In this document: one piece after another, positions 1 through 64,000 of the stretch
Layout of the letters: every line of letters begins with the position of its first letter
Numbering within the stretch: position 1 is the stretch's first letter
Source of the DNA: Candidatus Krumholzibacteriia bacterium
Lineage (GTDB): Bacteria > Krumholzibacteriota > Krumholzibacteriia > LZORAL124-64-63
Direction of reading: 5' to 3'
NCBI GenBank assembly: GCA_030592845.1
Contig: JAUVII010000001.1
Location: 2,392-66,391 of the forward strand
Length of the DNA stretch: 64,000 bases
The notes under the pieces: generated by a model
The model's database searches: none
The model's input: the letters and a program-made list of their open reading frames with translations, nothing else
What the model was told of the DNA's origin: nothing
Made by a program: the position numbers and the translations under genes

Positions 1-464
1 CGGCGCGGGCTGGCCACCAACGGATTTATCAGCAGGTTGAAAGACGCCACCACGTCCACCGCCGTCAGGGGAATCCCATCAGACCACCGCCAGGGGCGCA
101 GGTGATAGGTTACCGACATGCCGTCCGGAGCAATTTCCCAGCGCGCGGCGATCCGGGGATGGTAAAGAAGATCATCTCCCATCTCGGTCAACCCGTCGTG
201 CATTTCCGCGAAAACGAACCCCGCGGTGGTGGAAGTATAGATCAGGGGATTCAGGACTTCCGGATCCGTCGCCAGGGCAACCACGGCCGTCCCGCCCGGG
301 ACCGGCCGGGTATCCGGAGACCCGTCCGGATTTTGGGTTTGGCCGGCATCCTGACCGCACCCCACGGTCCCCAGAGCGGCCAATATCAACAAAAAGCGCT
401 GCAAGGACAAACGACAGCCGGAGGGCCGGACCAAACCGGTAACGCGGACTGAATTCCATGCCAT
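1..464 (-). CDS. ABC transporter substrate-binding lipoprotein, family 5 (peptide/nickel type); N-terminal part only, gene runs off the window start
   Basis: The frame is open on the minus strand from 464 to 1. It is missing from the ORF track because it has no stop in the window. Translation: MAWNSVRVTGLVRPSGCRLSLQRFLLILAALGTVGCGQD... then GGTAVVALATDPEVLNPLIYTSTTAGFVFAEMHDGLTEMGDDLLYHPRIAARWEIAPDGMSVTYHLRPWRWSDGIPLTAVDVVASFNLL. This is a typical SBP_bac_5 N-terminus with a lipobox-like signal. AAGGA RBS lies 8 nt upstream of the ATG at 464-462. Confidence 0.7.
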   Translation of the reverse strand, partial: MAWNSVRVTGLVRPSGCRLSLQRFLLILAALGTVGCGQDAGQTQNPDGSPDTRPVPGGTAVVALATDPEVLNPLIYTSTTAGFVFAEMHDGLTEMGDDLLYHPRIAARWEIAPDGMSVTYHLRPWRWSDGIPLTAVDVVASFNLLINPLVASPR

Positions 465-518
465 CGATGATTGTCCTTTGTTCCCGGGTCGGCATCCAGG
501 GGGACCGATATCCGGAGT

Positions 519-556
519 CCAAAAATAAAGGCGCAGCCCCGGGAGGAGCTGCGCCT
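519..556 (-). terminator. rho-independent terminator downstream of the gingipain-like gene and its C-terminal-domain ORF
   Basis: Perfect 9-bp stem AGGCGCAGC / GCTGCGCCT (529-537 and 548-556), 10-nt loop. On the minus strand it is followed by TTTATTTTTG. Confidence 0.7.
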
Positions 557-591
557 GAACATACCCACGCCCACCGGGCGCGTCAATCACC

Positions 592-978
592 CTACTTCAC
601 GAGGGTCATCTTCTGAACCGAGACATCGCCCGCGTTCACGGCCCGCAGGAAATACATCCCGCTGGCCTGGCTCCGGCCGGTGTCATCCCTGCCGTCCCAG
701 ACCAGGGTGTGCCAACCGGCGGATATTCCGCCAGTGTGAAGCTTCCGGATCTTCCGGCCCTGCACATCATAGACCACCAGGTCGAGATCCGAAGACTGGG
801 GAATGTACAACCGGACCGTGGTCGAGGGGTTGAAGGGGTTCGGATACACCGAATTGACTGTGAAACCGGCCGCCGGGATATCGTCATTACCTTCCACCGG
901 CACGAGATAGATGGGGAACAAAAGCCCGTCCCGCCGGCTGCTGCCCCCGAACGTGGGCCAGGGAACATTTTTTCGATC
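592..978 (-). other. FlgD-Ig-like / T9SS-type C-terminal sorting domain. It is in frame with the upstream C25 peptidase gene and separated from it by a single TAA at 979-981. Either a detached C-terminal domain, a pseudogene fragment, or a sequencing error.
   Basis: Translation after the stop: DRKNVPWPTFGGSSRRDGL-LFPIYLVPVEGNDDIPAAGFTVNSVYPNPFNPSTTVRLYIPQSSDLDLVVYDVQGRKIRKLHTGGISAGWHTLVWDGRDDTGRSQASGMYFLRAVNAGDVSVQKMTLVK. It has the YPNPFNP...IYD..GR.VR.L..G....G.H...WDG.D..G...SG.Y pattern of the FlgD Ig-like/T9SS C-terminal domain. It is in the same frame as 979..5592 ((5592-921) is divisible by 3). The ORF track starts it at a TTG at 921. Confidence 0.6.
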
Positions 979-3900
979 TTAAGCGAATGGCATATCCCAG
1001 ACATGGATCAGGAAATCCCAGCCGCCGAATACGATGTCCACGTCGGAATCCGCATCCAGATCCGTGATAACGGCCGAGGGCATGAGAGGCCCGGCCAAAG
1101 TGATCGGAAAACCATCCACCAGGTCGCCGGTCGCATGATAGGCGTACAGGTTGTAGGGAGAACTTTCGTCCCCACCGCCGATACCGTGAATGATATCCGG
1201 GGAACTGTCGCCGTCGATATCGCCGACCACAGGGCTGCCTTCGGAACTGCCAGGCAGGGTCACGGGCCAGCCCGGAAGGACCTGACCGGAAGTGCCGCCG
1301 GAATGATCGGTATCCACCACGACGATACGGCTGACGAGACCGGACTGATTGGGCGTGTAGATGATTTCCAGCATACCGTCGCCGTCCATGTCGCCCAAGG
1401 CGGGACTGCTGACCCAGTCATGCACGGCGGTAAAGCCCATGTACACCGGGAAACCGGGATAGTTGGAGCCGTCTTCCCGGACTGCGTACAAATAGCGGGC
1501 GCTGTCGAAGAAGACGATTTCCAGTTGCCCGTTGTTGTCAAGGTCGCCCACGCACGGATCCACGGTGATGCCGGCGTTTGCCTGGTATGGGAATCCAGGT
1601 GCGTTGGTGCCGTCAAACTTCAGGGCCATCAATCGTTTGATGCCCGAGGCATCGTTTTTGGTCCCGAATATGATTTCCTTGGCGCCGTCGCCGTCAAGAT
1701 CGGCCAGGGCCGGTCCGCTGCGCGACCATTCCCACTGGGCTCCATCACGGACGTAGAAGGGGCCGTTGGTGCCGGGATCCGAATCCCCGTCCCTGACTTC
1801 GGTACCATCCGCGTGCCAGGCGAAGACAACGCCGTTCAGAGTATTGACCACGATTTCAGGTTCGCCATCCCCGTCAATGTCCCCCACCGCGGGTGTGGCC
1901 CAGTTCCACGAGGAGCCGATGGAACTGGTCAGGGCCTGGGGCCAACCGGCCAGTTCGGATCCATCCCTGGTGAAAATATGGATTTTTTTGCCCGGCGATG
2001 ATTCCGAGACAATCATTTCCAGACCGGCAATTTCATCCAGGTTGCCCAGGGCAACTCCGGCAGGTCCAAAAACATAGCCTGAGGGGAAATTCGTAAAGAC
2101 ACCCAAAGTCTGGGAGTCCCCATCCCCATCCAGAAGTTCCATGCCGTTGTGATGGAACACGTAGACCTGCTCACTGCTCAGGACGATTTCCTGGTCGCCG
2201 TCTCCATCCACATCGCCAACCGCCAGATGGCTGCTGGTTTCATTGGCGAAAGGAACCGGGAACCCGGTCAACTCCGCAGGTGCCGTGGATTGCGTCACCA
2301 TATCGGACAGGACGCTCGGCACACGGGACGAATCGACGGTCGCCACTTTGTAATAATAGCGCGTCAACTGGTCCAGGTTGTCATCCATGAAATAGGAGGT
2401 TCCCGCGATGACATCCTGGTTGACCCTCAGGAAGGGGCCGAATTCGTTGAGGCTTCGGTAGACATTGTAGCCGTACTTGTTGGGAGTCGCGGATGGATCC
2501 CATGAAAGGGAGATGACATCGGCTCCCAGAGAGGTGTCCGTGGTGATGTTCAGGGGTGCCATCGGACGCCAGGGACTGAAATCGTGGCTGAAGACGCGAC
2601 CGTGGTTGTCCACGAAATCGAAACGGCTTTCCACCGTCCCCAGGATATTGCCGACCGAGAGGGAATAGACCACACTGCCAGCCTTATCGTCCATCAGGTC
2701 GAGATCGATCCAGGTGGCCACCGAATCATAGATAACGACATTGAGATCATCGGAACGCAAATAGCCGGTGATGTTGTCCGCCATCCCGGCACCGAAATTT
2801 TTCAAACGGGCCGTGATGCGAATCCTCTCACCCATATCCAGCAGACCGTTACCGTTGCCGTAGGTTTGGTCTTCCCACTGCATGGAAACAACTTCCACTT
2901 CGGGAGCTTCCACCACAACCGACCACTTCGAGACGAAGTTGTTGGACCCGTCGGTAACATCCAGTTCAAAGGTGATTTTGGCGGCATCCCGGATGTTGGA
3001 ATGGAATTCCACCACAAAATGACTTTGGCCCACGGTGGAACCACCGGATCCCACAGCGGGGAACGTGGCGGTGTCCGTCAGGATGGTCACGGTGGTGTCC
3101 GCGCAGCTCAGAACGCCCGTCATACCCGACAATCCCGATCCGCCGGTTTCCAGAAGGCTGGCCAGCAGGGCGATGGTCTCCCCCGCTTCGACGGTCTGGT
3201 TACCGTTGCCCAGGCTTCCACTGGTCCCATTGTCGGTCACATCCATCGAGGAGAGGGCTGCAAAGCCCGCACCGGAGGTAACCGGTATCTGCTGGACCTG
3301 CATGACCAGGTTTTTACCCGTCACGGACACGGTCGCGTTTCCCATACTTGAGGGCAGGAAATCCAGGTCGACCTTGCCGGTGGCATCGGTCAACCCGTAG
3401 ACATGACTCTCGGTATCCTTGGCGATACAAACCAGAGCGTCTTCCACGGGGCTGCCGTCATCGGTAATCGTGAAACTGATCGTTTGGGGACCCAGATCCA
3501 GGCCGGAGGGTCCGGAAAGCACCACGGGTGAGGGACTCCCTGTCCAGATAGGCAGGGTGGGATCGCCCAGCAGGGTGTAGTTTTCGAAAGTCCACCGGTC
3601 CACATAGTTGGCGTCCGTCAGACCGATAAACGGCAGTCGGCTGAGGGCAATCAGCCTGCCGACGCGCATTTCACCGGTACAATACAGCAGATCAAAAAAT
3701 CCCTGCTGGTAATTGTTCGAGTTGTTGGGGAAGGCCGCCCTCACCGAACCGACGGAGCAGATGGCACCGCCGTCGGGATTCTGGATAAAGCGTTCCAGAA
3801 GACAGGAATTGTCAAAAGCGCCACTGGCACAGTTCAAGGCGTAGATCATGAACAGGTGATCGCCGTTGGTCAGTTGGTCGGCGTCGGTGGTCATGAAGTT

Positions 3901-5469
3901 CGCGTCGGCGACGGACATGTTGAAGTAATACCCGTGTCCGATCTGATTCACGATACCGTAATTGCCTGCATTCAAGGTATCGATCAGGGCCAGCCTGCTT
4001 AGCTGGGCCTCCATGGGATACAGGGTGTCGGTCTGGTACATCCTCGTGAATTCCATATCGGTACAGGGCTGGATGTAATCGTTGACCTGCTGATCAGAAT
4101 ACTGCGCGCCGTCGAGAATGATGTAGTCACCTTCGGGATAGTCCGAGGGGAACAGGACTTCGGCCGCAAAAAGGGCGCGATTGGCCCAATCAGCCGTGAC
4201 ATCGGCCGATTCATAGGAAATGACCTTGTTTACAAACACCGCCGCAGCGTCAGGAGTGCTGACCGTAGCCCGGCCGATATAGACTTCCTCGGCAAAATCG
4301 ACGAGGTCCCCCTCATTGCCGGTACTGGCAGGCTGGCCGAAATTGGCGTCCCCGTCGGCATTCCAGTTGCCATCGAGGCAGGCAAAATAGAGATCCACCG
4401 GGATGGAAGTATACCCGTTGGTGGGATAGAAGGAGTTGTCGATGTAACGCGGAGGCAATATGTCGGAGTCACCCGCCAGCAGGACATATTCAATACCCCA
4501 CTTCTGATAGGCGTCCAGAATATACATCCGGATGGTTTCCTGGATGTCGGCACCGTTGCGGTAATTGGCCCCGATGAATTCCCTGGTGGCCACGACCGTA
4601 GGCAAACCCAGTGACGTTTTGAAATCGGCCAGGACCTGGAACTGGGCGGCCATGTCTTCATTCGTGATGATCAGGTAGGTCACCCCACTGCCTTTGAGGC
4701 TCGGGGTCTGGTTGGGTTCGAAAGCCGCGGACTTGTCTTCGATTTCAAGGCCGTTTTCGCGGTTGTATCCGGAGATGACTTCGGGGTTGGCCACCAGATC
4801 GGCCAGCACACGGGCATTTTCCTGGGCTTCGCCGGGAATCAACCGTTGCCTGACGGCAATATCCCGCGGATCGCCAACTTTGCCGGTATCGAGACGGACG
4901 GCAAAACTGTCGAGGAACTCCAGTTCCACGCCGTTGTCGGTCTGGATTTCACGGACGGGATAAACACTGATTGTGACCAGACGGTAACCGCGCCAGACAT
5001 GGCTCCCGGTATAATCGCCCCAGGTGGCGGGAAATTCGGAACCCTCGCGGTTCATTTTGGTGTAGGTGACCATGTCCCCGGAATCGGTGAAATGGGGCGA
5101 GGCCAGGGCCAGGGGACTCCTGGGATACTCCCTGTGGGTGGCAAGGGGTTCGATCCACACCTGATCCACCGGAGTGTCGAGGGGTACCAGAAGAACCAGA
5201 TCACGGACCGGCAGTTGCGGAAGGCCCGGTTCATCCAGTCGACGGGTGCCGTCCAGCACAGGATACTGTATACCCTGGGGATCCGTTTCCCAGCGGAGGT
5301 CCTCCGCGCGGAAGCCGCCCTCATGGAGCACCTGACCGCCGGCGGCGGTTGCGCTACCGGGCGCCCACAAAAGTGATCCGGAAAGACACACGGAAAATAT
5401 CAGGGCAAAATGGACGAAGCGGAAGGATCGGATATTCAAACGAAGGGGGCGAACTCCGAAAACTGACAT
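979..5469 (-). CDS. secreted multidomain peptidase, family C25 (gingipain-like), with C-terminal FG-GAP/VCBS beta-propeller repeats
   Basis: Signal-peptide-like N-terminus from the ATG at 5469-5467 (MSVFGVRPLRLNIRSFRFVHFALIFSVCLSGSLLWAPGSATAAGG). C25 catalytic region: YLIITNEDMAAQF...YVLLAGDSDILPPRY...NGYTSIPVDLYFACLDGNWNADGD...IGHGYYFNMSV...LNCASGAFDN. At least 7 FG-GAP-like repeats: VGDVDGDGDQEIV, GDIDGDGEPEIVV, LADLDGDGAKEIIF, GDLDNNGQLEIVF, GDMDGDGMLEIIY, GDIDGDSSPDIIHG, TDLDADSDVDIVFG. The ORF ends at TAA 979-981. Confidence 0.85.
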   Translation of the reverse strand: MSVFGVRPLRLNIRSFRFVHFALIFSVCLSGSLLWAPGSATAAGGQVLHEGGFRAEDLRWETDPQGIQYPVLDGTRRLDEPGLPQLPVRDLVLLVPLDTPVDQVWIEPLATHREYPRSPLALASPHFTDSGDMVTYTKMNREGSEFPATWGDYTGSHVWRGYRLVTISVYPVREIQTDNGVELEFLDSFAVRLDTGKVGDPRDIAVRQRLIPGEAQENARVLADLVANPEVISGYNRENGLEIEDKSAAFEPNQTPSLKGSGVTYLIITNEDMAAQFQVLADFKTSLGLPTVVATREFIGANYRNGADIQETIRMYILDAYQKWGIEYVLLAGDSDILPPRYIDNSFYPTNGYTSIPVDLYFACLDGNWNADGDANFGQPASTGNEGDLVDFAEEVYIGRATVSTPDAAAVFVNKVISYESADVTADWANRALFAAEVLFPSDYPEGDYIILDGAQYSDQQVNDYIQPCTDMEFTRMYQTDTLYPMEAQLSRLALIDTLNAGNYGIVNQIGHGYYFNMSVADANFMTTDADQLTNGDHLFMIYALNCASGAFDNSCLLERFIQNPDGGAICSVGSVRAAFPNNSNNYQQGFFDLLYCTGEMRVGRLIALSRLPFIGLTDANYVDRWTFENYTLLGDPTLPIWTGSPSPVVLSGPSGLDLGPQTISFTITDDGSPVEDALVCIAKDTESHVYGLTDATGKVDLDFLPSSMGNATVSVTGKNLVMQVQQIPVTSGAGFAALSSMDVTDNGTSGSLGNGNQTVEAGETIALLASLLETGGSGLSGMTGVLSCADTTVTILTDTATFPAVGSGGSTVGQSHFVVEFHSNIRDAAKITFELDVTDGSNNFVSKWSVVVEAPEVEVVSMQWEDQTYGNGNGLLDMGERIRITARLKNFGAGMADNITGYLRSDDLNVVIYDSVATWIDLDLMDDKAGSVVYSLSVGNILGTVESRFDFVDNHGRVFSHDFSPWRPMAPLNITTDTSLGADVISLSWDPSATPNKYGYNVYRSLNEFGPFLRVNQDVIAGTSYFMDDNLDQLTRYYYKVATVDSSRVPSVLSDMVTQSTAPAELTGFPVPFANETSSHLAVGDVDGDGDQEIVLSSEQVYVFHHNGMELLDGDGDSQTLGVFTNFPSGYVFGPAGVALGNLDEIAGLEMIVSESSPGKKIHIFTRDGSELAGWPQALTSSIGSSWNWATPAVGDIDGDGEPEIVVNTLNGVVFAWHADGTEVRDGDSDPGTNGPFYVRDGAQWEWSRSGPALADLDGDGAKEIIFGTKNDASGIKRLMALKFDGTNAPGFPYQANAGITVDPCVGDLDNNGQLEIVFFDSARYLYAVREDGSNYPGFPVYMGFTAVHDWVSSPALGDMDGDGMLEIIYTPNQSGLVSRIVVVDTDHSGGTSGQVLPGWPVTLPGSSEGSPVVGDIDGDSSPDIIHGIGGGDESSPYNLYAYHATGDLVDGFPITLAGPLMPSAVITDLDADSDVDIVFGGWDFLIHVWDMPFA

Positions 5470-5952
5470 GCGGGGCCTCCAGATCGATCGGCATACGCAA
5501 CGGGGCGAATCCCAGCGCAGCCGGCGATTACACAAAAGTTGGCGAGGATCTGAACAGCGCTGTAACATCTGAACAATGAACCTCAGGGTCAAAATCTAAG
5601 ATGCCGAATCCTTTCCCTGGTCCGTGGAATCCCGAAAATTTCCGGACGATTCGGAAAAATATGGACCGTGGGAAATGTTGCACGTTAGCCTTGGCTGTTT
5701 GAGAAACCTCCAAAAAGCTTCTGGTGTGACCCTGAAACCGTGAAACGCATCGGAAAACACGTTTATGATTGACCAAAAAAACCGTACCCAACTGCTACGG
5801 AATTAGAAAATAACAATACCACAAACATAGCCATTGGTCAATGCCACAAAACCAATCCCCATTGGCATGAAATTGATTTAATCCTGCCATTTTACCTTTG
5901 TTTGGACAAACAAAAACCAGGGAGTTTTGATTTCACAAACGATAAAAGGTTG

Positions 5953-7314
5953 TTACGGAACAAGATCAAAGGTGGTCTGAGCCGGCAGAGCCACCAAAAC
6001 AGCTTCCGGGAAAGACCGCATATCACCGCGGGCCCCTGCCGCCCGGGCGAGAGCATTGCCGGGAACAGGCAGGATCCGTTTGCTCAATGTCGCGTTGCGC
6101 AGGATCACCAACCCGCCCTTGACTCTCCAACTGGTGCCGGACCTGTGGAGTTGCGCGATTTCATGATCCGTTAGAAAGACGGGAGAATTGTCCCGGTCGC
6201 CCGCAATCACACCCAGATATTGATCCAGGGCAGCCAGTCCCGTTTTCACCACCGACGTGTCGGTGTGGGCGAAATTAATCCGGTGGCTTTCAACAATGGC
6301 CGGTTCGCCCGCCGCCCAGGCCCGCCGGGTTTCGGCGACACAATGAAGGACCACCGCCCCCGGGTCCCGGGCCTGAACCGGTTCCAGACGGCAGTTTCGC
6401 TCCAGGTAGGTGCGGTCCGGATGGTGAAACCGATCCCAATGCCGGCCTATGTATTTACGCAGGCGACCGGATTTGCCCGACCCCCAATCGGCATTGATCT
6501 GTTCCCGTTTCCCCTGGATCACTCTCAAGTTACGGCTGCTCCACATATCTTCGATCCGGGCGTCCCAGTGGTAGTCGGGGGCAATAACCGATTGAACCTC
6601 ACGGCCGAAAAGTGATTCAAACCCCGCCAGGGATATGTCCAGATCATTCTCGAGATCCTGGATCCTGCGCCACGGCCCAAGTTCACGGGCGCGCTCACTT
6701 CCTGGAAACAGCATGATGTTCCGGCCCGTCACCGATTGGGCGAACTCACCATCAAGGGCGGCCTTTTTCCTCATGTCGGAATCGTAGTGCCAGGTTGCGT
6801 GGAATTCAGGATACCAGGTGCCACCGTTGATGCCCTCGGCCACCGCGTTCCAGAGGCCGGGCCGCTGGTACCCCGGGGGCAGATCCGGCAGATCATGACG
6901 GGCCCACTGATCATCCGCGTGGGAAAGGGAGGACATGACATAATTGGGTTGCAGCACGGCCGGATGTCCATCCCGCCCGAGGTGGGCCGCCAGAACCCGA
7001 TTGAGCCGGCCCACCATACTGCTGTCCTCAAGGGTGGAGAGCCAATAGACCTCGGGAAACGGGCCGGGATTCAGGCGCGTCCTGTCCAGATCACGCCAGG
7101 AATCACCGTGAGGTACAAAGCCGGCCAGACCCCAATCATCACTTTCGATGGCGATGGCTCTCAGCACCTGCCAGGAAACGGTACTGCGTGCTCCCCCGAA
7201 CAGGAAAGCGGCCCCGACCAATCCACAGACGAGAACAGCCAACGGAAGGACAATTTTGGAGGTCTGCTTCAATTTCCTGTTCCTTCCGCACCGGATATTG
7301 CCCGCGCCCACCAA
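5953..7314 (-). CDS. hypothetical protein with N-terminal membrane anchor, last gene of the polysaccharide cluster (possible polysaccharide-modifying enzyme; not recognised)
   Basis: 453-aa ORF. N-terminal TM (KIVLPLAVLVCGLVGAAFLF) followed by a large soluble domain (ESDDWGLAGFVPHGDSW...). Same strand as the upstream glycosyltransferase genes and overlaps them. Confidence 0.55.
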   Translation of the reverse strand: MVGAGNIRCGRNRKLKQTSKIVLPLAVLVCGLVGAAFLFGGARSTVSWQVLRAIAIESDDWGLAGFVPHGDSWRDLDRTRLNPGPFPEVYWLSTLEDSSMVGRLNRVLAAHLGRDGHPAVLQPNYVMSSLSHADDQWARHDLPDLPPGYQRPGLWNAVAEGINGGTWYPEFHATWHYDSDMRKKAALDGEFAQSVTGRNIMLFPGSERARELGPWRRIQDLENDLDISLAGFESLFGREVQSVIAPDYHWDARIEDMWSSRNLRVIQGKREQINADWGSGKSGRLRKYIGRHWDRFHHPDRTYLERNCRLEPVQARDPGAVVLHCVAETRRAWAAGEPAIVESHRINFAHTDTSVVKTGLAALDQYLGVIAGDRDNSPVFLTDHEIAQLHRSGTSWRVKGGLVILRNATLSKRILPVPGNALARAAGARGDMRSFPEAVLVALPAQTTFDLVP

Positions 7315-7946
7315 TAATGCCCGGGATCAAGACCATCGCGGCCGATGTTCCGCGCCAGGAGCGCGGTCTCTCCCCCGGCCGCAACGCCCGGGCCCAGCAT
7401 ATCCAAAACGGGCGCGGCCGCAATGGTATGACGATTACGAACCAGACCGAACTCCCAGACGGCCGCCTTTTGAAAAGACGAACTCCGGGTCTTGAATTCC
7501 TCGAGGGGGATCAGGGGGCCCCGGGATTCGGGCATCAGCCGGGCGAGAAAAGCCTGCAAATCACGGTAATTGATCTCACCCCGGGACGCCGTGCCTGGTT
7601 CATCCTCAAATATGAACAGGGAGCCTCCCGGTTTCAACAAATCCAGCCAGCGGCCCAAAAAAGAGAAATCGGCCAGGGCCGGAATCATGTGCCTCAGTAG
7701 ATTCGGAACCACCAATAGATCCAGCGATGCGGTCAACAACGGTGGGGAATCCGCCTCCCCGACGACATCGGCCACGGTCCCGCCCTGGGGATGGACCCGA
7801 TCCAGCCCCCAGGAGGTCACACCCAGATCAGACAGGGCGTCACGAAAACGCCCCGATCCACATCCGAGTTCCAATATCCGGGAAACAGGAAAATCCGCGT
7901 TGCGGCAGAAATCAGTGAAGATCTTTGGCAGGGGAGTGAATGACAT
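7269..7946 (-). CDS. class I SAM-dependent methyltransferase
   Basis: Motif I LELGCGSGRF; about 225 aa. Start chosen at MSFTPLPK. The ORF-track start at 7973 overlaps the WecA-like gene more. Confidence 0.7.
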   Translation of the reverse strand: MSFTPLPKIFTDFCRNADFPVSRILELGCGSGRFRDALSDLGVTSWGLDRVHPQGGTVADVVGEADSPPLLTASLDLLVVPNLLRHMIPALADFSFLGRWLDLLKPGGSLFIFEDEPGTASRGEINYRDLQAFLARLMPESRGPLIPLEEFKTRSSSFQKAAVWEFGLVRNRHTIAAAPVLDMLGPGVAAGGETALLARNIGRDGLDPGHYWWARAISGAEGTGN

Positions 7947-9189
7947 CCGGCCCTTCCTCCACCGCCGTTTCACTGCCCGAGGTCCCCTCCAGGATGATGT
8001 TCTTGGCCCGGGCCACCTTGGCCCGTTCGACCTGCAGGTCGATGATGTCGGCTACATTCTGGCCAACCTGTCCGGACAGCTTATCCAGACGGTCGTCAAA
8101 TCCCAGGGCATAGAAAAGTTCGGTGAACAGATCGAGACCGTGCTTGCGATTCTCCAGGTGACGCAGGGCGCCCAGTTGGCCGGCCCACATCCAGACACCC
8201 ATCGCGGGCAAGCCCAGCCAGGCCTGACCCAAGAAGTCGCTGAGGGCAAAAAGGGTGGTCCCGATGGTCACCAGCAACAGGCAGAAGACCGCGCCTGCCG
8301 GCGAGAAACCCAGGCGCAGCAGCCGGTGATGAAGATGAAAATCATCGGCGAGAAAAATGGAAGATCGCCGGCGGTAACGGCGGACGATCGTGGTCCCGGT
8401 ATCCCAAATGGGAACAATCATCGGAGCAATCATCACCGGAAGGCTGATGGGAACCTTCTGGCTCAGGTTCAGCAACAGACTGGCCAGGACCAGGCCCATC
8501 CACATACTGCCCGAATCACCCAGGAAAATCTTCCGTTTGCTGATGTTCCAATAGAAAAAAGCCACCGTGGCGCCACAGAGGGTGGCGGCAAAAAGGGTGG
8601 AGAACATTTCGCCGACGGCCAGGGAAATAACCATCAGGGCAATGGAGGCGACAATGCTGATACCGCTGGCCAAACCGTCCAGGCCATCGATGAGATTCAT
8701 GGAGTTGATGAATCCCAGGTACCAGAACAGGGTAAAGGGCCAGGCCCAGCCCCCCAGTTCAATGGAGCCCACGAGGGGCAGATAAACGGTGTCGAGGCGT
8801 TGGCCGAAAAGCATCAGCCCGACAATGACCAGGAGTTGGCCGTAGAGCTTTTTCTCGGCGTGGATCCCAAAGCGGTCATCTCCCACGCCAAGGGCGAGAA
8901 TGCAGACACCGGCGCCGATCAGGATACTCAGCCACGACCAGGGCAGCGCGGTGCGCAAAATAACATTTTCCAGGAAAAACAGGGCACAGAAGAAGGAAAT
9001 GAAGATGGCCATGCCGCCGGTTCGGGGCACGGGTTCACGATGAGGACGGCGGTAACCGGGGTGATCGACGATTTCCGTCAAAAAACCCAGGTTCCTGAAA
9101 TGGGGCTGGACCAACCATGACATCAGGAATGCCGCAGTAAAGCCAAGTGCTGCTACAATCCCCAGGTCCACGATTCCTCCTTGAAGCAT
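7912..9189 (-). CDS. MraY/WecA-family polyprenyl-phosphate sugar-1-phosphate transferase (initiating glycosyltransferase, GT4) with about 90-aa C-terminal cytoplasmic extension
   Basis: Multi-TM protein. It has a PRTGGMAIF N-terminal motif and NLIDGLDGLASG and FLGDSGS motifs. Confidence 0.85.
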   Translation of the reverse strand: MLQGGIVDLGIVAALGFTAAFLMSWLVQPHFRNLGFLTEIVDHPGYRRPHREPVPRTGGMAIFISFFCALFFLENVILRTALPWSWLSILIGAGVCILALGVGDDRFGIHAEKKLYGQLLVIVGLMLFGQRLDTVYLPLVGSIELGGWAWPFTLFWYLGFINSMNLIDGLDGLASGISIVASIALMVISLAVGEMFSTLFAATLCGATVAFFYWNISKRKIFLGDSGSMWMGLVLASLLLNLSQKVPISLPVMIAPMIVPIWDTGTTIVRRYRRRSSIFLADDFHLHHRLLRLGFSPAGAVFCLLLVTIGTTLFALSDFLGQAWLGLPAMGVWMWAGQLGALRHLENRKHGLDLFTELFYALGFDDRLDKLSGQVGQNVADIIDLQVERAKVARAKNIILEGTSGSETAVEEGPDVIHSPAKDLH

Positions 9190-9249
9190 CCCTGATTCCG
9201 GTATCTTTCAATCCGATTGCAATTTATTCAACAGAAGCAAATTACAGCA

Positions 9250-10434
9250 TCAGGTTCCGGTGGGCAATCCTTTTTTATTTTGATCAATATCAAGCAATTC
9301 GCGGTAAACAGCAACCGTTAGCTCAGCAGTTCGGCTCCAGGACAATTCCCGGGCCCGGACACGTCCCCCGGCGGACAGTTTATTTCGCAGATCCCCGTCG
9401 AAGGCCAGGCGGGCCAAACCAGCGGCGATTTCCTCCGGGTTTTCCGGGTCTACCAGGAGGGCTTCCCCGGCCGCTACTTCGGCGGTTCCACCCCTGTCAG
9501 AGGTCAGGACAGGAATTCCCGCCGCCATCGCCTCGAGGACGGGCAGCCCGAACCCTTCATCCAGACTTGGGAAAACAAGGGCCCTGGCACCGCAATAGTA
9601 ACCCCACAGTTCGTCGAGATCGCAGTAGTCAACCATTTTGAGCCTGCCCCGGCCCTTCAGGCCCGCCACCCTTTCCCGCAACCGGGATTCTTTCCAACCC
9701 CGGCCACCGACAAGGACCAGGTCAGGCAGGGAATCGACAGGCATTCCCCGGGCCGTGTCACCAGACAGGAAAGAATCATAGGCGTCCAGAAGACGGGTCA
9801 GGTTCTTCCGCGGCTCAAGGGTGCCGACAAACAGAAAATAGGGACGGACAGACCCTCGACCCGGAAGCACCTCCGGGCACGACCGATCCCCGACCCACCG
9901 TGGCGTACCGTGCAGGGTCACGTGGATTTTTCCGGCTGCAGCCGGAAAAAAGTCCGCAGTACGCGAGGCCGTGGACCGGCTGTTGGCCACAATGGCATCC
10001 ACCTTGGCCAGGCTGCGGGGCACGAGAAACCTGTAATAGCTGAGACGCGGTTCCCCGATCGTTTCAGGGTAAAGAAGCCAGGCCAGATCGTGCACCGTGG
10101 CCACCTGTGGAATGGAACATCGCAACGGTACGAGGAACTGCATGCTGTGCAGGAGATCCCCTCCCAATCTCCTGACCAGACCTGGCAGTTGGAACTGGGT
10201 GAACCACGCTTTCCGGAAGGCTCCGCCCCTCGCCCGCGGACACTCGATAATCCGCCAGTTGGCCCGGCCTTCCAGATCCTTGAACATATCCCGTCCGGTG
10301 GTCAGGACAGAAAAATCCAGACCCCGATCCTGATCGGCAAGGGCGGCGCACAGGTCCAGAATTCCCCGGCCTGTCCCGGTGGGATTCGACCTGACTTGAA
10401 GGGCCTCCAGGATGATTTGGGGACGACTGGTCAT
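9250..10434 (-). CDS. glycosyltransferase family 1 (GT4-type)
   Basis: EGFGLPVLEAMAAGIPVLTSD motif typical of GT1/GT4 retaining glycosyltransferases. Confidence 0.85.
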   Translation of the reverse strand: MTSRPQIILEALQVRSNPTGTGRGILDLCAALADQDRGLDFSVLTTGRDMFKDLEGRANWRIIECPRARGGAFRKAWFTQFQLPGLVRRLGGDLLHSMQFLVPLRCSIPQVATVHDLAWLLYPETIGEPRLSYYRFLVPRSLAKVDAIVANSRSTASRTADFFPAAAGKIHVTLHGTPRWVGDRSCPEVLPGRGSVRPYFLFVGTLEPRKNLTRLLDAYDSFLSGDTARGMPVDSLPDLVLVGGRGWKESRLRERVAGLKGRGRLKMVDYCDLDELWGYYCGARALVFPSLDEGFGLPVLEAMAAGIPVLTSDRGGTAEVAAGEALLVDPENPEEIAAGLARLAFDGDLRNKLSAGGRVRARELSWSRTAELTVAVYRELLDIDQNKKGLPTGT

Positions 10435-11885
10435 GACTCCGATTCCCCTGTCATCAGGAATTCCGTATCAGCCAGGAGAGCCATCATCAAACCCAACGAC
10501 ACCCAGATGTGCGGCAGGTTGTACTGCGAGAAGGTCAGGAGTTGGAACCAGACGCCCACCCCGGAGATGGTGACCGCCAACAGGAGGCGACCCTGCAAAC
10601 GGCCGGATTGTCCGGAGAGCGGCCCGGACGGGAACAGTTCAGCCCAACGCCTCCGGATCCCCCTGAGCAGCCCCGCGGCCCAGCCGAGAAAAACGAGAAA
10701 ACCCACCAGCCCCGTCTCACAAAGAACAAGCAGGGGAAAATTGTTGACCACCGGCCAGGTGAATTGGCTTTGAAGCCCCATGGGGTCAACCAGGACCGGA
10801 AAATGCCACCCGAATTGGCCCCACCCGATTCCCAGGACCGGGCTCAGCAAAAAAGCGCGCCACGCGGCCTGCATACTGTAGAGGCGGGTCAGATTGGACC
10901 AGTCGTGGCTGCTGAAGGTCTGGTACAACCGGCGGAAGGGAAACAGCGCGCCTTCCCAGCCTGCGGCAAGACCCACCAGGGGAACCGCCACCAACAGGAC
11001 AGTCAAACCCGCGACCATCAGTTTGGCTTTCCGCGCCTCGAACCCGAACATCTCCCGACGGGAATTTCCTGGAAGGGAGAATACCAGAACCAGGGCCAGT
11101 ACCACCTGTCCCATGAAACCGAGCCAGGCGCCACGAGACCAGGTGGCCCACAAAAGGATCAGCAGGGAACCGCCCAGCCATTGTCTGGTCCGAACCGACA
11201 AAAATGGAACAAGGGTGAAAGGCCACAGGAAAAGAAGAAAATTACCCAGGTACAGGGGTTCGCAAATCGTTCCGCGAAGGCGGGGCACGTGGCGAAAGGA
11301 ATCCCCCAGGTAAAGTTCAACCGACCCTGACAGGATGGAGGGGTTGGAAGTGAAAACGCCGTCCAGCCAGACGTAGCCCACAAGAGGATTGAAAAAATTG
11401 ATGCCTTGAAAAAGACTGTAGACAACCTGGAAGGAACCTCCAAGCAGCAGGAGTTTTACGGTCCAACTCCAACGTCTGGCGCCGCGAGTCCACCAGGCCG
11501 GCCAGAGGGCAAAAACAGCCATGACACACAATTGCACCACTTGTTTAATGAACCGCCCCAGCGTTTCGGCCAACGGCTCGGCGGAGGGCGCCAGCCACAG
11601 CCCGGCAAGTGAGAACAGGACGCTGGCCAGGACAGCGCCGACACCCACCAGCCACCAGCGCTGTATCCCGGGCCGAAACAGATCACGCAATCCGGGCGGG
11701 GTCTTTCCCTGGCGCAGGAATTCCAACATCCGACACAGGACCGCGATCGCCAGAAACGCCCAGGAAGGCTGAAGTCCCCCGCCCACATCCCTTCCCGTGG
11801 AAAGTTTCAGAACACCCACGCCGGCCCAGGGCAGGGTTACCAAAGCGGCCCCATAGAAGAAGGTGGCGCAACGGGCCAGCATCAC
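10431..11885 (-). CDS. O-antigen ligase / Wzy_C family polymerase-like membrane protein
   Basis: About 12 predicted TM helices. GIGWGQFGWHF loop motif characteristic of the Wzy_C / WaaL family. 4-bp overlap with the GT1 gene. Confidence 0.75.
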   Translation of the reverse strand: MMLARCATFFYGAALVTLPWAGVGVLKLSTGRDVGGGLQPSWAFLAIAVLCRMLEFLRQGKTPPGLRDLFRPGIQRWWLVGVGAVLASVLFSLAGLWLAPSAEPLAETLGRFIKQVVQLCVMAVFALWPAWWTRGARRWSWTVKLLLLGGSFQVVYSLFQGINFFNPLVGYVWLDGVFTSNPSILSGSVELYLGDSFRHVPRLRGTICEPLYLGNFLLFLWPFTLVPFLSVRTRQWLGGSLLILLWATWSRGAWLGFMGQVVLALVLVFSLPGNSRREMFGFEARKAKLMVAGLTVLLVAVPLVGLAAGWEGALFPFRRLYQTFSSHDWSNLTRLYSMQAAWRAFLLSPVLGIGWGQFGWHFPVLVDPMGLQSQFTWPVVNNFPLLVLCETGLVGFLVFLGWAAGLLRGIRRRWAELFPSGPLSGQSGRLQGRLLLAVTISGVGVWFQLLTFSQYNLPHIWVSLGLMMALLADTEFLMTGESES

Positions 11886-12463
11886 AACCTCGACCTCTCG
11901 TCAGATTTCAACCGGGCACGCCGCAGCAGAACGATGATCATGAGAGTCATGCCCGCCAACAGAAGAAGCCCCGACTTGAAGTCCGAGCCACCGGCCGCCG
12001 GTCGGCGATAACGGATCATGGCGCCGCGGATCTCCAGTTCCCCACCGGTCATCCGCAACTCGATCAAGCCGTCGGCCAAGACAAGAGGTTCCGATACCGG
12101 GAATATCCCATCCTGGAAAAGCAGCTGCCCACTGGAACCGGAACCTTCCAGAAATTCGGTACAGGCAAACCCGATGTCCCGTCTGCCGAAATCCTCGACC
12201 GGAAAGGAAGCGGGAATGATGAGGAGACCCTCTTCCCATCTCAAGGTCCTGAAGCCGGGGATGGCGTCGGTTTCCCAAACAAACCCGGAAACCGAATCCC
12301 TGACGGCTTCGATAACCACATAACCCTGCTGGCCCAGGCGCTGGTTTTGATCGGGCTGCCCCTGAGCATGGCCGCAGGGAACAAACAGTACCAGGCAAAC
12401 CAACCCACCCAACCAGCCGCATGGCCGTAAACGGTTTATCAAATCATGAATCGGGGTCAACAT
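11882..12463 (-). CDS. hypothetical exported protein with C-terminal TM anchor
   Basis: ATG at 12463. Signal-like RLRPCGWLGGLVCLVLFVPCGHAQG. C-terminal hydrophobic segment LLLLAGMTLMIIVLL followed by RRARLK. 4-bp overlap with the ligase gene. Confidence 0.5.
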   Translation of the reverse strand: MLTPIHDLINRLRPCGWLGGLVCLVLFVPCGHAQGQPDQNQRLGQQGYVVIEAVRDSVSGFVWETDAIPGFRTLRWEEGLLIIPASFPVEDFGRRDIGFACTEFLEGSGSSGQLLFQDGIFPVSEPLVLADGLIELRMTGGELEIRGAMIRYRRPAAGGSDFKSGLLLLAGMTLMIIVLLRRARLKSDERSRL

Positions 12464-13308
12464 TTAGCCCGGCCCGCAATCATGGCCCCCACCACCCGGC
12501 ACCACAGGGAATCCTCCTGGCCGGCCCTGGAAAAACCGGCCGCCAGATTATCCTCCCCCGCCACCTGGTGGACCCCCACGGGGATCCCGTCGCAGGATTT
12601 TTCCGCCAACCTGACGATGCGCGCCAGATCGCTCGAATCGTACCGAAGGGCAGCAATAGTGCAGATTTCATCGAGCCAACCGGGCTGACCGGCGGACGAC
12701 CAGGCATTGGGGAACAACAGGATTTCAATACGGTCGGGCCTGACCACTTCGGCCAGCCGGCCCAGGTAATAGTTTGGTCCGAATTGTCCGGCTTCATCCT
12801 CCTGCAGGCACCAGACCAGACCGCCGGAACCGTTGCCGGGAAGAAGTCCTGCAGTCCGAACTGCCGCCAGTGATTCCAGGTGGGCCATTTCTGTCCTGCC
12901 TACACACCCCAGGTGATTCCACTGAATTCCCCGGGCCGGGGCCGCCTCCGGCTGGGCGGCGGAATTCCGGCCGCGCTTTTCCGCGGCAATGGTCCAGGTG
13001 TTCCGGTGGTCCCCATCCTCCCCTGCAAAAACCCGACCGTGGCCGCCCTCACTGATGAGAAATGTGCCGGCGGACCAACGAATCCGGTTGTCCTCCACGA
13101 GGGTGGAAGATCCCGATGAACCGAGAGCCAATCCAGCCGCCGCAAACGCGGAAATGGCCGCGCCACCCGGCGCGGCCACGGCGCATTGGCAAATATCCCG
13201 GGTGGAATCCCCCACAATTCCGGGACGACTTTCCTCAAGGAAAAGATGAGCTATGGATGAAATATGGTGGGGCCGTTTGGGAACGGCCCCGGAATCGGTT
13301 CGCGCCAT
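12457..13308 (-). CDS. hypothetical protein
   Basis: Co-directional with the cluster. GGAGAA RBS 8 nt upstream of ATG (MARTDSG...). No recognised motif. Competing plus-strand ORFs are antisense in a high-GC region. Confidence 0.4.
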   Translation of the reverse strand: MARTDSGAVPKRPHHISSIAHLFLEESRPGIVGDSTRDICQCAVAAPGGAAISAFAAAGLALGSSGSSTLVEDNRIRWSAGTFLISEGGHGRVFAGEDGDHRNTWTIAAEKRGRNSAAQPEAAPARGIQWNHLGCVGRTEMAHLESLAAVRTAGLLPGNGSGGLVWCLQEDEAGQFGPNYYLGRLAEVVRPDRIEILLFPNAWSSAGQPGWLDEICTIAALRYDSSDLARIVRLAEKSCDGIPVGVHQVAGEDNLAAGFSRAGQEDSLWCRVVGAMIAGRAKC

Positions 13309-13396
13309 GATCGTGTATTCTCCTGACAGTCCTCCACGGACTGTCACTGCTGGTCTTCACCCCGAAACGCGTCCGCCTCCATGGCGAATTAACCGG

Positions 13397-14470
13397 TCAG
13401 GTGACGACAACCAAGCTGTTGGCTCCGCCGAACTCATTGGGTACCGTCCGGCTGTTGTGGGGATCCGGCAGCCAGGAACCGTCGACAATGAAACGGTACT
13501 CGTGCTGGCCATGGGCAAGATCCAGATGACATTCCCACATGCCGTCCTCGCGCTTGCTCAGGGGCAGCCCCTTGGCGGACCAGTCACAGAACGATCCGGT
13601 GATTCTCACTGTTCGGGCCCGGGGGAAATCCGCTTCGAAACGAACTCCGGCCTCGGAAACGGCCGGCCCATGCAGGAGAGCTGTCCAGTGATCCAGTGCA
13701 ACCACTTCCAGGGCCACTTCCTGGTCGATCAGTTCCCGGGCAAGTTGCCTGAAATCGAAGGCGGCACGGGATTCCGGATCAAGCTTCGCTACGGGAATTC
13801 CCGCCCCCGCCGCCTCCTTGACCTTCACGGTATGATGGATGACGGTGTCCAGGAGGTCGCCGTCGTACAATTCCTCCAACTCCTCCATGACCTTCCTGAC
13901 AAAGAGGGGCCGGGTGTCGAAATTCGACATCAGGATGTGGGGAATGACATCGTGGCCCTTCTTTTCCCGCAGAACCGACAGGGTTTCCCGCATCTTGCGA
14001 ACAGCCTGCAGGCTGTAACCGCTGGGATCCACGGGAATGATGACCTCGCCGCAGGCCAACAGGGCATTGAAGGTCAGCAGGCTCACGCTGGGAGGGCAGT
14101 CGATCAGGATGTAATCGTAGGGCAGCGAACTGCGGCGAAGGTTGTTCCGCAGGCGCATCTCCTTTTCCGGCTCCCGGGCCAGGGTCATTTCCACACCACT
14201 GAGTTCGATGCCGGCCGGAACCAGGTGCAAACCGGGGCCGGCTTCCAGGAAGGCGTCCTCGACCAGGATGTCCGAGGTCAGGAACAGATCATGGGTGCTG
14301 AGGGTGAAATCCCGTTCGTGGAAACCGCAGGCCAATGTGGCGTGGCCCTGGGGATCGTTGTCGATGAGAAGGACTTTTTTTCCGATTTGGGCCAGAGTTG
14401 AGGCAAGGTTGGTGGCGGTTGTCGTTTTACCGCATCCGCCTTTCTGGTTGGCCAGAGCAACGACTCTCAT
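13397..14470 (-). CDS. ParA/MinD-family P-loop ATPase fused to a C-terminal AMPK-beta-type glycogen-binding domain (CBM48)
   Basis: N-terminus MRVVALANQKGGCGKTTTATNLA (deviant Walker A) and IDCPPS. C-terminal about 85 aa RTVRITGSFCDWSAKGLPLSKREDGMWECHLDLAHGQHEYRFIVDGSWLPDPHN...GGANSLVVV. This matches the AMPK beta GBD pattern GSFNNWS..PL....F...L.LP.GEH.YKF.VDG.W..DP. Confidence 0.8.
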   Translation of the reverse strand: MRVVALANQKGGCGKTTTATNLASTLAQIGKKVLLIDNDPQGHATLACGFHERDFTLSTHDLFLTSDILVEDAFLEAGPGLHLVPAGIELSGVEMTLAREPEKEMRLRNNLRRSSLPYDYILIDCPPSVSLLTFNALLACGEVIIPVDPSGYSLQAVRKMRETLSVLREKKGHDVIPHILMSNFDTRPLFVRKVMEELEELYDGDLLDTVIHHTVKVKEAAGAGIPVAKLDPESRAAFDFRQLARELIDQEVALEVVALDHWTALLHGPAVSEAGVRFEADFPRARTVRITGSFCDWSAKGLPLSKREDGMWECHLDLAHGQHEYRFIVDGSWLPDPHNSRTVPNEFGGANSLVVVT

Positions 14471-14637
14471 ATCGAATCCTTTCGATTATGAATCGTAGAG
14501 CGCAACCTCCCGGATATGAATCCGTCCGGGATATTGTGTTTTACCTCTATGCGTAAAGGCCAGCGGGCCCCCACTCCGCAGGCAATTGAATCCAGCATAC
14601 GGGCAGGAGATGGGCTGTCAACAGGTTTAACCGGAAT

Positions 14638-15072
14638 CTACCCCGTGGCCGGGGTTCCCCACAGCAGATAAAAAAGGATGCCGACCACCATTCCTACCGC
14701 CACTTCCCCCCAGGTATGGCCCACCAGTTCCCGCAGTCGGGAACCGGGAACCTTTTCACCTGCCAGGGCGCTGTCCATCAAATCGTTGAGAAGCTCAGCC
14801 TGTTTGCCAATCTCCTGCCGCAGGCCCGTGGCCTCGAAGATGACAAAAAGACCAAACACCAAAACCAGGCTGAACAGGGAGGAGTCGAAGCCCTCGGCGC
14901 GCCCGACGGCCAGCGTCAGGGTGGTCACCGTGGAAGTATGTGAACTGGGCATGCCCCCATTGGCAAAAAACAGGCCCGGACGGAACCGGCGCTTCAGAAC
15001 CAGTTCGATAACGATTTTGGAGGCCTGGGCGGTCAGACCACTGATCAAAGCGAGAATCCCGAGATTGATCAT
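14638..15072 (-). CDS. divergent PAP2 family protein (YuiD-like)
   Basis: 144 aa, 3-4 TM helices. GGMPSSHTS motif. Confidence 0.7.
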   Translation of the reverse strand: MINLGILALISGLTAQASKIVIELVLKRRFRPGLFFANGGMPSSHTSTVTTLTLAVGRAEGFDSSLFSLVLVFGLFVIFEATGLRQEIGKQAELLNDLMDSALAGEKVPGSRLRELVGHTWGEVAVGMVVGILFYLLWGTPATG

Positions 15073-15337
15073 TCGTGGCTGACCTCTTTTCTAATTGCCT
15101 GTCCGGGGACGGGCGGGGGGAATCCCGGCCCATGACATCATCAGGGAGCTCAATGGGTTAATAAAGACGGGCATCTCCTGTCTGAGGGGCCACACACTAG
15201 CAGAAATCATTTTCAAATCAACGTGCAACTTGAGAATTGCACCATCTTCTACCACTTTATGGAATTGTTCAGAGATGCCGGCACCCTCCGGGCCCAAAGC
15301 GAGCCTGGTTCCCGGCGGTCCCGCCACCCTTCTAAGG

Positions 15338-17158
15338 ATGTCGAAAATGTTCAAGTTTCTGCGTTCCCAGGCCAAGATCTTCTACTGGGTGATTGCCGCC
15401 ACCTTTATCCTGTTCCTTTTTCTCGGCGGAATGACCGGCCGTGGCTGCCAGGCCCCGGGACAAAAACAATATGAGGCCGGAGTGATCGGCACCGTGAACG
15501 GCGCCAAAATCACCGCCCAGCAATACGATTACTCGGTGCGGCAGCAGAGGGCCCAACTGAGCCAGCAGGCCCAGGGCAGGGAACTCAACGCCAACCAGTT
15601 CGCCGCGGCCGACCAGCAGGCCTGGGATTCCCTGATCCAGGCCGCCATCTTCGCCGAGGCCATTGATGAGATGGGAATCACCGTATCCGACGAAGAGGTT
15701 CTTTCGGTATTCGAAAACTCCCCTCCGGCGGAGTTGCTGGCCCGTTACCGGGACGAGAACGGAAATGTCGACATCAACCGCTATTACGCGGATCTTCAGA
15801 ATCCCGAGGTCGACTGGACCCAGCAGGAAGCCTACATCCGGGCCATCCTGCCCTGGCAGAAGCTGACCGAAACGGTAGCCGCCGGAGCCGTGGTGACCGA
15901 TGAAGAAATCCGTGAAGAATACATCCGCCAGACCGGCAAAGCGGTCGCGGAATACATCGGTGTCCTTTTTACCGACCTCGAGGGTGAATTCGAACCCACG
16001 GAAAATGAAATCAGCGAATGGTACCTGGCCCATCCGGATGATTACCAGGCCCCGGCCAAGGCCAATTGCCAGGTGGTCAAATTCGCCAAGGAACCCAGTG
16101 CCGAGGACAACCAGGAAGTCCTCGATTTCCTGCTGGAAGTCCGCGAAGAGATTCTTTCGGGAAACAAGTCCTTTGAAGAAGCAGCCAGCGAGTACAGCGA
16201 AGATGCCTCGACAGCCCCCTCGGGCGGGGAGTTGGGCACCTTCAACCGCTCCCGCATGGTGGCCGCGTTCACCGAAGTGGCCTTCAAACTTGAGGTGGGC
16301 GACCTGAGCGAACCCGTCAAGACCAAGTTCGGATACCACCTGATCGAGGTCCTGGAGCAGTCCATCGATCAGGATACCGGTGAGGTTTACGAGATCACCG
16401 CCCGGCACATCCTGGCCAAGGTCACCCCCGGTCCGGAAACCCTGGACCTTTTGCGCGACTCCGCGGATGACTTCCGCGGCCGCGTGGACGGCGCGACATT
16501 CGTCTCCACCGCGGAAGCCGAGGCCCATGACCTGATGACGCCTCCGGAATTTGCAGAGGGCCGGGACATTCCCGGACTGGCTCTTTCCCTGGCCGGATCC
16601 AACTGGGTTTTCTCCACCACATCCGGCCAGATCAGCCGTCTGTACGAGAACCGGGACAATATCTATATCGTCATGGCCGGCGAAATTACTCCCGTTGGCC
16701 TGGCACCCCTGGAAGAGGTCACCAGCCGCGTGTCATTGGCCGCCAAGAAGGACAAGCAGCTTCAGGCCGCGCAGGCCAAACTCAGCCCCGCCGCGGGCGA
16801 GATCCAGATGGGCCTGACCATGGCCGAAGTCGCCGAAGCCGGTGGATTCCTCCACGCGGTCTCAGACACCTTCACGGTCAACGGTAATGTTCAAAACGTT
16901 GGTTACGGAACCGAATTCAACAAGGCCACCATCGAGGGCACAGTGGGGACCCTCATTCCCGAGGTGGAAACCCTGCGGGGAATATTTGCCCTGACCCCCT
17001 TGTGGATCGCCCCCTTCGACCAGGCCGATTTCGATGCGCGCAGGCCGGGTATTCAGGGGGCCCTGCTGTCGCGGGCCCAGAACCTGGCGGTCGAGGAATG
17101 GTACACCGCCCGTTTGGAAGAGGCGGAAATTGAGGATTATCGCTACTACCGGCCCTAG
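15338..17158 (+). CDS. ppiD: periplasmic chaperone PpiD-like (N-terminal TM anchor, SurA-N-like region, PpiC/parvulin PPIase domain)
   Basis: Start chosen at the ATG at 15338 (MSKMFKFLRSQAKIFYWVIAATFILFLFLGG). The TAAGG RBS is directly upstream. Parvulin motif SGGELGTFNRSRMVAAFTEVAFKLEVGDLSEPVKTKFGYHLIEV. Confidence 0.8.
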   Translation: MSKMFKFLRSQAKIFYWVIAATFILFLFLGGMTGRGCQAPGQKQYEAGVIGTVNGAKITAQQYDYSVRQQRAQLSQQAQGRELNANQFAAADQQAWDSLIQAAIFAEAIDEMGITVSDEEVLSVFENSPPAELLARYRDENGNVDINRYYADLQNPEVDWTQQEAYIRAILPWQKLTETVAAGAVVTDEEIREEYIRQTGKAVAEYIGVLFTDLEGEFEPTENEISEWYLAHPDDYQAPAKANCQVVKFAKEPSAEDNQEVLDFLLEVREEILSGNKSFEEAASEYSEDASTAPSGGELGTFNRSRMVAAFTEVAFKLEVGDLSEPVKTKFGYHLIEVLEQSIDQDTGEVYEITARHILAKVTPGPETLDLLRDSADDFRGRVDGATFVSTAEAEAHDLMTPPEFAEGRDIPGLALSLAGSNWVFSTTSGQISRLYENRDNIYIVMAGEITPVGLAPLEEVTSRVSLAAKKDKQLQAAQAKLSPAAGEIQMGLTMAEVAEAGGFLHAVSDTFTVNGNVQNVGYGTEFNKATIEGTVGTLIPEVETLRGIFALTPLWIAPFDQADFDARRPGIQGALLSRAQNLAVEEWYTARLEEAEIEDYRYYRP

Positions 17159-17265
17159 CAAGCTGTTGGCGAACCAAGGGAAAAATACGGGATCCCGGGA
17201 CCTTCAGGTTCCGGGATCCTTTTCAAAAAGCGGCCAACACCCTGGATTGTCGGGATTTCCGGGAG

Positions 17266-17697
17266 TCAATCATCCCCAAAAGGATTGAGAGGCTTCTTCT
17301 TCCGGAACTCCTTCAGATCCTCCCCCATCTGATCCATTTTCTTTTGCTGCTTGTCCCGGTGTTCGCCGGAATCGAAAAGCCTGGACATCTTTTCGGCCTC
17401 CTCGGATTTGCGCCGGTCGAATTCCCGCAGATCTTCGGATATCTCAGGACCCCCTTCCTCGGGCAGACCTTCGACGGCAAGATGGTCCCGGACTTCCGCA
17501 TGGGTTTCATAGGCGCTTTTGACCAGGTCGATGGCGCCCAGATCCTCCAGGAGAACCAGATGAAGCCTCACGGAACTGGCGGACTGCTGCAACAGGTCGG
17601 CCAGTTCCTCGGGACTTGGCGCCCTGCCGGTCAGGTGACCCAGAACCCTGATCCCGGCCAGCAGCAACTGGGCTTCATCCCTGGTCAGATTGATCAT
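17266..17697 (-). CDS. hypothetical small protein with acidic/lysine-rich C-terminal tail
   Basis: 143 aa. Overlaps the mrfB-like stop by 23 bp. No recognised motif. Confidence 0.45.
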   Translation of the reverse strand: MINLTRDEAQLLLAGIRVLGHLTGRAPSPEELADLLQQSASSVRLHLVLLEDLGAIDLVKSAYETHAEVRDHLAVEGLPEEGGPEISEDLREFDRRKSEEAEKMSRLFDSGEHRDKQQKKMDQMGEDLKEFRKKKPLNPFGDD

Positions 17698-18910
17698 TAT
17701 CCCATCTCCGATCCGCCCCTGAAGGGCGGTCCATCATTTTCAGCAATCGACTAACCCTTTGATCCTCGCCCGATTTCCGGGCGTGGTCAAGGGCCTTCGG
17801 CAAATCCACCAGGCGGTGTTCATACAGAATGGCCGCTTCCCGATGCAGCCAGGGAGTGTCAACGTCCGCGGCAAGACCGTCCAGAATGATTTTCTCCACC
17901 AGGACCCAATCCCCTCCCCTTTTCAGGATGCGCACCGCGTCTCCCAGAAAACGCGGATCCCCCAGGCCATGGTCCTTGCGCCGGGGAGCCGTGTCCACGG
18001 CCGCCTCCAGGCAGGCGATGGACAGATGTGTATCGCGCCGCCTTTCGCAGATCCGGCCCATGGCCCAACCTTCCAGCCAATTCATTTCCGCAGTTGGTTT
18101 CGAACCGCTTTCCACCAAACGCGCGGCCTCTATGACCCGCAGAAAAAGGGAGCTCATCCCCAACATGTCCCGATGATTGTGGATCATGACCTCGGGCAGC
18201 AGGCCGGGCCGGCCGGTCGTCAGGAAATCGAACCAGGTTTGAGGGATGCAGGAGCCATCGATATCACCCGCCCCCCTATCCAGACCGCAAACTTCCCTTT
18301 CAAGTGTCTGTTGACGGCAATTTTCCAGACGGTTGCCCCACAAACGCCGGGAAGGCACCAGCAGATCCCAGCCCGCCAGGGATCCGAAGGGATCTTCAAG
18401 ACGGTTCAACCGCGCACGCGTCCTAAGCAAAGGAAGATCATAGGAAGCGCCGTTGAAGGTGACCACAACCCTGAATCCGGAAGCCAGATCGGCCAATTCA
18501 ATCAACAGGGCGGCCTCATGCCCGGGGTCGGGAAGAAAATACTGCCGGGTGTGCAGGCCGCCGCTCCCCCACCAGGATACTCCCACCAGAAATGGGATCG
18601 TCCCGGTGCCTCCAGCCAGACCGGTGGTTTCCGTGTCCATGAACAGGATTTCGCCGGGATCCTGGACAGGCTCCTTAAACCCGGTAAAAAACTCGTGCAA
18701 GCCTGGCAGGGGGAGATAAGGGGCGGGCAGGACGTCGCAATGAGATCGTGTCCAAAACGGACCGTGGGATCCCGTGTGTTCCTCCAGCCCCATTTCAAGG
18801 AGGGATCCCGACCGATCCCCGGAAACATCCTCGCCAGGTCGGTTTGCGGGCATGGAAGCGGGACGGCGGGAAAGCCTGTCCAACTGGGCCAGTCTCTTTT
18901 TCAGATCCAT
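17675..18910 (-). CDS. mrfB: YprB/MrfB-like RNase-H-fold 3'-5' exonuclease
   Basis: DEDD exo I motif ILFMDTETTGLAGGTGTIPFLVGVSW. ATG (MDLKKRLAQL) overlaps the helicase stop (ATGA). TPR-like C-terminal half. Confidence 0.7.
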   Translation of the reverse strand: MDLKKRLAQLDRLSRRPASMPANRPGEDVSGDRSGSLLEMGLEEHTGSHGPFWTRSHCDVLPAPYLPLPGLHEFFTGFKEPVQDPGEILFMDTETTGLAGGTGTIPFLVGVSWWGSGGLHTRQYFLPDPGHEAALLIELADLASGFRVVVTFNGASYDLPLLRTRARLNRLEDPFGSLAGWDLLVPSRRLWGNRLENCRQQTLEREVCGLDRGAGDIDGSCIPQTWFDFLTTGRPGLLPEVMIHNHRDMLGMSSLFLRVIEAARLVESGSKPTAEMNWLEGWAMGRICERRRDTHLSIACLEAAVDTAPRRKDHGLGDPRFLGDAVRILKRGGDWVLVEKIILDGLAADVDTPWLHREAAILYEHRLVDLPKALDHARKSGEDQRVSRLLKMMDRPSGADRRWDNDQSDQG

Positions 18911-18912
18911 GG

Positions 18913-21195
18913 TCAAGCCTCGCCGGCGGCCTGACCTGTTTGCCCCAACAGCCAACGGGCGCCCTTGCTGGCCGTTGTCCCGGAATCCACGGCCGGGCCG
19001 ACGCAGGAAGGACATCCCTTCTCGCAGGGACACTGCGAAAGATGCCTTTTGGCGGCAAGACAGATATCCTCGAACTGTTCGAAGATCCGCCGGGCGTAGC
19101 CGACTCCGCCGGGGAAGGCATCGTACAGATAGAGCGTGGGATTCCCGGTGAAGGGAGACCGGACCATGGCGGTGGCATGAAGGTCGGCCGGATCGGCCAT
19201 GATGAACAGCGGGGCCACGCGCCCCAGCAGATGCGCCACACCCTTGAGGGCATCACCGAGGTCAAGCCCCTCGGCCGACATCACCGTCCCCAGGTCCGCC
19301 GGCAACTCCCACCAGAAACTGGTGGTGTGCATTTCCATCTCCGGAAGATGCACCCTCCCGGCGCCGACGTTTTCATGGGTCCCCAGTTTGATCTTCTTGT
19401 AGACGGTGACCTTGGAAACAAGCCCCACATCGCCCAGGGCCAGTTCTCCGAAGTGGAATCCCCTGCCCTCCTCGGCGGTCAGGGTCTTGAGCTCACTCTT
19501 GCGTAGCGCGTCCGTATAGTATTCCACGGTCACGGGCTGTACGTGGGCCTCCCGCCTGTCCCAGTCCAGCTTGTCCACGTGGTACTGCTGGGCACCGTGA
19601 ATGTAAACGGCATCGTCATGAAGCATTTCCTGGGCGCTGAACAGGTCCATTTCCCCGATGACACGGCCGCCCTGCGGGGCCTTGTCGATGATGACGACGT
19701 TGTCGGGCGCCGCGCTTCGCAGACTGACGTCCTCGGCGGGATAGGTGTCGCTCACCCAATGGTATCTGTCCCCACTGTGGTGGAGCACCTTCATGTCCGC
19801 AAGATAGTCGAGGATCTCCGCAACTTCGCGCCCTCCGAAATTTTCCTGCGACCCGAAGGGCAATTCGAAGGCGGCACATTTCAGATGACTCATGAGGATG
19901 ACCAGGTTGTCCGGGTCCAGGGAAGCGTGTTCCGGGCTGCGGCCGAAAAAATAGTCCGGGTTGTTGATGATGTACTGGTCGCCGGGACTGCTTGAGGCGA
20001 CCAGCACCACCGCGCTCAGGTTCTGCCTCCGTCCCGCGCGCCCCGCCTGCTGCCAGGTGCTCGCGACTGTGCCGGCATACCCGGCCATGATGCAGACATC
20101 CAGGCGGCCGATATCAATCCCAAGCTCCAGGGCGTTGGTGGATACCACGGTGGTAACGGTCCCATCCCGCAGACCCGATTCGATCGCCCGGCGTTCGGTC
20201 GGCAGGTATCCACCCCGGTAACCCCGGACTTCGCCGCTCTTGATGCCCACCCGGCGGCCGGATTTTTCGAGATAGGTCAGCAGGAGTTCCACCCGCATGC
20301 GGCTGCGGGCAAAAACAATGAGTTGGGCGCCGGAGGACATGAAACGTTCGGCGATCGCGCGGGTGGTCTTGATCACCGAACGCCGGATGCCGAGTTCCCG
20401 GTTCACCACAGGCGGGTTATAGAAAATGAAATGCTTCCGGCCCCTGGGAGCCCCGTTCCGGTCGATGATCTTGACGTCCAGGCCGGTGAGCCTGGAGGCC
20501 AGCTCCCCCGGGTTGGCGATGGTGGCGGAGCAGCAGATGAACTGGGGGTCACTGCCATAGAAGTTGGCCACGCGGCGCAGGCGGCGAATGACGTTGCCCA
20601 CATGACTGCCGAACACGCCCCGGTAATTGTGAACTTCGTCGACGACCACGAATTTAAGGTTTTCGAACAGCTTCACCCACAGGGTGTGATGAGGAAGAAT
20701 TCCCTGGTGGAGCATATCCGGATTGGTGACCACGATATGTCCGCTGCTGCGAATGGCGCGCCGCGCGGTTGCCGGAGTATCCCCGTCAAAGGTGAAAGTC
20801 TTGATGTCCTCGCCCAGGTCAGTGACGATGCCGTGGACCTCGTGCATCTGGTCCTGGCTGAGGGCCTTGGTTGGAAAAAGATAAAGCGCGCGGGAACGGC
20901 GGTCCCGCAGAATCGCGTCCAGTACCGGCAGGTTGTAACAGAGGGTCTTGCCGCTGGCCGTGGGCGTGGGTACGACGAATGAATGTCCCTGGCGGGCCAG
21001 TTCCACCGCCTCGGCCTGATGGCTGTAGAGACGATCGACGCCCCGGTTTTTCATGACATCGATCAGCCGTGGTTCGAGGCTGTCGGGGTATTCCGAATAG
21101 TGTCCCGGCTCAGGCGGGATCACTTCCCAACGGTTGACGTTGCGCAGGAACCGGTCATCGGCCTTCAGCTGGTCAAGTAGCTGGGCAAGATTCAA
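18913..21195 (-). CDS. mrfA: YprA/MrfA-like DEAD/DEAH-box helicase with C-terminal DUF1998 zinc module
   Basis: Walker A PTPTASGKTLCYNLP. DEVH box (VVVDEVHNYRG). Helicase C motifs. C-terminal CPCEKGCPSCVGP four-Cys cluster. Confidence 0.8.
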   Translation of the reverse strand: MNLAQLLDQLKADDRFLRNVNRWEVIPPEPGHYSEYPDSLEPRLIDVMKNRGVDRLYSHQAEAVELARQGHSFVVPTPTASGKTLCYNLPVLDAILRDRRSRALYLFPTKALSQDQMHEVHGIVTDLGEDIKTFTFDGDTPATARRAIRSSGHIVVTNPDMLHQGILPHHTLWVKLFENLKFVVVDEVHNYRGVFGSHVGNVIRRLRRVANFYGSDPQFICCSATIANPGELASRLTGLDVKIIDRNGAPRGRKHFIFYNPPVVNRELGIRRSVIKTTRAIAERFMSSGAQLIVFARSRMRVELLLTYLEKSGRRVGIKSGEVRGYRGGYLPTERRAIESGLRDGTVTTVVSTNALELGIDIGRLDVCIMAGYAGTVASTWQQAGRAGRRQNLSAVVLVASSSPGDQYIINNPDYFFGRSPEHASLDPDNLVILMSHLKCAAFELPFGSQENFGGREVAEILDYLADMKVLHHSGDRYHWVSDTYPAEDVSLRSAAPDNVVIIDKAPQGGRVIGEMDLFSAQEMLHDDAVYIHGAQQYHVDKLDWDRREAHVQPVTVEYYTDALRKSELKTLTAEEGRGFHFGELALGDVGLVSKVTVYKKIKLGTHENVGAGRVHLPEMEMHTTSFWWELPADLGTVMSAEGLDLGDALKGVAHLLGRVAPLFIMADPADLHATAMVRSPFTGNPTLYLYDAFPGGVGYARRIFEQFEDICLAAKRHLSQCPCEKGCPSCVGPAVDSGTTASKGARWLLGQTGQAAGEA

Positions 21196-21212
21196 AAGCG
21201 CCTCCCGGTCGA

Positions 21213-21473
21213 TCAGCTCGGCGTGTTGTCGTTCGGCTTGCTGTCTTCGCTGGGGGGGTCGTCTTTCATTTCACGGCTCACATCGTCGATTTCACGCTTC
21301 ACTTCATCGGTGGCGCTTCTGGTGGCCGTCTTGAACTTGCGGATGGACTTGCCCATGGCTTCGGCGATTTCCGGCAAACGTTTGGGACCGAAAAGTATCA
21401 GGGCCAGGGCCAGGACCAATACGATTTCAGACCATCCGGCCATGCCGGGTATGATGGCGACAAAGGAATTCAT
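21213..21473 (-). CDS. tatA: twin-arginine translocase subunit TatA/E
   Basis: TM helix followed by FGPKRLPEIAEAMGKSIRKFK. GGAGGA RBS 9 nt upstream of ATG (MNSF...). Confidence 0.85.
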   Translation of the reverse strand: MNSFVAIIPGMAGWSEIVLVLALALILFGPKRLPEIAEAMGKSIRKFKTATRSATDEVKREIDDVSREMKDDPPSEDSKPNDNTPS

Positions 21474-21494
21474 CAAGAGCATCCTCCGAAGTAG

Positions 21495-21758
21495 CTAGCG
21501 GTACCATCTGAGCATCTGGGAGGCGACAAACACCCCGATGACACTCATCAGGTTGAAATGAATCTCGAAGCCGAATGTCAAATCGATGATGACCAGGTTC
21601 CAGTGGGTCACCTCGGGTCCAAAGGAAATGTATCGGACGAACAGCTGTTCGGCCACACTTCCCTCGTTCAAAAACAAGCCGATCACCTCACTGAAGATGG
21701 CACCGACCAGGACGCCAAGAGTCAGGGTGAGGACTATTATTCCCAGGGATTTCTGCAT
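21495..21758 (-). CDS. DUF4321-family small membrane protein
   Basis: MQKSLGIIVLTLTLGVLVGAIFSEVIG...LTFGFEIHFNLMSVIG pattern. The ORF-track N-terminal extension is probably not translated. Confidence 0.55.
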   Translation of the reverse strand: MQKSLGIIVLTLTLGVLVGAIFSEVIGLFLNEGSVAEQLFVRYISFGPEVTHWNLVIIDLTFGFEIHFNLMSVIGVFVASQMLRWYR

Positions 21759-21887
21759 CAGTTTCGAACTTTCCGGTTTTCCTTGTCCCAATTCCGGCCC
21801 TGAATCTTCCTCAGGGCGTGAACCTGCGGGCCCGAAGACAATAATACCCGCCTCACCCGGATGAAAACAGCTCTTTTCGACATCCAC

Positions 21888-22349
21888 CTAGTTCCCGGAC
21901 GACAGATTTCCTTCAAGGCCAGCTTCCAGTTCGGCAAAATCACGGCCAAGGACCAGAACCGCATCCTCGCTGCCCCTGCTGTCCCATTCCCTAATCACCC
22001 GGATGTCTCCCAAACGGCGGGCCAGAGCGGCGGCCCTGTCATCGGACAGCTTCCGGTTAACCAGAAGTGATTGGGCGAAATCCCGGCCGGGAGCATTACC
22101 GAAACTTTCAGCGACACACCCGGCACGGCCCAGCAACAGGCTGACCTTCCGGGCCAACCCGGCCTCGTTGGTCCCATTGAGAACAGCCAGGTGGATGGGC
22201 GCATCCTCCTTTGACATGGCGTAGGAGGCCGCCGGAACCGGAGAGACTTCAGCCTCCATGGCGCTTTCGCTTCCCCGGAGAACCAGATCCTTCCCCAACC
22301 AGAGGGACACCGCGCAAATAACCACAAAGAGCAGCAACCAGATATTCAT
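21888..22349 (-). CDS. LytR_C (LytR/CpsA/Psr C-terminal) domain membrane-anchored protein
   Basis: Start at MNIWLLLFVVICAVSLWLG (TM). HLAVLNGTNEAGLARKVSLLLGRAG...LSDDRAAALARRLG. Confidence 0.55.
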   Translation of the reverse strand: MNIWLLLFVVICAVSLWLGKDLVLRGSESAMEAEVSPVPAASYAMSKEDAPIHLAVLNGTNEAGLARKVSLLLGRAGCVAESFGNAPGRDFAQSLLVNRKLSDDRAAALARRLGDIRVIREWDSRGSEDAVLVLGRDFAELEAGLEGNLSSGN

Positions 22350-22357
22350 CCGTCCCC

Positions 22358-22855
22358 TCACGGAGTTTCCCCCGCGAGCCTGGCGACGATCGGCAGGAGC
22401 ATTTCGTAACTTTGATCGAGGGTCAGGGGCATGACCCGGGTTTCGCCGATGGTGCTCATGAAGTTGGTGTCTCCGGACCAGCGGGGCAGCATATGGACAT
22501 GAAGGTGGTCGGGAATTCCCGCTCCGGCGCTGATGCCGCCATTGTAACCGCAATTGATGCCCTCGGGTTTGAACGCCTCCATCAAGGAGGCCTCCATGAC
22601 CCGCAGCAGGATTCCGAGTTCCCCCAGTTCGGCGGGCGTGCAGTCTGAAAGCATGGGTTGATGGCGGTTCAACACACACAACATGTGTCCCCCGTTATAG
22701 GGGTAGAGATTCATGATCAGATACCAATGCTTACCGCGATGCAGAATGAAATTCTCCTGGTTGTCGCAATCCAGGCGGTTGCAGAAGACACACCCTTTTT
22801 CCTTTTTTTTCCCGGTCACGTATTCGAACCTCCAGGGTGTGCAAAGCCGATCCAT
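22358..22855 (-). CDS. HIT (histidine triad) family nucleotide hydrolase/transferase
   Basis: Start at MDRLCTPWRFEY. CVFC zinc-knuckle-like. HIT motif HLHVHMLPRW. Confidence 0.75.
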   Translation of the reverse strand: MDRLCTPWRFEYVTGKKKEKGCVFCNRLDCDNQENFILHRGKHWYLIMNLYPYNGGHMLCVLNRHQPMLSDCTPAELGELGILLRVMEASLMEAFKPEGINCGYNGGISAGAGIPDHLHVHMLPRWSGDTNFMSTIGETRVMPLTLDQSYEMLLPIVARLAGETP

Positions 22856-22856
22856 G

Positions 22857-23624
22857 CTACCGGCTCCGTCGCGCCAGCAGCGATTCCGCCACCTCGAGTT
22901 CAGCGACGGTATTGATGCCGACCACTTCATCGGGATCAAGGGTGGCCACGGCTTCGACCGGATGTCCGGCGCCCACCAGATAGGCAACCGTATCGGTCAG
23001 ATAGTACTCCCCCTGCTGATTGTCGGTGGTTAGATTCGCCAGGGCCTCGATCAGGCATTCGGTCTTGAAGCAGAAGACCCCGGTGTTGTACTCCCCGATG
23101 GCAAGTTCATCCGGGCCGGCATCGCGAGCCTCGACGATTTTCAGGACGCGGCCCGCCGAGTCCTTGACGATCCGTCCATAGGCCCCCGCATCCTCCACCT
23201 GGCAAGTCAGAACCACCGCCGAAGCTCCTCCCGAGATGGTCCCCGCCAAAAGCCGTTCCAGGGTTTCGGCCCGCAACAGGGGAACGTCCCCGGCCAGGAC
23301 CACACTGTATCCTCCCATCCGCAAACTACCGGCAGCGACCTGAACGGCATGGCCGGTTCCCAACTGGGGTTCCTGCAGGACAAACTCGATCCCCTCGCGC
23401 CGGCAAGTCTTCTCCACCAGGTCGGCCTCGTGTCCCACGACAACCACCGTGTGATCGATCCCCACCGCCGCAACGGTATCCAAAACATGATCCAGCAACG
23501 GGCGGCCCGCAATTTCGTGCAGGACCTTGGGCAAATCCGATTTCATCCGCGTACCCTTGCCCGCCGCCAGAACCACCGCGTCGATCAGACGATCACGTCC
23601 CATGTCTTCACTCCCGTTCATCAA
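22857..23624 (-). CDS. sugar-1-phosphate nucleotidyltransferase resembling the N-terminal uridyltransferase domain of GlmU (no left-handed beta-helix acetyltransferase domain)
   Basis: VVLAAGKGTRMKSDLPKVLHEIAGRPLLDHV...QEPQLGTGHAV...GEYYLTD. Only about 255 aa. Confidence 0.75.
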   Translation of the reverse strand: MMNGSEDMGRDRLIDAVVLAAGKGTRMKSDLPKVLHEIAGRPLLDHVLDTVAAVGIDHTVVVVGHEADLVEKTCRREGIEFVLQEPQLGTGHAVQVAAGSLRMGGYSVVLAGDVPLLRAETLERLLAGTISGGASAVVLTCQVEDAGAYGRIVKDSAGRVLKIVEARDAGPDELAIGEYNTGVFCFKTECLIEALANLTTDNQQGEYYLTDTVAYLVGAGHPVEAVATLDPDEVVGINTVAELEVAESLLARRSR

Positions 23625-24523
23625 ACCATCCCTGGGCTGCCGCGATGCTCTGCTATCTCATCCAGCAGCACGGCATCGGTTACTCCGGTTTCGGAAACAT
23701 CCACTACGAAATTATCGATCAGCCTGGCGGGCCCGACCCGCGCGGCCACCGCCAGCAGAACCCGGCCGGACAGTTGTTCCTCAACTGCCAGATCGGGGAC
23801 CCGGCGCACTTCCGCGTACTCGACCTGGTCCGCCGCGGCCAGTTTCCCCAGCATGGCGGCTGCCACTTCCGCGCTTTGTCTTTCACCGGAAACCAGGAGA
23901 TCGCGCCCGGCTGCCAGGGCGCCGGAAAGACAGAGGGCCCGTTCCCTTTCGGCGGGATCCAGGTATCTGTTCCGGGAAGACATGGCCAACCCGTCGGGTT
24001 CCCGAACAGTGGGGCCGTCGATCAAACGGATCCCCATCTTGAGATCTTCAACCATCTGGGCGATGACCAGGCATTGCTGCGCATCCTTCCGGCCGAACAC
24101 GGCAATGTCCGGGCGGACCGCGCCAAAAAGCTTGGCCACCACGGTCAGGACACCGGCGAAATGGCCCGGCCGGTCGCCCCCGCAAAGGCCCTGCCCACGG
24201 TTCCCGGGCAGAACGGTAACTTCCCCCCGGGCCCCGTACATCAAGGCGACGTCGGGCGCGAAAACCGCATCCACTCCCAGGGGCTCGATCAGGGACAGGT
24301 CCCTTTCCAGGTCCCGGGGATAGGATTCAAAATCCTCACCCTCTCCAAACTGTTTCGGGTTGACGAAGATCGATACGACCACCGGCCCGAATTCCCGTCC
24401 CAGGTCCACCAGGCTGAGATGTCCCTGGTGAAGGGCGCCCATGGTGGGCACCAGGACCAGGGGCCGTCCTTCACGCCTCAGGGACAGGGCGTCCAGATCG
24501 GCTGGAGTTCGGCAAACCTTCAT
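23621..24523 (-). CDS. panC: pantoate--beta-alanine ligase
   Basis: LVPTMGALHQGHLSLV, FVNPKQF, GRKDAQQ motifs. Confidence 0.9.
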   Translation of the reverse strand: MKVCRTPADLDALSLRREGRPLVLVPTMGALHQGHLSLVDLGREFGPVVVSIFVNPKQFGEGEDFESYPRDLERDLSLIEPLGVDAVFAPDVALMYGARGEVTVLPGNRGQGLCGGDRPGHFAGVLTVVAKLFGAVRPDIAVFGRKDAQQCLVIAQMVEDLKMGIRLIDGPTVREPDGLAMSSRNRYLDPAERERALCLSGALAAGRDLLVSGERQSAEVAAAMLGKLAAADQVEYAEVRRVPDLAVEEQLSGRVLLAVAARVGPARLIDNFVVDVSETGVTDAVLLDEIAEHRGSPGMV

Positions 24524-24528
24524 GCCGG

Positions 24529-25464
24529 TCAGCCCTCGCCTTTGCCAGGATTTCCCAGATACCCCGATTGACCGCTGACGTTGGTTCCCAACCCGTTTTC
24601 GGATCCATTTTTCGCGTCTCCGGGCGACTCCTTTTGCGCCGGAGAGGGTTCCGGGCCGTACTCGTGCTCGGGTCCGGGAAACGAACCGTCCCTGACTTCA
24701 CCGGTAAAATGCGCCACCGCATCCACGGCGGCAGTCCCCAATTCGGCGTAACGCTTGACGAACTTTGGCTTGAGACCGGTGAACAGGCCCAGCATATCGT
24801 GGAACACGAGGACCTGACCGTCACACCCCGGACCGGCTCCGATGCCGATGGTCGGGATGCTCAATCGCGATGAGATCTTTTCCGCCAGCGAAGCCGGAAC
24901 ACATTCCAGAACGAGGGCGAAACAGCCGATCTCCTCCAGGAAAAGCGCGTCTTCAAGCAGGGTATCGCCGGCCTTTTCACCCCGCCCCTGAACTTTGTAG
25001 CCGCCGAACCGGTTGACCGACTGGGGCGTAAGTCCCAAATGCCCCATGACGGGAATTTCGGCATCGATCAGGGCCCTGATCGCTTCGGCGCGGCAGCGCC
25101 CCCCCTCGAGCTTGACGGCGCTTGCACCTCCATCCTTCACCAGACGCAGCGCGTGCCGCACCGTCTCGACGGCGGAGACATGGAAACTGCCGTAGGGCAT
25201 ATCCGCGATGACGGGAACACGGGGCCGGGCCCTGCCGACGGCCTTGCAGTGATGAAGCATCTCGTCGACCGTCACCGGCAGGGTGTTCTCATAGCCCAGG
25301 ACGACCATGCCGAGAGAATCCCCCACCAGGATGGCGTCAACGCCGCCGGCGGCGGCGATCAGCGCACTGGTCAGATCGTATGCCGTCAACACAACGATTT
25401 TCCGCCCCTGCTGCTTTCGCCGGGGGAAAACGCTCATGGTAAGGGTCTTTCCCTTCCTTTCCAT
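24529..25464 (-). CDS. panB: 3-methyl-2-oxobutanoate hydroxymethyltransferase, with about 50-aa low-complexity Gly/Pro/Glu-rich C-terminal tail
   Basis: KIVVLTAYD, AILVGDSLGMVVLGY, PVIADMPYGSF motifs. Confidence 0.9.
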   Translation of the reverse strand: MERKGKTLTMSVFPRRKQQGRKIVVLTAYDLTSALIAAAGGVDAILVGDSLGMVVLGYENTLPVTVDEMLHHCKAVGRARPRVPVIADMPYGSFHVSAVETVRHALRLVKDGGASAVKLEGGRCRAEAIRALIDAEIPVMGHLGLTPQSVNRFGGYKVQGRGEKAGDTLLEDALFLEEIGCFALVLECVPASLAEKISSRLSIPTIGIGAGPGCDGQVLVFHDMLGLFTGLKPKFVKRYAELGTAAVDAVAHFTGEVRDGSFPGPEHEYGPEPSPAQKESPGDAKNGSENGLGTNVSGQSGYLGNPGKGEG

Positions 25465-25493
25465 GGTCTTGCCTTTCAGGGTGGAACCCGAAA

Positions 25494-26138
25494 CTAATCG
25501 GGTCCCGAATCGGGAGCAAAATACCGGGTGCCGTTGAACTTTTCGGTGATCTGGTCGAACAGCAGGTCAAAATCACCGGGTACGTTCACGAAATCCAGAT
25601 TATCCGTATTCACCACCAACAGGGGTGAATCCTTGTAGTGATGGAAAAAATAACTATAGGCGACGTTGAGCGCATCGAGATAACCCTCGTCCATGTCCTG
25701 TTCGAAGGCCCGGCCACGCCAGCGGATGCGCTTCATGAGCACATTCGTCCTGGCCTGCAGGTATATGACAAGATCTGGCCTGAGGACCCGTTGTTCCAGA
25801 ATGTTGGCGAGTTGGTTGTAGAGAACCAGCTCGTCGTCACTCAGGTTCAGGTTGGCGAATATCCGGTCCTTGGCGAACAGATAATCGGATATGAGCGTGG
25901 AACTGAACAGGTCGTGCTGAAAAAGATTCTGCTGCTGCCGGTAGCGGCTCAGCAGAAAAAAGATCTGGGTTTGAAAGGCGAAGGCCGACCTGTCCTCATA
26001 GAAATCGGACAGGAACGGATTTTCCTCCACCACTTCCAGATTGAGCCGGCCACTGGTCTTGGTGGCCAGGAGTTTGGTCAGACTGGTCTTGCCGACGCCG
26101 ATGACTCCTTCAACGACTATGTACCGCCAGGGCAGCAC
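25494..26138 (-). CDS. deoxynucleoside kinase (dCK/dGK family)
   Basis: P-loop VVEGVIGVGKTSL. ENPFL motif. GTG start preceded by a perfect AAGGAGG RBS, 25 nt after the folK stop. Confidence 0.8.
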   Translation of the reverse strand: MLPWRYIVVEGVIGVGKTSLTKLLATKTSGRLNLEVVEENPFLSDFYEDRSAFAFQTQIFFLLSRYRQQQNLFQHDLFSSTLISDYLFAKDRIFANLNLSDDELVLYNQLANILEQRVLRPDLVIYLQARTNVLMKRIRWRGRAFEQDMDEGYLDALNVAYSYFFHHYKDSPLLVVNTDNLDFVNVPGDFDLLFDQITEKFNGTRYFAPDSGPD

Positions 26139-26712
26139 TCCAACCCTCCTTGTTGTTGTCCGGCAAAGCATTACCAAGTTCGAGGTCTGGTCGGACCTCG
26201 ATCCACGGTCCCGACTTACGCCTTATTTTCGCACAGGCGGAGCCGATTGTCTCCCCCGAATCCGGAAATTTTACATGAGCGGCCAATTCGGCCAGCGGTT
26301 CCAGGACAAAGGCCCTGTCGCGAATCTGCGGGTGGGGCAGCTTGAGGTCCGCCCCGGCCAGCACCTGATCGCCATACAAAAGGATATCCAGATCAATGGG
26401 CCGCGGCTGCATATGCCCACCGGGCTGACGTCCCTGCCTTTGTTCCGCACCCTTCAGGACCGCCAGCAGCACGCGCGGCGACAACCTGGTCTTCAGTTCG
26501 ACGCAGGCATTGAGGTAGGGGTCCTGGCTGCCCGGCCCCACGTATTCCGTTTCATAGATCCGGCTGACGGCCGTCACCTCCAGTTCCGGATGGGTGACCA
26601 GGGCGAAAAGCGCCCATGCCAGGTGCCGGGCCCGGTCCCCCAGGTTGGTTCCCAGCCCGAGGTAGACCACTTCCGCAAGTCGCGCCGTGTTACGCCCTGG
26701 CAATCCGATCAC
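26110..26712 (-). CDS. folK: 2-amino-4-hydroxy-6-hydroxymethyldihydropteridine diphosphokinase (HPPK)
   Basis: VYLGLGTNLGDR N-terminus. RPIDLDILLYG. HPQIRDRAFVLEPL. Confidence 0.9.
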   Translation of the reverse strand: MIGLPGRNTARLAEVVYLGLGTNLGDRARHLAWALFALVTHPELEVTAVSRIYETEYVGPGSQDPYLNACVELKTRLSPRVLLAVLKGAEQRQGRQPGGHMQPRPIDLDILLYGDQVLAGADLKLPHPQIRDRAFVLEPLAELAAHVKFPDSGETIGSACAKIRRKSGPWIEVRPDLELGNALPDNNKEGWSAALAVHSR

Positions 26713-27107
26713 GAATCTTCTCCCGGGGAGCCAACCAGCCAGGACCGGTCACGGACAAACGAAACCGCCGCGCGGCCCAGAAAGTTGGGAATCGGCGGGT
26801 TGGGTTTCTGGACGGTGACCTTGACCTTCTCCACGGGGAAGCTGTCCAGCAAAAGCCGGCAAAGATGCCCGGCCAAAGCTTCGATCAACTGAAAGGTCGT
26901 CCCGGCCGTCGATTCGGTGATGCACCGGTGGACGGCTGTGTAATCAAGAGCCTGGGCCAGGGAATCGGTGGTCGCGGCGGGACCGCAATCGGTCCACAAG
27001 TCCACGTCGATGACAAAGCGCTGCCCCAGCTCACGCTCCGCCGGATGGACGCCGTGGTGGGCGTAGACATCGATTCCGTGCAGGCTGACTTTATCCATCA
27101 TCGCCAA
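26709..27107 (-). CDS. folB: dihydroneopterin aldolase
   Basis: GIDVYAHHGVHPAERELGQRFVIDVDL signature. 4-bp overlap with folK. Confidence 0.85.
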   Translation of the reverse strand: MAMMDKVSLHGIDVYAHHGVHPAERELGQRFVIDVDLWTDCGPAATTDSLAQALDYTAVHRCITESTAGTTFQLIEALAGHLCRLLLDSFPVEKVKVTVQKPNPPIPNFLGRAAVSFVRDRSWLVGSPGEDS

Positions 27108-28285
27108 TCCCCTATCCGGCGGGCGCCTTCGGCAATATCGTTATCGCTGGCGGTCAGACTGATCCTGAACCAGCCCTCGCCGCCGGCGCCGAACCCTGGG
27201 CCCGGCGTGACCACGACTCCTATTTCATCCAGGGCCCGGCTACAGAAATCCACGGACGACTCCCCCGCCGGAACCCGGCACCAAACGTAGAAGGTGGCGG
27301 CGGATTCGAAAACCTCGAAACCCGCCTTGCTCAGGGCGTCCACCATGATTTTGCGCCGCCGGGGATAGACTTCCATGACCGGGCCCAGAAGTTCCTCGAA
27401 AGCCTCGCCGAGGGCATGTGCCGCGGTTGCCTGGACGGCGGTAAAGACTCCGCTGTCGATGCTCTCCTTGACCCGGGCCAGATCTCCGACAACATCCGGA
27501 TGACCCACCGCAAAGGCGATACGCCAGCCGGTCATGTTGAACATCTTGGAAAGGCTGTGCAATTCAATGACCCGGTCGGTTGCCGGGTCCGCGACGGCCA
27601 GCAGGCTGGTGGGCCGGCTCCCGTCCAGGGTAACCTCGAGATAGGCCGCGTCATTGACCAGGGTAACCTGACGTCTGCTGCACAAAGCCACGAGTTCCTT
27701 CCAGAACCGCGAGTCGACGACCGCCCCGGTGGGATTGTTGGGGTAGTTCAAGAACAACAGCCGGGTGCGATCATCAATGAGGCTGTCCAGTTCCTTAAGA
27801 TCGGGTTTGAATCCATTTTCCGGCGTTAAGCTGAAAGAGCGCGGTTCCCCACCGGCAAGAATGGTCGCCTGGCCGTAAACGGGATAGCCCAGATCGGGGA
27901 CCAGGACATTGTCCCCCTCCTGGACACAGGTCAAGGGAAGGTGTCCGAGGCCTTCCTTGCTGCCGACAAGGATCAGGATCTGCCGGGTGGGATCGACCTG
28001 GATACCGTGCCGTTTTTTCAGCCACAGGGCGATAGCCAGTTTCAGGTGGGCGTCGCCCCGTTGAGCGGGGTAACAATGGTAAGCCGGTTCGGCGATGGCC
28101 TGGGCCATCACATCGACCAGGGCCCGTGGCGTGGGACGATCGGGGTCACCGACGCCCAGGTCGACGACGGACACACCGGCCGCGCGCGCCTTTTCCTTGG
28201 CGGCGTCGATGGCGGAAAACAGGTATGGAGGCAACTTGTCGAGACGGCCCACGGACTTAGACTCCCGATCATTGTTTAATGTCAT
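27098..28285 (-). CDS. PLP-dependent aminotransferase class I/II (aspartate / LL-diaminopimelate aminotransferase-like)
   Basis: LGVGDPDRPTP, NYPNNPTG, LSKMFNMTGWRIAF (PLP-Lys region). Confidence 0.8.
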   Translation of the reverse strand: MTLNNDRESKSVGRLDKLPPYLFSAIDAAKEKARAAGVSVVDLGVGDPDRPTPRALVDVMAQAIAEPAYHCYPAQRGDAHLKLAIALWLKKRHGIQVDPTRQILILVGSKEGLGHLPLTCVQEGDNVLVPDLGYPVYGQATILAGGEPRSFSLTPENGFKPDLKELDSLIDDRTRLLFLNYPNNPTGAVVDSRFWKELVALCSRRQVTLVNDAAYLEVTLDGSRPTSLLAVADPATDRVIELHSLSKMFNMTGWRIAFAVGHPDVVGDLARVKESIDSGVFTAVQATAAHALGEAFEELLGPVMEVYPRRRKIMVDALSKAGFEVFESAATFYVWCRVPAGESSVDFCSRALDEIGVVVTPGPGFGAGGEGWFRISLTASDNDIAEGARRIGDWR

Positions 28286-28381
28286 GGCTTAACGTCTAGC
28301 TTAACGCAAAAAAACCCCGCGGATCGTCTGGGCGATCCGCGGGACAAATATCGCACACCGGTGAACGATCATCCACCTCCG

Positions 28382-29605
28382 TCATTGACCTTGGGCTGCT
28401 TTTTTCTTTTCGGCGTCCTCGCGGGCCTTCAGGCCCTCCATGCGTTCCACCTGTCGGACGCCATAGGACGAGTAGCGGGCATGGCCGCTGCTGGCACACT
28501 GCTGGAACTTGGCGCGGGCGGCGTCATATTCGCCCGTGCACTCCAATGCCAGTCCCCAGGAGTACATGATCGGGGCCAGGGCCTCCCGCCCCTTGCCTTC
28601 GAATTTCCGGGCCGACGACGCCGCTTCGCTTTGGGCCAGCGTGCACTGGTTGTTTTCCACCATGACCTGCAGCATGGCCGCGGTCGCGTTTTCGTCATTG
28701 GACTTGATGGCCAGGTATTTCTGGTAGGCGGCAATACTGGCCGAACGGTTCTGAAGCTGATCCTGGGCACGGGCCAACGTCAGCAATCCACCCGTGTGCG
28801 CAGGATCCTTGGCCAGCATCTGGTCCAGCAGGGCGACGGCGCCCTTGTAGTCCTTCTGCTTCATCTTCTGCTTGACCATGTCGTAGGTAGTGGAACCGCC
28901 GGCCTGCCCACCATATTTCTGGGCCAGTCCGGTATAATACTGGGCCCGTTCGTTGTTGCCGTTTGCCTTCTGCTGGGCGGCCGCCTTTTCCGCCGACTTC
29001 GTCAGCAGTTTCAGCACCGGTTCACTGATGGCGGGACAGGATTCCAGGGCGTGCTCCAGAACCTCGACGGATTGGGAATAGAATTTGGAGGCGTTGTGCA
29101 TGGCGCCGAGATTATAGAGAACTCCGCAATCATTCGGAGCCAGGATTTGCGCCTTCATGTATTCGCCGCGTGCTTCCTTGTACATCTTCTGTTTGGCGTA
29201 GACCTTGCCCAGATTGGCATAGTCCCCGGCCTGGGCCTGATCGCCCCTCAATTCGATGACATGCTTGAAATAGGGCACGGCCTCGGCGAATTGGCTCTTG
29301 CCGACCATGGCCGTTCCAATGCCACGCGTGGCGTCGACATGTTCAGGGCAGACCTGAATAATGGACTGCAGACGGGAGATGGCGTCGTCCCATTGGCGGT
29401 TGACCAAAAATTCCTGTGCGGATTGATAAGCGAGATTGGCTTCCTGCATCTGACCGGGTTGGCACTCCGCCATGACGGCGGACGAAGCGAATATTCCGGT
29501 CAGGATAATAGCCAAACCCAAGGCGTGGCTAAATTTGCTGGCATTCCTGGTCAGCGGCACGGGAGAAACCTCCGATTGGGGCGGTCCTTGAAATTCTGTG
29601 ATCAT
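28382..29605 (-). CDS. tetratricopeptide-repeat protein, exported
   Basis: Start chosen at MITEFQG with a signal-like LGLAIILTGIFASSAVMA. Multiple TPR-like repeats. Confidence 0.6.
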   Translation of the reverse strand: MITEFQGPPQSEVSPVPLTRNASKFSHALGLAIILTGIFASSAVMAECQPGQMQEANLAYQSAQEFLVNRQWDDAISRLQSIIQVCPEHVDATRGIGTAMVGKSQFAEAVPYFKHVIELRGDQAQAGDYANLGKVYAKQKMYKEARGEYMKAQILAPNDCGVLYNLGAMHNASKFYSQSVEVLEHALESCPAISEPVLKLLTKSAEKAAAQQKANGNNERAQYYTGLAQKYGGQAGGSTTYDMVKQKMKQKDYKGAVALLDQMLAKDPAHTGGLLTLARAQDQLQNRSASIAAYQKYLAIKSNDENATAAMLQVMVENNQCTLAQSEAASSARKFEGKGREALAPIMYSWGLALECTGEYDAARAKFQQCASSGHARYSSYGVRQVERMEGLKAREDAEKKKAAQGQ

Positions 29606-29728
29606 TCCGGATCTGGGGTGGGCACCAAAAAGCCCCGAACCTGATCCGGGACCCGCCTCAAGGTAATAGGGGGTCCCACCATCTGTCAATTACAGTCCTG
29701 GCGATGCCGGGTCTCACGATTCAATAAT

Positions 29729-30526
29729 TTACCCCGCTGGCCGGATGTTCAATCTGAGCAGAGACTCCAGAACCCCGCCGCCCACCGCTAGGGCCTTGTC
29801 ACTCACCAGATCCGGGTCAATGGCGGCGCCCCGGGGATCCACATCTCCAACCTTGGTTCCCGCGGAAAGTTCCGCCGTCGGATGGACCAGTCCACGAATC
29901 CTCCCGGTCAGGCCACTGACCACCGGAATTCCCGAGACATGGCCCAGAATCATCCCTTCCTCCACCAAATCGCCAATTTCATATAGGGATGTAAACTGCC
30001 CCGCCGCGGGAGCTTTGAGAACCCTCAGTCCCGATTGCCCGCCCACCAGACCGGCAACCCCGGTATTCGGCGCGGCCGCCCCCTGGGAAATGACCTCCCC
30101 CAACCTGGCTTCGCGATGGGTTTCCACGATCAGGTCGGCATCACGGCCACAAAAAAAGCCGGGACCCAGTCCGATTACCGGAATTTTCCCTGTGGGCAGG
30201 GGATCAGGGGCCTTTTTGGTCATGCGGGCGTCAACGACCGCACCGGCGCCCAGACGCGACAGGACAGACCCACGGTCATCCACCACCACGGACACCAGGC
30301 CGGGCCGGTAACGGCACGCGGCCGGTTCGACCAGTTCACCGACGATGCCTTCGACCAGGTGGCGGCCGGTATAGACCGCCTCGCTGAAAGACACCCGCCG
30401 CCGAACGGCCAACGGTCTGGCCGTTTCAGCCAGCACCACCCGGTAACCTGACCTCACCAGCCGGACCGCCACCCCCGAAGCGAGTTCGCCGGCCCCCTGG
30501 ATCCAGATGCAACCTTCAGTATTCAC
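29729..30526 (-). CDS. yqeB: selenium-dependent molybdenum hydroxylase system protein YqeB
   Basis: N-terminus IQGAGELASGVAVRLVRSGYRVVLAE (YqeB-type Rossmann-like start). About 265 aa. Translationally coupled (4-bp overlap) to the XdhC-like gene. Confidence 0.7.
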   Translation of the reverse strand: MNTEGCIWIQGAGELASGVAVRLVRSGYRVVLAETARPLAVRRRVSFSEAVYTGRHLVEGIVGELVEPAACRYRPGLVSVVVDDRGSVLSRLGAGAVVDARMTKKAPDPLPTGKIPVIGLGPGFFCGRDADLIVETHREARLGEVISQGAAAPNTGVAGLVGGQSGLRVLKAPAAGQFTSLYEIGDLVEEGMILGHVSGIPVVSGLTGRIRGLVHPTAELSAGTKVGDVDPRGAAIDPDLVSDKALAVGGGVLESLLRLNIRPAG

Positions 30527-31389
30527 TTTCTTCTCCGGTGCAGACGAACACCCAGCGGAAGGCCTTCATCATCTTTCAGGTGGGGCACCCCGCGCAGGAC
30601 GGCCAGTGCTTCGGCCAAGACGCTCAGGGCGATTTCTCCCGGAGTTTCCGCCCCGATATCCAGCCCGACCGGGTACTGCATGCGGGCGATCCTTTCGGCC
30701 GCTCGCTCGTCACCGGCAAACCTCTTGCGCAACATGGCTGCTTTGGTCCGGCTGGCCAGGGCCCCGAGGAATGCGAATTCGCGGCCGTCATCGCGTTCGG
30801 CTGCCAGAACGGCTTCCAGGTAATCTCCATCCAGTTCATGATTGCGGGCGGCGATCAGCATGGCTCCGCCGGTTGGAACATCCAATTGGGAAAAGAGGTT
30901 TTCGGCGCCTGATTCCAGCAGGCGGACTTGCGGCAAGCCTTCAAGATCCGAGAGCAGTCCGGGGCGGTCATCCACCAGCGTGAAACGGAAGGGAAGACTG
31001 CGGCCCAACTCGACCAGGGCCCGGCCCACATGCCCGGCCCCGATGACGATAAAACTCCGGGCGCGGGTGACGGGCTCGAGAAAAACTTCCATATGGCCAC
31101 CGCAAACACCCACATCTCCAGCCAGGTTCAGGGGCAGGCAGCGGGCCCTTCCATCCTGAAAAACAGCCTCCGCCTCTTCAATGACCCTCGCTTCGGCCCG
31201 ACCACCGCCCACGCTGCCGACCACCGAACCGTCCGGCAGGATGATCATCTTGCTTCCCTCATGGCGGGGAGTGGACAGATGGGTGCGGATCACCGTGGCC
31301 AGCACACCGCTTTGGCCCTGCTCCACCATTTCCGTCAAACGGCGGTAGATGCCGCCTTCGTCAACCGTCAAGCGTTGATCATCATTCAT
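30523..31389 (-). CDS. xdhC: XdhC/CoxI-family molybdenum cofactor insertion/sulfuration accessory protein
   Basis: LATVIRTHLSTPRHEGSKMIILPDGSVVGSVGGG and a Rossmann-like IVIGAGHVGRAL segment. Start at MNDDQRL, 8-nt overlap with the upstream gene. Confidence 0.75.
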   Translation of the reverse strand: MNDDQRLTVDEGGIYRRLTEMVEQGQSGVLATVIRTHLSTPRHEGSKMIILPDGSVVGSVGGGRAEARVIEEAEAVFQDGRARCLPLNLAGDVGVCGGHMEVFLEPVTRARSFIVIGAGHVGRALVELGRSLPFRFTLVDDRPGLLSDLEGLPQVRLLESGAENLFSQLDVPTGGAMLIAARNHELDGDYLEAVLAAERDDGREFAFLGALASRTKAAMLRKRFAGDERAAERIARMQYPVGLDIGAETPGEIALSVLAEALAVLRGVPHLKDDEGLPLGVRLHRRRK

Positions 31390-32053
31390 GATGTCCACCT
31401 TTTTCGCGCCAGGGCCCGGCGGGATCGAAATCCCCGGGCCGGTCGAAATCCCTGTCGATTCCGGAATCTTCCACTTCAACTTCCACCGGTGCCGCCAGCC
31501 ACATCCCGGTGACCCCATGGGTGAGAAAATCCCGCAACGGACCATTATGAAAGGAAGCCCTGCGATTCAATTCCTCAAGCACATCGTAGGGCAGGATGAC
31601 GGGATGTCCAGGAATTCCAACCCGGACGGGACGGATGATCCGTGTGGGGTGCCGGCGCGAATTTTCCGCCAGCAAATCAAGGGTCTCCGGGGTCACTAGG
31701 GGCAGGTCCACCGGATGGGCCCAGAAATGCGAACAGTCCACTCCCGCCTTGGCGCAGGACCTCCAGGACATCAACAATGTCAGCGCCGTATCACCACCGG
31801 AGGCCTGGGGCAGAACGCGGCATTCTTTAGACCCGGGCAATTCCCTGGCAAGGGCATCGCTGAACCCGGCCAGTGCCAGCACGTCCACGGGCATATCCCG
31901 GTGAAGGTAAAGGTCGGCTATGAGGCGCACGAAAGCAGGTCCCTGGGCGGAAAACTTCAACAACCCCTTAGGGCTGCCCATGCGAAAGCTCAGGCCCCGG
32001 GCCATGATGACCGCGCGGTCGGACCGAACAGCTTTCCCGTTGTCGGAAATCAC
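31382..32053 (-). CDS. MobA/MocA-like molybdenum cofactor nucleotidyltransferase
   Basis: AVIMARGLSFRMGSPKGLL N-terminal motif. Confidence 0.7.
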   Translation of the reverse strand: MISDNGKAVRSDRAVIMARGLSFRMGSPKGLLKFSAQGPAFVRLIADLYLHRDMPVDVLALAGFSDALARELPGSKECRVLPQASGGDTALTLLMSWRSCAKAGVDCSHFWAHPVDLPLVTPETLDLLAENSRRHPTRIIRPVRVGIPGHPVILPYDVLEELNRRASFHNGPLRDFLTHGVTGMWLAAPVEVEVEDSGIDRDFDRPGDFDPAGPWREKGGHHE

Positions 32054-32829
32054 GGCTCTCCGTCCTGTTCGATACAGGCCGTGCGAATGGCCGGCGGATC
32101 AGAGGCCAGATCACAGAACAATGTCAGGGGGAGCCGTTCGTGACCCATGGCCCGGCCGACAAAATCAAAAAGGCCGATACTGTCGGACTGCTCCTCCATC
32201 CCCGTCAGGGCCAAAACGCAGGGAATGTCGGCGGGCACCCGGGACAGGTACCCTCCCGGTTCCCGCAAAAGGGAAAGGGAGTGGTCCCATTCCCAGACCG
32301 TCCATGACTGGAGTCCGTCCAGCGGCGGCCATGCCCGGCGGCCAAAACGGTGCAGAACATCTTCGGTTTTGGATCCGACCGCGGAAGTTCCCATCACCAC
32401 GATCCCCAGGGAGGTGCGGCCCGGCCACACCGGTTCCCCCTCACGGTGGAGTTTCAAGGGATACTTGGCGGCCCCATCGACCTCGGCCAAGACGATCCTG
32501 TCGGGCAGGGTCCCACCCAGATCGTCCACTTCCTCCGGGGTAAGGCCGGCCCATTTCCCATCGGGCCGATGGCCGCCATGGAGAAAAAACGCATGGGGAA
32601 GATCGGCCCGGTCCCTGGAGGCCAAGCCCTGAAGATCCATGTCCTCCAGGTCAGGCAAGGGCTCACTCCGGGTGGTGGTCGTCAATACCACCGGAACGGA
32701 AATTTCCCGGTAAAAATCAGCCAGGACGCGCATGAGAGAGGTCTTGCCACCGGATCCCATCAGGGCAATGACATGGCCCGCCTCACGGGGAAGAAACCGG
32801 TGCCAGGGATCGACGAAGCCGAAATTCAC
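32050..32829 (-). CDS. yqeC: putative selenium-dependent hydroxylase accessory protein YqeC (P-loop)
   Basis: GHVIALMGSGGKTSLMRVLA. Size about 259 aa. 4-bp overlaps on both sides. Confidence 0.7.
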   Translation of the reverse strand: MNFGFVDPWHRFLPREAGHVIALMGSGGKTSLMRVLADFYREISVPVVLTTTTRSEPLPDLEDMDLQGLASRDRADLPHAFFLHGGHRPDGKWAGLTPEEVDDLGGTLPDRIVLAEVDGAAKYPLKLHREGEPVWPGRTSLGIVVMGTSAVGSKTEDVLHRFGRRAWPPLDGLQSWTVWEWDHSLSLLREPGGYLSRVPADIPCVLALTGMEEQSDSIGLFDFVGRAMGHERLPLTLFCDLASDPPAIRTACIEQDGEP

Positions 32830-33971
32830 GGGGTGCCTTTCCGGTCGGTGGTCAGCAGGGAATCGTACCAGTCGAGCAATCTGTCCATCATCAAGGCGCG
32901 TGTATACCGTTCCTCAAAACGCAGCCGGCCGGCGGCACCCATTTCCCGGGCTTTTCCGCTGTCATTCATCAATCCGCCAAGGGCCTGGCTCAAGGCCCCG
33001 GAATCGGAGGGCGGCACCAGCAGGCAGGTCCGGCCTGGCTCCCCCACTTCACGGACTCCGGTGGGAAGATCCGAGGCAACCACCGGAACACCTGCGGCCA
33101 TGGCTTCCAGTTGAACCAGACCGAAGGTTTCGCTGGCGTTCACGCTGGGCAGGACCAGGGCGCGGGCGTGGGCCATATGTTCGGCCACCTGGGCGGCATC
33201 CATGGGCCCGGCAAAATGGATCCGGCCTTCCATCCCCAGTTTTTCAACAAGAGCCGACAGTGAGGCCAGCAAAGGTCCTTCCCCGACAATGACAGCTTCG
33301 GCACCGGGCAGATCGGCCATCGCCTCCAGAAAAATCTCCAGTCCTTTATAGGGCACCAACCGCCCCACGAAAAGGAAAGGACCGTCGAGAGAAGGTTCCA
33401 CGTCCATCCAGGGAACGGATTCGATCCCGAAGGGGATCACCCCCACCTTCTCCTTCCAGGGAGCAAGGACCGGGGAGTTGGCGGCCAGAGTGGCCGAAGA
33501 CACCGAAATCCCGGCGGCGCGGCCCAGGCATACCTTGACGATTGGCTGGACCAGCAACCGTCCCACCTTTTGCCTGGTGATGTCGGCGTGGTACCAGACC
33601 GCCAGTGGCGGCAGTTCGCAGGAACGGACGGCGCCCAGCGCGAGCCATGACGCCGCAGCCAGGGGATTGGGCAGGTGCAGATGCACCAGGTCCGGCTTCA
33701 ACCGCGCGGCTTCACGCCGGATAAGTCCCGGAAGGGTCAGGGTCAGGGGCTGGGAATTGAGGTGTCCGTAAACCGAAGCCCTTACCAGACGCCCCCTCCG
33801 GCCCGTGTCCGGGCCCACCACCTCTTCGATGATTTCCTGGGGTCCGTCCCCGGCTGTCAGGACGGTAACCTCGCAGTTCCGGTCCAATAGCCCTTCGGCC
33901 AGATTGCGCAGAACGGTTTCCATCCCCCCCAGATAAGGCGGGTAGTATTTCCCGATGTGTAGAATTCTCAT
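32826..33971 (-). CDS. glycosyltransferase family 1 (GT4-type)
   Basis: MRILHIGKYYPPYLGGMETV N-terminus. ETFGLVQLEAMAAGVPVVASD motif. Confidence 0.85.
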   Translation of the reverse strand: MRILHIGKYYPPYLGGMETVLRNLAEGLLDRNCEVTVLTAGDGPQEIIEEVVGPDTGRRGRLVRASVYGHLNSQPLTLTLPGLIRREAARLKPDLVHLHLPNPLAAASWLALGAVRSCELPPLAVWYHADITRQKVGRLLVQPIVKVCLGRAAGISVSSATLAANSPVLAPWKEKVGVIPFGIESVPWMDVEPSLDGPFLFVGRLVPYKGLEIFLEAMADLPGAEAVIVGEGPLLASLSALVEKLGMEGRIHFAGPMDAAQVAEHMAHARALVLPSVNASETFGLVQLEAMAAGVPVVASDLPTGVREVGEPGRTCLLVPPSDSGALSQALGGLMNDSGKAREMGAAGRLRFEERYTRALMMDRLLDWYDSLLTTDRKGTP

Positions 33972-33995
33972 GCGCGAATTCTAGGGCATGCCAAG

Positions 33996-34853
33996 GTGGC
34001 GGTCAAAGCCCTTCGCCCCCGAACCTTGTTGGACAATCATTTTCCATTTAAACTGATGGTGACAGGAGACCGGGATGCCGCAGACCAGGCGGCCTGGAAT
34101 CCGGTCTCAGGGAGGAGGCGAAAGGGGATCCTCGTGCCGGAAAATATCACCGAAAAACTTATCCAACGCCAAATCAACCACTGGAACCGGTTCCGGGAAT
34201 TTCTCCAGGACGAACAGGACGTCCAACCGCCCAGTCCGGGACCCGTCCTGACCGTGTCGCGAATGGCCGGCGCCGGTGGACGCACCCTCGCTGTCGGACT
34301 GGCGGATCGTCTGAACCTCACCCTTCAGGACCATTCCCTGGTCGGCGAAATAGCCAGTGACCGGAATCTGGAAAAATCAGTGGTCGCCCAGCTGGACGAA
34401 AACGCCATCAGCCAGGCTGAACTCTGGATCAAAGGTGTCCTGAACCGGCGGATCTTCATGAAGGACGAATACCACACTTCCCTGGTCAACATCGTGACCA
34501 ACCTCGCCGCGGCCGGCGACGTCGTATTTCTCGGACGGGGCGCCCACCTGATTCTGGGAGACAAGGCGACCCTGCGAATCCGGGTGGTCGCCTCCCGGGC
34601 CACACGTCTGACAAGGATCATGAAACGGACGGGCCTGACCCGGCCGGAGGCCCGCGCGCTTCTGGACGAAACCGACCGCAAACGCGAGGATTTTATCCGC
34701 AAGGTATTCAAAGCCGAACCGGATCATCCGGGAAATTTCGATCTCGTCCTGAATTCGGACCGCATGAAACCCGAGTGCATTCTGGAAACCGTTACCCTGG
34801 CCCTGCTCGGTGCGCGAACCGGCGGCCGGGCCAAAATGCCCAGCCGGGTTTAA
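33996..34853 (+). CDS. cytidylate kinase-like family (AAA/P-loop NMP kinase-like) protein
   Basis: LTVSRMAGAGGRTLAVGLADRLNLTLQDHSLVGEIA pattern of the cytidylate_kin2 family. True start may be internal (e.g. MVTGDRD). Confidence 0.55.
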   Translation: MAVKALRPRTLLDNHFPFKLMVTGDRDAADQAAWNPVSGRRRKGILVPENITEKLIQRQINHWNRFREFLQDEQDVQPPSPGPVLTVSRMAGAGGRTLAVGLADRLNLTLQDHSLVGEIASDRNLEKSVVAQLDENAISQAELWIKGVLNRRIFMKDEYHTSLVNIVTNLAAAGDVVFLGRGAHLILGDKATLRIRVVASRATRLTRIMKRTGLTRPEARALLDETDRKREDFIRKVFKAEPDHPGNFDLVLNSDRMKPECILETVTLALLGARTGGRAKMPSRV

Positions 34854-34870
34854 TGCGGATACCGACCGCC

Positions 34871-34916
34871 AAAGAAAGACCCCTCCAGGTCCCGGGGACC
34901 GGAGGGGTCTTTTTAC
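34871..34916. terminator. bidirectional rho-independent terminator between the convergent kinase-like gene and groEL
   Basis: AAAGAAA then GACCCCTCCAGGTCCC-GGG-GACCGGAGGGGTC (16-bp stem with one bulge), then TTTTT. Confidence 0.75.
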
Positions 34917-34958
34917 TCGGCGCGAAAATTGCCGGGTCGAACGAGCAACCGCTTTCGG

Positions 34959-36653
<1,695 letters not shown>

Positions 36654-36679
36654 TCATGCAAATTCTTGGGTTCCGGTAA

Positions 36680-36970
36680 CTAGCCCAGGATGGCCAGCAC
36701 ATCGCTCTCGCGCAGGATCAGGAAGTCGTCCCCGCCCACGTTCACTTCGGTGCCGGAATACTTTCCGTACAGAACGATGTCGCCCTTCTTGACTTCGGGG
36801 GCGATCCGTTCGCCGTTATCACTGGTGGTACCGGGACCCACGGCCACGATTTTACCCTGCTGGGGCTTTTCCTTGGCGGTATCGGGGATGATGATCCCGC
36901 CCTTCATGGTCTCCTGCTCCATGGGAGCCACGATGACACGGTCGGCCAGAGGCTTGATATTGAGAGCCAT
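36680..36970 (-). CDS. groS: co-chaperonin GroES (Cpn10)
   Basis: [56 protein letters not shown]. Confidence 0.97.
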
Positions 36971-37063
36971 CCTTTATCCTCCATTCATGCTGGTTGAACC
37001 AGCGTTCATATTAACGGTCGAAACTGCGTTGGCAGTCTCGACCCTTGATTGCCAATGGATGCG

Positions 37064-37091
37064 AAATATAGACCATCCACCAGGACCTGCA
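37064..37091 (-). promoter_or_regulatory. candidate sigma-70-type groESL promoter: -35 TTGCAG, 16-bp spacer, -10 TATATT
   Basis: Minus-strand reading: TTGCAG-gtcctggtggatggtc-TATATT about 95 nt upstream of the groES ATG. The leader contains GGTCGA..TCGACC and GCTGGTTCAACCAGC inverted repeats. Confidence 0.4.
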
Positions 37092-37141
37092 AGGAAATTA
37101 GGGATAAAGACCGGAGAAAATGAATTAGACTGGCAGACCTG

Positions 37142-37929
37142 TCAGTTTGACAGGAAACCTGGGGTATTTGACAGGATCACCCCGCCACGCAAGGTCCAGT
37201 GGGGGTCGTGATAACTGCCGGGTATGTCAAGATGAAGCCCCAGACCGCCTGTTACGACCACCGGCACCTCACCATAGCGGGCCTTCAGGCCGGAAACCAC
37301 CGCATGAACCCCTCCGAGTCCCGCGTGCCAGGCCCCGGCAGCCATGGCTGCCCCGGTATCCCGACCCACATCCCAGGACGCGGAACGGAAAGGCACAGGA
37401 TTCAGCCGGGCGGCAACTTCACCGATCCGACGGGCCGCCAACGCCATTCCCGGAGCAATCATCCCGCCCCTGAAAACGCCATCCAGCAGTAGATCGAATG
37501 TGGTGGCGGTGCCGGCGTCCACGACCAGGGCGCTCTTAAGACCGGAAAACGCGGCGGCGGCCATGTTGCACAGCCGGTCGGGACCCACCTGCGAGATATC
37601 GGCAATATCATGGGTAAAGGGAAGATCGCGGGTGTGGTCCACCACTTCCAGATCCGGCTCACCGGCCAGCAGGTCCACGATCCCCGGAATGACGGAGATC
37701 ATGACCACGCGGGGGGACCCGGATTTTCGGACAAGTTCCCGGAACGACTCCCGAAACCCGTCATTGCCCCCGGGACCGGAGGGATGGGAAAGCTCGACCA
37801 GTTCCCGCAACGGGACAGGAGGCGCCAGCTCGGATCCGCCCTTGGCCGACAAAACGGGCAGCTGTCCGTCACCTTCCCAGGCCGCACATTTAACGCGGGT
37901 GTTTCCGGCATCAACTATCAGGGCTTGCA
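37142..37929 (-). CDS. coaX: type III pantothenate kinase
   Basis: MQALIVDAGNTRVK N-terminus. ALVVDAGTATTFD. GGM. C-terminal VVTGGL. Confidence 0.85.
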
Positions 37930-38876
37930 TCTCTGTTCCTGTCGTCTTCGGCGGCCTTGCCCTCCCGGGAATCATCCGCCCTTCCCAAAACCGCTTCGAG
38001 ATGGACGTCCCCGGCGCTGAAGTCCGTGATCCGCCCCTGCTCGTCCTCCAAAAGCAGGGCGCCGTGATCATCGATGCCCGCGGCCCTTCCGCGAAACTTC
38101 CGCCCTCCGGAAACGAGGTGAACCTGCTGGCCCAGCAGGCAATCAAGATAGGAAAGCGCGGGGCGATAAGCCGTCCACCCGCTTTCCTGAAAGGAATCCA
38201 GTTCGTTTTCCACCCGCGAGATGATCCGCCCCCCTACTTCTCCGGGACGAAGCAGGCGATCTGTTTCGATCAGAGTGCTGGTAGCCGTCCCCTGGAGATG
38301 GGAAGGGAAACCGCTCCGGGAAGTGCCCAGGTTCAGACCCAGACCCGCCACGACCATCTTATCCGGACCGGAGCGGGTGTTTTCCAGCAGGATCCCTCCC
38401 AGTTTGCGGCTACCCACCATAATGTCGTTGGGCCATTTCAGGCGGGCGTCCACCAGGAAATCTTCACGCAGAACAAGAACGGACAGCAACCCCAACCAGA
38501 CAGAAAAGCCCTGGGAAAAGGAGGCCCGGTGCGGCGGAACAACCACCGACAGGTGCAGACCGCCGCAATCCACCCAGGCGCGTCCCTGCCGTCCCTTGCC
38601 CGCGGTTTGCAGGCGGGCCACCACGACGGTTCCCGGACTGGGATCGATGACCGGATCCAGCATGGTCCGCTGCCGCGCCTTCCAACCCCATCCGTCCCAC
38701 TTGCAAATCCGCCCCTGGGCAGGCCCGCCGCGGCCCCGCAAAAATTCGCTGGTGCTGCCCACTTCATCCAACAGGTACAGAAGACCGCTGTCGCGAAGAA
38801 ACCGGGGTCCAACCTGGAACACATCGATTCCGAACCAGTCCCTGGCGATGGGCTTGTTGCGAAAAAGCCGTTTCAT
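37911..38876 (-). CDS. birA: biotin--[acetyl-CoA-carboxylase] ligase
   Basis: QTAGKGRQGRAW (GRGRxGRxW-like) and KWPNDI motifs. Confidence 0.85.
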   Translation of the reverse strand: MKRLFRNKPIARDWFGIDVFQVGPRFLRDSGLLYLLDEVGSTSEFLRGRGGPAQGRICKWDGWGWKARQRTMLDPVIDPSPGTVVVARLQTAGKGRQGRAWVDCGGLHLSVVVPPHRASFSQGFSVWLGLLSVLVLREDFLVDARLKWPNDIMVGSRKLGGILLENTRSGPDKMVVAGLGLNLGTSRSGFPSHLQGTATSTLIETDRLLRPGEVGGRIISRVENELDSFQESGWTAYRPALSYLDCLLGQQVHLVSGGRKFRGRAAGIDDHGALLLEDEQGRITDFSAGDVHLEAVLGRADDSREGKAAEDDRNRDASPDS

Positions 38877-39775
38877 CGGGATTCCAGGTCAAGGCCCAGG
38901 TCCAGGGCGCGGACCGAATGGGTCAACCGCCCCACCGAAGCCGCGTCCACACCCGTCCGCGCGTAACCGCTGATCGTGTCCAGATTGATGTTGCCGGATG
39001 ATTCCAGAAGCGTCACCGACCGGACGGAGTCCCTTTTTTCCACCGCGGTGGCGGTGTCGGCCACGCTGAAGTTGTCCAGCAGGATCCAATCCACCTTCAG
39101 TGGAAGAACCTGGGCCAATTGTTCCAGGGTATCCACTTCAATTTCGATGGCCAGTTCCGGAAATTCCCGACGGGACCGGGCCACCATCTGTTCTATCTGG
39201 CCGTTGCCCGCGGCCCAGTGGTTGTCCTTGACCATGACCCGGTCGTACAGCCCCATCCTGTGGTTTTTACCTCCGCCACAGAGAACCGCGTACTTGGACA
39301 GGGCCCGGTAGCCGGGCAGTGTTTTTCGGGTGTCCAGGACCTGACAGGCCGTTCCCTTCACCGCCGCAACATATTGCGCTGTCAAGGAAGCGATACCCCC
39401 GAGAAACTGGAGAAAATTCAGGGCCGTGCGTTCACCGGTCAGAATGGAAGAGACCGGGCCGGACAGACAGGCCACGACCGAGCCCGGTTGGACAGGGGTC
39501 CCATCGGTCAGGACGCGTTCCACCTTCACGGCGGGATCCAGTTCCCCGTACAGGAGATCCAAAAGCGGCAAGCCGGCCACAACCCCATCCTCGCGGGCAA
39601 CCAGGTTGCCGGCGGAGGTCTCGGACCCACTTACGGATATTTGGGTGGACACGTCACCGCTGCCCACATCTTCGACCAGTGCCAGCCGGATGAATTCCCG
39701 CAGCCCTTCACCCGCCGGAAATCCGCTCTCCAGGTCGTGTCCCATTTCCATCCCTCGCTGGTTGTCCGCTATCAT
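38873..39775 (-). CDS. nadC: nicotinate-nucleotide diphosphorylase (carboxylating) / quinolinate phosphoribosyltransferase
   Basis: LDTRKTLPGYR, VMVKDNH, LLDNF motifs. ATGA overlap with the uvrB stop. Confidence 0.85.
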   Translation of the reverse strand: MIADNQRGMEMGHDLESGFPAGEGLREFIRLALVEDVGSGDVSTQISVSGSETSAGNLVAREDGVVAGLPLLDLLYGELDPAVKVERVLTDGTPVQPGSVVACLSGPVSSILTGERTALNFLQFLGGIASLTAQYVAAVKGTACQVLDTRKTLPGYRALSKYAVLCGGGKNHRMGLYDRVMVKDNHWAAGNGQIEQMVARSRREFPELAIEIEVDTLEQLAQVLPLKVDWILLDNFSVADTATAVEKRDSVRSVTLLESSGNINLDTISGYARTGVDAASVGRLTHSVRALDLGLDLESR

Positions 39776-41781
39776 TTTTTCGTGCCGATGCCCCACTGGG
39801 CCTTCAGGTCATCGATCCTGTCCCGCAGCGCGGCCGCCTTTTCGAATTCCAGCCCCTTGGCCGCCGCCATCATGGCCTCTTCGAGCATGGTCACCATCTG
39901 GCGGGGAGTCATGTCCTGGTCAACCACCGCTTCCCAGGGCCGTGGATCGACGGGAGCGGTTTCGAGCCCCCGGTCGCCGGCCGCCACCGTCGACTGAAGG
40001 ATTTCCTCCCGGCTTTTCGTAATGGTCCGGGGCACCAGGCCGTGCTCCTCGTTCCAGGCCAGCTGCCGTTTGCGACGGCGCTCTGTTTCACCGATGGCCG
40101 CCTTCATGGAGCGGGTGATCCGGTCGGCATACATGACAACTTCGCCGTTGACGTTCCTGGCCGCCCGTCCCGAAGTCTGGATAAGGCTGCGTTCGGACCG
40201 GAGAAAACCTTCGCGATCCGCGTCCAGGATGGCCACCAGGGACACTTCCGGCAGATCGAGCCCTTCACGCAGGAGGTTCACTCCCACCAGCACATCGTTC
40301 TCTCCGAGACGGAGTTTGCGCAGGATCTCGATCCTGTCCAGGGCCGCAATATCCGAGTGGAGATAAGTGACCCTCACACCGGCCTGGGCCAAATAATCAG
40401 TGAGATCCTCGGACATTTTTTTCGTCAGGGTCGTAACGAGGACACGCTCACCCCGGGCCGCCACCACCCGTATCCTTTCCAGAAGATCATCGACCTGATG
40501 GCGGACCGGCATCACCGTCACCGGAGGATCAACCAGTCCCGTGGGCCTGATCACCTGTTCGACCACCACTCCGCCACACTTTTCGAGTTCGTAATCCGCA
40601 GGGGTGGCGGAAACAAAAACGGTCTGGGGCATGATTTCCTCGAATTCCTCGAACCGCAGGGGCCGGTTGTCCAGGGCACTCGGCAAGCGGAAGCCGTGTT
40701 CCACCAGGCTCGCCTTGCGGGACCTGTCCCCGTAGTACATGGCCCCTATCTGGGGAATCGAAGCATGGGATTCGTCGATGATCATGAAAAAGTCTTCAGG
40801 AAAGTAGTCCAACAGGCAGGCGGGACGCTCACCCTCCTGCCGATCGTCGAAGTACCGCGAATAGTTTTCCACACCCGCGCAATGACCGATCTGCTGGATC
40901 ATCTCCATGTCGTAGCGGGTGCGGGAAGCAAGCCTTTGGGCTTCGAGAGGTTTCCCCAGTTCGTCCAGTTCACCCAGCCGGGTTTCCAGATCCTTCCCGA
41001 TGGCGTCGACCACTTTGCCGATACCGCCCTTGTCGGTGATGAATTGGGTGGCCGGGGAAACGATGGCGTTGTCGGCGGTACCGAGGGAGCGGCCTGTCAG
41101 AGGCTCGATCCAGGTCAGGGATTCGATTTCGTCTCCAAAAAATTCGACCCTCAGGACTCTTTCCTCGAAGGCGGAACGGATCTCAACCGTATCGCCGCGA
41201 ACCCGGAAAGTCCCGAAAGCGTAGTCCCTGTCGTTTCGCGCATAACCCATTGCCACCATGCGGCCCAGAAGGTCATCCCGGTCTATTTCCATGCCTGCCC
41301 GCAGGACAAACATGCTGTCCTTGAAAGTTTTGGGATTACCCACACCGTAGATCGCCGAGACACTGGCCACCACGATGACGTCCTTCCGGGCAAGCAGGCT
41401 GCTGGTCGCGCGCAGGCGCAGCCGCTCGATCTCGTCATTGATGCTGGTGTCCTTCTCGATATACGTATTGGTCGAAGGAATGAAGGCTTCGGGCTGGTAG
41501 TAATCGTAGTAGGAAATGAAAAACTCGACGGCGTTGTCGGGGAAAAAACTTTTGAGCTCCCCGTAGAGTTGGGCGGCAAGGGTTTTGTTGTGGCTGAAGA
41601 CGAGGGTCGGCTTTTCCAACTGGGCGATGGCATTGGCAATGGTGAATGTCTTGCCCGACCCGGTGACCCCCAGCAGGGTCTGGTACCTCGTACCCTTTTG
41701 GGCTTCGCTCACCAGTTCCGCGATGGCGGTCGGCTGGTCCCCGGTGGGCTGAAAGGGGGCCACGAGGCGGAACAATCCCAT
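39772..41781 (-). CDS. uvrB: excinuclease ABC subunit B
   Basis: FQPTGDQPTAI, LLGVTGSGKTFT, YYDYYQPEA motifs. Confidence 0.95.
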   Translation of the reverse strand: MGLFRLVAPFQPTGDQPTAIAELVSEAQKGTRYQTLLGVTGSGKTFTIANAIAQLEKPTLVFSHNKTLAAQLYGELKSFFPDNAVEFFISYYDYYQPEAFIPSTNTYIEKDTSINDEIERLRLRATSSLLARKDVIVVASVSAIYGVGNPKTFKDSMFVLRAGMEIDRDDLLGRMVAMGYARNDRDYAFGTFRVRGDTVEIRSAFEERVLRVEFFGDEIESLTWIEPLTGRSLGTADNAIVSPATQFITDKGGIGKVVDAIGKDLETRLGELDELGKPLEAQRLASRTRYDMEMIQQIGHCAGVENYSRYFDDRQEGERPACLLDYFPEDFFMIIDESHASIPQIGAMYYGDRSRKASLVEHGFRLPSALDNRPLRFEEFEEIMPQTVFVSATPADYELEKCGGVVVEQVIRPTGLVDPPVTVMPVRHQVDDLLERIRVVAARGERVLVTTLTKKMSEDLTDYLAQAGVRVTYLHSDIAALDRIEILRKLRLGENDVLVGVNLLREGLDLPEVSLVAILDADREGFLRSERSLIQTSGRAARNVNGEVVMYADRITRSMKAAIGETERRRKRQLAWNEEHGLVPRTITKSREEILQSTVAAGDRGLETAPVDPRPWEAVVDQDMTPRQMVTMLEEAMMAAAKGLEFEKAAALRDRIDDLKAQWGIGTKK

Positions 41782-41789
41782 GGTTGCCC

Positions 41790-43001
41790 CTACCTGCCCG
41801 GTGAAGAGCCGGCTGAATGGGAATCCAGGATGAGTTCCTGACCCGCCCTCAGTTTGGTGATATTCCGAATCCTGCCGTTGACCGCTACTTCCACCCCGCG
41901 CACCCTGGCCAGCACCAGGCTGAAGTGGTCATCGGCTCCCCAGAAAACCACCAGCCTGTTACCCTGACGGTAGGCGCGTCCCGCTTCGAATCCCGCGGCG
42001 GGAACCTCCGGCGCCAACTCGATTTCCGTCGGCCAGAGCACCTCGCTGAATTGGCGGTCGCCGTCCCTTTTGACCTGGATCCGCTGTGGACCGTCACAGA
42101 CAAGACGCAGTACCAGGGGCCACGACGAATCGATCCAGTCCTCCGTAACCGGCAGCGATTCGGGCCGATCCTCAATGATGACCTTGGTCTCGGGTTTGGA
42201 TTCAATAATTTCGACTGGAATAATCTCCGGTTTTTCCTCCACCTGCGCGACCGGCACCTCGGCGGCAGCGACCGGTTCATTCTCAGCCGCGGATGGAACC
42301 ACCTTTTCTTCGGCTGGCGGAGCTGGACTCAGCATCCACCCCAGGGAAAGGGTGTCGGCGGCAACAATTCCCGTCCCCAGGCCCGAGTCACTTTTCTCGG
42401 GCACCTGTTCCACCACGACGTGCGATTTTTCCTTCAGTTCCGCTTCCGTCCCGGGGGAGATCAGGGATTCATGCCGGGAGTCTTCGCCTGACGCCGAATC
42501 CCCGGCCACGGTAACAGGAATCGTAATTACCGGGAAAGGCAACCCGGTTGCGGCCGTTGAATCCTCCAACGCCTGGAGACCTCCCTCATCATCGCCCCCG
42601 CAGCCACGCAGGCCAAATATTCCCAAGCCGACCAGGACAGCCACGATCCCGGCAACCAGAATGATTTGAACCCAGGGAAGCCCGATACGGCTTACCTTCA
42701 CCTTGTCCTCTTCCCATATCATTTCCCGCCCGGAAGTTTCCCCGTCATCTTCACCGGATATCTTGTTGTACAAACCCAGGACGGTTTCCGGATCCAGTCC
42801 GAGATCCGCGGCGCAGGACCGCAAAAAACTTTTTATATAAAGGGGACCGGAAATCTTGTGGTACTCGTCCAGTTCGAGGGCAGACAGAACCGGCGGCGGA
42901 ATCTTGGTCCGGTCGGACAATTGGCGGATGGTCAGATCCTGGGCCTCACGGGCCTCGCTGATCATTTCCCCGGGCGTTTTCAGCAGGGGCTTGTCGTTCA
43001 T
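41790..43001 (-). CDS. rodZ: RodZ-like cytoskeleton protein (N-terminal XRE-type HTH, TM segment, acidic/Pro-rich linker, C-terminal DUF4115-like domain)
   Basis: LTIRQLSDRTKIPPPVLSALE HTH. TM IILVAGIVAVLVGLGIFG. C-terminal beta-rich domain. Confidence 0.6.
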   Translation of the reverse strand: MNDKPLLKTPGEMISEAREAQDLTIRQLSDRTKIPPPVLSALELDEYHKISGPLYIKSFLRSCAADLGLDPETVLGLYNKISGEDDGETSGREMIWEEDKVKVSRIGLPWVQIILVAGIVAVLVGLGIFGLRGCGGDDEGGLQALEDSTAATGLPFPVITIPVTVAGDSASGEDSRHESLISPGTEAELKEKSHVVVEQVPEKSDSGLGTGIVAADTLSLGWMLSPAPPAEEKVVPSAAENEPVAAAEVPVAQVEEKPEIIPVEIIESKPETKVIIEDRPESLPVTEDWIDSSWPLVLRLVCDGPQRIQVKRDGDRQFSEVLWPTEIELAPEVPAAGFEAGRAYRQGNRLVVFWGADDHFSLVLARVRGVEVAVNGRIRNITKLRAGQELILDSHSAGSSPGR

Positions 43002-43070
43002 CTGGGCCTCCTTGTGACCGGAACAACCGCCGGGATTTCCCGGGTCCGACCCTGGGCCGTTTCCACGGCG

Positions 43071-45839
43071 CTAGCCCAGGGCATCCAGCATCTCCTTGAG
43101 CTTGCCGGCCTTGGCCTCGTTTTCGGCCAACAGGTCCTTCTGCTTCTGGACCACGTGATCAGGTGCGTTGCCGGTGAACTTCTCATTCGACAGCTTGGCG
43201 CGGCACCCCTTCATCCAGCCTTCGATCCCTGCCAATTCCTTGTGGAGGCGGGCTTTTTCCTTGTCCAGGTCTACCAGACCCTCCATCGGCAGGAAAATTT
43301 CCACGGAACCGGCGACAGCCGCCCCCGCGGGCGAGGGGTCTTCTCCACCGACAACCACTTCCGCATTTTCCATTTTCGCCAACAGCGCAATGAGGGGCAG
43401 GGCGCCTTCCAGGGCGGAAGCTTCCCCGGCGGAGGGTACCCGCAGGATGGCGCGTCCCCTCTTACCGGGCTGCACACCCAGTTCATTACGAAGATTGCGG
43501 ATCGCCCCCACGATCTCCATCACTTGTTCAAAGGCCGCGCGTTCCGGGGCAAAAGGAGTCTCGCCCTTGAAACCCGGGAAGGACGAATTCATCAGGAACC
43601 CCTTTGAAGGGGGCAGCCAACTCCACAACTCTTCGGTAATAAAAGGCATCACCGGATGCAGGAGTTTGTAGCTCACGGCAAGGCCGAGGACGGCCACCCC
43701 GAGAACCGGGCCGCGCTCCTTTTCATCGCGCAGACGCGGCTTGATGGCCTCGAGGTACCAGTCACAGAATTCATGCCTGAAGAAATTGAAGACCCCGTAG
43801 GCTGCATCGTTGAGGCGCCGTTTTTCCATGTTGGCGCCGCAACCGGAAACCGTGTCCATGAGGCGACCCAGAATCCAGCGGTCCTCCAATCTCAGGTCTT
43901 CGTCCGACAGATCGGCCGGAGGGTTGCCGCCAAATATCCCGGCCCACAATCCAGTGAACATTTCCGCAGGTCGTTCGGCCCAGTCGGCGGCCGGTCCCAG
44001 GGTGGCGATCTCAAGGGTCCGGGGCGGCATGTCCGCCGGGTTCCCCGCCGGCAATCCGGCTTCATCCCAGGTGCCGAGGACCAGTTTGGTGGCCTGGAAT
44101 ATCTTGTTGCAGAAATTCCGTCCCACTTCAAGAGTCGTTTCGGAGAAAAAGATGTCCTGACCCGTTGGTGTCAGCATGACCAGGCTGCAGCGCAGGGCGT
44201 CGGACCCGTACTCATCAATGATCAGGATAGGATCGGGACTGTTGCCCAGGGACTTGCTCATCTTGCGTCCCTCTTCGTCCCTGACGATCCCATGGAACAG
44301 CACTTCGGCGAAGGGCTTTTCATTCTTGAACTCGTAGCTGGCCATGATCATCCTGGCGACCCAGAAAAAGATGATGTCCGGAGCGGTCACCAGCACGGTG
44401 GTGGGATGGAATTTCTTCAGGTCCGGTGTTTCGTCGGGCCAGCCCAGGGTGGAAAAAGTCCACAACCAACTGCTGAACCAGGTATCCAGAACATCCTCTT
44501 CCTGGGTCAGCCCGCCGCTTCCGCAGGCAGGGCACTTGCCGGGTTCGGCCAGGGCCGCGATCTCTTCGCTGCAGTCGTCGCAATACCAGACGGGAATGCG
44601 GTGTCCCCACCAGAGCTGCCGGCTGATGCACCAGTCCCGGATGTTGTTCATCCAGTTGTCGTACACGCCGACCCAGCGCTCGGGAAACAGTTTGATTTCA
44701 CCCTCGGCCACGGCCTTGACTGCCGGAGTAGCCAGGTCCTCCATCTTCAGGAACCACTGCCGCGACAGGTACGGCTCGATGATATGGCCGCACCGGTCAT
44801 GGTGGCCCACCTGATGCACATGTTTCTCGGTCTTGTCCAGCAGGCCGTCCTTTTCGAGAGCCTCGACAACCGCCTTGCGGCATTCGGACCGGCCCAGACC
44901 GGCAAAAGAACCCACCTGCTCGTTCATGATCCCCGCGGGCGTCATGCAGATAACCTGTTCCAGGTCGTGCCGGCGGCCCACCTCGAAATCATTGGGGTCG
45001 TGGGCCGGGGTGATCTTCACGAACCCCGTTCCTTTTTCGGGGTCGGCGTGATGGTCGCCGATGATGGGGATTTCCCGGTCGGTCAACGGCAGCTTCACCA
45101 TTTTGCCGATCAGATGTTTCCGCTCCGGATCGTTGGGATGGACCGCGACCGCGGAATCGCCAAACATGGTCTCGGGCCGGGTGGTGGCCACGGTCACGTG
45201 GCCGCTGCCGTCAGCCAGGGGGTATTTGAGATGCCAGAGGTGTCCCTCAACCTCACGGTACTCCACCTCGTCGTCGCTGATGGCCGTCAAATCGTGGGGA
45301 CACCAATTGACCAGATAGACATCCCGGTAGATCAGTCCTTTTTCCTTGAGCCGGACAAAGGCCTCGGTCACCGCCCGGTTGCGGGCCTCGTCCATGGTGA
45401 AGGCTTCGCGGCTCCAGTCCAGGGAACACCCCAGGCGCCGGATCTGCTGGGTAATCCTGCCGTGGGTTTGTTCCTTCCAGACCCAGGCGCGTTCCAGGAA
45501 CGCGTCCCGTCCCACTTCACGTTTATCGAGGCCCTCGGCGGCCATCTGCCGGCTGACCACCTGTTCGGTGGCGATGCTCGCGTGATCGGTTCCCGGAACC
45601 CACAGGGCGGGCCGTCCCCGCATCCGGGCCCAGCGAATAAGGGTATCCTGGATGCTGTTGCCCAGACAGTGTCCCATGTGCAGGATGCCGGTGACGTTCG
45701 GAGGGGGCAGGATAATGACGAACGGCTCATCCTCCAGATCCGGATCCGGACCGAAAAGGCCCGCTTCTTCCCATGCCGCATACCATTTTTCCTCAATGCC
45801 TCCGGGGGCGTATTGCGACATGTTCCTGATTTCTTCCAC
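43071..45839 (-). CDS. valS: valine--tRNA ligase
   Basis: PPPNVTGILHMGH (HIGH). KMSKSLGN. C-terminal coiled-coil. Confidence 0.95.
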   Translation of the reverse strand: MEEIRNMSQYAPGGIEEKWYAAWEEAGLFGPDPDLEDEPFVIILPPPNVTGILHMGHCLGNSIQDTLIRWARMRGRPALWVPGTDHASIATEQVVSRQMAAEGLDKREVGRDAFLERAWVWKEQTHGRITQQIRRLGCSLDWSREAFTMDEARNRAVTEAFVRLKEKGLIYRDVYLVNWCPHDLTAISDDEVEYREVEGHLWHLKYPLADGSGHVTVATTRPETMFGDSAVAVHPNDPERKHLIGKMVKLPLTDREIPIIGDHHADPEKGTGFVKITPAHDPNDFEVGRRHDLEQVICMTPAGIMNEQVGSFAGLGRSECRKAVVEALEKDGLLDKTEKHVHQVGHHDRCGHIIEPYLSRQWFLKMEDLATPAVKAVAEGEIKLFPERWVGVYDNWMNNIRDWCISRQLWWGHRIPVWYCDDCSEEIAALAEPGKCPACGSGGLTQEEDVLDTWFSSWLWTFSTLGWPDETPDLKKFHPTTVLVTAPDIIFFWVARMIMASYEFKNEKPFAEVLFHGIVRDEEGRKMSKSLGNSPDPILIIDEYGSDALRCSLVMLTPTGQDIFFSETTLEVGRNFCNKIFQATKLVLGTWDEAGLPAGNPADMPPRTLEIATLGPAADWAERPAEMFTGLWAGIFGGNPPADLSDEDLRLEDRWILGRLMDTVSGCGANMEKRRLNDAAYGVFNFFRHEFCDWYLEAIKPRLRDEKERGPVLGVAVLGLAVSYKLLHPVMPFITEELWSWLPPSKGFLMNSSFPGFKGETPFAPERAAFEQVMEIVGAIRNLRNELGVQPGKRGRAILRVPSAGEASALEGALPLIALLAKMENAEVVVGGEDPSPAGAAVAGSVEIFLPMEGLVDLDKEKARLHKELAGIEGWMKGCRAKLSNEKFTGNAPDHVVQKQKDLLAENEAKAGKLKEMLDALG

Positions 45840-46055
45840 GCGTCTCTCCCGTCAATCCCAGAATTTCGAAGGCCTGATTCTTCGGGTGCGGACAAGGGCG
45901 AATCCTGATCGTCCGGTACCCGGGAATGCGGAAATCTAACATCTGGGTCCGGTCGGAGCAATGGGTGAGAAATCCGGGGTGAAAACCTGCGGCGATCACC
46001 GTGATGTGCTAAGATCCCCCCGCAACCTGCGATCCTGCAACCTTGAGGCCCATAC

Positions 46056-48611
46056 ATGCGGAACCTGGCCGTTTATCAAGAGACTATCTTTGAACAGGTC
46101 ACCCGCCTGGCGGGCCTCTTTCTGTTGGCCCCCGTATTGCTTGTGCTGACCCTTCCAGTCCTCCTCCACATCAACCAAAAACCCGATTACGGCTTTTCGG
46201 TCCGCAGGCAGGAAGTGGTCGAAGTCGTTCCCGCGGGTCCGGCGGACATGGCGGGATTGCGCAAGGGCGACGCCATCCTGGTCATTGACGGGCGATACAT
46301 CAACAACATGCCCGACTACTTCGCCGCCCTGGCGGGCCGTTATGATCTGACCCCGCTGGCCGTCGAGATCAGCCGGGGATCGACAAAACGGGTCCTGGTC
46401 ATTTCTCCGACCCAGCCGCCCCAGGGGGTGATGATCCGCAACTATGGGGTCTGGGTATCCGGATTCGCCTTCCTGATGATCGGTTTCTGGGTTCTTTTGC
46501 GGCGCCGAGACCCCGTGGCCCGCAATTTTTTCTCCCTGTGTTTTATCTTCGCCTTTTTCCTGCTCGACATTCCCGACCACGCCAGCGTCCACTACATGAC
46601 CGCCAAGGAATTGATCCGTTATCTTTTCCAACTGTTGCTGCCCGCCTATTTCCTGCGGTTCTTTCTCCGGTTCCCCAGTCCCCGCAGCAATCTGGCACGC
46701 GAAAAAATTCAGCTCAGGATGCTGCTTGTTCCGGGTTGGGTGCTCTTCGGAATCATCGCCTGGATGTTCTATCTCAATCCGGCGCCCGGAGGACTCCTGG
46801 AAGCCACTCTCGAAATCGTTACCCTGATCTATCTGTTGGGATACTTTCTGGCCGGGCTGGTCATTTTCGCCCGCCGGGTCATGAGACGCGACCGCCCCAT
46901 CCAGCAGACAAAACTCAAGGTCGTCCTGTGGGGACTGATCTTCGGCCTGGCCCCCTTCATCGCGGGTATGCTTCTGGAAACCCTTTCCCCGGGCGCCTCG
47001 CTCCCCCAATTGCAGTATCTGGCCTTTTCCCTCCTTCTGGTTCCGATCAGTTTCGGCCTGGCCATTTTGCGGTACGGCGCTTTGGACAGGGCCTTCGTGG
47101 TCCGCGCCAGCCTTATATACGGACTGCTCACCATCCTGGTGCTCCTGATTTATTTCGTGATCGTGCTGGGCCTTGGTGAATTCCTGGCGAAGCTCTTCAA
47201 GGTCGAAACCTATTGGGTCCTTCTGCTGGTCATGGCGGGCAGCAGCCTGGCCATCCTGCCGTTGCGCCGCTGGATCCAGGGCACCATTGATACGGCATTT
47301 TATCCCGCCCGCCGCGCCAATCGCCGGACCATGACATCCCTGGCCGACAGGTTGACCGGCCTGATCGACCCCGGAGATGTCATCCAGACCCTTCTGACCA
47401 GTCTCGCCGATCTTTTCCGTCCCGAGTCCCTCGTCCTGTTTCTCTCACCGGGCGACGGCCAGGGTCATTTCAAGGCCCACCTTCCCGATGCGGATGCGGC
47501 TGATTCGATGGCCTACGACATGGATGGCGAAGACGACTCCGCCCCCACGGAAGATTATCCCCACCTGGACCAGGGCAGTGGACTGGCCATTCTGCTGAAA
47601 CGGATCCGCCGCCCGGTCTTTACCGAAGAACTGGAAGACCTCCTTTTTTCGGGAGATACGGACCACGCCTCCCTCAAGGTCCTGACCCGCATCAGGGCGG
47701 CCCTGATCATCCCGATGATTGGCGGAAATCGTCTGGTGGGATTCCTGGCCTTCGGGCCCAAGAGCAACGGAGCCCTCTACAGCCAGGAGGACCTGGCCAA
47801 CCTGCGGGCCCTGGGAATCCAGGCCGCCTCCCTTATCGAAAGCCGCCTGCTCTACCGGGAAAGCCTGAGCCGCAAACGCCTGGAAACCGAACTCGAAGTG
47901 GCGCGGGATATCCAGGGCCGACTGCTTCCCACCGGTCCGCTGGATACCGATTATTTCAGCATCTGTGGACGCAACGAACCCTGCCTCATGGTGGGGGGCG
48001 ACTATTTCGACTACTTCCCCCTCGAGGACGGCAGCCTGGGCTTCGCCATTGCCGACGTGTCCGGCAAGGGAATTCCCGCGGCCCTGATGATGACCTCTCT
48101 GGTGGTGGCCTTCCGCAGGGAGGCCAAGGCGGGCATGGGCCCAAGGGCAGTCATGGACCGCCTCAATCCCGTGGTTGCCTCGCTGGTGTCGGCGGGAAGC
48201 TTCATCTGCCTGTTTTTCGGGATCTGGAACCCGGCGACCGGGGTGATCCACTACTGCAATGCCGGCATGGATCCCCCGGTCCTGTTCCGGCCCCGCGCCT
48301 TCTATCGTCAAAAGCTGAGAAGGGGCGGTCCCGTCCTGGGCGTGGAGCCCAAACGTCACTATCGGGAGGGGGCGCTGGCCCTGGAACCGGGCGACCGCCT
48401 GTTCATGTTCACCGACGGTTTGACCGAGGAACAAAATCCCCTGGGAGATTTCTTCGATACGGACCGTTTGCTGCAACTGGTGGCCGATAACCTGGAATCT
48501 TCCCCTTTGCGCTTGATTGATAAGATTTTTTCCGCCGTCAATGCTTTTGGCGGCGAAGAGAAAACAGATGACAAGACCGCAATTATATTGGAAATAAAGA
48601 ACTTACAATAA
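46056..48611 (+). CDS. membrane-bound PP2C/SpoIIE-family serine phosphatase with N-terminal PDZ domain, multi-TM sensor region and GAF domain (RsbU-like)
   Basis: PDZ GPADMAGLRKGDAILVIDG. About 8 TM helices. GAF-like segment. C-terminal PP2C catalytic region with several conserved acidic residues. Confidence 0.8.
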   Translation: MRNLAVYQETIFEQVTRLAGLFLLAPVLLVLTLPVLLHINQKPDYGFSVRRQEVVEVVPAGPADMAGLRKGDAILVIDGRYINNMPDYFAALAGRYDLTPLAVEISRGSTKRVLVISPTQPPQGVMIRNYGVWVSGFAFLMIGFWVLLRRRDPVARNFFSLCFIFAFFLLDIPDHASVHYMTAKELIRYLFQLLLPAYFLRFFLRFPSPRSNLAREKIQLRMLLVPGWVLFGIIAWMFYLNPAPGGLLEATLEIVTLIYLLGYFLAGLVIFARRVMRRDRPIQQTKLKVVLWGLIFGLAPFIAGMLLETLSPGASLPQLQYLAFSLLLVPISFGLAILRYGALDRAFVVRASLIYGLLTILVLLIYFVIVLGLGEFLAKLFKVETYWVLLLVMAGSSLAILPLRRWIQGTIDTAFYPARRANRRTMTSLADRLTGLIDPGDVIQTLLTSLADLFRPESLVLFLSPGDGQGHFKAHLPDADAADSMAYDMDGEDDSAPTEDYPHLDQGSGLAILLKRIRRPVFTEELEDLLFSGDTDHASLKVLTRIRAALIIPMIGGNRLVGFLAFGPKSNGALYSQEDLANLRALGIQAASLIESRLLYRESLSRKRLETELEVARDIQGRLLPTGPLDTDYFSICGRNEPCLMVGGDYFDYFPLEDGSLGFAIADVSGKGIPAALMMTSLVVAFRREAKAGMGPRAVMDRLNPVVASLVSAGSFICLFFGIWNPATGVIHYCNAGMDPPVLFRPRAFYRQKLRRGGPVLGVEPKRHYREGALALEPGDRLFMFTDGLTEEQNPLGDFFDTDRLLQLVADNLESSPLRLIDKIFSAVNAFGGEEKTDDKTAIILEIKNLQ

Positions 48612-48770
48612 CATCGCCATCCCGGTCCCCTTCTTGCTCAAGTAAGGGCGGAGCCGGCCGATGATCAGGGGTTTCACGGGTGTGAAAATTCCCTCAAGCC
48701 CCCAGGCTTCCGGTCGATTCCCTATGAGTCCGCATTGCTCCACATCAGACCTGGAAAGGGGGGGATCGGC

Positions 48771-48839
48771 ATGGGTCCGGAAACATATATTCTGGTAAGC
48801 TTGTCGTTAATCGATCTCTTTTGGTGGTTGAGAAAATGA
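48771..48839 (+). CDS. candidate 22-aa hydrophobic small protein (MGPETYILVSLSLIDLFWWLRK)
   Basis: GGAAAGGGGGGG RBS-like purine tract 6 nt upstream of ATG. TGA stop 15 nt before a strong terminator. Codon usage is A/T-rich, unlike neighbouring genes. Confidence 0.3.
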   Translation: MGPETYILVSLSLIDLFWWLRK

Positions 48840-48853
48840 CTCACGCACTCTAG

Positions 48854-48895
48854 CCCCTGGCTGCCGGTTCTCGCCACAGCCAGGGGTATTTTTTT
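48854..48895 (+). terminator. rho-independent terminator (plus strand)
   Basis: CCCCTGGCTG-ccggttctcgcca-CAGCCAGGGG followed by TATTTTTTT. Confidence 0.8.
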
Positions 48896-48942
48896 GCCTA
48901 AAAACATCCATTGGGAAAATATAAGGAACTGGAAATTTCCCG

Positions 48943-49329
48943 TCAGGCAGCCGGCCAGACCTGCCGAGCGGTCATGAAGCCCAACCAAACCGCCCCCAAA
49001 CCAAGAATGAGATTAGCCGCAATATTGAGAAGGGCCAGATGCGAGGCCCCGGCCTGCAGGTAGCGCAGGGTCTCGTAGCCGAAGGTGGAAAAGGTCGTGA
49101 AGGCCCCCAGGAATCCCACCGCCAGCAACATACGCAGCGGGTGGGTCACCAGGGCGGTACCGCGATCCAATTCGAGCAAAAAACCCAGGGCCAGACACCC
49201 CAGCACGTTGACCAGAAGGGTCCCGAAGGCGAAGTGACTGCCCAGGGACCTCTCGGCCAAAATACCCACGCCGTATCGGGAAACCGCTCCGGCCGCCCCG
49301 GCGATACCGATCAGGAAAAAGGATTGCAA
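48943..49329 (-). CDS. crcB: fluoride ion channel CrcB/FluC
   Basis: GTLLVNVLGCLALGFL and GFLGAFTTFSTF motifs. TTG start with GGAGGA RBS. Confidence 0.85.
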   Translation of the reverse strand: MQSFFLIGIAGAAGAVSRYGVGILAERSLGSHFAFGTLLVNVLGCLALGFLLELDRGTALVTHPLRMLLAVGFLGAFTTFSTFGYETLRYLQAGASHLALLNIAANLILGLGAVWLGFMTARQVWPAA

Positions 49330-49399
49330 TTCGTGTCCTCCATCATCAACAGGATGGCCGGGCGTGATGCCCGGCCACCGAGGTCATCTGAATCGGATA

Positions 49400-49990
49400 T
49401 CAGGAACCGATAACGGCCTTGACGGCCTTTTCGTAGGTTTCCCTGCCAAAGGCCCCCACCCATTTTTCCTGGATGACGCCATCGCCGTCAATCAGGAAGG
49501 TGGTGGGGATACTCTGGATTCCTCCGAAATCATTGATCAGTTTGGTGTCGTTGTTGAGCAGGACCATTTCAAAGGTCAGCCCATGTTCCTTGGTATAGGC
49601 ACGGACCTTTTCCACACCTTCGCGTCCAATGGCCACACCGACGACCACCAGGTCGTCGCTGTACGTTTCGCTGAGCTCCTGCAGGTGGGGCAGGGCCTTG
49701 CGGCAGGGCGGGCACCAGGTGTCCCAGAAATCGACGATGACAGCCTTGCCACGAAGGCTGGAAAGCTTGAGCTCACCGCCATGGATCTTTTGCAGGGTAA
49801 AATCGGGTGCCTTGCTCCCTTTTTCAGCGGCAACAGGCGCGGCAGCCTGAGCCTCGGTCGCGGCCTTGCCCTCGGCAACCTCGGCCTGTTCGGTTTCGGA
49901 CCCACAACCCGAAAGGGCCAGGGCACCACAGGCAAGAATGGCAACGACGAGCACCAGTATCGGTTTTTTGAGAACTGTCTTTCTGCTCAC
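49400..49990 (-). CDS. TlpA-like thiol-disulfide oxidoreductase lipoprotein (thioredoxin fold)
   Basis: Lipobox ALSGC. WCPPC active site. Confidence 0.85.
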   Translation of the reverse strand: MSRKTVLKKPILVLVVAILACGALALSGCGSETEQAEVAEGKAATEAQAAAPVAAEKGSKAPDFTLQKIHGGELKLSSLRGKAVIVDFWDTWCPPCRKALPHLQELSETYSDDLVVVGVAIGREGVEKVRAYTKEHGLTFEMVLLNNDTKLINDFGGIQSIPTTFLIDGDGVIQEKWVGAFGRETYEKAVKAVIGS

Positions 49991-50257
49991 GGCAGATCCT
50001 CTCGTTTGGATGATTGTATCGGAATCCTGTTGCTGAAGCCGGTCTGGTCACACAGGGGTGGAATTCCAAACCCGGCGCAGAAGCGTTTTGACACAGGTAA
50101 TTTGGGGAATAATTCCCCGATGTGCAACTTTGGGACCTTCGGCGGGAACCAGATCTTGTCTATCCGCGTTATCTTCGTATAGTACCTTTCGTGAGATCAA
50201 CCCCCATCCCTGCGGTCAAATTCACCGCGACCATCCCATTGCGAGGTTCCCCGGAAC

Positions 50258-52108
50258 ATGAAACCAGTATACCGACGTAGTGCCATTATCACCCTGGGCC
50301 TGTTTGTCGCCCTCATTTGTGCCGTACCTCGGCTGGCCTCCGCGGAGGTGGAGATCAAGGTCGTACCCAAAAGCGAGATCGCTGAAATTGGCCAGGACCT
50401 TGTTTTGGATATCGAAGTCATTCCCGCCGCGGGAACGGCCCTTTCGGCCGAGGGACTTGTGATCGAGGTTTCCCAGGCGGGCGGTTCCAGTTTTTTCGGG
50501 ACCCCCTACCCCCTCAAGCCCCTTTCCGCCGTTGATTCATCAACAAACGCCTATCAGGGATCCGCCAGGTTTGAATGGGCGGCTCCGGTGGGGGCCGACA
50601 TCGATCCCCTTACGGCCGAACTGGTGGTCACGGTGACTGCCACTACGGCCTCCGGAAATGCCGTAACGGGGCGTTGGTCCGGTTCCCTGGATGTGGATTT
50701 CGGCAGCGAGTGGTCCGCCGACAAGATCAGTGATTTCATCGCGCGCAAAGGCATCGGGTTTTTCCTGGTGCTGGTTTTCGGGTTCGGCCTGCTGATGAGC
50801 CTCTCACCCTGCATCTACCCCATGATCCCCATCACGCTGGCGGTCATCGGAGCCCAGAGCCAGGAGAAAGGGGCTGCCCACGGCCTGATCATGTCGGTTA
50901 CCTATGTGGTGGGCATGGCTTTTGTCTACGCGATCATGGGCGCCCTGAGCGCCACCGTATTCAGCGGGATTACCGCCTTCATGCAAAGCCCCGTGGTGCT
51001 GGTTCCCATCGCCGTACTCCTGTTTGCCCTTTCCTTCAGCATGTTCGGCGCCTTTGAGCTGCAGGCCCCGGCCTTTCTCCGGGACCGTTTCCAGGGTCCC
51101 GGCGCGGGCGGGCGCGGCGGACTGATCGGTGTTTTCGCCATGGGCATGGTTGCCGGCCTGGTAGCCTCCCCCTGTGTAGGCCCCTTCCTGGCCGCCCTTT
51201 TGGTCTGGGTCGCCACCACCGGTGACTGGGTCCTCGGATTCCTTTCCCTATTCACCTTTGGCATGGGTATGGGAATGCTACTGATCGGCGTGGGCACCTT
51301 CCCCGCCCTGCTGGGAACCATGCCCCAGAGCGGCGGCTGGATGGACACCGTCAAAAAGGGGATGGGACTATTGCTGGTGGCCATGGCCTTCTATTTTGTC
51401 CGCCCCGGCAGCGTCATTCCGGCCCATATCTTCTATCCGCTGGTTGGTGTCACCACCATCCTGACCGCGGTATTCATGGGAGCCTTCGATTCCCTGGCCC
51501 CGGAAGCGGGTTGGTGGCCCCGCACCCTCAAGGGTCTCGGGCTGGTCGTCTTCGTGGCCGGATTGTTTTTTCTGGCGGGCTCATTCCTGCAGCACGGATT
51601 CCTGATGCCCTCCCCCCTGGCGGAAATCTCCGTTCGTCCCGGCATGGAAATGATGCGCTCCACCGAAACCGTCAGCAGCAGCACCACCGCCAATGGCGGC
51701 CCCACGGTAACCGTGGCGGTACCCTTGCCCGACAAGGTTCAGTGGACCAAGATCCACACTGGTGAAAACGTGAAGTCCTTTCTGGAGGAAAAACGCGCCG
51801 AGGCCAAGGCGGCCGGTCGCCCCGTGATGATCGATTTCTGGGCCCAGTGGTGCGTCTATTGTAAAAAGCTCGACAAGTCGGTATGGAACGTCCCGGAGGT
51901 GGTGGCGGAAGCTCAGCGTTTCATCACCATCAAGGTCGACGCCACGGCTCCGGACGATGAGGAAATGACCAGGATCAAAGAGGAGTTCAAGGTGCCCGGC
52001 CTGCCCCGGGTCATCTTCATCGACAGCCGGGGCGAAGTTCTCCACGGCCGGTCGGCGGGTTTCAAACCTGCCGACGAGATGCTGGTTATCATGAAAAGCA
52101 TCCGCTAG
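50258..52108 (+). CDS. dsbD: thiol:disulfide interchange protein DsbD-like (N-terminal periplasmic domain, CcdA-type TM core, C-terminal thioredoxin domain)
   Basis: Signal peptide. TM cysteines LSPCIYPMIP and ASPCVGPFL. C-terminal WAQWCVYCK. Confidence 0.85.
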   Translation: MKPVYRRSAIITLGLFVALICAVPRLASAEVEIKVVPKSEIAEIGQDLVLDIEVIPAAGTALSAEGLVIEVSQAGGSSFFGTPYPLKPLSAVDSSTNAYQGSARFEWAAPVGADIDPLTAELVVTVTATTASGNAVTGRWSGSLDVDFGSEWSADKISDFIARKGIGFFLVLVFGFGLLMSLSPCIYPMIPITLAVIGAQSQEKGAAHGLIMSVTYVVGMAFVYAIMGALSATVFSGITAFMQSPVVLVPIAVLLFALSFSMFGAFELQAPAFLRDRFQGPGAGGRGGLIGVFAMGMVAGLVASPCVGPFLAALLVWVATTGDWVLGFLSLFTFGMGMGMLLIGVGTFPALLGTMPQSGGWMDTVKKGMGLLLVAMAFYFVRPGSVIPAHIFYPLVGVTTILTAVFMGAFDSLAPEAGWWPRTLKGLGLVVFVAGLFFLAGSFLQHGFLMPSPLAEISVRPGMEMMRSTETVSSSTTANGGPTVTVAVPLPDKVQWTKIHTGENVKSFLEEKRAEAKAAGRPVMIDFWAQWCVYCKKLDKSVWNVPEVVAEAQRFITIKVDATAPDDEEMTRIKEEFKVPGLPRVIFIDSRGEVLHGRSAGFKPADEMLVIMKSIR

Positions 52109-52130
52109 GCATCAGGTGGTTTTTCATACG

Positions 52131-52165
52131 GAAAGAGGCCCGGGGTGATTCCCCGGGCCTCTTTC
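52131..52165. terminator. bidirectional terminator between convergent dsbD and the FG-GAP gene
   Basis: GAAAGAGGCCCGGGG-tgatt-CCCCGGGCCTCTTTC, perfect 15-bp stem. Confidence 0.8.
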
Positions 52166-52180
52166 AAATGGTGTCATTTT

Positions 52181-53020
52181 CTACTGGAAACGAACTTCGG
52201 AACGATAGTCGGCATCGAACACCTTCAAGGGCCCGTTGCCCGGATTTTCGGTCAGGATCTCCGGCATCCCGTCGCCGTCGATGTCCAGCAATTCGATCTT
52301 CCCGAAAAACGGCTCGTCTTCCCATTCGACATCTCCGGACACCGAGTCGACCACCTGGCCCGTGTTCAGGACGATCTCCACCCGGCCGTCGCCGTCCACA
52401 TCCCCACACCGAACCTGGGTGGCGGAATATTCCTGGATGCTGGTGAAATTCTTGGTGAAGGTGGCACCGTCGACGTAGACGATTTTATTGTCGGCCACCA
52501 TGACGATTTCATTGGCCTGATCATCATCCATGTTGGCGGTGGTGAAGCAGGAAACCGTATTGTATTCGCTCGGCAGGCTTTCCCACAGCAAGGCATAACC
52601 ATCCATGGCCCAGACATATACCTTCCCGTTGCTGGTCCTGCAGAGTATGGAGTCCTCCAGGCCGTCGCCGTCGAGATCCGCGGTTATGACTTCGTCCGGA
52701 ATACCGCTGAGCTGGATGCTCTTCCAGACCCTGCTGACACCCTGGCCATCCATCTTGGCCACCTGTACGGTACCGAACCTCTCGCCGATGGCGAAAAACA
52801 TCCCGGCTTCACCATGAATGGGTTCGAACTTGGCGACATGGTTTATCCGGTCCGCCGCCCAGGACAGGGTGCGGTACTGCGTGTAGGACAGTTCCCCCTC
52901 GGCACGAACCGCCTGGGGCCCGGACCATAAAAAAGCGACAACTCCGAGTAAGGCCGTCACAAACACCGCACGGGCGGAGGGAACCCGGCAAGCCGGTATC
53001 GCGCCACGAAAGATCAGCAT
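52181..53020 (-). CDS. secreted FG-GAP/VCBS repeat protein
   Basis: Signal peptide. Repeats ADLDGDGLEDSIL, GDVDGDGRVEIVL, LDIDGDGMPEIL. Confidence 0.75.
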   Translation of the reverse strand: MLIFRGAIPACRVPSARAVFVTALLGVVAFLWSGPQAVRAEGELSYTQYRTLSWAADRINHVAKFEPIHGEAGMFFAIGERFGTVQVAKMDGQGVSRVWKSIQLSGIPDEVITADLDGDGLEDSILCRTSNGKVYVWAMDGYALLWESLPSEYNTVSCFTTANMDDDQANEIVMVADNKIVYVDGATFTKNFTSIQEYSATQVRCGDVDGDGRVEIVLNTGQVVDSVSGDVEWEDEPFFGKIELLDIDGDGMPEILTENPGNGPLKVFDADYRSEVRFQ

Positions 53021-53170
53021 GAAACACCTCAGTGTGGAAGGCCGTGCGGGGTCCGGCGGACCCTGGGCGACACGGCGGGTTCATCAGGGGGTGACCCTAT
53101 CAATATAGCCCATACGGAGCGTCAGGTCATGTATTTCGGTATCAACAATCCGCCGTGGGTTCAATTCGGA

Positions 53171-53788
53171 TTACGGCCAGACGATTCCGGCACCCACCAG
53201 CACCGACCAAGTACGGTAGGTGCGGCCTGCATTGATCATCCAGCGGTACTGCCCCTTCAGGAAAAACATATGGGTGGGTTTGAAAAACCATTCCTGACCC
53301 GCCTCGGCCAGAATGGACCAGTGATCCCCACCGGCAATGTCATGGGCATCGGGACGCTTGATTTCGCTGATGCCCGAACCGATCCCGAGGAAGATATTAA
53401 CCTCGGTTTTTCGGTCACCGCGATTATTGAAGTAGCGTCTCAGGATGAGATCGAGCGAAGTGATGTCACCGCCATCGGGGACTTTCAGGAAATCGACCTG
53501 GACGACCATTCCCGTGGTCCAATTCCACAGCCCGTCGAAGATATTGATAGGTGAACCGGGGCGGAAGATAATGGCGCCCCCGTATCCCCAGTCCCCGGAT
53601 TGCTTCAGGAACCCGCCCCCGTATGCCCCATGTCCCGTCAGGAAAACAGGATTCTCAAAGGGCTCATTCAGGTGGGAGTTGGGAAGTTCCAGACGCGAAT
53701 TACCCTCCGTCAACTGGGCCGTTGCAGGGGTGGACAGGACCAAGGCAAAGGCCCAGGCAAGCCCCAACGGGACGAACCAGGAATCCAT
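53171..53788 (-). CDS. outer-membrane beta-barrel protein (OmpW/OmpA-barrel-like)
   Basis: Signal peptide MDSWFVPLGLAWAFALVLSTPATAQ. Alternating amphipathic strands. Aromatic-rich C-terminus. Confidence 0.55.
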   Translation of the reverse strand: MDSWFVPLGLAWAFALVLSTPATAQLTEGNSRLELPNSHLNEPFENPVFLTGHGAYGGGFLKQSGDWGYGGAIIFRPGSPINIFDGLWNWTTGMVVQVDFLKVPDGGDITSLDLILRRYFNNRGDRKTEVNIFLGIGSGISEIKRPDAHDIAGGDHWSILAEAGQEWFFKPTHMFFLKGQYRWMINAGRTYRTWSVLVGAGIVWP

Positions 53789-54055
53789 TCGCCGACCGGA
53801 TATTTTTGAGAATTGCCTGAATAATTTCAGCAAATTTCAACTCCGTTTTCCATGGGTACCCGGTATTCGGGTCCCGATCCCGCCAACCATGCAAGGCGGG
53901 TGCCAGTTGAAATTCTTTATTGACCAGGCAAATTACTGCCATTAAATAATATAGAAACTGCGACAACCGGCCCTGACAGACCGGGATACGAATTTTCCCG
54001 AAACGGCCGATTCCATGGCTGAAAACCGTACACCTGCCACCGGAGCGGACCAGAA

Positions 54056-54706
54056 GTGAAAAACTCCCCACCCATCCCCCCTGCCGATGATCCCCCCGAC
54101 AGCTATCGGACCCTGGCGGAACCCGCGGCCACAGAAATGAAAATCCAACGGTCCCGCTTCCTGGCCCAGGCCGTGCCCATCACTTGCGTGGAGGACGCCC
54201 AATCCTACCTGGAGAAGACGGCCCGGCGTTACCATGACGCCCGGCATGTCTGTTATGGTTACCGGCTGGGGGTGGGACGGAACATGGTCTCCCGCAAAAG
54301 CGATGACGGGGAACCTTCCGGCACCGCGGGCGAACCCATTCTTTCGGCCATTGACCAACTGGATCTGACCGATGTCCTGGTGATGGTGGTCCGGTATTTT
54401 GGAGGGATCAAACTGGGCACCGGAGGTTTGGGCCGGGCCTACGGCCAGGCTGCGGCAAACGCCCTCGGCCGGGCCACGGTTCGCGAAGTCCCCCTGGGCC
54501 GGGAATTTATCATAGACTTTTCCTACGCGCAGGAAAAGACCATGCGCCGTCTTCTGGAAATCTGGAAAGGTAAACCCATCGACCAGGATTATGGTGAAAA
54601 TGTCACCTGGCGTATTTGGCTGGCCCACTCGCGGTGGCGTGGGTATTCCGCGGCCCTGACCGAACACACCGCCGGGACGGTAGTCCTGAAAAAGGCGGAA
54701 AAATAG
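54056..54706 (+). CDS. yigZ: IMPACT/YigZ family protein (UPF0029)
   Basis: SDDGEPSGTAGEPIL and VVRYFGGIKLGTGGL motifs. Confidence 0.8.
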   Translation: MKNSPPIPPADDPPDSYRTLAEPAATEMKIQRSRFLAQAVPITCVEDAQSYLEKTARRYHDARHVCYGYRLGVGRNMVSRKSDDGEPSGTAGEPILSAIDQLDLTDVLVMVVRYFGGIKLGTGGLGRAYGQAAANALGRATVREVPLGREFIIDFSYAQEKTMRRLLEIWKGKPIDQDYGENVTWRIWLAHSRWRGYSAALTEHTAGTVVLKKAEK

Positions 54707-54717
54707 TCTCCATGCCA

Positions 54718-54752
54718 ATAAAAAAAAGGGCCCCGGTGCCACCGGAGCCCTT
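54718..54752 (-). terminator. rho-independent terminator of the sigma-factor gene
   Basis: Minus-strand reading: AAGGGCTCCGGTGGCACCGGGGCCC hairpin followed by TTTTTTTT. Confidence 0.7.
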
Positions 54753-54815
54753 ACTCGTTCGCCCGTTGATTTATTCAGGCCGGTGACGGGTTACCGGCTC
54801 AACTGACATCTCTCG

Positions 54816-55805
54816 CTAGACAGTGGCTTCCTCGGCATAATCCTGCATGTACCGGAAAGCCTTGCTCTGACGGATCTTTTCGAAGGCTTCTTCCTTGATC
54901 TGCCGGATCCGCTCGCGGGTCAGGCCCATGATCTGCCCGATTTCCTCGAGCGTCATTTCCTGATCACTGCCCAGGCCGTAGTACAACTTGAGCACCTTGG
55001 CTTCGCGCTCTTTCAGATCACCCAACATGCGGCCGATGCTCGAGTTAAGGTCATCGTCCAGGACCTTGTTGTCCGGACCGACGCTGGTCGTATCCTCGAG
55101 GAAATCCAGGTAGGTGCTGTCCTCGTCGTTGCCGACGAAGTCATCGAGGAAGAAATTGTCCTGCATCAGGGGCAGGGTATCTTTCACCTCGTCCACGGAC
55201 AGGCCCAAAACCTTGGCGATTTCTTCGGGCTCGGGCTTGCGGCGCAGTTTCTGCTGCAGTTCGCCACTGGCCTTCTTGATCTGGTTCAGTACACGGGCGC
55301 GGTTCAGGGGCATGCGCACGATCTTGCTGTGGTTGGCCAACGCGGCCAGAATGGACTGACGAATCCACCACACGGCGTAGGAGATGAACTTGAAGCCACG
55401 GGTTTCGTCAAACCGCTGAGCGGCCTTCAACAGGCCCAGGTTGCCCTCGTTGATCAAATCTTCCAGGGGCACTCCGTAGTGGGCGTATTCCTTGGCGATG
55501 GAGACCACAAACCGCAAATTGGCCTTGACCAACTTGTGCAGACTTACGCTGTCATTGGAATGGATACCGCGAGCCAGTTCACACTCTTCAGCCCTGGTCA
55601 GAAGCGAGTAGGCCTTCACTTCCTGAAAGTAGAGGTCCAGGGTGCTCATCAACTGGGCTGCGGGAGCCACCTGATCCGTTTTGACTTTCGCCGAGCCGCG
55701 GGCTCCGGCTTTGGCACGGGTCACTTTGGTCTTGGCGGCTTTTCTGGTCCGGGCGACCGGCTTCTTTTTGGTTTTGGTTTTGGTTTTGGATACTACCTTG
55801 GCCAT
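54816..55805 (-). CDS. RNA polymerase sigma-70 family factor (group 1/2-like) with lysine-rich basic N-terminal extension
   Basis: Regions 2-4 recognisable (LRFVVSIAKEY, ISYAVWWIRQSI, LEEIGQIMGLTRERIRQIKEEA). N-terminus KTKTKTKKKPVARTRKAAKTKVTRAKAG. Confidence 0.85.
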   Translation of the reverse strand: MAKVVSKTKTKTKKKPVARTRKAAKTKVTRAKAGARGSAKVKTDQVAPAAQLMSTLDLYFQEVKAYSLLTRAEECELARGIHSNDSVSLHKLVKANLRFVVSIAKEYAHYGVPLEDLINEGNLGLLKAAQRFDETRGFKFISYAVWWIRQSILAALANHSKIVRMPLNRARVLNQIKKASGELQQKLRRKPEPEEIAKVLGLSVDEVKDTLPLMQDNFFLDDFVGNDEDSTYLDFLEDTTSVGPDNKVLDDDLNSSIGRMLGDLKEREAKVLKLYYGLGSDQEMTLEEIGQIMGLTRERIRQIKEEAFEKIRQSKAFRYMQDYAEEATV

Positions 55806-56151
55806 TTCAACATCCTCTCCGGGTAATCCTGCATTTTATTCCGGACGGGTTATCCCCCGGGTCATGCTTTGTTGTCGGTTGGGGGCAAACTCGTAATCCC
55901 CCATTAACAATATCTGTACCATAAATTCGAAAAATCTTAACTTCTCGACAGATCTATAGATGACAGTGCTGCAACATTTTACCTGACCGCCTGATCTGTT
56001 TTTTTGCTAACGGGGTCTCGTTTTCACCTCTTTTGTGACATTTTGTCAAGAGGTTCCCTGCCGGGGACGCCACTTTGTCAAATTCTTTTTGGAAATAATT
56101 GAAATCACTTCGACGGAAATAGTCGTGTGGGCATAAACCCCTTCATGGGAT

Positions 56152-58431
56152 ATGATGATGATTGGTCAGGCCACTCATCAAACCGCACCACCTTCACAGG
56201 AGCGATCCATGCCGACAAACCCGGACGCCCCCCGACCGGGCCCGACGGCCGCCAGGCGGATGTCATCAGCCTGGTGGGGCACATCTGTCCTGTTGGTCGT
56301 CCTGGCCACGGGATTTCTCTTTTCCTGGCACAGCCTCAGTGATCTCGATATCTGGTTCCACCTCCGTGCCGGCCGTGACCTGCTGGCCGGGCATGGGGTG
56401 ACATCCACCAACCTGTATTCCTTTACCGAACCTGACCGCCCGTGGGTCAATCACGAGTGGATGTTTCAAGCCCTGACCGCTCTGACCGGCCCGGCTGTGG
56501 CTATTTCACCGGCAACCGATGGCGTTCCGGACGTGCTGGGCTGGAATCTGATGAGATCCTTTCTGACCTTCCTGTTGTTATTGACCCTTTTGGGGGGTGA
56601 TGGCGGTTGGGACCGCTTCCGAGGAAGGGATGGTCCGGCGGCAGCAGCCTGGTCGGGAGTGCCTGTTCTGATGGGCTTACTGCTGATTTGGCCACGATTG
56701 ACAATTCGTCCGGAGTTGTTTTCATACCTGTTTTTCGTGGTCCTGATCCGGGGTGTGGAGCATTTTCTCCGGGGGCCCGGGTCCCTGGCCTCCACCGAAG
56801 GGAAATCACCGGCCAACCCCACTGACCGCTGGGTCCCCTATTTGGATCCCCGCCAACCGGGAGGCCTCATCGTTCTCCTGACGGTCATCTGGGCCCAATT
56901 CCACGGATTCGCCTCCCTGGCCCCGCTGGTCCTGCTACTGGGCTGGATGCTGACCCCTTTCCAGGTCCGCCTGACGCCCCCTGAGACAACCGGTGGAAGG
57001 CTCCAGCGCCGTCGTGGAATCATCCTGGTCGGGCTGACCCTGATTGCCCTGACCCTGACGCCCAACGGCTGGAACGGCCTTCTGATGCCAGTCCGGGCCC
57101 TGGGTCAGTTCTCCCAGAACCAGGTGGATCTGCGCGCCACCGTTTCCGAACTTGTTCCCCTGCAGGATTCCCCCAATTCCCTGGCCCTGACCATCGCCGT
57201 CTACCGTGTCGGCATGGTCTGGGGATTGATATGGATAGTCGGCACCTTTGGTAAAGTCAGCCTGTTGCGGATCTTCATCTTTGCACTGGCCGCAGTGGCT
57301 GCCTGGAGTAACCAGCGCAGCATCGGGTTTTTCGGATTGGCGTTCATACTGCTTCATACGGGGGCCGGAAGCCATCCCTGGCGGTTCGCCACACCAGGGC
57401 GACTGACCACCATCCGCCCCACCGCCATGGCCGCAGCCGGGCTGGCCATCACCTTGCTGGCGGCCGGCTTCCTATGGCCCCGGATCGTCAGTGATGAATT
57501 CTATTTGAAGGAAGGGGTTGGACGGCGATTCGGGTCGGGAGTGACCCCCGCCCACTTCCAGATCCAGGCCGCCGCCGACCTTGCATCCCAGCAGGACCCA
57601 AAGGTATTCGCCAACCTCGACGCCGCCGCGTTTCTCCTGGCCAACACCTCCGCCCGTCCTTTTATCGATGGGCGAACCGAGGCCTATTCCGCCGAACTCT
57701 GGTCCGAATACCATGTCATCAAGAGGGGTGACGGCCGGTCATTGCAGCATCTGGCCCAACGCGGAGTGGCTTCGGTCTGTTTGGCCACGGGCTCCGGCGC
57801 GTTCGACCTTTTGGCCGAACAATTGCTGGCTTCCCCCGCCTGGAAGCTTTGGACCGCGGAAGGGGCGGGACTATTATTCCGACCCGGAGATGATGTCCCC
57901 GGATCCGCGATCCTGGAACAGGCGGCCCGCAATACCATGGGATCCGCCGGAGGGCAATCCTCCGCCAGAAACGCCGACTTCTGTCTGGCCGCGGGCCGTC
58001 TCTACAAGTTCGCCGGTAATGACGCGCTGGTGGAAGATTCCTATCGCCGGGGGCTGGATTTCCGAAGCAACCACCCCACCCTGAATCACAATCTGGGAAA
58101 TCTGTTGTTGAACCGGAACAATTTCCGGGAAGCCCTGCCCCATTTCCAGGCAGCTTTGGCGGTTAATTCCCGCCTAATCGGATCCGCTCTGAACGCCGGT
58201 GTCTGCCAGATGCGGCTGGGACGCCCCGCCGAGGCCGCGCAATCATTCCGCCGCGCGGTCGCCATGGATTCGGGCAGGTTCGAGGGATGGGTTAATCTTT
58301 CAGCGGCCTATCACGGATCCGGAAACCGGCAGGGGGCGATTTCCGCTTTGAAAAAAGCGTTGGAAATCAGACCGGGAGATCCCCGACTGCAGCAGCGATT
58401 GCGGGAACTGAACCGCGGAGCCCGGAACTGA
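56152..58431 (+). CDS. polytopic membrane protein with C-terminal TPR domain (TMTC / PMT-like putative glycosyltransferase architecture)
   Basis: About 12 predicted TM helices in the first about 480 aa (LSDLDIWFHLRAGRDLL loop motif). C-terminal TPR repeats. Confidence 0.6.
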   Translation: MMMIGQATHQTAPPSQERSMPTNPDAPRPGPTAARRMSSAWWGTSVLLVVLATGFLFSWHSLSDLDIWFHLRAGRDLLAGHGVTSTNLYSFTEPDRPWVNHEWMFQALTALTGPAVAISPATDGVPDVLGWNLMRSFLTFLLLLTLLGGDGGWDRFRGRDGPAAAAWSGVPVLMGLLLIWPRLTIRPELFSYLFFVVLIRGVEHFLRGPGSLASTEGKSPANPTDRWVPYLDPRQPGGLIVLLTVIWAQFHGFASLAPLVLLLGWMLTPFQVRLTPPETTGGRLQRRRGIILVGLTLIALTLTPNGWNGLLMPVRALGQFSQNQVDLRATVSELVPLQDSPNSLALTIAVYRVGMVWGLIWIVGTFGKVSLLRIFIFALAAVAAWSNQRSIGFFGLAFILLHTGAGSHPWRFATPGRLTTIRPTAMAAAGLAITLLAAGFLWPRIVSDEFYLKEGVGRRFGSGVTPAHFQIQAAADLASQQDPKVFANLDAAAFLLANTSARPFIDGRTEAYSAELWSEYHVIKRGDGRSLQHLAQRGVASVCLATGSGAFDLLAEQLLASPAWKLWTAEGAGLLFRPGDDVPGSAILEQAARNTMGSAGGQSSARNADFCLAAGRLYKFAGNDALVEDSYRRGLDFRSNHPTLNHNLGNLLLNRNNFREALPHFQAALAVNSRLIGSALNAGVCQMRLGRPAEAAQSFRRAVAMDSGRFEGWVNLSAAYHGSGNRQGAISALKKALEIRPGDPRLQQRLRELNRGARN

Positions 58432-58450
58432 CCCGGACCCCGCAATATTC

Positions 58451-59872
58451 CTAGTATTTGACCTGCACGGTATAGGTCAGAACCGCTTCCCCGTCCGCGG
58501 GCACCGGCACATCAAACGCCAATTCCCCGGCATTCACTTTCCGATGGGGATGGGATTCGGAGACCACTTCCCAGTATCCGCCCACCGGCTCGCTTACTTC
58601 CACGACCACCTCGTTTTCCCTGTGGTTCCTGATGGTGATCTCGAAAGTGGTGCGATAAAGACTGGCACCCAGTTTTTCACTGTTGGTACGGACTCTTTCA
58701 GCCACGATGTCGAAAGCGTTGCCCACCGTCAGGTCGATGGTTTCCTTTTTCGGTGTATGGTCGATGCGGTCTTCCCCCAGCAGTTGCCGCGAGCCGGACG
58801 CCGAGCGGCCATAAACCCGGAACACACCGGCGGGCAGGGCCATGCCAAGCTTGTTTTCCTCGGTGTTCTCGAAACTGTAGCTGACGCTGACCTTGGTTTT
58901 CTCCGTCAAGCGCCCGATGCTCCGGAAATAATGGGGCTGGGCCCGCAACCGGTAGTGCTTCGTCACCCTGATCCCGGCCGCGTCGAAGAGGGATATCTGT
59001 TTGATCTGGTTGTCCAGCAGGTCGGTCGGCCGCTGCATGGTGTACATGTGATAGTCGTAGAGCGCCTCTTCCTGGAAATTGGACCGGGGAGCCCGCATGG
59101 CGGTGGTTTCCATCATCCCCATCTTTTCCATGCTCGGCCGGGCCTGGTTGATATCCCCGGCCACCAGCAGAAGATTGGCCTCCCGGTATGAGGCCCCCGT
59201 CCTGTTTTCCACCGTAACCCAGGCCTGCAGACCGGCCTTCTCCCCTTTTTCATCCAATTGCAGAACGTAATCCGCGTGCCAGGAAAATCCGCCCGTCAGA
59301 TAGGAAGTCTCGACTTCGGTGCTTCCACCCTTGGACGTATGTGCCAACCAGACCAGAGTGGGACGCGCCCGCAGATTTTCCGGCAGCTCCGGCAGGGCCA
59401 GGCGTCCCGGCATCTTGAAGACGATTTCCTCATCCACGCTGTACACCGGACCATTGCTCATTCCCAGAAGTGTCCCGGTGAGGCGGGTGCCGTCCTCCTG
59501 GATCCAGGTCAATTCACGACCCACGTACTTCTGCAGGATCTTGTCGGGCGACATCAGATCGAATTCGTAGTTCTGTTCATACAGTTCCAGGCCCGTCCCA
59601 CCGGAGGACGAAACCAGCAGGGTCACCGGATTGATGCGGGACGGAACATCCTGAAATTCGAAGGTGAAGTCTCCCCGGGGAAGGTCCACCCGCCGGATTT
59701 CGCGAATCAGGGCCAGATCCCGGTTGTAGACCGTTACGTCAATGCGTTCCCGGTCGTCCTGTCCCGAAGCTACTGCTGACAATTCCGCCGCCGAAGCCGG
59801 ACCGGCCATCCCCATCAGGAGTGCACAGGTTGGAATCAGATATCCCAATAATTTCAATGGTTTGGCCATCAT
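58451..59872 (-). CDS. DUF4139-family exported protein
   Basis: Start at MMAKPLKLLGYLIPTCALLMGMAGPASA (signal peptide). About 470 aa. Overall pattern of the DUF4139 family. Confidence 0.5.
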   Translation of the reverse strand: MMAKPLKLLGYLIPTCALLMGMAGPASAAELSAVASGQDDRERIDVTVYNRDLALIREIRRVDLPRGDFTFEFQDVPSRINPVTLLVSSSGGTGLELYEQNYEFDLMSPDKILQKYVGRELTWIQEDGTRLTGTLLGMSNGPVYSVDEEIVFKMPGRLALPELPENLRARPTLVWLAHTSKGGSTEVETSYLTGGFSWHADYVLQLDEKGEKAGLQAWVTVENRTGASYREANLLLVAGDINQARPSMEKMGMMETTAMRAPRSNFQEEALYDYHMYTMQRPTDLLDNQIKQISLFDAAGIRVTKHYRLRAQPHYFRSIGRLTEKTKVSVSYSFENTEENKLGMALPAGVFRVYGRSASGSRQLLGEDRIDHTPKKETIDLTVGNAFDIVAERVRTNSEKLGASLYRTTFEITIRNHRENEVVVEVSEPVGGYWEVVSESHPHRKVNAGELAFDVPVPADGEAVLTYTVQVKY

Positions 59873-60081
59873 GGCATAGACCTCCGGTTGGAGACGGAAA
59901 ATAGTTCTGACACAATGATCATTTTCCCGGAAAACGATCGTAGCGACCATTCAATCTAAAGTCATAGACGGTTCGGACGATCATTCTGTTGACCCGAGGG
60001 TTTCGGGTAAACAAGAAAATTCCACCAGGGTGCCGGAATATTTGTCCCGGTCCCGAACCAAAATGTCACTGTTGGAGGTGC

Positions 60082-60462
60082 ATGTTGGGCCACACCATCC
60101 TCATCGCGGACGACGCTGCATTCATGCGGGACATGCTCCGCCAGATCATCGAGGACATGGATTGGACCGTCGTTGGAGAAGCCACCGACGGGCGGGAGGC
60201 CATCACCCTTTACCAAAAGAACAAGCCCGACCTGGTTCTACTGGACATCACCATGCCCAACCTGGACGGCACCCAGGCCCTGAAAGCCATCCTCGCGGAT
60301 GACCCTCACGCCCAGATCGTCATGATCACCGCCCTCGGACAAAAGGATCAGGTCCTCGACGCCATCAAGGCCGGGGCCCGGGATTTCATCATCAAACCCT
60401 TCGATCATGACCGGGTGACGGAAACCCTGGACCGGATCCTGGTTCCCAGCCCCGTCGTCTGA
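60082..60462 (+). CDS. single-domain response regulator (CheY-like receiver)
   Basis: ILIADD, LVLLDITMPNLDG, ALKAI, MITALGQ, IIKPF motifs. GGAGG RBS. Confidence 0.85.
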   Translation: MLGHTILIADDAAFMRDMLRQIIEDMDWTVVGEATDGREAITLYQKNKPDLVLLDITMPNLDGTQALKAILADDPHAQIVMITALGQKDQVLDAIKAGARDFIIKPFDHDRVTETLDRILVPSPVV

Positions 60463-60479
60463 ACCGTCGCCAGCGGCGG

Positions 60480-61265
60480 TCAGGACAGAAACACCAGGAC
60501 CGCAACCCCCAGAACCAGGCAATAGATACTGAATTTCCAGAAGTGGGACTGCACCACGGCCAGGGCCGTCCATTTGATCGCCACCAGGCCCACGGCAAAC
60601 GAAGTTGCTCCCGCCAGAACAAGCCGTAACAATTCCGCCGATTCCACCGAATTCCCGTCCATCAATTGCAGGGCCAGGGCGCCACTCACGGCCGGGATGG
60701 AAAGCAGGAAGCTGAACCGCGCCGCCTCTGCCCGCGGCAGGCCCACCCACAGGGCCGCGGCAATGGTGGAGCCTGACCGGCTGATTCCCGGCAGGATCGC
60801 GAAGACCTGCGCGGTACCGACCATCAGGGCGCGGCCAAGAGAGGGCGCCCGGGGTTCCCAGGGTTCCTTCAGGGGATTGCTCTTGCCGGCAAAACGGGTG
60901 GAGAACAGTATCCCCGCGGTGAGAACCAGGCCGGCGGCGGCAAACAGGGGACTGTGAAAAAGCGCCTCGATCTGATTCCTGAACAAAAGTCCCACCACCA
61001 CGGCGGGCAGGGTGCCCACGAACAGACTGGTCAGGTACCCCACCGCCGCCCGATCGAATTTCAACAGGCGCGCAATTTCACTCCGGTAGACAACCAGAAT
61101 GGATCCCAGGGTTCCGACATGAAGAATGATGTCAAAAAACACATCACCCTGGCGGACACCCATGAAATGCTGGAACAGGACCAGGTGACCGGAACTGCTG
61201 ACGGGAAGGAATTCGGTCAGCCCCTGGACGACAGCCAGCAGAAGCATGTTCAGGATTTCAACCAC
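60480..61265 (-). CDS. uppP: undecaprenyl-diphosphate phosphatase
   Basis: LTEFLPVSSSGHLVL, GISRSGSTIAAAL motifs. Confidence 0.9.
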   Translation of the reverse strand: MVEILNMLLLAVVQGLTEFLPVSSSGHLVLFQHFMGVRQGDVFFDIILHVGTLGSILVVYRSEIARLLKFDRAAVGYLTSLFVGTLPAVVVGLLFRNQIEALFHSPLFAAAGLVLTAGILFSTRFAGKSNPLKEPWEPRAPSLGRALMVGTAQVFAILPGISRSGSTIAAALWVGLPRAEAARFSFLLSIPAVSGALALQLMDGNSVESAELLRLVLAGATSFAVGLVAIKWTALAVVQSHFWKFSIYCLVLGVAVLVFLS

Positions 61266-61346
61266 CGCGAAAAACCTCGCTGTCAGGAAGCCCGCACCGG
61301 GGCTTCAGGATGAAATTGCGAATTGGGTATTTGGCCCACCAGGCTG

Positions 61347-62222
61347 TTAGGAATGACCACCGGGGTTGCGGGCTGCCCGAGCCTGACCGTAATGGAGCCG
61401 AGCCTCCTGGGGCATACCCAGGGCGTCGCAGGTCAAGGCGATCTGGTAGTGCGTGCGCGCGTCCTCGGGAAAATATTCCAACGCGTTTTCGAGACTGACA
61501 CGAGCCTCCTGGTAACGCTCCATCTTGTGAAGGCATGTGCCCCGGTAATAGGGAATGCGCGCCAGGCGGGAATCCAGTTTCCAAGCCAGGTCGAACCGCA
61601 GGCAGGCATCCGGGTAGATACCGCTCTTCATCAGGCAAAGCGCCGCGTAGTAATGCCCCAACGCAAATCCCGGGTCACATTCCACGCTGCGCTCGAAACA
61701 ATCCAGGGCCCGCACGAAATCTTCCCGGGCATAGTGGACCAGTCCCAGATTCTGATAGCCTTCGGCGTCCTGCTCCAGGGCGAGCGCGGATTCGAAAGCC
61801 CTGATGGCCTCGTCGCTGCGCCCCTCCTCGGCGTAGATGGCTCCCAGGTTATGGAAAGCTACCGGGCTGCCGCCTGACTGGTGGGTGGATTTCCGGTAGG
61901 CCCGCACGGCCTCGTCCCGCCGCCCCTGGCGATCCAGGCAAACCCCGAGGTTGGTCAGATAGGAGGGGGTAACCGGTTCAAGTTCCAACGCCTTCCTGAA
62001 ACAATGTTCCGCCCGTTCGGGAAGACCGAGTTTCATGAATACACAGCCCAGGCGGTAGTGCCAGGGGTGCTGGTCGGGCGACGCCGCAAGAGCCCGCTCG
62101 TAGGCCTGTCTGGCCTTCTCGAGCTCGCCTTCGGTTTCGGCCTTGCGTCCGGATTGAAAAAGTCCGGCGCTCGATGGGGAAGCATCGTTGTTCGATGAGG
62201 ATTCCGGTGCTGATTGATTCAT
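61347..62222 (-). CDS. tetratricopeptide-repeat protein
   Basis: About 7 TPR-like repeats. Immediately downstream of the MglA-like gene (60-bp gap). Confidence 0.7.
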   Translation of the reverse strand: MNQSAPESSSNNDASPSSAGLFQSGRKAETEGELEKARQAYERALAASPDQHPWHYRLGCVFMKLGLPERAEHCFRKALELEPVTPSYLTNLGVCLDRQGRRDEAVRAYRKSTHQSGGSPVAFHNLGAIYAEEGRSDEAIRAFESALALEQDAEGYQNLGLVHYAREDFVRALDCFERSVECDPGFALGHYYAALCLMKSGIYPDACLRFDLAWKLDSRLARIPYYRGTCLHKMERYQEARVSLENALEYFPEDARTHYQIALTCDALGMPQEARLHYGQARAARNPGGHS

Positions 62223-62282
62223 GCGGGGAATCTACCCCAGAACACACCCGGGGTCAACGTCGGCGTGGGATTCCGGGCCGGA

Positions 62283-63119
62283 TCAGAAGGTGGAATTATC
62301 GTCGACTTCGATTTCCAGCAGAATCTTGATGGGACCGTCTCCCGTCAGCAACCGCCTGGGAATCTTGACCGGGACGACCACCGGAGGCCGCAATTCCTCG
62401 AAAATGGCATCGGTGAGTGCCTTGGTCGATTCGCCGATTTCCGAACCGGGAATGGGCGGACCATAGTCTATGCCCAAACCGCTGGCATCAATCTTTTCCA
62501 CTTCGACGGAAATTTCACCCTCTCCCAGGATGGGTGGTTCGAAACTGGTCTCCAGCTTGCGGGTCCTGGGGTTCTCGTTGAGTTGGCCGACCGTAAGACC
62601 CAAAACCGATTTAAGGGTTTCCCGAACGCCCTCTCCCTTGCCTGCATTGGCGGGAAAAGAAAGGAGTCCCCAGGGGTTGAGCAGGCTTTCCATCCGGTCC
62701 ACCGGCAGAATATCGGCCTGGTCACGGCCATTGTATTGGATGACCACCGGAACGTCGGTCAGGTCCAGTTCGTAGGATTCCAGAAAATTCTTCAGGGATT
62801 CGAACGCCGCCAGACTCTCGTCAAGTTGATCCAGTCGGGAGTTGACCACGAAAACGATTCCATCGAAGGGAGCCTCGGCGGCCGGTCCGGGGGAACGATG
62901 GCTTTCCTCGCCGGCGTCCATGCACTGCACCAGGACCTGCCAGGTACCGTAGTTGCCTTGATTGACCTTGAAGGCGATCTGCCGTTCAGGATCCCCCGAG
63001 CCCGGAACCAGGACCTGCTCCGGCGGAAGGGACTGATGGATAAAACGCAGATTGGCCCTTTTTCCCGAATCGGAGGGACCGTAGTAAAGCAGTCGGCAGG
63101 TTTTCTGCGATGTCATCAT
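62283..63119 (-). CDS. MglA-like Ras-family small GTPase paralogue with divergent nucleotide-binding motifs and about 85-aa C-terminal extension
   Basis: CRLLYYGPSDSGKRANLRFI compared with remembered MglA CKIVYYGPGLCGKTTNLQYI. DGIVFVVNSRLDQLDESL...VPVVIQYNGRDQAD compared with DGVVFVADSQIERMEANM...IPYVIQYNKRDLPN. Start at MMTSQ assumed. Confidence 0.7.
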   Translation of the reverse strand: MMTSQKTCRLLYYGPSDSGKRANLRFIHQSLPPEQVLVPGSGDPERQIAFKVNQGNYGTWQVLVQCMDAGEESHRSPGPAAEAPFDGIVFVVNSRLDQLDESLAAFESLKNFLESYELDLTDVPVVIQYNGRDQADILPVDRMESLLNPWGLLSFPANAGKGEGVRETLKSVLGLTVGQLNENPRTRKLETSFEPPILGEGEISVEVEKIDASGLGIDYGPPIPGSEIGESTKALTDAIFEELRPPVVVPVKIPRRLLTGDGPIKILLEIEVDDNSTF

Positions 63120-63380
63120 TTCTTCGGCCAAGGCATTATCCTTTGCATGTTTGGACCACGGGCCGGATCTTTCCGGAGAGAGTCCGTATCCGGAAGAAGC
63201 AAGGCCTGTGCCATCAATGCTTCTCTCAAAACCCTGATTCCACCTTAATTCCGAGGTTTCCATAAAGTAGGCAAGCAAATTGCATTACCGACGCGGACGG
63301 AGGGATGAATCACGCACGGTGGGCCATTTTGAGTTCCATCGGGGCATTTGAAGGAAAGATCCGCAACAGAAAGTGGCCAG

Positions 63381-63821
63381 ATGACCACCAACACCGACAA
63401 AATCCTGAAGACCATGTTCGGCCGTCTGCTTCAAATCGAGGTGGAGGAAGACATCATCCACAAACTTTGTGCCGTCATCGACAGCGTGACCGACAGGGTC
63501 GGGGGAAATTTCGATCTGGATACCGTCCAGGGCCAGAACACCTTTCGCGCCCTCTTGTGTTCCATGGTGGTTCACGGTTGGGGTAACGGGATGCATCCCT
63601 ATCACAATCCCGGCGCCAACCAAGACGGTCACGCCGTTGAAGTCCGGGTGAGCAAGGATATCCTGATGTCCATGGAAGACCTTCAATCACTCCGTTACGT
63701 CAAAAAAGACGATCAGGGCCGGGTGAAACAAGCCTTGTTCGAACCTGACCATAATGTTCGCGTGCGGCAACAGATTGACGAGATCCTGGGTGAAATCAGC
63801 CGTAACAAGGGCAAAAGCTAG
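63381..63821 (+). CDS. hypothetical protein
   Basis: MTTNTDKILKTMFGRLLQIEVEEDIIHKL.... Strong GC third-position bias in this frame. The overlapping minus-strand ORF lacks it. Confidence 0.5.
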   Translation: MTTNTDKILKTMFGRLLQIEVEEDIIHKLCAVIDSVTDRVGGNFDLDTVQGQNTFRALLCSMVVHGWGNGMHPYHNPGANQDGHAVEVRVSKDILMSMEDLQSLRYVKKDDQGRVKQALFEPDHNVRVRQQIDEILGEISRNKGKS

Positions 63822-63860
63822 GCATCCGGATATTGACCGGCGGCTTGGTGTTCGCCGGAA

Positions 63861-63900
63861 AAAAAGCGCGGCTCCGTTGATTACGGAGCCCCGCTTTTGT
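63861..63900. terminator. bidirectional terminator
   Basis: AAAAAAGCGCGGCTCCG-ttgatta-CGGAGCCCCGCTTTTGT. Confidence 0.6.
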
Positions 63901-63916
63901 CAGGAAAAATGCCGCT

Positions 63917-64000
63917 TAGAAGATGTTTTCCCCATCTGCCAGGATTTCATTCAAGGCATCCCGGAAATGGTTGGTGCTGTTGGCCACCTCGGGAGTCACC
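63917..64000 (-). CDS. C-terminal end of an unidentified gene running off the window
   Basis: Minus-strand frame ...VTPEVANSTNHFRDALNEILADGENIF-stop (TAA at 63919-63917) with GC-rich third positions. Confidence 0.4.

Follow-up and report, generated by a model that had tools for sequence, protein, structure and literature searches.

Positions 592 to 5469 on the minus strand of the window (the whole 64-kb stretch of DNA that was analysed) constitute one gene, an orthologue of a conserved Krumholzibacteria protein of about 1600-1630 aa, in which a single in-frame TAA takes the place of a conserved tyrosine codon and separates a C25 peptidase from its sorting domain. The sequence-only reading had described a C25 peptidase gene with its sorting domain severed by one in-frame TAA, and the ORF map and the profile searches agree with it. 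No new mechanism is involved: the stop is either a base-call error or a nonsense mutation of the ordinary kind that arose recently. We lean, with somewhat better than even confidence, towards a very recent TAY to TAA nonsense allele of a single protease gene.

According to the ORF map and the sequence, the minus-strand ORF runs from ATG 5469 to the TAA at 979-981 and encodes 1496 aa with the C-terminal end WDMPFA (Table 1); its translation is 100 % identical to the database protein P0001 (1496 aa). Past the TAA the frame stays open for 128 sense codons (978-595) and is closed by TAG at 592-594. A Sec signal peptide is predicted from a positive n-region, a hydrophobic core and an AxA-like site. 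As the sequence is written, this signal peptide and the sorting domain do not lie on the same polypeptide; the TAA stands between them. The scan for terminators found a hairpin 3' of the sorting domain (stem 556-529, 12 pairs, 9 of them G-C, tail TTATTTTTGG) and no terminator-like site on the minus strand between 978 and 595, just as had been claimed from the letters.

Table 1. Features of the protease gene and its surroundings (positions in the window)
Feature	Coordinates	Strand	Basis
Gene body, 1496 codons; signal peptide, pro/N-terminal region, C25 domain, Ig-like/Fn3-like middle region, FG-GAP propeller	982..5469	-	ORF list and translation
Shine-Dalgarno-like GGAGG, 9 nt 5' of ATG 5469	5476..5480	-	Upstream sequence CTGGAGGCCCCGC-ATG
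Predicted Sec-type signal peptide, about residues 1-43, MSVFGVRPLRLNIRSFRFVHFALIFSVCLSGSLLWAPGSATA/AGG	5341..5469	-	Sequence features
Peptidase_C25 (gingipain-family) catalytic domain, residues 265-640	3550..4677	-	Pfam PF01364
FG-GAP beta-propeller, about residues 1070-1496	982..2262	-	Pfam, DxDxDG motifs, AlphaFold model, Foldseek
Premature TAA replacing the conserved Tyr1497 codon	979..981	-	Codon alignment, homologue column, DNA matches
Continuation, part 1: conserved motif DRKNVPWPTFGGSSRRDG, then variable linker, 43 codons	850..978	-	Translation
Continuation, part 2: T9SS type-A sorting domain (FlgD_ig / Por_Secre_tail beta-sandwich), 85 codons	595..849	-	Profiles
Ancestral (true) stop TAG of the gene	592..594	-	Codon and position same in the two nearest relatives (L001, L002)
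109-aa ORF from TTG, separate gene call in the source record (P0121)	592..921	-	Look-up, translation
Intrinsic-terminator-like hairpin and T-tract, 3' of the CTD	519..556	-	Terminator scan
Next gene, ATG 464, lipoprotein-like, putative SBP_bac_5 peptide-binding protein, runs off the window	1..464	-	Synteny, homology

The Peptidase_C25 profile (PF01364) matched with an E value of 5e-60 and 204.1 bits, against a gathering score of 23, and was covered from position 1 to 373 of its 374, so the C25 assignment made earlier from the sequence holds over the whole catalytic domain. The putative catalytic residues are His512 in GHG (codon 3934-3936) and Cys547 in NCASG (codon 3829-3831). In phmmer comparisons with gingipain R (1cvr, 4ief) these motifs came to lie opposite GHG and ACVNG of RgpB, and each of the two residues is kept in 118 of the 120 homologues. 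The profile match and the predicted dyad together place the protein in the C25 family.

The presence of a propeller in the 1496-aa part was confirmed by the Pfam profiles FG-GAP_3 (E = 1e-21, 77.6 bits with a cut-off of 26.9) and FG-GAP (41.4 bits with a cut-off of 22.1). For its structure an AlphaFold model of the C-terminus of P0002, 90 % identical to the window sequence, was used. The best Foldseek matches of the modelled propeller were those of integrin alpha, CRTAC1 and Bap1 (E about 1e-10), and by both profile and fold it is an FG-GAP / integrin-alpha-type beta-propeller. The seven blades counted in the sequence-only reading have to be revised, since the sequence contains seven clear DxDxDG-type motifs besides a degenerate repeat, and eight groups of strands are seen in the model; the propeller is thus probably 8-bladed. 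Its sequence ends with ...FLIHVWDMPF directly 5' of the stop. In agreement with this, the last strand of the model occupies residues 463-472 with the tyrosine at 473, which puts the stop right past the last strand, and the linker (model residues 493-523) has low pLDDT.

The 128-aa part encoded past the stop scored above the cut-off with all three sorting-domain profiles, namely TIGR04183 from NCBIfam (41.6 bits, cut-off 23), FlgD_ig from Pfam (E = 6.7e-10, 39.3 bits, cut-off 27) and Por_Secre_tail, PF18962 (28.2 bits, cut-off 27), in keeping with what had been proposed for it. A family-specific HMM gave E = 1e-47 and detected only a single sorting domain of this kind in the window.

In the codon alignment the TAA of the window stands opposite TAC in L001 and TAT in L002, the two nearest relatives. 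At the same column 117 aligned proteins have Tyr (89), Phe (18), His (9) or Ile (1), and all 22 DNA matches to WDMPFA-TAN-DR (14 from the genome collection and 8 from the metagenome collection) carry TAC or TAT; a stop at the Tyr1497 position was found in none of these 117 proteins and 22 loci. The closest relative, P0002 (86 % identity), is 1625 aa long, i.e. 1496 + 1 + 128. FlgD_ig is contiguous with the rest of the protein in over 100 orthologues with lengths of 1600-1630 aa. The motif immediately past the stop is likewise conserved, with W at +7 in 118 and T at +9 in 115 of 119 homologues, and in P0012 it still adjoins the propeller despite extra domains further on. In the collections searched the species of the window is represented once, and the next-best match has 83 % nucleotide identity. 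The sequence-only reading had offered four explanations: a sequencing or assembly error, a recent nonsense mutation, low-level readthrough and a split arrangement. Because the stop is not conserved and the nearest relatives have tyrosine codons, only the first two are left.

For the 128 downstream codons, dN/dS was 0.12-0.145 when the window was compared with its relatives and 0.15 when two intact relatives were compared with each other; for the 85-codon sorting domain the values against the relatives were 0.10-0.13. The changes specific to the window in the downstream part were 9 synonymous and 6 nonsynonymous, none of them in the core motifs of the CTD. Purifying selection on the downstream domain is therefore undiminished. 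As all of the downstream sequence is intact and bears no sign of relaxed constraint, the change would have to be very recent.

The favoured course of events starts from the gene for the conserved protein, which consists, in this order, of a Sec signal peptide, the C25 peptidase, an Ig-like middle region, the FG-GAP propeller, the linker and the T9SS type-A CTD, and in which one third-position transversion would have turned the conserved Tyr1497 codon (TAC/TAT) into TAA. Both release factors recognise UAA, and termination at it is tight. Translation would end there if the base call is genuine, as we infer, and the 1496-aa product would retain the signal peptide, the His/Cys pair of the active site and every strand of the propeller. 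The Sec route would presumably carry this product to the periplasm; lacking the CTD, it would be neither passed through the outer membrane nor anchored there by the type IX system. The fate of such a product is suggested by RgpB, the gingipain R of Porphyromonas gingivalis: PMC5445135 describes that RgpB deprived of its CTD is trapped and builds up in the periplasm, and the same is expected of the truncated protein of the window. The loss of even two C-terminal residues is stated in PMC5445135 and PMC4560394 to block RgpB export. The allele would then amount to a natural delta-CTD loss of function, whether as a variant within the population or as a pseudogene in the making. Misreading of UAA by tRNA-Tyr at a basal level would yield the wild-type protein in traces only, and the 109-aa downstream ORF would be no functional gene. 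It is the CTD family alone that points to the export route, because no T9SS machinery genes were recognised among the genes of the 64-kb window; a literature search combining Krumholzibacteria with type IX secretion returned nothing.

An artefact of sequencing, polishing or consensus building is a serious possibility, though a less probable one than the nonsense allele. The organism would then have TAC or TAT and make a normal 1625-aa protein, the TAA being a wrong base of the assembly or a minority-strain variant caught in the consensus. This would fit a stop that none of the other homologues and loci examined has, one base away from the ancestral codon and followed by 128 flawless, constrained codons, since an intact downstream domain is equally expected from a base-call or consensus error. 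Moreover, in L009 (JBDLKA010000058.1), another metagenome-assembled genome of the Krumholzibacteria, the same gene has a 1-nt deletion in a G-run about 10 codons further on, so assemblies of this protease gene do contain lesions that may be technical in origin. The quality of the present assembly was judged on about 45 ORFs of the window by how fully they match their Pfam profiles. Each other gene checked was full-length relative to its Pfam profile, so errors are locally infrequent and the assembly is not riddled with them; this makes a real substitution likelier than a random error of the consensus. Consensus substitution errors are, in general, also rarer than real nonsense polymorphisms. 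Two codon-usage scans for other in-frame stops were dominated by shadow ORFs, the sequence having 60 % G+C. A special methylation or restriction motif at the stop was dismissed, as CTTAAG (3 occurrences, 4.5 expected) and GATC (460, about 1 per 140 bp) were neither rare nor informative. A gene split in L025 was rejected as a mutation, being only a scaffold gap of Ns. It could also be imagined, with little probability, that the lesion is real and that lesions uncoupling the sorting domain, such as the TAA of the window and the G-run deletion of L009, recur in this gene as a switch-off of surface display in natural populations, driven by selection or slippage. Avoidance of recognition by phages or predators or 'cheating' on a public good might be the drivers in such a case, and trace readthrough restoring the tyrosine could provide a minimal supply.

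Functional readthrough, i.e. suppression of a real TAA by near-cognate tRNA-Tyr/Gln/Lys or a suppressor tRNA, would yield enough full-length exportable protease to be useful, from a gene turned down rather than off, and it appears improbable. The body and the CTD share one transcript unit with the terminator only 3' of the CTD, the CTD is intact, and third-position misreading by tRNA-Tyr would be expected to give back the ancestral residue. Against it, the stop is conserved in no relative examined. The base 3' of the stop is G, and studies in E. coli rank UAA-G with the bacterial contexts in which termination is most efficient. The 131 nt around and past the stop fold no better than shuffled sequences (MFE z = +0.41), no tRNA gene is present in the window, and neighbouring genes end normally at TAA. 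The lack of conservation, the UAA-G context and the absence of RNA structure past the stop thus leave the low-level isoform considered earlier without support. Reassignment or ambiguity of TAA in the lineage has next to no probability, the single in-frame TAA being all that speaks for it. TAA terminates 11 of the 40 long ORFs, relatives have Tyr codons at the stop site, and the adjacent 453-aa gene (5953-7314) ends with TAA at the orthologous C-terminus, where its orthologues have TGA. The end of this last gene effectively refutes an altered code, and TAA terminates genes of this genome in the normal way.

A split arrangement, in which the 109-aa protein is made separately from TTG 921 and serves as a sorting or adaptor module in trans, is very unlikely. 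The gene caller did call this ORF in the source record (P0121), and small CTD-only ORFs devoid of signal peptides are listed for the P. gingivalis genome in PMC5445135. The 109-aa ORF itself has no signal peptide, so its product would have no way into the periplasm, the compartment in which CTDs act. No SD-like motif precedes TTG 921, which lies mid-way in a conserved contiguous segment, the linker. All orthologues are fused, and the sole other member of the 90 %-identity cluster is the C-terminal piece of a scaffold-gapped full-length gene; an exact look-up found P0121 only on the same 80,107-bp contig. With neither an SD-like motif, nor a signal peptide, nor a stand-alone homologue, the small protein suggested in the sequence-only reading has to be given up, and we interpret the TTG ORF as a gene-caller by-product of the stop.

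Among known systems, RgpB of P. gingivalis (MEROPS C25) likewise has a Sec signal peptide, a caspase-like C25 domain with a His/Cys dyad, an Ig-like domain that follows the catalytic one, and a T9SS sorting domain at the C-terminus. The similarity is only distant (phmmer E = 3e-7): the protein of the window has about 1600 aa against about 730, contains a large FG-GAP propeller that gingipains lack, and belongs to the Krumholzibacteria whereas gingipains come from Bacteroidota. The T9SS sortase PorU also combines a C25-type domain with a retained type-A CTD, but its model NF033707 was matched at positions 361-732 and 1000-1075 only, the rest being unmatched, and PorU has no FG-GAP propeller. 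With 78.8 bits against an equivalog cut-off of 420, identity with PorU was rejected. The propellers of integrin alpha-V, CRTAC1 and V. cholerae Bap1 share the fold and the DxDxDG calcium-loop-like motifs; compared with such integrin-alpha-type propellers, that of the window is 10-15 % identical, probably has eight rather than seven repeats, and is fused both to a protease and to a sorting domain of bacterial type. The same architecture and length are found in the Krumholzibacteria proteins annotated as 'C25 family cysteine peptidase / T9SS type A sorting domain-containing protein', of which MCK9996953.1 (P0004), P0002, P0016 and P0047 are examples; they are 50-86 % identical to the concatenated query over 97-100 % of it. 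These orthologues have a Tyr (or Phe/His) codon that is read through, and only the copy in the window has TAA.

The neighbourhood shared by the window and its two nearest relatives comprises Wzy_C, GT4, Glycos_transf_4 and unknown genes upstream and SBP_bac_5 downstream. The downstream gene (ATG 464) is collinear with the L001 gene 11009-12697, annotated PF00496, in line with its probable SBP_bac_5 identity. The protease thus adjoins cell-surface glycan genes and a putative peptide-binding protein in all three.

The family, in which an FG-GAP propeller and a T9SS tag accompany a C25 peptidase, is phylum-wide and already catalogued in public databases, and beyond annotation the observation carries little weight. 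For annotation, the 1496-aa and 109-aa calls are one gene with an internal stop and should be merged and flagged, or corrected should reads show another base. With a real stop, a conserved surface protease of the Krumholzibacteria would exist in this population as a natural delta-CTD allele, a minor piece of evidence on gene loss among uncultured bacteria of the FCB group.

The sequence-only reading had described a sorting domain severed from a large peptidase gene by a single in-frame TAA, with the terminator placed only behind that domain, and on both points it was accurate. The frame remains open for 128 codons beyond the TAA, and no terminator-like hairpin was found between the two stops. 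The most plausible start of the ORF is ATG 5469, since it is preceded by GGAGG 9 nt upstream and a typical signal peptide begins there.

Coordinates of the gene, its signals and other features of the window
Feature	Position	Strand	Remarks
Upstream neighbours	5953-11885		Wzy_C (O-antigen ligase/polymerase-like), GT4, Glycos_transf_4, methyltransferase, 453-aa protein without Pfam match
ORF	opens at 5592, closed by TAA 979-981	minus	ends ...HVWDMPFA-TAA
In-frame continuation	978-595, then TAG 592-594	minus	128 codons, same frame as 1496-aa part
109-aa ORF	921-592	minus	TTG-initiated
Terminator-like hairpin	556-529		12-bp stem, T-tract
Directly downstream neighbour	1-464		SBP_bac_5 peptide-binding lipoprotein
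ATPase-CBM48 gene	13397-14470	minus	ParA/MinD-type ATPase (AAA_31, CbiA, BcsQ-like) with C-terminal AMPK1_CBM/CBM48 glycogen-binding module
Stand-alone FG-GAP repeat protein	52181-53020	minus	279 aa

The C25 and sorting-domain assignments were upheld by profile searches. In Pfam the 1496-aa part gave a full-length match to Peptidase_C25 (residues 265-640, E 5e-60) and matches to FG-GAP_3/FG-GAP repeats, and the 128-aa part matched FlgD_ig (E 6.7e-10) and Por_Secre_tail; NCBIfam added TIGR04183, the T9SS type-A sorting domain (CTD), at 41.6 bits (cut-off 23). Catalytic His 512 (GHG) and Cys 547 (NCASG) align with their counterparts in gingipain R, each being present in 118 of 120 homologues. 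The PorU sortase equivalog model scored 78.8 bits, far under its cut-off of 420, so the protein is a C25 peptidase but no PorU equivalog. The sole correction to the earlier description concerns the propeller, taken there for seven-bladed: eight repeats were counted, of which seven have a clear DxDxDG motif and one is degenerate, and it is probably eight-bladed. In the small stand-alone FG-GAP protein encoded elsewhere in the window no CTD was detected by a family-specific HMM.

The concatenated translation, with X placed at the stop, was used as the query for homologues. The identical truncated protein (P0001, 1496 aa) comes from a single 80,107-bp NCBI contig. Over 100 orthologues, 1600-1630 aa long, were recovered, all with a contiguous FlgD_ig tail; the named ones are mostly Candidatus Krumholzibacteria/-ota, annotated as 'C25 family cysteine peptidase', 'VCBS repeat-containing protein' or 'T9SS type A sorting domain-containing protein'. 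The gene family is already catalogued. The closest orthologue, P0002 (86 % identity), has 1625 aa, exactly 1496+1+128. The family can be multi-copy, since one near-complete genome (JADJQR010000001.1, 4,723,482 bp) encodes two paralogues of about 1600 aa, P0042 (58 % identical to the query) and P0102 (52 %).

The stop is conserved nowhere among the relatives. The codon alignment reads GCT TAA GAT in the window, GCA TAC GAC and GCC TAT GAC in the loci of its two nearest relatives (L001 and L002), and of 117 homologues with a residue aligned here, 89 carry Tyr, 18 Phe, 9 His and 1 Ile. This position lies within HVWDMPFA-Y-DRxxVPWPTFxGN, one of the best-conserved segments of the protein. A degenerate DNA pattern encoding WDMPFA-TAN-D-R, which would have matched TAA or TAG too, was scanned once against GTDB species-representative genomes (14 loci) and once against JGI metagenome contigs (8 loci); all 22 loci had TAC or TAT, none TAA or TAG. 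The window's own sequence was absent from them and the best nucleotide identity of any locus to it was 83 %, so the species is represented only once in the collections searched.

Downstream of the stop no trace of relaxed constraint was found. By Nei-Gojobori counting, dN/dS over the 128 codons was 0.145 against L001 and 0.117 against L002, in comparison to 0.151 between these two intact genes and about 0.10-0.12 upstream of the stop. The changes specific to the window lineage were 9 synonymous and 6 nonsynonymous, and the 128 codons contained neither indels nor additional stops. The lesion must therefore be very recent or else not real.

Of these two, a real recent nonsense allele is somewhat the better supported. 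An error in the assembly would produce the same TAA and keeps an appreciable, though clearly smaller, share of the probability; against it, about 45 other ORFs of the window have full-length Pfam matches, which indicates a locally clean assembly and modestly favours a real substitution or population variant. All further explanations are jointly quite improbable. Readthrough or recoding found no support: the stop is unconserved, established work in E. coli shows UAA followed by G to be a tight termination context, RNA around the stop folds no more stably than shuffled sequences (z = +0.41), and the window encodes no tRNA. TAA is moreover an ordinary terminator here: 11 of 40 long ORFs end in it, and it closes the adjacent gene exactly where orthologues end in TGA. 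Trace misreading by tRNA-Tyr would regenerate the ancestral protein, yet this is background noise and no mechanism. A split arrangement, with the sorting domain made separately from TTG 921, is backed by the call of the 109-aa ORF in the source record, but this ORF has neither an SD-like motif nor a signal peptide, its start falls within a conserved segment, and the one other member of its cluster is a C-terminal fragment of a full-length gene interrupted by a scaffold gap; this explanation is likewise very unlikely.

A 1-nt deletion in a G-run was noted in the orthologous gene of another Krumholzibacteria MAG (L009:1796-2400; JBDLKA010000058.1, Ca. Krumholzibacteriota MAG120), TTCGGGGGCAGC in the window versus TTCGGGGCAGC in L009, some 10 codons past the Tyr position occupied by TAA in the window. 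An entire CTD is still encoded there, in a different frame. This is a second, independent lesion detaching the CTD at nearly the same place, and it may reflect a genuine frameshift or an error in sequencing the homopolymer; two lesions in about 25 loci make no pattern, and both may be technical.

The gene neighbourhood is common to the window, L001 and L002, and may link the surface protease to glycan anchoring and peptide uptake. The ATPase-CBM48 gene, an unusual domain combination, adjoins polysaccharide genes. Four sizeable ORFs (34929-36683 and 36690-37211 on the plus strand, 29729-30526 and 53171-54742 on the minus strand) had no Pfam match at E <= 1e-3. GATC is over-represented across the whole window (460 seen versus 380 +/- 17 in dinucleotide-preserving shuffles, none of which reached 460).

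An AlphaFold model (mean pLDDT 76) was obtained for the last 601 residues of P0002, a part in which it shares 90 % identity with the window. The propeller matches integrin-alpha-type FG-GAP propellers; its last strand (463-472) is directly followed by Tyr 473, and the CTD beta-sandwich occupies 526-599. The low-confidence stretches 479-483 and 493-523 correspond to part of the motif and the linker. On this model the truncated product would retain every propeller strand; what it would lose is the sorting domain together with the linker and the conserved YDR..WPTFGG..RDG motif. One homologue, P0012 (1914 aa, JGI contig of 6654 bp), retains WDMPFAYDRRYVPWPTFGGNSKRDG followed by about 330 additional residues, by eye Fn3-like and dockerin-like, and a different type-A CTD; the motif thus travels with the propeller module, and the linker tolerates domain insertion.

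According to the reports on RgpB, gingipain R of Porphyromonas gingivalis and the best-studied family member, the protein remains periplasmic when its CTD is deleted, and loss of even two C-terminal residues blocks export (PMC5445135; PMC4560394). The 1496-aa product would, by analogy, reach the periplasm through Sec and stay there, neither secreted nor anchored. The lesion itself is ordinary, one base change in one assembly, and merits an annotation flag as one gene with an internal stop.

Follow-up and report, generated by a model that had tools for sequence, protein, structure and literature searches.

A ParA/MinD-type ATPase joined to an AMPK-beta-type CBM48, with a peptide-bearing candidate partner: a possible system for positioning glycogen-like granules

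The ATPase gene and its C-terminal CBM48

The stretch of DNA analyzed here (the window) comprises 64,000 nucleotides of a contig of Candidatus Krumholzibacteriia. On its minus strand, positions 13397..14470 encode a protein of 357 aa (stop codon at 13397-13399) which, by its open reading frame and its Pfam and PDB sequence matches, consists of a ParA/MinD-type ATPase and a C-terminal CBM48. The ATPase domain covers residues 1-250 (13721..14470, minus strand), as placed by alignment and column counts. It is followed by a linker of residues 251-284 (13619..13720, minus strand), delimited by the domain census and the per-domain identity, and by the CBM48 of AMPK-beta type, residues 285-357 (13400..13618, minus strand), placed by Pfam and by alignment with the CBM of AMPK beta-2. 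The preliminary description of the locus had set a single boundary at about residue 270 and proposed HMM searches as a check; the limits given here agree with it.

In Pfam the ATPase domain was matched by AAA_31 (residues 1-170, E 1.5e-46, 159 bits against a cut-off of 27), CbiA (residues 4-227, E 1.5e-18, 67 bits against 25.4) and the ParA/NUBPL profile (45 bits against 27.1). Among PDB sequences the N-terminal part resembled ParA/Soj proteins, with 8ray_B (E 8e-43) and Soj of T. thermophilus (1wcv, E 3e-36) as matches, and McdA (6noo) also matched the domain with an E of 2e-12. By its sequence, the protein belongs to the deviant-Walker-A ParA/MinD (SIMIBI) ATPases. The Walker A motif KGGCGKTT, located with the alignment of distant homologues, occupies residues 10-17 (14420..14443, minus strand), where it had been read before as that of a ParA/Soj ATPase. 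Its residues K10, G11, G12, G14 and K15 were invariant in 39 distant homologues and in 103/103 orthologues, and the P-loop Cys13 (KGGCGKT), kept in 37 of the 39, is a signature of the family. Walker A' D37/D39 and Walker B D124 were all invariant in the homologue alignment. R187 was found in 35/39 and K/R218 in 36/39 distant homologues; by alignment with B. subtilis Soj, R187 and K218 presumably correspond to its DNA-binding residues R189 and R218. The protein begins directly with the P-loop strand (MRVVALANQKGG) and has no signal peptide, and it should therefore be cytoplasmic. In that compartment the known ligand of CBM48 modules is glycogen. The ATPase lacks a C-terminal amphipathic helix because its C-terminus is the CBM. 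A BY autokinase of the Wzc/CapB type was discarded, both by the profiles (TIGR01007, 43 bits against 108; TIGR03018, 35 against 231) and by the C-terminus, which is a CBM48 without a Tyr cluster.

The C-terminal part was matched by AMPK1_CBM (PF16561; residues 285-356, E 3.5e-13, 50 bits against a gathering cut-off of 26.8) and by CBM_48 (residues 269-333, E 2.5e-7, 31.4 bits against 22.4). Among PDB sequences the CBM of AMPK beta-2 gave an E of 1e-10, the AMPK beta-1 and beta-2 CBM chains ranged from 1e-10 to 1e-8, and weaker matches were obtained with the CBM48s of GlgB and SEX4. In the HMMER alignment, W297, R326, W333, F347 and N351 coincided with W100, K126, W133, L146 and N150 of AMPK beta-1, of which L146 and N150 are sugar contacts in the structure of the AMPK beta-1 CBM with cyclodextrin. 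W100, K126 and W133 are required for glycogen binding by AMPK beta-1 (PMC6274970). Within the 39 distant homologues W297 was invariant, position 326 was always K or R, W333 was W in 37, position 347 was hydrophobic in most (at least 29 with F, Y, L or I), and N was kept at position 351 in 30; all five positions were identical in 101-103 of the 103 close orthologues. The module is thus classified, on profiles and alignments, as a CBM48 of the AMPK-beta subtype in which the glycogen-contact positions are all kept, and it may bind glycogen. The resemblance to AMPK beta that had been noticed from the letters (GSFCDW...HEYRFIVDGSW..DP, residues 292-337) is in this way borne out by a profile above its cut-off, and an unrelated beta-sandwich devoid of glucan-binding residues, which had been named as a possibility, is ruled out by the profiles and the kept residues.

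Over the 103 orthologues, identity was 78% in the CBM, 78% in the ATPase and 73% in the linker, the least conserved part. Catalytic and glucan-binding residues are intact and under purifying selection. The length of the linker varied from 4 to 355 residues among the representatives, the long ones being of low complexity and rich in A/E/D/P/S, and in the domain census the CBM was C-terminal without exception. The CBM is an addition on a flexible tether and, contrary to what had been suggested, does not stand in place of a partner-interaction surface.

The fusion is widespread. At least 120 clusters at 90% identity (the window protein and 119 more listed), with 66-100% identity, all carried PF16561, and nearly all of those 120 listed were 357 aa long; they were drawn from independent NCBI, JGI, ENA and Logan assemblies. 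The order ParA-linker-CBM48 was present in 127 of the 150 best representatives at 50% identity. Relatives were spread over at least 574 species in more than 12 phyla, among them Planctomycetota, Omnitrophota, Myxococcota, Krumholzibacteriota and Latescibacterota. The suspicion of an assembly chimera raised in the preliminary description is removed by the same 357-aa form in more than 120 clusters of four independent data sources, and by its occurrence in distant phyla. Cluster names and the homologue search gave uncultured or MAG entries only and no cultured carrier, and our search for publications on ParA joined to CBM48, glycogen binding or glycogen granules returned nothing relevant. One homologue (L082) comes from a MAG of Candidatus Kuenenia stuttgartiensis, an organism available in enrichment cultures and known to contain glycogen granules. 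In the databases the homologues are currently called "chromosome partitioning protein".

The candidate partner and the gene neighborhoods

Immediately downstream of the ATPase gene lies a gene at 12457..13308 (minus strand), which encodes 283 aa from the ATG at 13308, or 296 aa from an alternative GTG at 13347. This is a strong candidate for a conserved partner or adaptor of the fusion ATPase, and it carries a ParB-like N-terminal peptide; the earlier statement that no ParB-like or adaptor gene is obvious nearby has to be withdrawn. In the encoded protein, an N-terminal tail predicted to be disordered leads into a MinD/ParA-like alpha/beta domain whose P-loop is degenerate (VAAPGGAAISAF, without GK[ST]). 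The most conserved block of the partner alignment is the peptide KRPHHISSIAHLFL, residues 11-24 (13237..13278, minus strand), in which I16, S17, A20, H21 and L22 are invariant; it is predicted to be disordered despite being the best conserved part. No match to the partner was found in Pfam or NCBIfam. The AF2 model was built from a 41-sequence alignment (the single-sequence model, with pLDDT 33, was useless) and predicted for the body a MinD/Mrp/FlhG-like fold, with McdA, FleN and FlhG among the fold matches.

In distant lineages the counterpart of KRPHHISSIAHLFL is LGRGLEDVSHLFLS, which shares LGRGLE with the N-terminus of T. thermophilus Spo0J, GLGRGLEALL (verified in 1vz0). When all six-frame peptides of 83 loci were scanned with the motif, the 39 best matches were all on the same strand as the fusion and from -13 to +385 bp from the ATPase stop, and a motif-bearing gene adjoined the fusion in at least 60 of the 83 loci. 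The HMM of the distant partner family matched ParA proteins (E 1e-8 to 1e-4). With hhalign, the Krumholzibacteria partner and the distant family matched in the N-terminal block alone, and apart from this motif neither BLAST nor iterated HMM nor hhalign recovered homology between them. Because these sequence-level searches failed, the connection between the two families rests on motif, position and fold class. The comparison of the partner with the ParA-CBM alignment by hhalign found nothing. The motif-bearing partner takes the form of a membrane protein in Omnitrophota and in Planctomycetales; in Omnitrophota it adjoins an Alginate_exp porin. In some phyla it is possibly nuclease-like, an assignment made by eye only. 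It has been described that disordered, charged N-termini are the route by which partners of ParA/MinD proteins act (PMC10241942, PMC11407121). We propose KRPHHISSIAHLFL as the motif contacting the ATPase, and we infer that the partner may touch the ATPase and stimulate its activity.

The genes that follow are on the same strand and closely packed. A predicted membrane protein of 193 aa (11882..12463, minus strand), with hydrophobic segments near both ends and of no known family, begins 7 bp inside the end of the partner gene and is conserved only in Krumholzibacteria loci. Next come a Wzy_C membrane protein, similar to O-antigen ligases/polymerases (10431..11885, minus strand; PF04932, E 1.5e-11), and a GT4 glycosyltransferase recognized by Pfam (9250..10434, minus strand; NCBIfam matches all far under their cut-offs), each overlapping the stop of the preceding gene by 4 bp. 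The tight cluster is closed by a polyprenyl-phosphate sugar-1-phosphate transferase of the WecA/MraY family (7912..9189, minus strand; Pfam Glycos_transf_4, E 3e-34; TIGR02380, 128 bits against 326). The GT4 was considered as a glycogen synthase and rejected, since it gave no Glyco_transf_5 signal and reached 55 bits with glgA_Coryne against a cut-off of 302.

Upstream, a gap of 168 bp separates the ATPase gene from a co-directional DUF212 gene, and for that reason the place of the ATPase as first gene is only probable. In the gap there is a sigma-70-like match (TTGACA-16-TATGCT, 10/12; 14594..14621, minus strand), which is a consensus match only, the scan having found 3 sites with 1.7 expected; the terminator scan was uninformative (13 sites, 12 expected). 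The preliminary description had placed the ATPase as the first gene of a co-directional polysaccharide cluster. Of this the cluster of Wzy_C, GT4 and WecA-like genes is real and co-directional; the DUF212 gene weakens the claim to first place, and the genes at 12457-13347 and 11882-12463, between the ATPase and the cluster, had been missed. Furthermore, the linkage to Wzy_C and WecA-like genes was seen in close Krumholzibacteria loci only and in 0/75 distant loci, so that the weight which had been put on it is not justified for the family as a whole. We read the position at the head of an envelope-glycan operon as lineage-specific co-expression in Krumholzibacteria and not as the core function of the family.

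The locus shares 20 kb of synteny with a 4.7-Mb contig and has panBC, a helicase and a PpiD-like gene on its flanks; this synteny with a chromosome contig and the housekeeping flanks rule out a plasmid or phage partition gene. No glycogen gene was found in the whole 64-kb window and no cellulose synthase gene either, and a Pfam scan of 29 ORFs of the window revealed no parB. Starch and glycogen hydrolases have been reported to be abundant in a Krumholzibacteriota MAG (PMC10936416), which agrees with a role in glycogen metabolism.

In four other phyla the neighbors of the fusion are glycogen genes (GH57, starch-synthase-type GT, phosphorylase, GH77), which lends independent support to the link first drawn between this ParA machine and a glycogen-like polysaccharide. 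The closest locus outside Krumholzibacteria by identity (41%), from Latescibacterota (L008), is followed, in the same orientation, by genes for two GTs of starch-synthase type, a GH57 branching enzyme and a phosphorylase, and the Glyco_transf_5 signal is present in the GTs. GH77, GH57 and phosphorylase genes were neighbors at a second locus (L078), GH57 and a GlgA-like GT at a third (L012), and GH57 was directly upstream of the fusion in 10 loci of Omnitrophota and Planctomycetales. Alpha-glucan genes occurred within about 6 kb in only 13 of the 75 distant loci, the others having MerR, ECF sigma or unrelated neighbors.

Possible functions of the pair

The reading that we favor, with a probability of roughly 0.45, is that of a two-protein system of ParA/MinD type which tethers or positions cytoplasmic granules of alpha-glucan (glycogen-like). 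The ATP-bound ParA dimer would sit on the nucleoid, both Soj DNA-binding arginine positions being retained, and the CBM48 at the end of the flexible C-terminal tether would grip glycogen directly, and would thereby couple the granules to the nucleoid-bound ATPase. The downstream pseudo-MinD/ParA protein would contact the ATPase dimer through its disordered ParB-like peptide and bring about ATP hydrolysis and release. The outcome would be a bind-and-release cycle in the manner of ParA, distributing or anchoring the cargo, by which granules could be spaced and passed to both daughter cells. DNA binding by the fusion ATPase and an effect on granule position are both conjectural steps of this scheme. 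In canonical ParA systems the activating partner sits on the cargo. A ParA that itself holds the cargo is not obviously a diffusion-ratchet, and static tethering or regulation may fit better; likewise, the membrane-protein partner of Omnitrophota and Planctomycetales points to a membrane connection that a simple picture of nucleoid and granule does not explain. As a counterpoint it is also observed that the window has no glycogen genes and that the pair is translationally coupled to the Wzy_C, GT4 and WecA-like genes.

Regulation is the subject of one alternative, which seems to us rather unlikely: the CBM would report alpha-glucan, or be sequestered by it, as in AMPK beta, and through glucan binding the cell would decide if and at what site the ATPase and its pseudo-ATPase partner become active on some other target, such as transcription or an enzyme complex. 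Constitutive binding of the "cargo" by a ParA suits a switch more than a ratchet, 9 loci have a MerR-family regulator encoded just upstream and 7 an ECF sigma factor downstream, and regulatory MinD-like ATPases do exist, FleN and FlhG being among the fold matches of the partner. The subtype of the CBM is also that of AMPK beta, where glycogen binding regulates the kinase (PMC6274970). However, no output domain or target could be identified, the variable and at times very long disordered tether resembles a physical linker and not an allosteric connection, and the DNA-binding arginine positions together with the ParB-like partner peptide are hallmarks of matrix-based positioning.

A further alternative, prompted by the neighbors in the window, is a localization or assembly factor similar to BcsQ that would serve the envelope-polysaccharide proteins encoded next to it (Wzy_C, GT4, WecA-like). 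Here the ATPase would place a membrane complex for glycan assembly and the CBM would bind cytoplasmic sugar intermediates or the product. The pair heads a tightly packed operon in the window and in the close loci L001-L003, with overlaps of 4-7 bp linking the genes for the partner, the 193-aa protein, Wzy_C and GT4; Wzy_C and WecA-like genes recur in L006 and L007, Pfam CBP_BcsQ matched the ATPase with an E of 6e-15, and the porin beside the Omnitrophota membrane-protein partner goes in the same direction. We nevertheless hold this improbable, since the linkage is missing from all 75 distant loci, the BcsQ profiles remained under their cut-offs (TIGR03371, 91 bits against 158; NF007460, 24 against 399) with ParA/Soj matches much stronger, the CBM has retained its alpha-1,4-glucan-specific recognition residues, and there is no gene for cellulose synthase or another synthase. 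We know of no CBM48 that binds Und-PP-linked heteroglycans, which also counts against it. Least probable of all, and only a slight chance in our estimation, is an ordinary Soj of chromosome or plasmid partition, with DNA as the true cargo and the CBM as an accessory. The closest solved relatives are Soj/ParA proteins, the Soj arginine positions are kept, the partner peptide resembles the N-terminus of ParB and the database name says as much; but the neighboring protein has no ParB domain in Pfam or NCBIfam and a fold that is MinD-like and not ParB-like, no parB was detected among the scanned window ORFs, the chromosomal neighborhood is an ordinary one with its long synteny and housekeeping flanks, the partition profiles were not reached (NF041546 ParA_partition, 124 bits against 180; TIGR03453, 77 against 348), and the constraint on the CBM equals that on the ATPase.

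Comparison with known systems and significance

The granule-positioning system proposed here has several features in common with McdA-McdB and with orphan ParAs such as PpfA-TlpT, ParC-ParP and PomXYZ, namely a small ParA-type ATPase without N-terminal extension which is not encoded beside parB. As in McdA-McdB, a metabolic inclusion of the cytoplasm is the presumed cargo, and a fast-evolving candidate partner is encoded alongside, with a disordered N-terminus that likely contacts the ATPase (PMC10241942). Unlike the Mcd systems, where the partner alone touches the cargo, the fusion ATPase carries a tethered cargo-binding module, and the cargo would be a polysaccharide and not a protein shell; the candidate partner is moreover a pseudo-NTPase, whereas McdB forms condensates. 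Soj-Spo0J includes the best sequence and structure relatives of the ATPase domain (1wcv, 6iub), and the fusion shares with Soj the deviant Walker A and the positions of R189/R218. It differs by a candidate partner devoid of a ParB/HTH domain, by the lack of a parS context, by a score under the ParA_partition equivalog cut-off, and by the presence of a C-terminal CBM48 and of the family-specific Cys in the P-loop.

Plant PTST (Protein Targeting To Starch) uses CBM48 as a starch-targeting module. By comparison with AMPK beta and SnRK1 beta, the fusion has the same CBM subtype (PF16561) with the five sugar-contact positions conserved, and as in these proteins and PTST the CBM48 would bring a non-catalytic protein to an alpha-glucan particle; those are eukaryotic scaffolds of kinases or starch synthases, while here the CBM48 is on a bacterial P-loop positioning ATPase. 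BcsQ and BcsQ-BcsR likewise present a ParA/MinD-family ATPase at the head of a polysaccharide operon with a small partner, but BcsQ has no CBM, and around the fusion there are no bcsA/B genes and the BcsQ-like context is confined to Krumholzibacteria. FlhG-FlhF offers the case of a MinD-like ATPase whose N-terminal peptide activates a second SIMIBI NTPase. The peptide-bearing partner of the fusion, unlike FlhG, has lost its P-loop in most lineages, the protein activated would be a ParA and not an SRP-type GTPase, and there is no flagellar context.

Known cargos of ParA/MinD proteins are chromosomes, plasmids, carboxysomes, chemoreceptor arrays, flagella and the division site. A carbohydrate cargo is mentioned neither in a 2024 review of ParA/MinD (PMC11407121) nor in a 2023 study of H. 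neapolitanus (PMC10241942). It is conceivable, though we put it forward with more reserve than the function itself, that ParA-CBM48 and its peptide-bearing partner form an unrecognized and phylogenetically broad organelle-partition system for glycogen granules. If so, a polysaccharide would be a cargo new to ParA/MinD systems, and equally new would be an ATPase that grips its cargo by a tethered module of its own and is reset by a pseudo-ATPase bearing a ParB peptide; in some phyla the resetting factor would be a membrane protein or possibly (as assigned by eye) a nuclease-like one. A cargo-binding module on the ATPase itself would represent a new design principle for ParA, thousands of database entries named "chromosome partitioning protein" are probably mis-named, and the fusion may offer synthetic biology a compact glycogen-targeting tag. 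The family would give a direct and simple handle on the spacing and inheritance of glycogen granules in bacteria, through a fusion in which a single gene reveals the ligand and a conserved candidate partner with a recognizable, putatively activating peptide, and the differences that lineages show in the length of the tether and the kind of partner could be exploited experimentally.

Domains, conserved residues and spread of the fusion

The ORF at 13397-14470 (minus strand) encodes a protein of 357 aa, and the strings quoted in the preliminary description were found in it. Pfam assigned AAA_31 to residues 1-170 (E 1.5e-46), CbiA to residues 4-227, CBM_48 to residues 269-333 (E 2.5e-7) and AMPK1_CBM to residues 285-356 (E 3.5e-13, 50 bits against a cut-off of 26.8). 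When compared with PDB sequences, the N-terminal 250 residues matched ParA/Soj proteins (8ray_B, E 8e-43; T. thermophilus Soj, E 3e-36), and the C-terminal 70 residues matched the carbohydrate-binding modules of AMPK beta-2 and beta-1 (E 1e-10 to 1e-8), followed by the CBM48s of GlgB and SEX4. These matches bear out the earlier two-domain observation, with its boundary near residue 270. By sequence criteria, the protein is a bona fide ParA/MinD ATPase joined to a bona fide AMPK-beta-type CBM48.

The deviant-Walker-A catalytic set (K10, K15, D37, D39, D124) was invariant in the homologue alignment. R187 and K218 presumably align with R189 and R218, the non-specific DNA-binding arginines of B. 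subtilis Soj. The P-loop, KGGCGKT (window 14420-14443), has a Cys at residue 13 where Soj, MinD and NifH have Val or Ile; it was kept in 37 of 39 distant ParA-CBM48 homologues and is therefore a family signature, for which a redox or metal role is conceivable. In the HMMER alignment to AMPK beta, the sugar contacts W100, K126, W133, L146 and N150 of AMPK beta-1 corresponded to W297, R326, W333, F347 and N351, five positions that were identical in 101-103 of 103 close orthologues. Among the 39 distant homologues (32-55% identity), W297 was invariant (39/39), position 326 was K or R in 37, position 333 was W in 37 and Y in 2, and position 351 was N in 30. Mutations of W100, K126 and W133 in AMPK abolish or weaken glycogen binding (PMC6274970).

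The ATPase, whose sequence opens with the first beta-strand of its P-loop fold and has no signal peptide, should therefore be cytoplasmic. In the domain census of homologues the CBM was always the C-terminal element, and the spacer separating it from the ParA domain ran from 4 to 355 residues (median 37), the long spacers being of low complexity and rich in A, E, D, P and S. This is how a flexible leash is built, rather than an allosteric insert.

A search of 5.8 billion proteins returned at least 120 clusters with 66-100% identity to the fusion, nearly all of exactly 357 aa, and PF16561 was present in every one of the 120 clusters listed. They came from NCBI, JGI, ENA and Logan assemblies, the named ones being Krumholzibacteriota. 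Mean identity among 103 Krumholzibacteria orthologues was 78% for the CBM, 78% for the ATPase domain and 73% for the linker. An assembly chimera was excluded as the source of the fusion, since the 357-aa form recurs across independent assemblies and the architecture also occurs in distant phyla. The order ParA-linker-CBM48 was found in 127 of the best 150 matches of an exhaustive HMMER search (50%-identity representatives) and ParA only in 11, while 10 were unrelated multi-CBM48 proteins. P0121, P0124, P0158, P0186 and P0244, proteins of 1300-1900 aa with 6-18 tandem CBM48-like repeats, were among the top-scoring matches through the CBM alone and are unrelated to ParA. With one genome scanned per species, relatives were encoded in at least 574 species, a figure that counts ParA-type matches, with the CBM checked for part of them. 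The best 80 loci spanned more than 12 phyla: Krumholzibacteriia, Latescibacterota, Eisenbacteria, Gemmatimonadales, many Omnitrophota, Planctomycetota (including a Kuenenia MAG), Myxococcota, Thermodesulfobacteriota, Acidobacteriota, Rokubacteria, Margulisbacteria, Gammaproteobacteria and Nitrospirota.

The candidate partner gene and its N-terminal peptide

Directly downstream of the ATPase, after a gap of 50-89 bp on the minus strand, lies the candidate partner gene (12457-13308, minus strand; 283 aa from NCBI's ATG), which had no match in Pfam or NCBIfam. It evolves much faster than the ATPase, showing 30% identity in a locus whose ATPase shows 77%. The N-terminal block R12-P-H-H-I-S-S-I-A-H-L-F-L24 was almost invariant among 44 homologues. 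The AF2 model built with the homologue alignment was confident (pLDDT 77.8, pTM 0.78), with residues 1-36 disordered and the remainder forming an alpha/beta domain. The P-loop position reads VAAPGGAAISAF and lacks GK[ST], from which the partner is classed, on sequence, as a pseudo-NTPase.

When all flanking ORFs of the distant loci were clustered, Myxococcota and other loci proved to have a gene of about 290 aa as the next one downstream of the fusion; with an iterated HMM, this family grew to 28 loci (offsets -82 to +313 bp). Since this HMM also matched the ParA-CBM proteins themselves (E 1e-8 to 1e-4), a remote ParA/MinD ancestry of the distant partners is indicated; a few members retain GK[ST] in their P-loop. 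The N-terminal sequence of this family is LGRGLEDVSHLFLS, PRDLADVLHYFLPE or RRLSEISHLFLSD, and hhalign paired this block, and nothing else, with the Krumholzibacteria KRPHHISSIAHLFLEE (E 0.005). Every stop-to-stop peptide of the 83 homologous loci, in six frames, was then searched with a motif HMM of 13 columns. The 39 best matches all lay on the ATPase strand, -13 to +385 bp from the ATPase stop, and several of these loci (L024, L053, L029, L060, L019, L040, L003, L004 and L001/2) were outside the training set; scattered matches appeared only above E ~2. Further variants were visible in L006, L034, L045, L065, L072 and L073.

The flanking gene precedes the fusion, instead of following it downstream, in 19 Omnitrophota/Planctomycetales loci. 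Its product of about 190 aa contains K[DE]EIY[DE]HLAK[IV]YL[DG] and a poly-Lys run, and also has a beta-rich domain and a single predicted transmembrane helix. Its LAKIYLD core is the IAHLFLE pattern shifted by one residue and is probably a variant of the partner motif. Loci of Rokubacteria, Acidobacteria and Gemmatimonadales carry the same peptide followed by a different small domain, judged by eye to be possibly PD-(D/E)XK-like. A domain of about 200 aa with the pattern GEIDLLAVDRxxQLTIIDFE and no Pfam match (L039 9088-9789, L049 4175-4921, L014 9115-9643, L050 9849-10526, L017 10165-10809) either bears the peptide LGRGL..SHLFLS or is the third gene after the pseudo-ParA partner; by eye, it is possibly PD-(D/E)XK nuclease-like.

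The N-terminal peptide of Spo0J stimulates the Soj ATPase through the peptide's arginine. The T. thermophilus Spo0J N-terminus (MSRKPSGLGRGLEALL, confirmed in PDB entry 1vz0) has the identical LGRGLE of the partner motif, and ParA/MinD partners generally act through charged, disordered N-termini (PMC10241942, PMC11407121). A gene bearing this ParB-like peptide adjoins the fusion in at least 60 of the 83 loci, and a candidate adaptor is therefore present where the preliminary description saw none that was obvious. In close relatives of the ATPase domain that lack the CBM or have a different long C-terminal extension (P0222, P0245 and L075 7929-10097 of Nitrospirota, 722 aa in L075), a MerR gene is still upstream and a motif-bearing gene still downstream; the partner module may thus predate the CBM fusion.

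Gene neighbourhoods of the fusion

The minus-strand order in the window is ATPase, partner, a predicted 193-aa membrane protein (overlapping the partner by 7 bp), Wzy_C (4-bp overlap with the membrane protein gene), GT4 (4-bp overlap with Wzy_C) and, after a 60-bp gap, a WecA-like transferase. The full arrangement was also found in the homologous loci L001 and L003, L002 ending after GT4, and Wzy_C and WecA-like genes were also near the fusion in L006 and L007. The window GT4 gave no starch-synthase signal. The other window ORFs scanned were ordinary chromosomal genes (panBC, valS, uvrB, groEL, a sigma-70), and neither a glycogen enzyme nor parB was among them.

Directly beyond the WecA-like gene are genes for a 453-aa protein of no assigned family (window 5953-7314, minus strand) and for a 1537-aa gingipain-type protein (979-5592, minus strand) in which Peptidase_C25 is combined with FG-GAP repeats and a CarboxypepD_reg domain, both also present in L001; with Wzy_C, GT4 and WecA they may form a surface-protein/glycan-anchoring unit. 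A DEAD/Helicase_C/MZB (DUF1998) helicase (18913-21195, minus) followed by an RNase_H_2-like protein (17675-19033, minus) is likewise kept as a pair in L001. Adjoining valS, an 851-aa protein (46056-48611, plus) combines PDZ, GAF and SpoIIE-type PP2C phosphatase domains, an unusual sensor-phosphatase architecture.

Alpha-glucan genes were searched among all locus ORFs by phmmer with E. coli Glg/Mal proteins and a GH57 seed, with Pfam confirmation. They lay within about 6 kb of the fusion in 13 of the 75 distant loci, from four phyla, many loci being on short contigs. In 10 Omnitrophota/Planctomycetales loci GH57 lies upstream with only the 190-aa partner between. In L008 (Latescibacterota), the closest locus outside Krumholzibacteria (41% identity), the fusion is followed on its own strand by two Glyco_transf_5 GTs, a GH57 with a branching-enzyme C-terminal domain and an alpha-glucan phosphorylase; L078 carries GH77, GH57+DUF3536, glycogen phosphorylase and a GT4, and L012 has GH57 and a GlgA-like GT. 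A small free-standing putative ORF with a CBM48-like motif, VYLVGDFNDWDP (L008 9763-10140, plus), separates the ParA-CBM48 gene from the two starch-synthase-type GTs and partly overlaps other candidate ORFs. Among other recurrent neighbours, a MerR regulator stood upstream in 9 loci and an ECF sigma factor stood downstream in 7. L032, L036, L037, L047, L048, L054, L056, L059 and other Omnitrophota/Planctomycetales loci share a conserved gene order: an outer-membrane porin of the Alginate_exp type, (GH57), the 190-aa membrane partner, ParA-CBM48, a membrane protein of 108 aa and a protein of 140 aa that weakly matches an EF-Tu domain-2-like region. This order suggests that one version of the system is linked to the membrane or envelope.

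Possible role of the fusion and its partner

The best-supported reading, to which we give a probability of about 0.45, is that the fusion and its partner form a ParA-type module that serves alpha-glucan granules in the cytoplasm. The ATPase dimer, with ATP bound, would rest on the nucleoid, the leashed CBM48 would hold the glucan granule, and the N-terminal peptide of the partner would set off ATP hydrolysis and release. The parts required for each step are present and conserved; the biochemical activities are all ones that we infer. The probability is held down by real weaknesses: the window has no glycogen genes, an envelope-glycan operon is attached in the Krumholzibacteria lineage, some phyla have a membrane-anchored partner, and the ATPase would hold its own cargo, which suggests that tethering or regulation is at least as likely as ratchet-type transport.

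The same protein could act as a sensor of glycogen status, which we consider unlikely. The attached operon would suit a BcsQ-like organiser of the adjacent envelope-glycan machinery; a Wzy_C or WecA-like neighbour occurred in 0 of the 75 distant loci, and this role seems less probable still. The fusion fell below the curated cut-offs for the ParA_partition, RepA, BcsQ, MinD and BY-kinase families and its gene has no ParB neighbour; that it is an ordinary DNA-partition ParA is highly improbable, although its relatives are named 'AAA family ATPase', 'ParA family protein' or 'chromosome partitioning protein' in the databases.

The proposed granule module most resembles orphan ParA systems such as McdAB. 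Unlike these, the ATPase itself carries the cargo-binding module and the presumed cargo is a polysaccharide; the use of CBM48 as an address label is shared with AMPK beta and the plant PTST proteins. In the full-text literature, mostly without subscription papers, we found nothing relevant joining ParA to CBM48, glycogen binding or granules, an absence that is not proof; the words glycogen and carbohydrate do not occur in a 2024 review of the ParA/MinD family or a 2023 H. neapolitanus study (PMC11407121, PMC10241942). The family is widespread, declares its own ligand and has a newly recognised candidate partner; through it, the way in which bacteria organise and inherit glycogen becomes directly testable.

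Follow-up and report, generated by a model that had tools for sequence, protein, structure and literature searches.

Of the ways in which selenium is used biologically, the delivery of a labile selenium ligand to molybdenum hydroxylases is still the least understood, and the mechanism of its two marker proteins, YqeB and YqeC, is still obscure. In the window, by which we mean the whole 64-kb stretch of Krumholzibacteria-like DNA that was analysed, yqeB and yqeC lie in an operon behind a glycosyltransferase gene, and the question is what such a cassette does so far from any enzyme that it could serve. Probably it is a self-contained operon, inherited vertically within its clade, whose products mature a molybdopterin-cytosine-dinucleotide-type cofactor for hydroxylases of the xanthine-oxidase family that are encoded in other parts of the genome. 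The cofactor possibly contains selenium. The set of helper genes is itself ordinary; what is unusual in this clade is the constant glycosyltransferase in front, together with the distance from any servable enzyme.

Gene order and proteins of the block

The block consists of five minus-strand genes, placed by their ORF coordinates in the order GT4 glycosyltransferase (GT), YqeC, MocA-like protein, XdhC-like protein and YqeB. Read directly from the sequence, the junctions in gene order are GTGA, GTGA, ATGAATGA and GTGA. A preliminary description of the locus had presented it as an operon with 4-bp overlaps; this is correct for three junctions, including the GTGA in which the yqeC start overlaps the GT stop codon, but the MocA-like and XdhC-like genes overlap by 8 bp. 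The five overlapping, co-directional genes may be transcribed as a unit, with one promoter-like site in front and one terminator-like hairpin behind. The former is a sigma-70-like match, TTGACC-17-TAGAAT (33978..34006, minus strand), found by consensus scan with 10 of 12 matching positions and so a consensus match only; its candidate -10 hexamer ends 6 nt upstream of the GT start codon, and the sequence read upstream of that codon contains no Shine-Dalgarno-like element. The latter, a hairpin followed by a T-run (29626..29655, minus strand) that was found by pattern scan, lies approximately 75 nt past the yqeB stop codon and upstream of the point where the next gene, encoding a TPR protein, probably begins, as judged from 392-aa calls in relatives. 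Terminator-like matches in the region are no commoner than in shuffled sequence, and the hairpin is weak evidence. No Rfam family, and hence no Moco riboswitch, reaches its gathering score in the window, and a looser search of the region upstream of the GT gave just one sub-threshold CRISPR-repeat match. ARAGORN found no tRNA in the window, and hence no tRNA-Sec. Long antisense reading frames, such as 34929-36683 (plus strand, opposite GroEL) and 37344-38966 (plus strand), were dismissed as high-GC artefacts because they are Pfam-negative where tested or have the wrong codon-position GC pattern.

YqeB (29729-30526, minus strand, 265 aa) scores 257.2 bits against the NCBIfam equivalog TIGR03309, for which the trusted cut-off is 220, and YqeC (32050-32829, minus strand, 259 aa), from the same operon, scores 98.3 bits against TIGR03172 (cut-off 73.05), matches Pfam YqeC and possesses a Walker-A-like GSGGKTS motif. 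Each is a genuine member of its marker family, and the original assignments stand. Sequence searches of the PDB gave no match for either protein. The AlphaFold2 model of YqeB (pLDDT 88.6) resembles biotin-carboxyl-carrier-type barrel-sandwich domains in its C-terminal ~70 residues, and Foldseek found no match outside that domain. The other two cofactor proteins are recognized at the domain level. The MobA/MocA-like nucleotidyltransferase (31382-32053, minus strand, 223 aa) passes only Pfam NTP_transf_3 and misses every NCBIfam equivalog cut-off, its top matches being NF045665 (70 bits, cut-off 315) and TIGR03310 MocA (55 bits, cut-off 186.45). The XdhC-like molybdenum cofactor chaperone (30523-31389, minus strand, 288 aa), whose start was picked by homology to 288-aa calls in relatives within a mechanical ORF that extends to 31545, has an XdhC_CoxI N-domain (80.3 bits) and an XdhC_C Rossmann domain (103.6 bits), both above gathering scores; it falls short of the equivalog cut-offs of TIGR02964 XdhC (120.4 versus 161.6) and of NF045664, for AOR maturation (164.5 versus 350). 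Because both proteins are well under all curated equivalog cut-offs, their exact activities are only assumed from domain-level homology.

The XdhC-like protein, which corresponds to the N-terminal half of E. coli YqeB, aligns to its residues 3-255 (35% identity) and the window YqeB, which is equivalent to the C-terminal half, to residues 273-526 (41%). As judged by these alignments, the XdhC-like and yqeB genes together are the equivalent of the single fused E. coli YqeB, so the four cofactor genes correspond to yqeB-yqeC-mocA of E. coli. Identity to the E. coli proteins is 30% for YqeC and 25.5% for the MocA-like protein against MocA (E 3e-8). From what is known of these families, the MocA-like enzyme would add CMP to Mo-molybdopterin, and the XdhC-like protein would bind the cofactor, hold it during exchange of the terminal ligand and insert it into the apo-enzyme. 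YqeB, normally the fused partner domain, may supply or position the selenium (or sulfur) ligand, and YqeC would be an accessory P-loop protein that matters little or only under some conditions.

The neighbourhood, the target enzyme and selenium

The five-gene block recurs as a unit in all 34 species-representative genomes sampled from the Krumholzibacteria-like clade, the GT being present in each of the 31 loci that extend to it, with inter-gene gaps in the block of no more than 59 bp across 40 loci. On one side the clade loci encode UvrB, QRPTase, biotin ligase, PanK and GroES/EL, and on the other a TPR protein, an aminotransferase, FolB, HPPK, dNK, PanB and PanC. Relatives whose YqeB is as little as 51% identical have the same block with the same flanks. 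Some variation does occur in the flanks, from which either the TPR gene or the cytidylate-kinase-like gene may be missing and in which there are insertions past GroEL. The cytidylate-kinase-like gene, which is divergent from the GT, was considered as a CTP-related partner of the MocA-like enzyme and rejected, since many clade loci lack it there. Vertical inheritance of the block in the clade, in a neighbourhood of housekeeping genes of which many serve cofactor biosynthesis, is the best explanation of this pattern.

The preliminary description had found neither selD nor a SirA-like or hydroxylase gene, and that observation was borne out throughout the window. Essentially every credible ORF was annotated with Pfam, and none had an AIRS/SelD, Ald_Xan_dh_C, Fer2_2, FAD_binding_5 or TusA domain; six-frame tblastn with E. 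coli SelD, XdhA, XdhB, XdhC (FeS), XdhD, YgfK, YgfM and SsnA gave nothing at E<=1e-5; and a scan for the TusA CPxP motif matched in non-coding frames only. Neither a hydroxylase subunit nor selD lies within 10 kb of the block in any of the 34 clade loci. Across the approximately 20 kb or less that is covered per clade genome, and the 64 kb here, we saw no target hydroxylase, selD or molybdenum cofactor biosynthesis gene in any member, and a literature search returned nothing specific on molybdenum, selenium or xanthine dehydrogenase in Krumholzibacteria.

It had also been stated that yqeB and yqeC normally lie beside selD and a hydroxylase, which is an overstatement with regard to the literature as well as to the outgroup sample: among 46 outgroup loci from outside the clade, hydroxylase subunits were detected within 10 kb in 13 and a SelD-like match, a weak one, in a single locus. 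The outgroup loci often carry XdhA/B/C, YgfK, SsnA, YgeW and YqeA, genes of the 2,8-dioxopurine pathway. This extended hydroxylase and purine-catabolism setting, frequent but not obligatory for the selenium-cofactor trait, is not present at the window locus. The implied anomaly of the arrangement is not supported either. C. difficile has yqeB, yqeC and selD at dispersed positions, with yqeB required, like SelD, for purine use and yqeC dispensable (PMC11448449), and in E. coli the YqeB protein, an XdhC homologue that stands alone, has been proposed to act on behalf of several enzymes (PMC2997495). The present locus likewise speaks against expecting yqeB and yqeC to have selD or a hydroxylase beside them. 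A hydroxylase encoded elsewhere in the genome is the default reading, and it is favoured over a non-canonical target, for which the present findings offer no support.

Could the locus simply be an ordinary split one, with a canonical selD/hydroxylase cluster just past the ends of the window? An 80,107-bp NCBI contig encodes a protein 100% identical to the window GT, leaving ~16 kb outside the window in which such a cluster might sit. However, the genes in the ~30 kb on each side of the block are all of housekeeping, envelope or regulatory type, there is likewise nothing within 10 kb in relatives whose flanks are rearranged, and at a distance of ~30 kb a split operon carries no regulatory meaning. 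We regard this explanation as highly improbable.

The absence of selD from the window and from the 34 clade loci bears on a different alternative, in which the clade lacks selD altogether, the cofactor matured by the cassette is a cytosine-dinucleotide one of the ordinary sulfurated (Mo=S) kind, and YqeB and YqeC are general accessory factors. Some genomes are known to encode close YqeB/YqeC homologues without a complete selenium trait, and selenium-independent roles have been allowed for (Peng et al., PMC5029168). The link of YqeB and YqeC to selenium consists of phylogenetic profiles and one genetic study (PMC2276186, PMC11448449), and the position of the cassette among constitutive housekeeping genes, not in a catabolic island, would also suit a selenium-independent function. 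Yet the window YqeB exceeds the trusted cut-off of TIGR03309, a family built to be confined to selD-positive genomes, and TIGR03309 genes are usually far from selD (PMC2276186), so that a 64-kb window without selD weighs almost nothing. Selenium-independent use is, on balance, unlikely. The locus shows that the cassette can exist, across a whole uncultured lineage, as a housekeeping operon that is fixed, passed on vertically and apart from any catabolic island.

The glycosyltransferase at the head of the block

The first gene of the block (32826-33971, minus strand) encodes a GT-B glycosyltransferase of 381 aa with a Glyco_transf_4 N-domain (63.3 bits) and a Glycos_transf_1 C-domain (118.5 bits). 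The preliminary description rightly placed it at the head of the operon but called it GT1; the Pfam "group 1" corresponds to CAZy family GT4. The protein is under every NCBIfam equivalog cut-off, including that of BshA (89.6 versus 273.7), and does not qualify for the subfamilies BshA, MshA, EpsE or PelF; its best full-length solved relative is PimA (residues 12-358, E 3e-18). JGI labels its orthologues as "rhamnosyl/mannosyltransferase" or "cell wall biosynthesis". Identification as a BshA/MshA-like enzyme was rejected on scores far under the cut-off, and identification as a pterin glucosyltransferase because those structures match weakly (E 2e-9 to 2e-8) and over the C-terminal half only. 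On sequence similarity it is a PimA/WbdC-like, generic GT4 enzyme of no specific family, its closest resemblance being to lipid or polysaccharide transferases that depend on GDP-mannose. A separate envelope-polysaccharide cluster is encoded at ~7.2-14.5 kb of the window.

The linkage of the GT to yqeC recurs in relatives: the two genes adjoin in 31 of the 31 clade loci that extend far enough to include both, the GT orthologues directly upstream of yqeC in those loci sharing 43-84% identity, and their stop and start codons overlap in 26 of 40 loci. Because GT and yqeC stay joined while both flanks of the intact five-gene block change, such persistence is less likely for a purely accidental neighbour. 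This would suit a GT that is a working part of the module and glycosylates the pterin or dinucleotide cofactor, its precursor, or an accessory or target protein, giving a lineage-specific modified cofactor or step. Small-molecule GT4 enzymes, including tetrahydrobiopterin glucosyltransferase, are among its detectable relatives, and two pterin genes, those for FolB and HPPK, follow three genes further downstream. The likeness to pterin glucosyltransferases is nevertheless weak (E ~2e-9), and these rank under PimA, sucrose-phosphate-synthase-like proteins, BshA and MshA. None of the 46 outgroup YqeB loci has such a GT beside the cassette, which evidently works without it elsewhere. There are no GT-YqeC fusions among the best 120 homologues and no Moco riboswitch or shared regulatory RNA, and because the entire neighbourhood is syntenic, the conserved adjacency is weak evidence for shared function. 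A role of the GT in the module is accordingly a slim prospect. It is also very unlikely that this phylum-level lineage has remodelled the cassette as a unit of five genes in which the GT is active in maturation, through a glycosylated pterin or dinucleotide cofactor or a glycosylated maturation or target protein, or that, instead or as well, the cassette functions without selD or acts on something other than a classical hydroxylase.

The GT is best read as a lineage-specific operon partner. Most likely it is a predicted envelope enzyme that has been promoter-proximal since the clade ancestor, in which it would have been recruited to that position, with no biochemical role in the cofactor. The constant GT4 operon partner within one clade, the housekeeping setting and the YqeB split over two genes make the locus a useful source of data points for the comparative genomics of the selenium-cofactor trait. 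With uncultured organisms and an unseen target enzyme, the locus alone leaves the mechanism no more testable than before.

Comparison with known systems

The GT shares GT-B similarity over its full length with the GDP-mannose-dependent GT4 transferases PimA and those of the WbdC/WbpZ type. Unlike them, it reaches no curated family cut-off and heads a cofactor-maturation operon instead of lying in an envelope-polysaccharide cluster. The XdhC-like protein has the XdhC_CoxI and XdhC_C pair of the XdhC/PaoD-type chaperones (R. capsulatus XdhC, E. coli PaoD), with which it shares the presumed role of binding and inserting the matured cofactor; in contrast to theirs, its gene is paired with yqeB and has no co-transcribed target enzyme.

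The selenium-cofactor trait, or SDMH accessory system, is reportedly the subject of work by Haft and Self in 2008, Zhang et al. in 2008, and Johnstone and Self in 2024. The window block resembles it in having TIGR03309 YqeB and TIGR03172 YqeC above trusted cut-offs and a MocA-like gene. The trait is completed by SelD and a hydroxylase, neither of which is among the genes of the window or of the clade loci of up to 20 kb, and its usual context is purine or nicotinate catabolism, whereas that of the window is housekeeping.

The yqeB-yqeC/mocA (ygfJ) cluster of E. coli K-12 (b2875-b2877) similarly has adjacent XdhC-like, TIGR03309, YqeC and MocA-type units, and selD (b1764) lies far from it. It has no glycosyltransferase, its mocA is divergently transcribed whereas the window genes are all co-directional, and it is located in a purine-catabolism region, with xdhD ~7 kb and xdhABC ~10 kb away, where the window has no hydroxylase within ~30 kb. 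In E. coli the XdhC-like and TIGR03309 units form one 541-aa protein; in the window they are two genes joined by a GTGA overlap, and the E. coli YqeB fusion is thus also found as two translationally coupled genes.

The five-gene block and its families

Five minus-strand ORFs are arranged head to tail at 29729-33971: a glycosyltransferase (GT; 32826-33971, 381 aa), YqeC (32050-32829, 259 aa), a MobA/MocA-like nucleotidyltransferase (31382-32053, 223 aa), an XdhC-like protein (30523-31389, 288 aa) and YqeB (29729-30526, 265 aa). The mechanical ORF of the XdhC-like gene reaches 31545, and the shorter start was adopted from the 288-aa gene calls of relatives. An operon linked by 4-bp overlaps had been proposed; read directly, the junctions along the block are GTGA, GTGA, ATGAATGA and GTGA, that is, three of 4 bp as described and one of 8 bp. 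Consensus matching detected a sigma-70-like sequence, TTGACC-17-TAGAAT, upstream of the GT (minus strand, 33978-34006) and a hairpin with a T-run 3' of yqeB, a pair of signals that would be compatible with a single five-gene transcription unit. The 3' end of the TAGAAT hexamer lies 6 nt upstream of the GT ATG and no Shine-Dalgarno-like sequence precedes that ATG within 33972-34006; the first gene of the operon may be read from a leaderless or near-leaderless mRNA.

The identities given to YqeB and YqeC in the preliminary description, which was made without database searches, are upheld by the family models: with TIGR03309, whose cut-off is 220 bits, YqeB reaches 257.2, and with TIGR03172, whose cut-off is 73.05 bits, YqeC reaches 98.3. 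The XdhC-like protein passes both Pfam XdhC_CoxI and XdhC_C, and falls under the cut-offs of TIGR02964 (120.4 versus 161.6 bits) and NF045664 (164.5 versus 350 bits). Pfam NTP_transf_3 is the sole model passed by the nucleotidyltransferase; its scores with the MocA model (55 bits, cut-off 186) and with NF045665 (70 bits, cut-off 315) both fall short. The GT possesses the GT-B domain pair Glyco_transf_4 and Glycos_transf_1, which places it in CAZy family GT4 rather than GT1 as first labelled, and it reached no curated subfamily cut-off in the NCBIfam profile comparison. Among solved structures its best match over the full length is PimA (E 3e-18), and tetrahydrobiopterin glucosyltransferases match weakly, over the C-terminal half only.

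Surroundings of the block in the window

Genes in the window were called from codon-position GC, and essentially all credible ORFs were compared with Pfam. No SelD (AIRS), no Mo-binding, [2Fe-2S] or FAD hydroxylase subunit and no TusA/SirA-like protein was found in the window by Pfam, and a six-frame tblastn of the window with E. coli SelD, XdhA, XdhB, XdhC, XdhD, YgfK, YgfM and SsnA gave no match. The suggestion that selD, SirA-like and hydroxylase genes are missing nearby is thus true of the whole 64-kb window. Matches to a CPxP motif in the window are confined to non-coding frames, and neither a Moco riboswitch nor a tRNA-Sec was detected there (Rfam at gathering level, ARAGORN).

The flanking genes are housekeeping genes, many of them cofactor-related. 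One flank encodes UvrB, QRPTase, biotin ligase, type III PanK, GroES/EL and a cytidylate-kinase-like protein; the other encodes a TPR protein, a class I/II aminotransferase, FolB, HPPK and dNK, together with PanB, PanC, an IspD-like transferase, TatA and a DEAD helicase. Window positions 21200-41800 and the comparison loci L004 and L006-L010 share a long conserved array with unusually many cofactor and vitamin genes, namely QRPTase (NAD), biotin-protein ligase, type III pantothenate kinase, FolB, HPPK, PanB and PanC, which alternate with GroES/EL, UvrB, dNK and TatA in an order that is constant clade-wide. Two long plus-strand ORFs here were rejected as high-GC artefacts with the wrong codon-position GC pattern: 34929-36683, antisense to GroEL, and 37344-38966, antisense to PanK and biotin ligase and with zero Pfam matches. 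Such antisense ORFs outrank real genes in the mechanical ORF list.

Elsewhere in the window, a Peptidase_C25 (gingipain-like) protein of 1537 aa that contains FG-GAP repeats (979-5592, minus strand) adjoins a small protein in which a FlgD-Ig domain is combined with a type IX secretion C-terminal sorting domain (592-921, minus strand), a pair that fits an FCB-group organism and T9SS cargo. An envelope-polysaccharide cluster separate from the operon (7269-14470, minus strand) encodes a methyltransferase, a WecA/MraY-type Glycos_transf_4 protein, a second GT4, which shares 28% identity with the GT of the operon, an O-antigen-ligase-like protein (Wzy_C) and a ParA/BcsQ-like ATPase with a C-terminal glycogen-binding (AMPK1_CBM/CBM48) domain. 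An 851-aa protein with PDZ, GAF and SpoIIE (PP2C phosphatase) domains (46056-48611, plus strand) has a regulatory architecture unrelated to the cassette of yqeC, MocA-like, XdhC-like and yqeB genes.

Recurrence in relatives and the glycosyltransferase

Among the closest homologues of YqeB, at 57-89% identity, are proteins from NCBI MAGs named Candidatus Krumholzibacteria. In the contexts of six of these homologues, among them one 3.84-Mb and one 1.77-Mb contig, the five-gene block recurs within the long syntenic array of the window. A survey of one genome per GTDB species, annotated by local tblastn, yielded 80 loci. Of these, 34 form a Krumholzibacteria-like clade (YqeB 51-80% identical to that of the window; records titled Krumholzibacteriia/-ota, "uncultured Fibrobacteraceae" or "bacterium"), and 46 with YqeB at 43-50%, from Eisenbacteria, Chloroflexota, Bacillota, Desulfobacterota and Treponema, serve as outgroup. 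Nine loci titled "uncultured Fibrobacteraceae" or "Gemmatimonadales" (L021, L024, L025, L028, L032, L039, L040, L043; L009) have full Krumholzibacteria-type synteny and a GroEL 79-92% identical to that of the window; these NCBI labels are probably wrong or provisional.

The linkage of GT and yqeC does recur: GT-YqeC-MocA-XdhC-YqeB is contiguous in all 31 clade loci of sufficient length, with a GT-to-yqeC gap of -4 to +59 bp and a stop/start overlap in 26 of 40 loci. The best 120 GT homologues listed are all clade orthologues (identity at least 50%), labelled "rhamnosyl/mannosyltransferase" or "cell wall biosynthesis" by JGI, and none is fused to YqeC. It is very improbable that the GT is functionally linked to the cassette. 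No such GT adjoins the cassette in the outgroup (0/46), the cassette elsewhere functions without one, and the clade neighbourhood is syntenic throughout, so adjacency alone is no proof of a common function. The clade flanks do differ, since the cytidylate-kinase-like or TPR gene is sometimes absent and extra genes can follow GroEL, and the five-gene block is nevertheless unbroken; a slight chance of a functional link is left because the tight GT-yqeC junction persists through these rearrangements.

By tblastn, 0/34 clade loci have a SelD homologue or any subunit of a hydroxylase at a distance of up to 10 kb. At least one hydroxylase subunit is present in 13/46 outgroup loci (the Mo-binding subunit in 7 of those 13), purine (2,8-dioxopurine) pathway genes in 9/46, and a weak SelD-like match in 1/46. 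Five loci from Eisenbacteria and an unclassified "bacterium" MAG (L045, L048, L049, L061, L064) have an XdhB-like FAD subunit after YqeB and, further along, two tandem YgeW-like carbamoyltransferases and YqeA; L048 also has a class I/II aminotransferase gene immediately upstream of MocA-XdhC-YqeB. Here, in a neighbouring lineage, the cassette has a catabolic setting, unlike that of the clade.

Predicted role and comparison with known systems

The likely mechanism, every step of which rests on family-level knowledge and C. difficile genetics, is as follows. The MocA-like enzyme would make the cytosine dinucleotide form of the cofactor, which the XdhC-like protein would keep during terminal-ligand exchange and then insert into the apo-enzyme. 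YqeB, the usual fusion partner of the XdhC-like protein, would supply or position selenium (or sulfur), with YqeC as a P-loop accessory. The target would be at least one enzyme of the xanthine-oxidase family whose genes lie elsewhere in the genome.

The four cofactor genes are the counterpart of E. coli yqeB-yqeC-mocA. Residues 3-255 of the 541-aa E. coli YqeB align with the XdhC-like protein of the window (35%) and residues 273-526 with its YqeB (41%), and the two genes therefore correspond to a split E. coli YqeB. In E. coli (L091, 16615-18240) the XdhC-like half is fused to the TIGR03309 half, whereas in the clade the two are separate with a GTGA overlap (window 29729-31389); the outgroup has both fused (for example L064 and L081) and split (for example L048 and L070) forms. 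No PDB entry matched the AlphaFold2 model of YqeB (pLDDT 88.6) over its whole length, and structure comparison of its last ~70 residues shows a resemblance to biotin-carboxyl-carrier-type barrel-sandwich domains, in agreement with the AccB similarity reported for C. difficile YqeB (PMC11448449).

The preliminary description was right about YqeB, YqeC and the missing partners, and its interpretation is supported in part: the distance of yqeB and yqeC from selD and a hydroxylase is not exceptional. In C. difficile yqeB, yqeC and selD are scattered in the genome (Johnstone & Self, PMC11448449), and E. coli YqeB is regarded as an XdhC homologue that stands on its own and may act for several enzymes (Neumann & Leimkühler, PMC2997495). 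The outgroup sample (n=46) agrees with both: a hydroxylase within 10 kb is lacking at most of its YqeB loci, and selD at nearly all of them. The peculiarity of the clade is narrower than proposed, and consists of a cassette that is never near a hydroxylase (within 10 kb), is embedded in a conserved array of housekeeping genes and always has a GT4 gene ahead of it. The block belongs to an accessory system that is already known, here from an uncultured lineage, and the GT is its lineage-specific operon partner.

Follow-up and report, generated by a model that had tools for sequence, protein, structure and literature searches.

The window, a stretch of 64,000 nt from a Krumholzibacteriia genome, carries near its end two co-directional genes on the reverse strand, one encoding a putative MglA-derived G-domain protein (hereafter the G protein) and one encoding a TPR protein. 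Counted from the first ATG, the G-protein ORF covers 62283..63119 (-), with its stop codon at 62283-62285, and encodes 278 aa; counted from a TTG at 63131 it encodes 282 aa. A database copy of 100% identity (P0001) begins at this TTG, four codons further upstream, and an AAGGA sits 7 nt before it; therefore, 63131 is the likelier start. Residues are numbered here from the ATG at 63119, residue counts refer to 126 family sequences and locus counts to 56 species-level loci.

Features of the G-protein/TPR locus (positions in the window)
Feature	Position	Strand	Basis and remarks
MglA-derived G-domain protein (putative), degenerate G motifs	62283..63131	-	ORF, homology, fold, 396 homologues, dN/dS
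G1/P-loop GPSDSGKRAN	63051..63080	-	translation; Arg for Mg2+-binding Ser/Thr, Gly and Lys kept
Switch I DPERQIAF	62970..62993	-	alignment, translation; Gln for Mg2+/gamma-phosphate Thr, MglA-type intrinsic Arg kept
G3/switch II MDAGEE	62904..62921	-	alignment, translation; stands for TVPGQ
G4 NGRD	62721..62732	-	translation, family alignment; stands for NKxD
Conserved mid-extension motif LGIDYGPPIPGSEIG, after variable linker	62433..62477	-	alignment; entropy 1.81 bits
Conserved C-terminal motif PPVVVPVKIPRRLLTGDGPIKILLEIEV, then acidic tail DDNSTF	62304..62387	-	alignment
Spacer between G-protein and TPR genes, 60 nt	62223..62282	-	no hairpin; 55-locus comparison
TPR protein, cytoplasmic, 291 aa, about 8 consensus-like TPRs (by eye)	61347..62222	-	Pfam TPR_1/TPR_2, E ~1e-44
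Orphan protein, 146 aa, divergently transcribed	63381..63821	+	most conserved neighbourhood gene

The TPR ORF lies in the same frame as the G-protein ORF. Its position 60 nt downstream, already described in an earlier note on this DNA, was confirmed, and a TPR gene proved to be the invariant downstream neighbour in the family: it follows directly wherever a locus extends far enough, and also after a basal member (P0129). No terminator-like hairpin was found in the 60-nt spacer, and the corresponding spacers of 55 loci have a median length of 62 nt (range 11-168); the two genes are probably co-transcribed. The G-protein family comprises at least 396 proteins and is represented in 56 species-level genomes, essentially all of them from Krumholzibacteriota. 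Median dN/dS was about 0.12 for 30 pairs, and purifying selection on the G protein is strong. The gene pair is real and strongly conserved throughout this uncultured phylum. About 400 'hypothetical proteins' receive a first annotation here; a few family members had already been named 'MglA' or 'SRP receptor beta' by JGI.

A phmmer search against PDB sequences matched residues 6-182 of the G protein to MglA of Thermus (3t12, E = 1.6e-17, residues 8-178) and of M. xanthus (6h17/5ymx, E = 4e-17), whereas the next match, FeoB, reached an E of only 0.22; in Pfam and NCBIfam the G protein had no match that rose above noise. The G domain was modelled by AF2 with a pLDDT >90, and Foldseek comparison of the predicted fold returned MglA for all of the top 14 PDB matches (E = 6e-16; target-normalised TM 0.69-0.78). 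Homology thus extends across the whole G domain by sequence and by fold, as the earlier note had claimed, and the closest relatives in both respects are group 1 MglA proteins of M. xanthus and Thermus thermophilus (6izw, 6h17, 3t12), with which the G protein shares the signatures GKxxN, QYN and DG[IV]VFV. Its sequence and modelled fold mark the G protein as derived from group-1 MglA, the Ras-like GTPase of bacterial polarity. The HMMER alignment to MglA is free of gaps in the relevant stretches, which excludes mis-registration of the motifs.

The motifs were compared with the characters of group-1 MglA (Wuichet and Sogaard-Andersen 2014). In place of the G1 motif GxxxxGK[S/T] the G protein has GPSDSGKR; in full, GPSDSGKRAN stands against GPGLSGKTTN of MglA (HMMER). 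Both P-loop Gly residues and the Lys are invariant in the family, and the residue following the Lys is Arg in 124 of 126 sequences and at 52 of the 56 species loci, with Thr or Ser found only in a sister clade. The replacement of the P-loop Thr noted before (GKRAN for GKTTN) is thus fixed in the family as Arg. The G2 pair 'RT', consisting of the arginine finger and a Thr, reads RQ: ERQ takes the place of (D/E)RT, with Arg46 kept in 122/126 sequences and Gln47 found in 116/126. The kept Arg beside G2 corresponds to the intrinsic arginine finger that defines group 1 (PMC4316618). Loss of the neighbouring switch-I Thr was absent from the earlier note.

For G3, MDAGE aligns with TVPGQ, which contains the catalytic Gln, and the spacing of 14 residues to DG[IV]VFV is identical. 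Within this motif, Asp (125/126), Gly (122/126) and the second Glu (119/126) are conserved, while the position of the catalytic Gln is occupied by Arg in 55 sequences, Gln in 25, Lys in 23, Leu in 7, Ala in 5, Glu in 4 and Ser in 3. The exchange of Gln for Glu reported previously was correct in register and spacing, but the Glu is private to 4 of the 126 sequences at a position free to vary. The family-defining changes are P-loop Thr to Arg and switch-I Thr to Gln, not Gln to Glu. At G4, where [N/T]KxD is expected, both translation and HMMER alignment bore out NGRD, which aligns with NKRD of MglA. The Asn is invariant, Lys occurs at none of the 56 species loci, and the Asp/Glu responsible for guanine specificity is lost in 14 of the 56 species-level orthologues. 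G5 Ala-x-Ala is conserved. Family-wide, as compared with group 1 MglA, GK[ST] has become GKR, RT has become RQ, TVPGQ has become (V/M)D(A/S)Gx(E) and NKxD has become N(G/R/N/S)R(D/E/G); additionally, about 95 aa containing a conserved motif have been added at the C-terminus, the next gene, apparently of the same operon, encodes a TPR protein, and MglB is not nearby. Constant throughout the family are the P-loop Gly and Lys, the D-x-G-x-E of switch II, the C-terminal motif and the co-directional TPR gene.

Odd motifs might also arise from a frameshift, an assembly error or a pseudogene in decay, and the source contig is metagenomic. Furthermore, one relative (P0128, locus L055) does contain a frameshift-like error that fuses the G protein to the TPR ORF. 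However, 124/126 independent sequences share the same residues, as do 52/56 species genomes; intact ORFs, a dN/dS of 0.12 and a conserved C-terminal motif point the same way. The substitutions are not read errors, a possibility that the earlier note had listed as a refuter, and this family-wide conservation refutes an artefact or decaying pseudogene with next to no residual doubt. The 639-aa fusion P0128 was considered as a Rosetta-stone link between G protein and TPR protein and rejected; its middle part resembles an out-of-frame linker when compared with P0127, and it was treated as a frameshift artefact.

A sister clade at the same syntenic locus retains GKT or GKS, which indicates that Thr to Arg arose once in this family. 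R21, Q47 and E72 co-occur, and GKT/GKS members have none of the three; in the basal GKT/GKS members, however, neither the switch-I Thr nor the catalytic Gln is present any more. Members at the locus look like intermediates of a path from GKS/NKRD via GKT/NxQD to GKR/NxRD and finally to loss of the G4 Asp. They would therefore provide a natural series for the conversion of a GTPase to a pseudoenzyme and for the effect of an Arg in the Mg2+ site. P0142 and P0155, which represent two further MglA-like lineages, acquired GKR independently, and this suggests a recurrent functional solution.

A variable linker (183-214) separates the G domain of the G protein (residues ~5-182) from a conserved C-terminal region (215-272). 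The C-terminal extension described in the earlier note is present, but its length is about 95 aa (residues 183-278) rather than about 85. The PPVVVPVKIPRRLLTGDGPIKILLEIEV motif of about 28 residues occurs in all subgroups, GKT/GKS members included, and is conserved like the G domain (1.26 vs 1.17 bits); its AF2 pLDDT is 82-84.

No signal peptide was evident in the TPR protein of 291 aa, and its best PDB matches were designed consensus TPRs and the TPR of OGT. A crude mirror-tree analysis of 24 loci gave a partial r of 0.004 for G protein and TPR protein, that is, no specific co-evolution signal; the putative contact between the two is suggested by gene order. In the same crude analysis, the G protein and the upstream orphan of 146 aa reached a partial r of 0.55. 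The orphan is 65-97% identical phylum-wide and has 497 homologues, all of them 'hypothetical'; no Pfam domain was found in it. It is possibly linked to the G-protein/TPR pair.

A GAP gene of the MglB (roadblock/LC7) type, coupled to mglA in group 1, is missing here: none of the window ORFs scanned matched Robl_LC7, and no MglB/roadblock gene was found when the 56 family loci were examined out to +/-10 kb. The absence of an adjacent MglB gene stated earlier was thereby extended to these loci. Likewise, neither the window nor the 56 loci, taken with +/-10 kb, contained a second MglA-like gene; the term 'paralogue' used in the earlier note presupposes that a canonical mglA exists elsewhere in the genome. 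Two canonical mglA loci from the same scan (L059, L060) had roadblock-looking neighbours, as judged by eye from the translations. The orphan was rejected as a hidden MglB: a PDB profile search was empty, hhalign against the MglB-like protein of a canonical mglA locus gave 0.1% probability, and the helix-rich topology of its AF2 model, which is of low confidence (pLDDT 61), is not roadblock-like. The other neighbours (response regulator, DUF4139, membrane TPR protein, UppP/BacA) were likewise rejected as a dedicated system, as synteny runs for about 20 kb in both directions; the block also takes in SprA, an M28 peptidase, a primary-type sigma factor and DsbD. Conservation of the wider neighbourhood is a general property of genomes in this phylum. 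For the polarity-scaffold role proposed in the earlier note no direct evidence emerged; the conserved surroundings belong to a synteny block of 20 kb that is shared phylum-wide and contains housekeeping genes.

Several known systems resemble this pair in part. MglA of Bdellovibrio bacteriovorus has lost its MglB GAP, is thought to lack normal cycling and has the TPR partner Bd2492 (Milner et al. 2014, PMC3983030). Both systems apparently do without MglB and act, or would act, through a TPR protein; here, the partnership is suggested by gene order, whereas the MglA-Bd2492 interaction was shown experimentally, bd2492 forming an operon with tamAB apart from mglA (PMC3983030). Furthermore, Bdellovibrio MglA retains the residues critical for GTP binding, with only Gly21 changed to Ser (PMC3983030), and the TPR protein studied here is of a generic consensus-like type. 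The Bd2492 analogy drawn previously is loose for these reasons. SgmX of M. xanthus is reported to be a TPR effector of MglA for type IV pili (PMC7519303, PMC7668184). The MglA that it serves is normal and cycling. In contrast to SgmX, the TPR protein of the pair is small (291 aa) and consensus-like.

SofG, a paralogue of MglA in M. xanthus, is extended at both termini and works independently of MglB; its G motifs are canonical, and it needs its GTPase activity to function. It is named as a group 1 member (PMC4316618). The G protein resembles SofG in having a terminal extension; SofG, however, has no paired TPR gene. Group 2 and 3 MglA proteins resemble the G protein in lacking the NKxD Lys in G4 (PMC4316618). 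They have kept GK[ST], the G2 Thr, GTPGQ and coupled MglB homologues, none of which is found with the G protein. We know of no eukaryotic pseudoGTPase in which Arg replaces the P-loop Ser/Thr. Rnd, RhoH, CENP-M and the pG domains of p190RhoGAP are eukaryotic pseudoGTPases that serve as constitutive binding modules (Stiegler and Boggon 2020; PMC5593906). Like the G protein they combine a G fold with replaced motifs, but they belong to unrelated lineages, all eukaryotic.

In all Ras-like GTPases, the side chains of the P-loop Ser/Thr and the switch-I Thr hold the catalytic Mg2+. The G protein has lost both of these protein ligands of Mg2+ as well as the catalytic Gln, and the GTPase-dead state suggested in the earlier note is the natural inference. 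In MglA, G1-G3 coordinate phosphate and Mg2+ (PMC4316618), and in M. xanthus MglA the substitutions T26N, T54A, Q82A/R and K142A each abolish function (PMC3000849). We consider it likely, with a probability of roughly 0.6, that the G protein is a hydrolysis-dead, non-cycling MglA derivative working with its TPR partner. With the residues for holding Mg2+ and cutting GTP lost, it would probably serve as an adaptor of fixed state and not as a switch. A pseudoGTPase is recognized by a G fold, the loss of catalytic residues and conservation of the altered state, and the fold, the residue counts and the dN/dS of 0.12 agree with this description.

The G protein may be locked in a single conformation, in which the Arg occupying the place of Mg2+ would neutralise either a bound phosphate or the new switch-II Glu; alternatively, the pocket may be empty. 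Invariance of GxxxxGK and the G4 Asn, together with conservation of G5, speaks for continued binding of some phosphate or nucleotide, so that 'dead' may mean 'permanently loaded' and not 'empty'. As a constitutive adaptor, the G protein would bind the TPR protein in a stable complex, with the conserved switch-I/LLNPWGLLSFPA surface and the C-terminal motif as putative binding elements, and control would be exerted via expression or partners instead of a GAP/GEF cycle.

Two other explanations were considered, and we regard both as improbable. The G protein could have remained a functional GTPase switch whose chemistry is unconventional, in which the P-loop Arg and/or the switch-I Arg stabilise the transition state, the switch-I Gln replaces the switch-II Gln, and a non-roadblock partner, either the TPR protein or the upstream orphan, acts as GAP or GEF. 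Conservation of GxxxxGK, the G4 Asn and the G5 Ala residues, the strong constraint on Arg46 and Gln47, and the correlated evolutionary rates of orphan and G protein would fit such a switch, and catalytic residues do relocate in other GTPase families. However, G1 and G2 are left without any Mg2+-coordinating side chain, and to our knowledge no Ras-superfamily GTPase hydrolyses GTP without G1/G2 Mg2+ coordination. Moreover, loss of the G4 Asp in 14 of the 56 species is hard to square with a conserved GTP cycle, and basal GKT/GKS members had already lost the switch-I Thr and catalytic Gln. The missing NKxD Lys is by itself no proof of lost function, since CvnD9, a group 2 MglA of Streptomyces, also lacks this Lys in G4 and has measured GTPase activity (PMC4316618).

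A remodelled pocket might, on the other hand, take a different anionic ligand without metal, making the G protein a sensor of, for instance, ATP/ADP, (p)ppGpp, a cyclic dinucleotide or the head group of a phospholipid. The P-loop Gly and Lys are invariant though the base-specificity residues decay, an additional Arg at the phosphate site would make it easier to bind phosphate without metal, and the independent GKR of P0142 and P0155 would agree with a pocket selected repeatedly. Against this, nothing positive points to any one ligand, the pocket still resembles a guanine pocket at G5 and the G4 Asn, and ligand-related enzymes are not specifically linked to the pair.

The hydrolysis-dead adaptor may be extended, tentatively and with clearly less confidence, to a first described class of bacterial Ras-superfamily pseudoGTPases, in which a P-loop Arg substitutes for Mg2+, the G protein is frozen in an MglA-GTP-like form and it has become an obligate subunit of a TPR complex. 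Equally doubtful, taken together, are the further elements of this proposal: a phosphate or nucleotide held without metal or else an empty pocket sealed by an Arg-Glu pair, a complex that possibly includes the 146-aa orphan, and evolution of GKR at least three times among MglA-like proteins. None of the papers in the library searched connects MglA with pseudoGTPases in substance, and nothing relevant came up on Krumholzibacteriota motility. MglA is a model for the setting of bacterial cell polarity by a Ras-like switch; here, a whole phylum would have turned this switch into a normally non-cycling form, which is yet under strong selection with a fixed partner. Both proteins of the pair are small and soluble-looking, and nucleotide-binding and complex-formation assays should therefore be straightforward despite the uncultured hosts.

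The open reading frame of the G protein was counted from its first ATG at 63119, which also defines the residue numbers used here. Its 100% identical database copy P0001 (282 aa) begins at TTG 63131, and an AAGGA sequence is located 7 nt upstream of this TTG; translation thus likely starts at 63131. Scans of the protein with Pfam and NCBIfam yielded no match. Comparison with all PDB sequences (phmmer) revealed MglA as the sole significant match, with Thermus 3t12 scoring best (E 1.6e-17), M. xanthus 6h17, 5ymx, and 6hjh at about 4e-17, and the next match at E 0.22. As judged from these alignments, a group-1 MglA is the ancestor of the G protein, since the best matches are MglA proteins and the intrinsic Arg of this group is retained.

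Features examined (window positions unless a locus is named)
Feature	Position	Strand	Length	Remark
PDZ-GAF-SpoIIE protein	46056-48611	+		Large PP2C phosphatase, partner-switching-type regulator; unrelated to G protein
759-aa protein	56152-58431	+	759 aa	Hydrophobic, apparently multi-pass N-terminal part, C-terminal TPRs
DUF4139 protein	58451-59950	-		Apparent N-terminal signal peptide; conserved neighbour
UppP/BacA	60480-61265			Neighbour in most loci
TPR-protein ORF	61347-62222	-	291 aa	Same frame, 60 nt after G-protein ORF
Antisense ORF	62214-63248	+	344 aa	Antisense to G-protein gene
G-protein ORF	62283-63119	-	278 aa	Counted from first ATG
Orphan	63381-63821	+	146 aa	Divergent from G-protein gene
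Hairpin	63870-63890			Just past orphan gene
174-aa protein	L059 8710-9234	-	174 aa	Immediately upstream of canonical mglB-mglA (9435-10576)
P0142			353 aa	Unrelated MglA-like lineage with GKR
P0155	L066 6001-6600		199 aa	Unrelated MglA-like lineage with GKR

The phmmer alignment with MglA reproduced the motif register proposed in the earlier note. The P-loop reads GPSDSGKRAN vs GPGLSGKTTN in MglA, G3 reads MDAGE vs TVPGQ with the 14-residue spacing to DG[IV]VFV kept without gaps, and G4 reads NGRD vs NKRD; motif coordinates were confirmed by translation. Furthermore, the switch-I (D/E)RT of MglA, which combines the arginine finger with the Thr contacting Mg2+ and the gamma-phosphate, is changed to ERQ, a substitution overlooked before.

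Motif states were counted over 126 family sequences. In the P-loop Gly, Gly, and Lys are invariant, and Arg follows the Lys in 124 of them. Switch I (DPERQIAF) carries Arg in 122 and Gln in 116 sequences; in switch II (D-x-G-x-E), Asp, Gly, and Glu occur in 125, 122, and 119, respectively. The catalytic-Gln position is unconstrained (R55, Q25, K23, L7, A5, E4, S3), so that the Glu stressed by the earlier note turned out to be a private state. G4 retains Asn in 125/126, its Lys position is never Lys, and its final position is D in 93 and E in 26. Among the 56 species-level loci, the P-loop Lys is followed by R in 52 and by T in three, with one no call; the G4 Lys is present in none, and in 14 the position that confers guanine specificity is no longer acidic (NRRG, NRVG, NRRP, and others).

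At least 396 homologues (E ≤1e-3) were found in a large protein database. The best 120 of these share 54-100% identity with the G protein and are nearly all unnamed, those from NCBI deriving from Krumholzibacteria MAGs; a few homologues bear the JGI names 'MglA' or 'SRP receptor subunit beta'. When 1.84 billion cluster representatives were searched exhaustively with HMMER, only 11 clusters reached E ≤1e-30; scores then fall steeply to the level of ordinary MglA-like proteins (about 1e-24). With each GTDB species represented by one genome, a scan identified 56 family loci, all in Krumholzibacteriota-type MAGs, some labelled otherwise. The median pairwise dN/dS of the gene was 0.12 (30 closely related pairs). 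The earlier note had named mis-registration or a read frameshift as possible sources of the odd motifs; both are excluded by the 396 homologues, the 56 loci, and this dN/dS value, the substitutions being family-wide. Hence, the degenerate G protein is a conserved family rather than an error. Since purifying selection acts on the minus-strand frame, the antisense ORF most likely just shadows the GC-rich coding strand. In P0128 (639 aa, L055 10001 onward), the G-protein ORF continues into the TPR ORF via an Arg/Cys/Trp-rich stretch resembling out-of-frame translation; a natural fusion was rejected, and an assembly frameshift is probable.

An AlphaFold2 model from a 136-sequence alignment reached a mean pLDDT of 79, mostly >90 in the G domain, <50 in the linker 188-218, and 82-84 in a conserved C-terminal motif (about 250-270). 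Column entropy put this motif on a par with the G domain in conservation (1.26 vs 1.17 bits) and showed the linker to be unconstrained (2.86 bits). The top 14 Foldseek matches in the PDB were all MglA, led by 6izw_A (MglA-GTPgammaS with MglB; E 5.9e-16, TM 0.78 normalised to target); other small GTPases appeared only from E 1e-9 on. GTP-analogue-bound MglA scored slightly above most GDP-bound structures, a weak and non-uniform trend.

GKT or GKS is kept at three species-level loci (L055-L057), in the representative P0127, and in the fragment-borne P0129, which also retains NKRD. In these members, both the switch-I Thr and the catalytic Gln are already missing; the C-terminal motif and the TPR gene downstream are common to them and the GKR members, and the upstream orphan is also present at L055-L057. 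In a G-domain tree (neighbour-joining, no bootstrap, rooted on the canonical MglA-like sequence L060), the family forms one clade, GKS/GKT members are sister to a single GKR clade, and losses of the G4 Asp fall mainly in one portion of the latter. Arg21, Gln47, and Glu72 arise together, which reads as site remodelling rather than random decay. P0142 and P0155 carry GKR as well, both likewise without catalytic Gln, which suggests convergence. The P0155 gene sits amid Ser/Thr kinase and FHA genes.

The catalytic Mg2+ of Ras-superfamily GTPases has two protein ligands, the Ser/Thr of the P-loop and the Thr of switch I; the Gln of switch II places the attacking water, and NKxD reads the guanine base (PMC4316618). 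M. xanthus MglA loses its function with any one of the substitutions T26N, T54A, Q82A/R, and K142A, several of which also destabilise it (PMC3000849). On its sequence, the G protein is most readily accounted for as an MglA derivative that neither hydrolyses GTP nor cycles, because all four positions are changed, the new Arg and Gln are fixed, and the old catalytic position drifts. The invariance of GxxxxGK suggests that the phosphate site is still in use. It may bind nucleotide or phosphate metal-free with Arg21 supplying the charge; alternatively, Arg21 may fill the site by pairing with Glu72, which emerged alongside it, or with the conserved Asp68. Three conserved elements are candidates for binding: the switch-I surface, the LLNPWGLLSFPA stretch, and the C-terminal motif including the acidic tail.

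The G protein retains the intrinsic Arg of group-1 MglA but departs from that group in four of five motif criteria and has no coupled MglB; it was therefore not filed as a functional MglA. In principle it resembles eukaryotic pseudoGTPases, and it would represent a clean, phylum-wide case of a bacterial Ras-like switch turned pseudoenzyme with intermediates preserved. In the literature searched, MglA and pseudoGTPase occurred together in one paper only, apparently a description of methods for loading Ras with GTP.

As previously noted, a TPR protein is encoded 60 nt downstream; its ORF matches Pfam TPR_1/TPR_2 (E ~1e-44). By eye, roughly eight repeats can be counted in the translation and no signal peptide is evident; the closest PDB resemblance is to the TPR of OGT and to designed consensus TPRs. 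This protein is the obvious candidate for a partner of the G protein, given that extended peptides are what TPR domains bind and that MglA is known to work through TPR proteins such as Bd2492 (PMC3983030) and SgmX (PMC7519303). The suggested parallel with Bdellovibrio holds in that both proteins are MglB-less and the G protein is possibly TPR-linked too, whereas Bdellovibrio MglA has kept the residues for GTP binding and has a TPR partner whose gene lies at another site. A crude mirror-tree test of the G protein against the TPR protein gave no specific signal (partial r 0.004).

Gene order is constant in every sufficiently long locus: divergent orphan, G protein, TPR protein, then UppP/BacA (most loci), a single-domain, CheY-like response regulator on the opposite strand, the DUF4139 protein, and the 759-aa TPR protein, whose hydrophobic N-terminal part, judged by eye, suggests that it is membrane-bound. 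The G-protein/TPR spacer measures 62 nt in the median (range 11-168), and no terminator-like hairpin was found in it. Across Krumholzibacteriota, synteny extends to both sides in a block of about 20 kb (L002-L058, about 10 kb each side inspected; window 50258-63821). Genes for SprA (type IX secretion translocon domain), M28 peptidase, and zinc-ribbon protein lie ahead of the orphan in this block, and those for a primary-type sigma factor, Impact_N, FG-GAP, and DsbD come after the 759-aa TPR protein. Functional linkage is arguable for the G-protein/TPR pair only, and perhaps the orphan. The DUF4139, 759-aa TPR, and UppP/BacA neighbours suggest a cell-envelope theme for this neighbourhood.

Neither the window nor the 10-kb surroundings at the 56 loci yielded a second MglA-like gene. 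The scanned window ORFs contained no roadblock domain, in agreement with the reported lack of an adjoining MglB gene; two canonical mglA loci from the same scan have roadblock-looking neighbours (by eye from translations). The 174-aa protein of L059, a locus in an Acidobacteriota MAG, is TPR-like by eye and possibly marks another MglA-TPR gene linkage.

Of all genes in the neighbourhood, the orphan shows the highest conservation (65-97% identity across the phylum), with the invariant core QGQNTFRALLCSMVVHGWGNGMHP and 497 homologues, all named 'hypothetical'. It matched nothing in Pfam or PDB, and an MglB-like identity was rejected by profile comparison; its AlphaFold2 model is helix-rich and of low confidence (pLDDT 61). 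In the crude mirror-tree test, the evolutionary rates of orphan and G protein were correlated (partial r 0.55). The hairpin beyond the orphan, a perfect 8-bp GC-rich stem with T-runs on both strands, looks like a bidirectional terminator.
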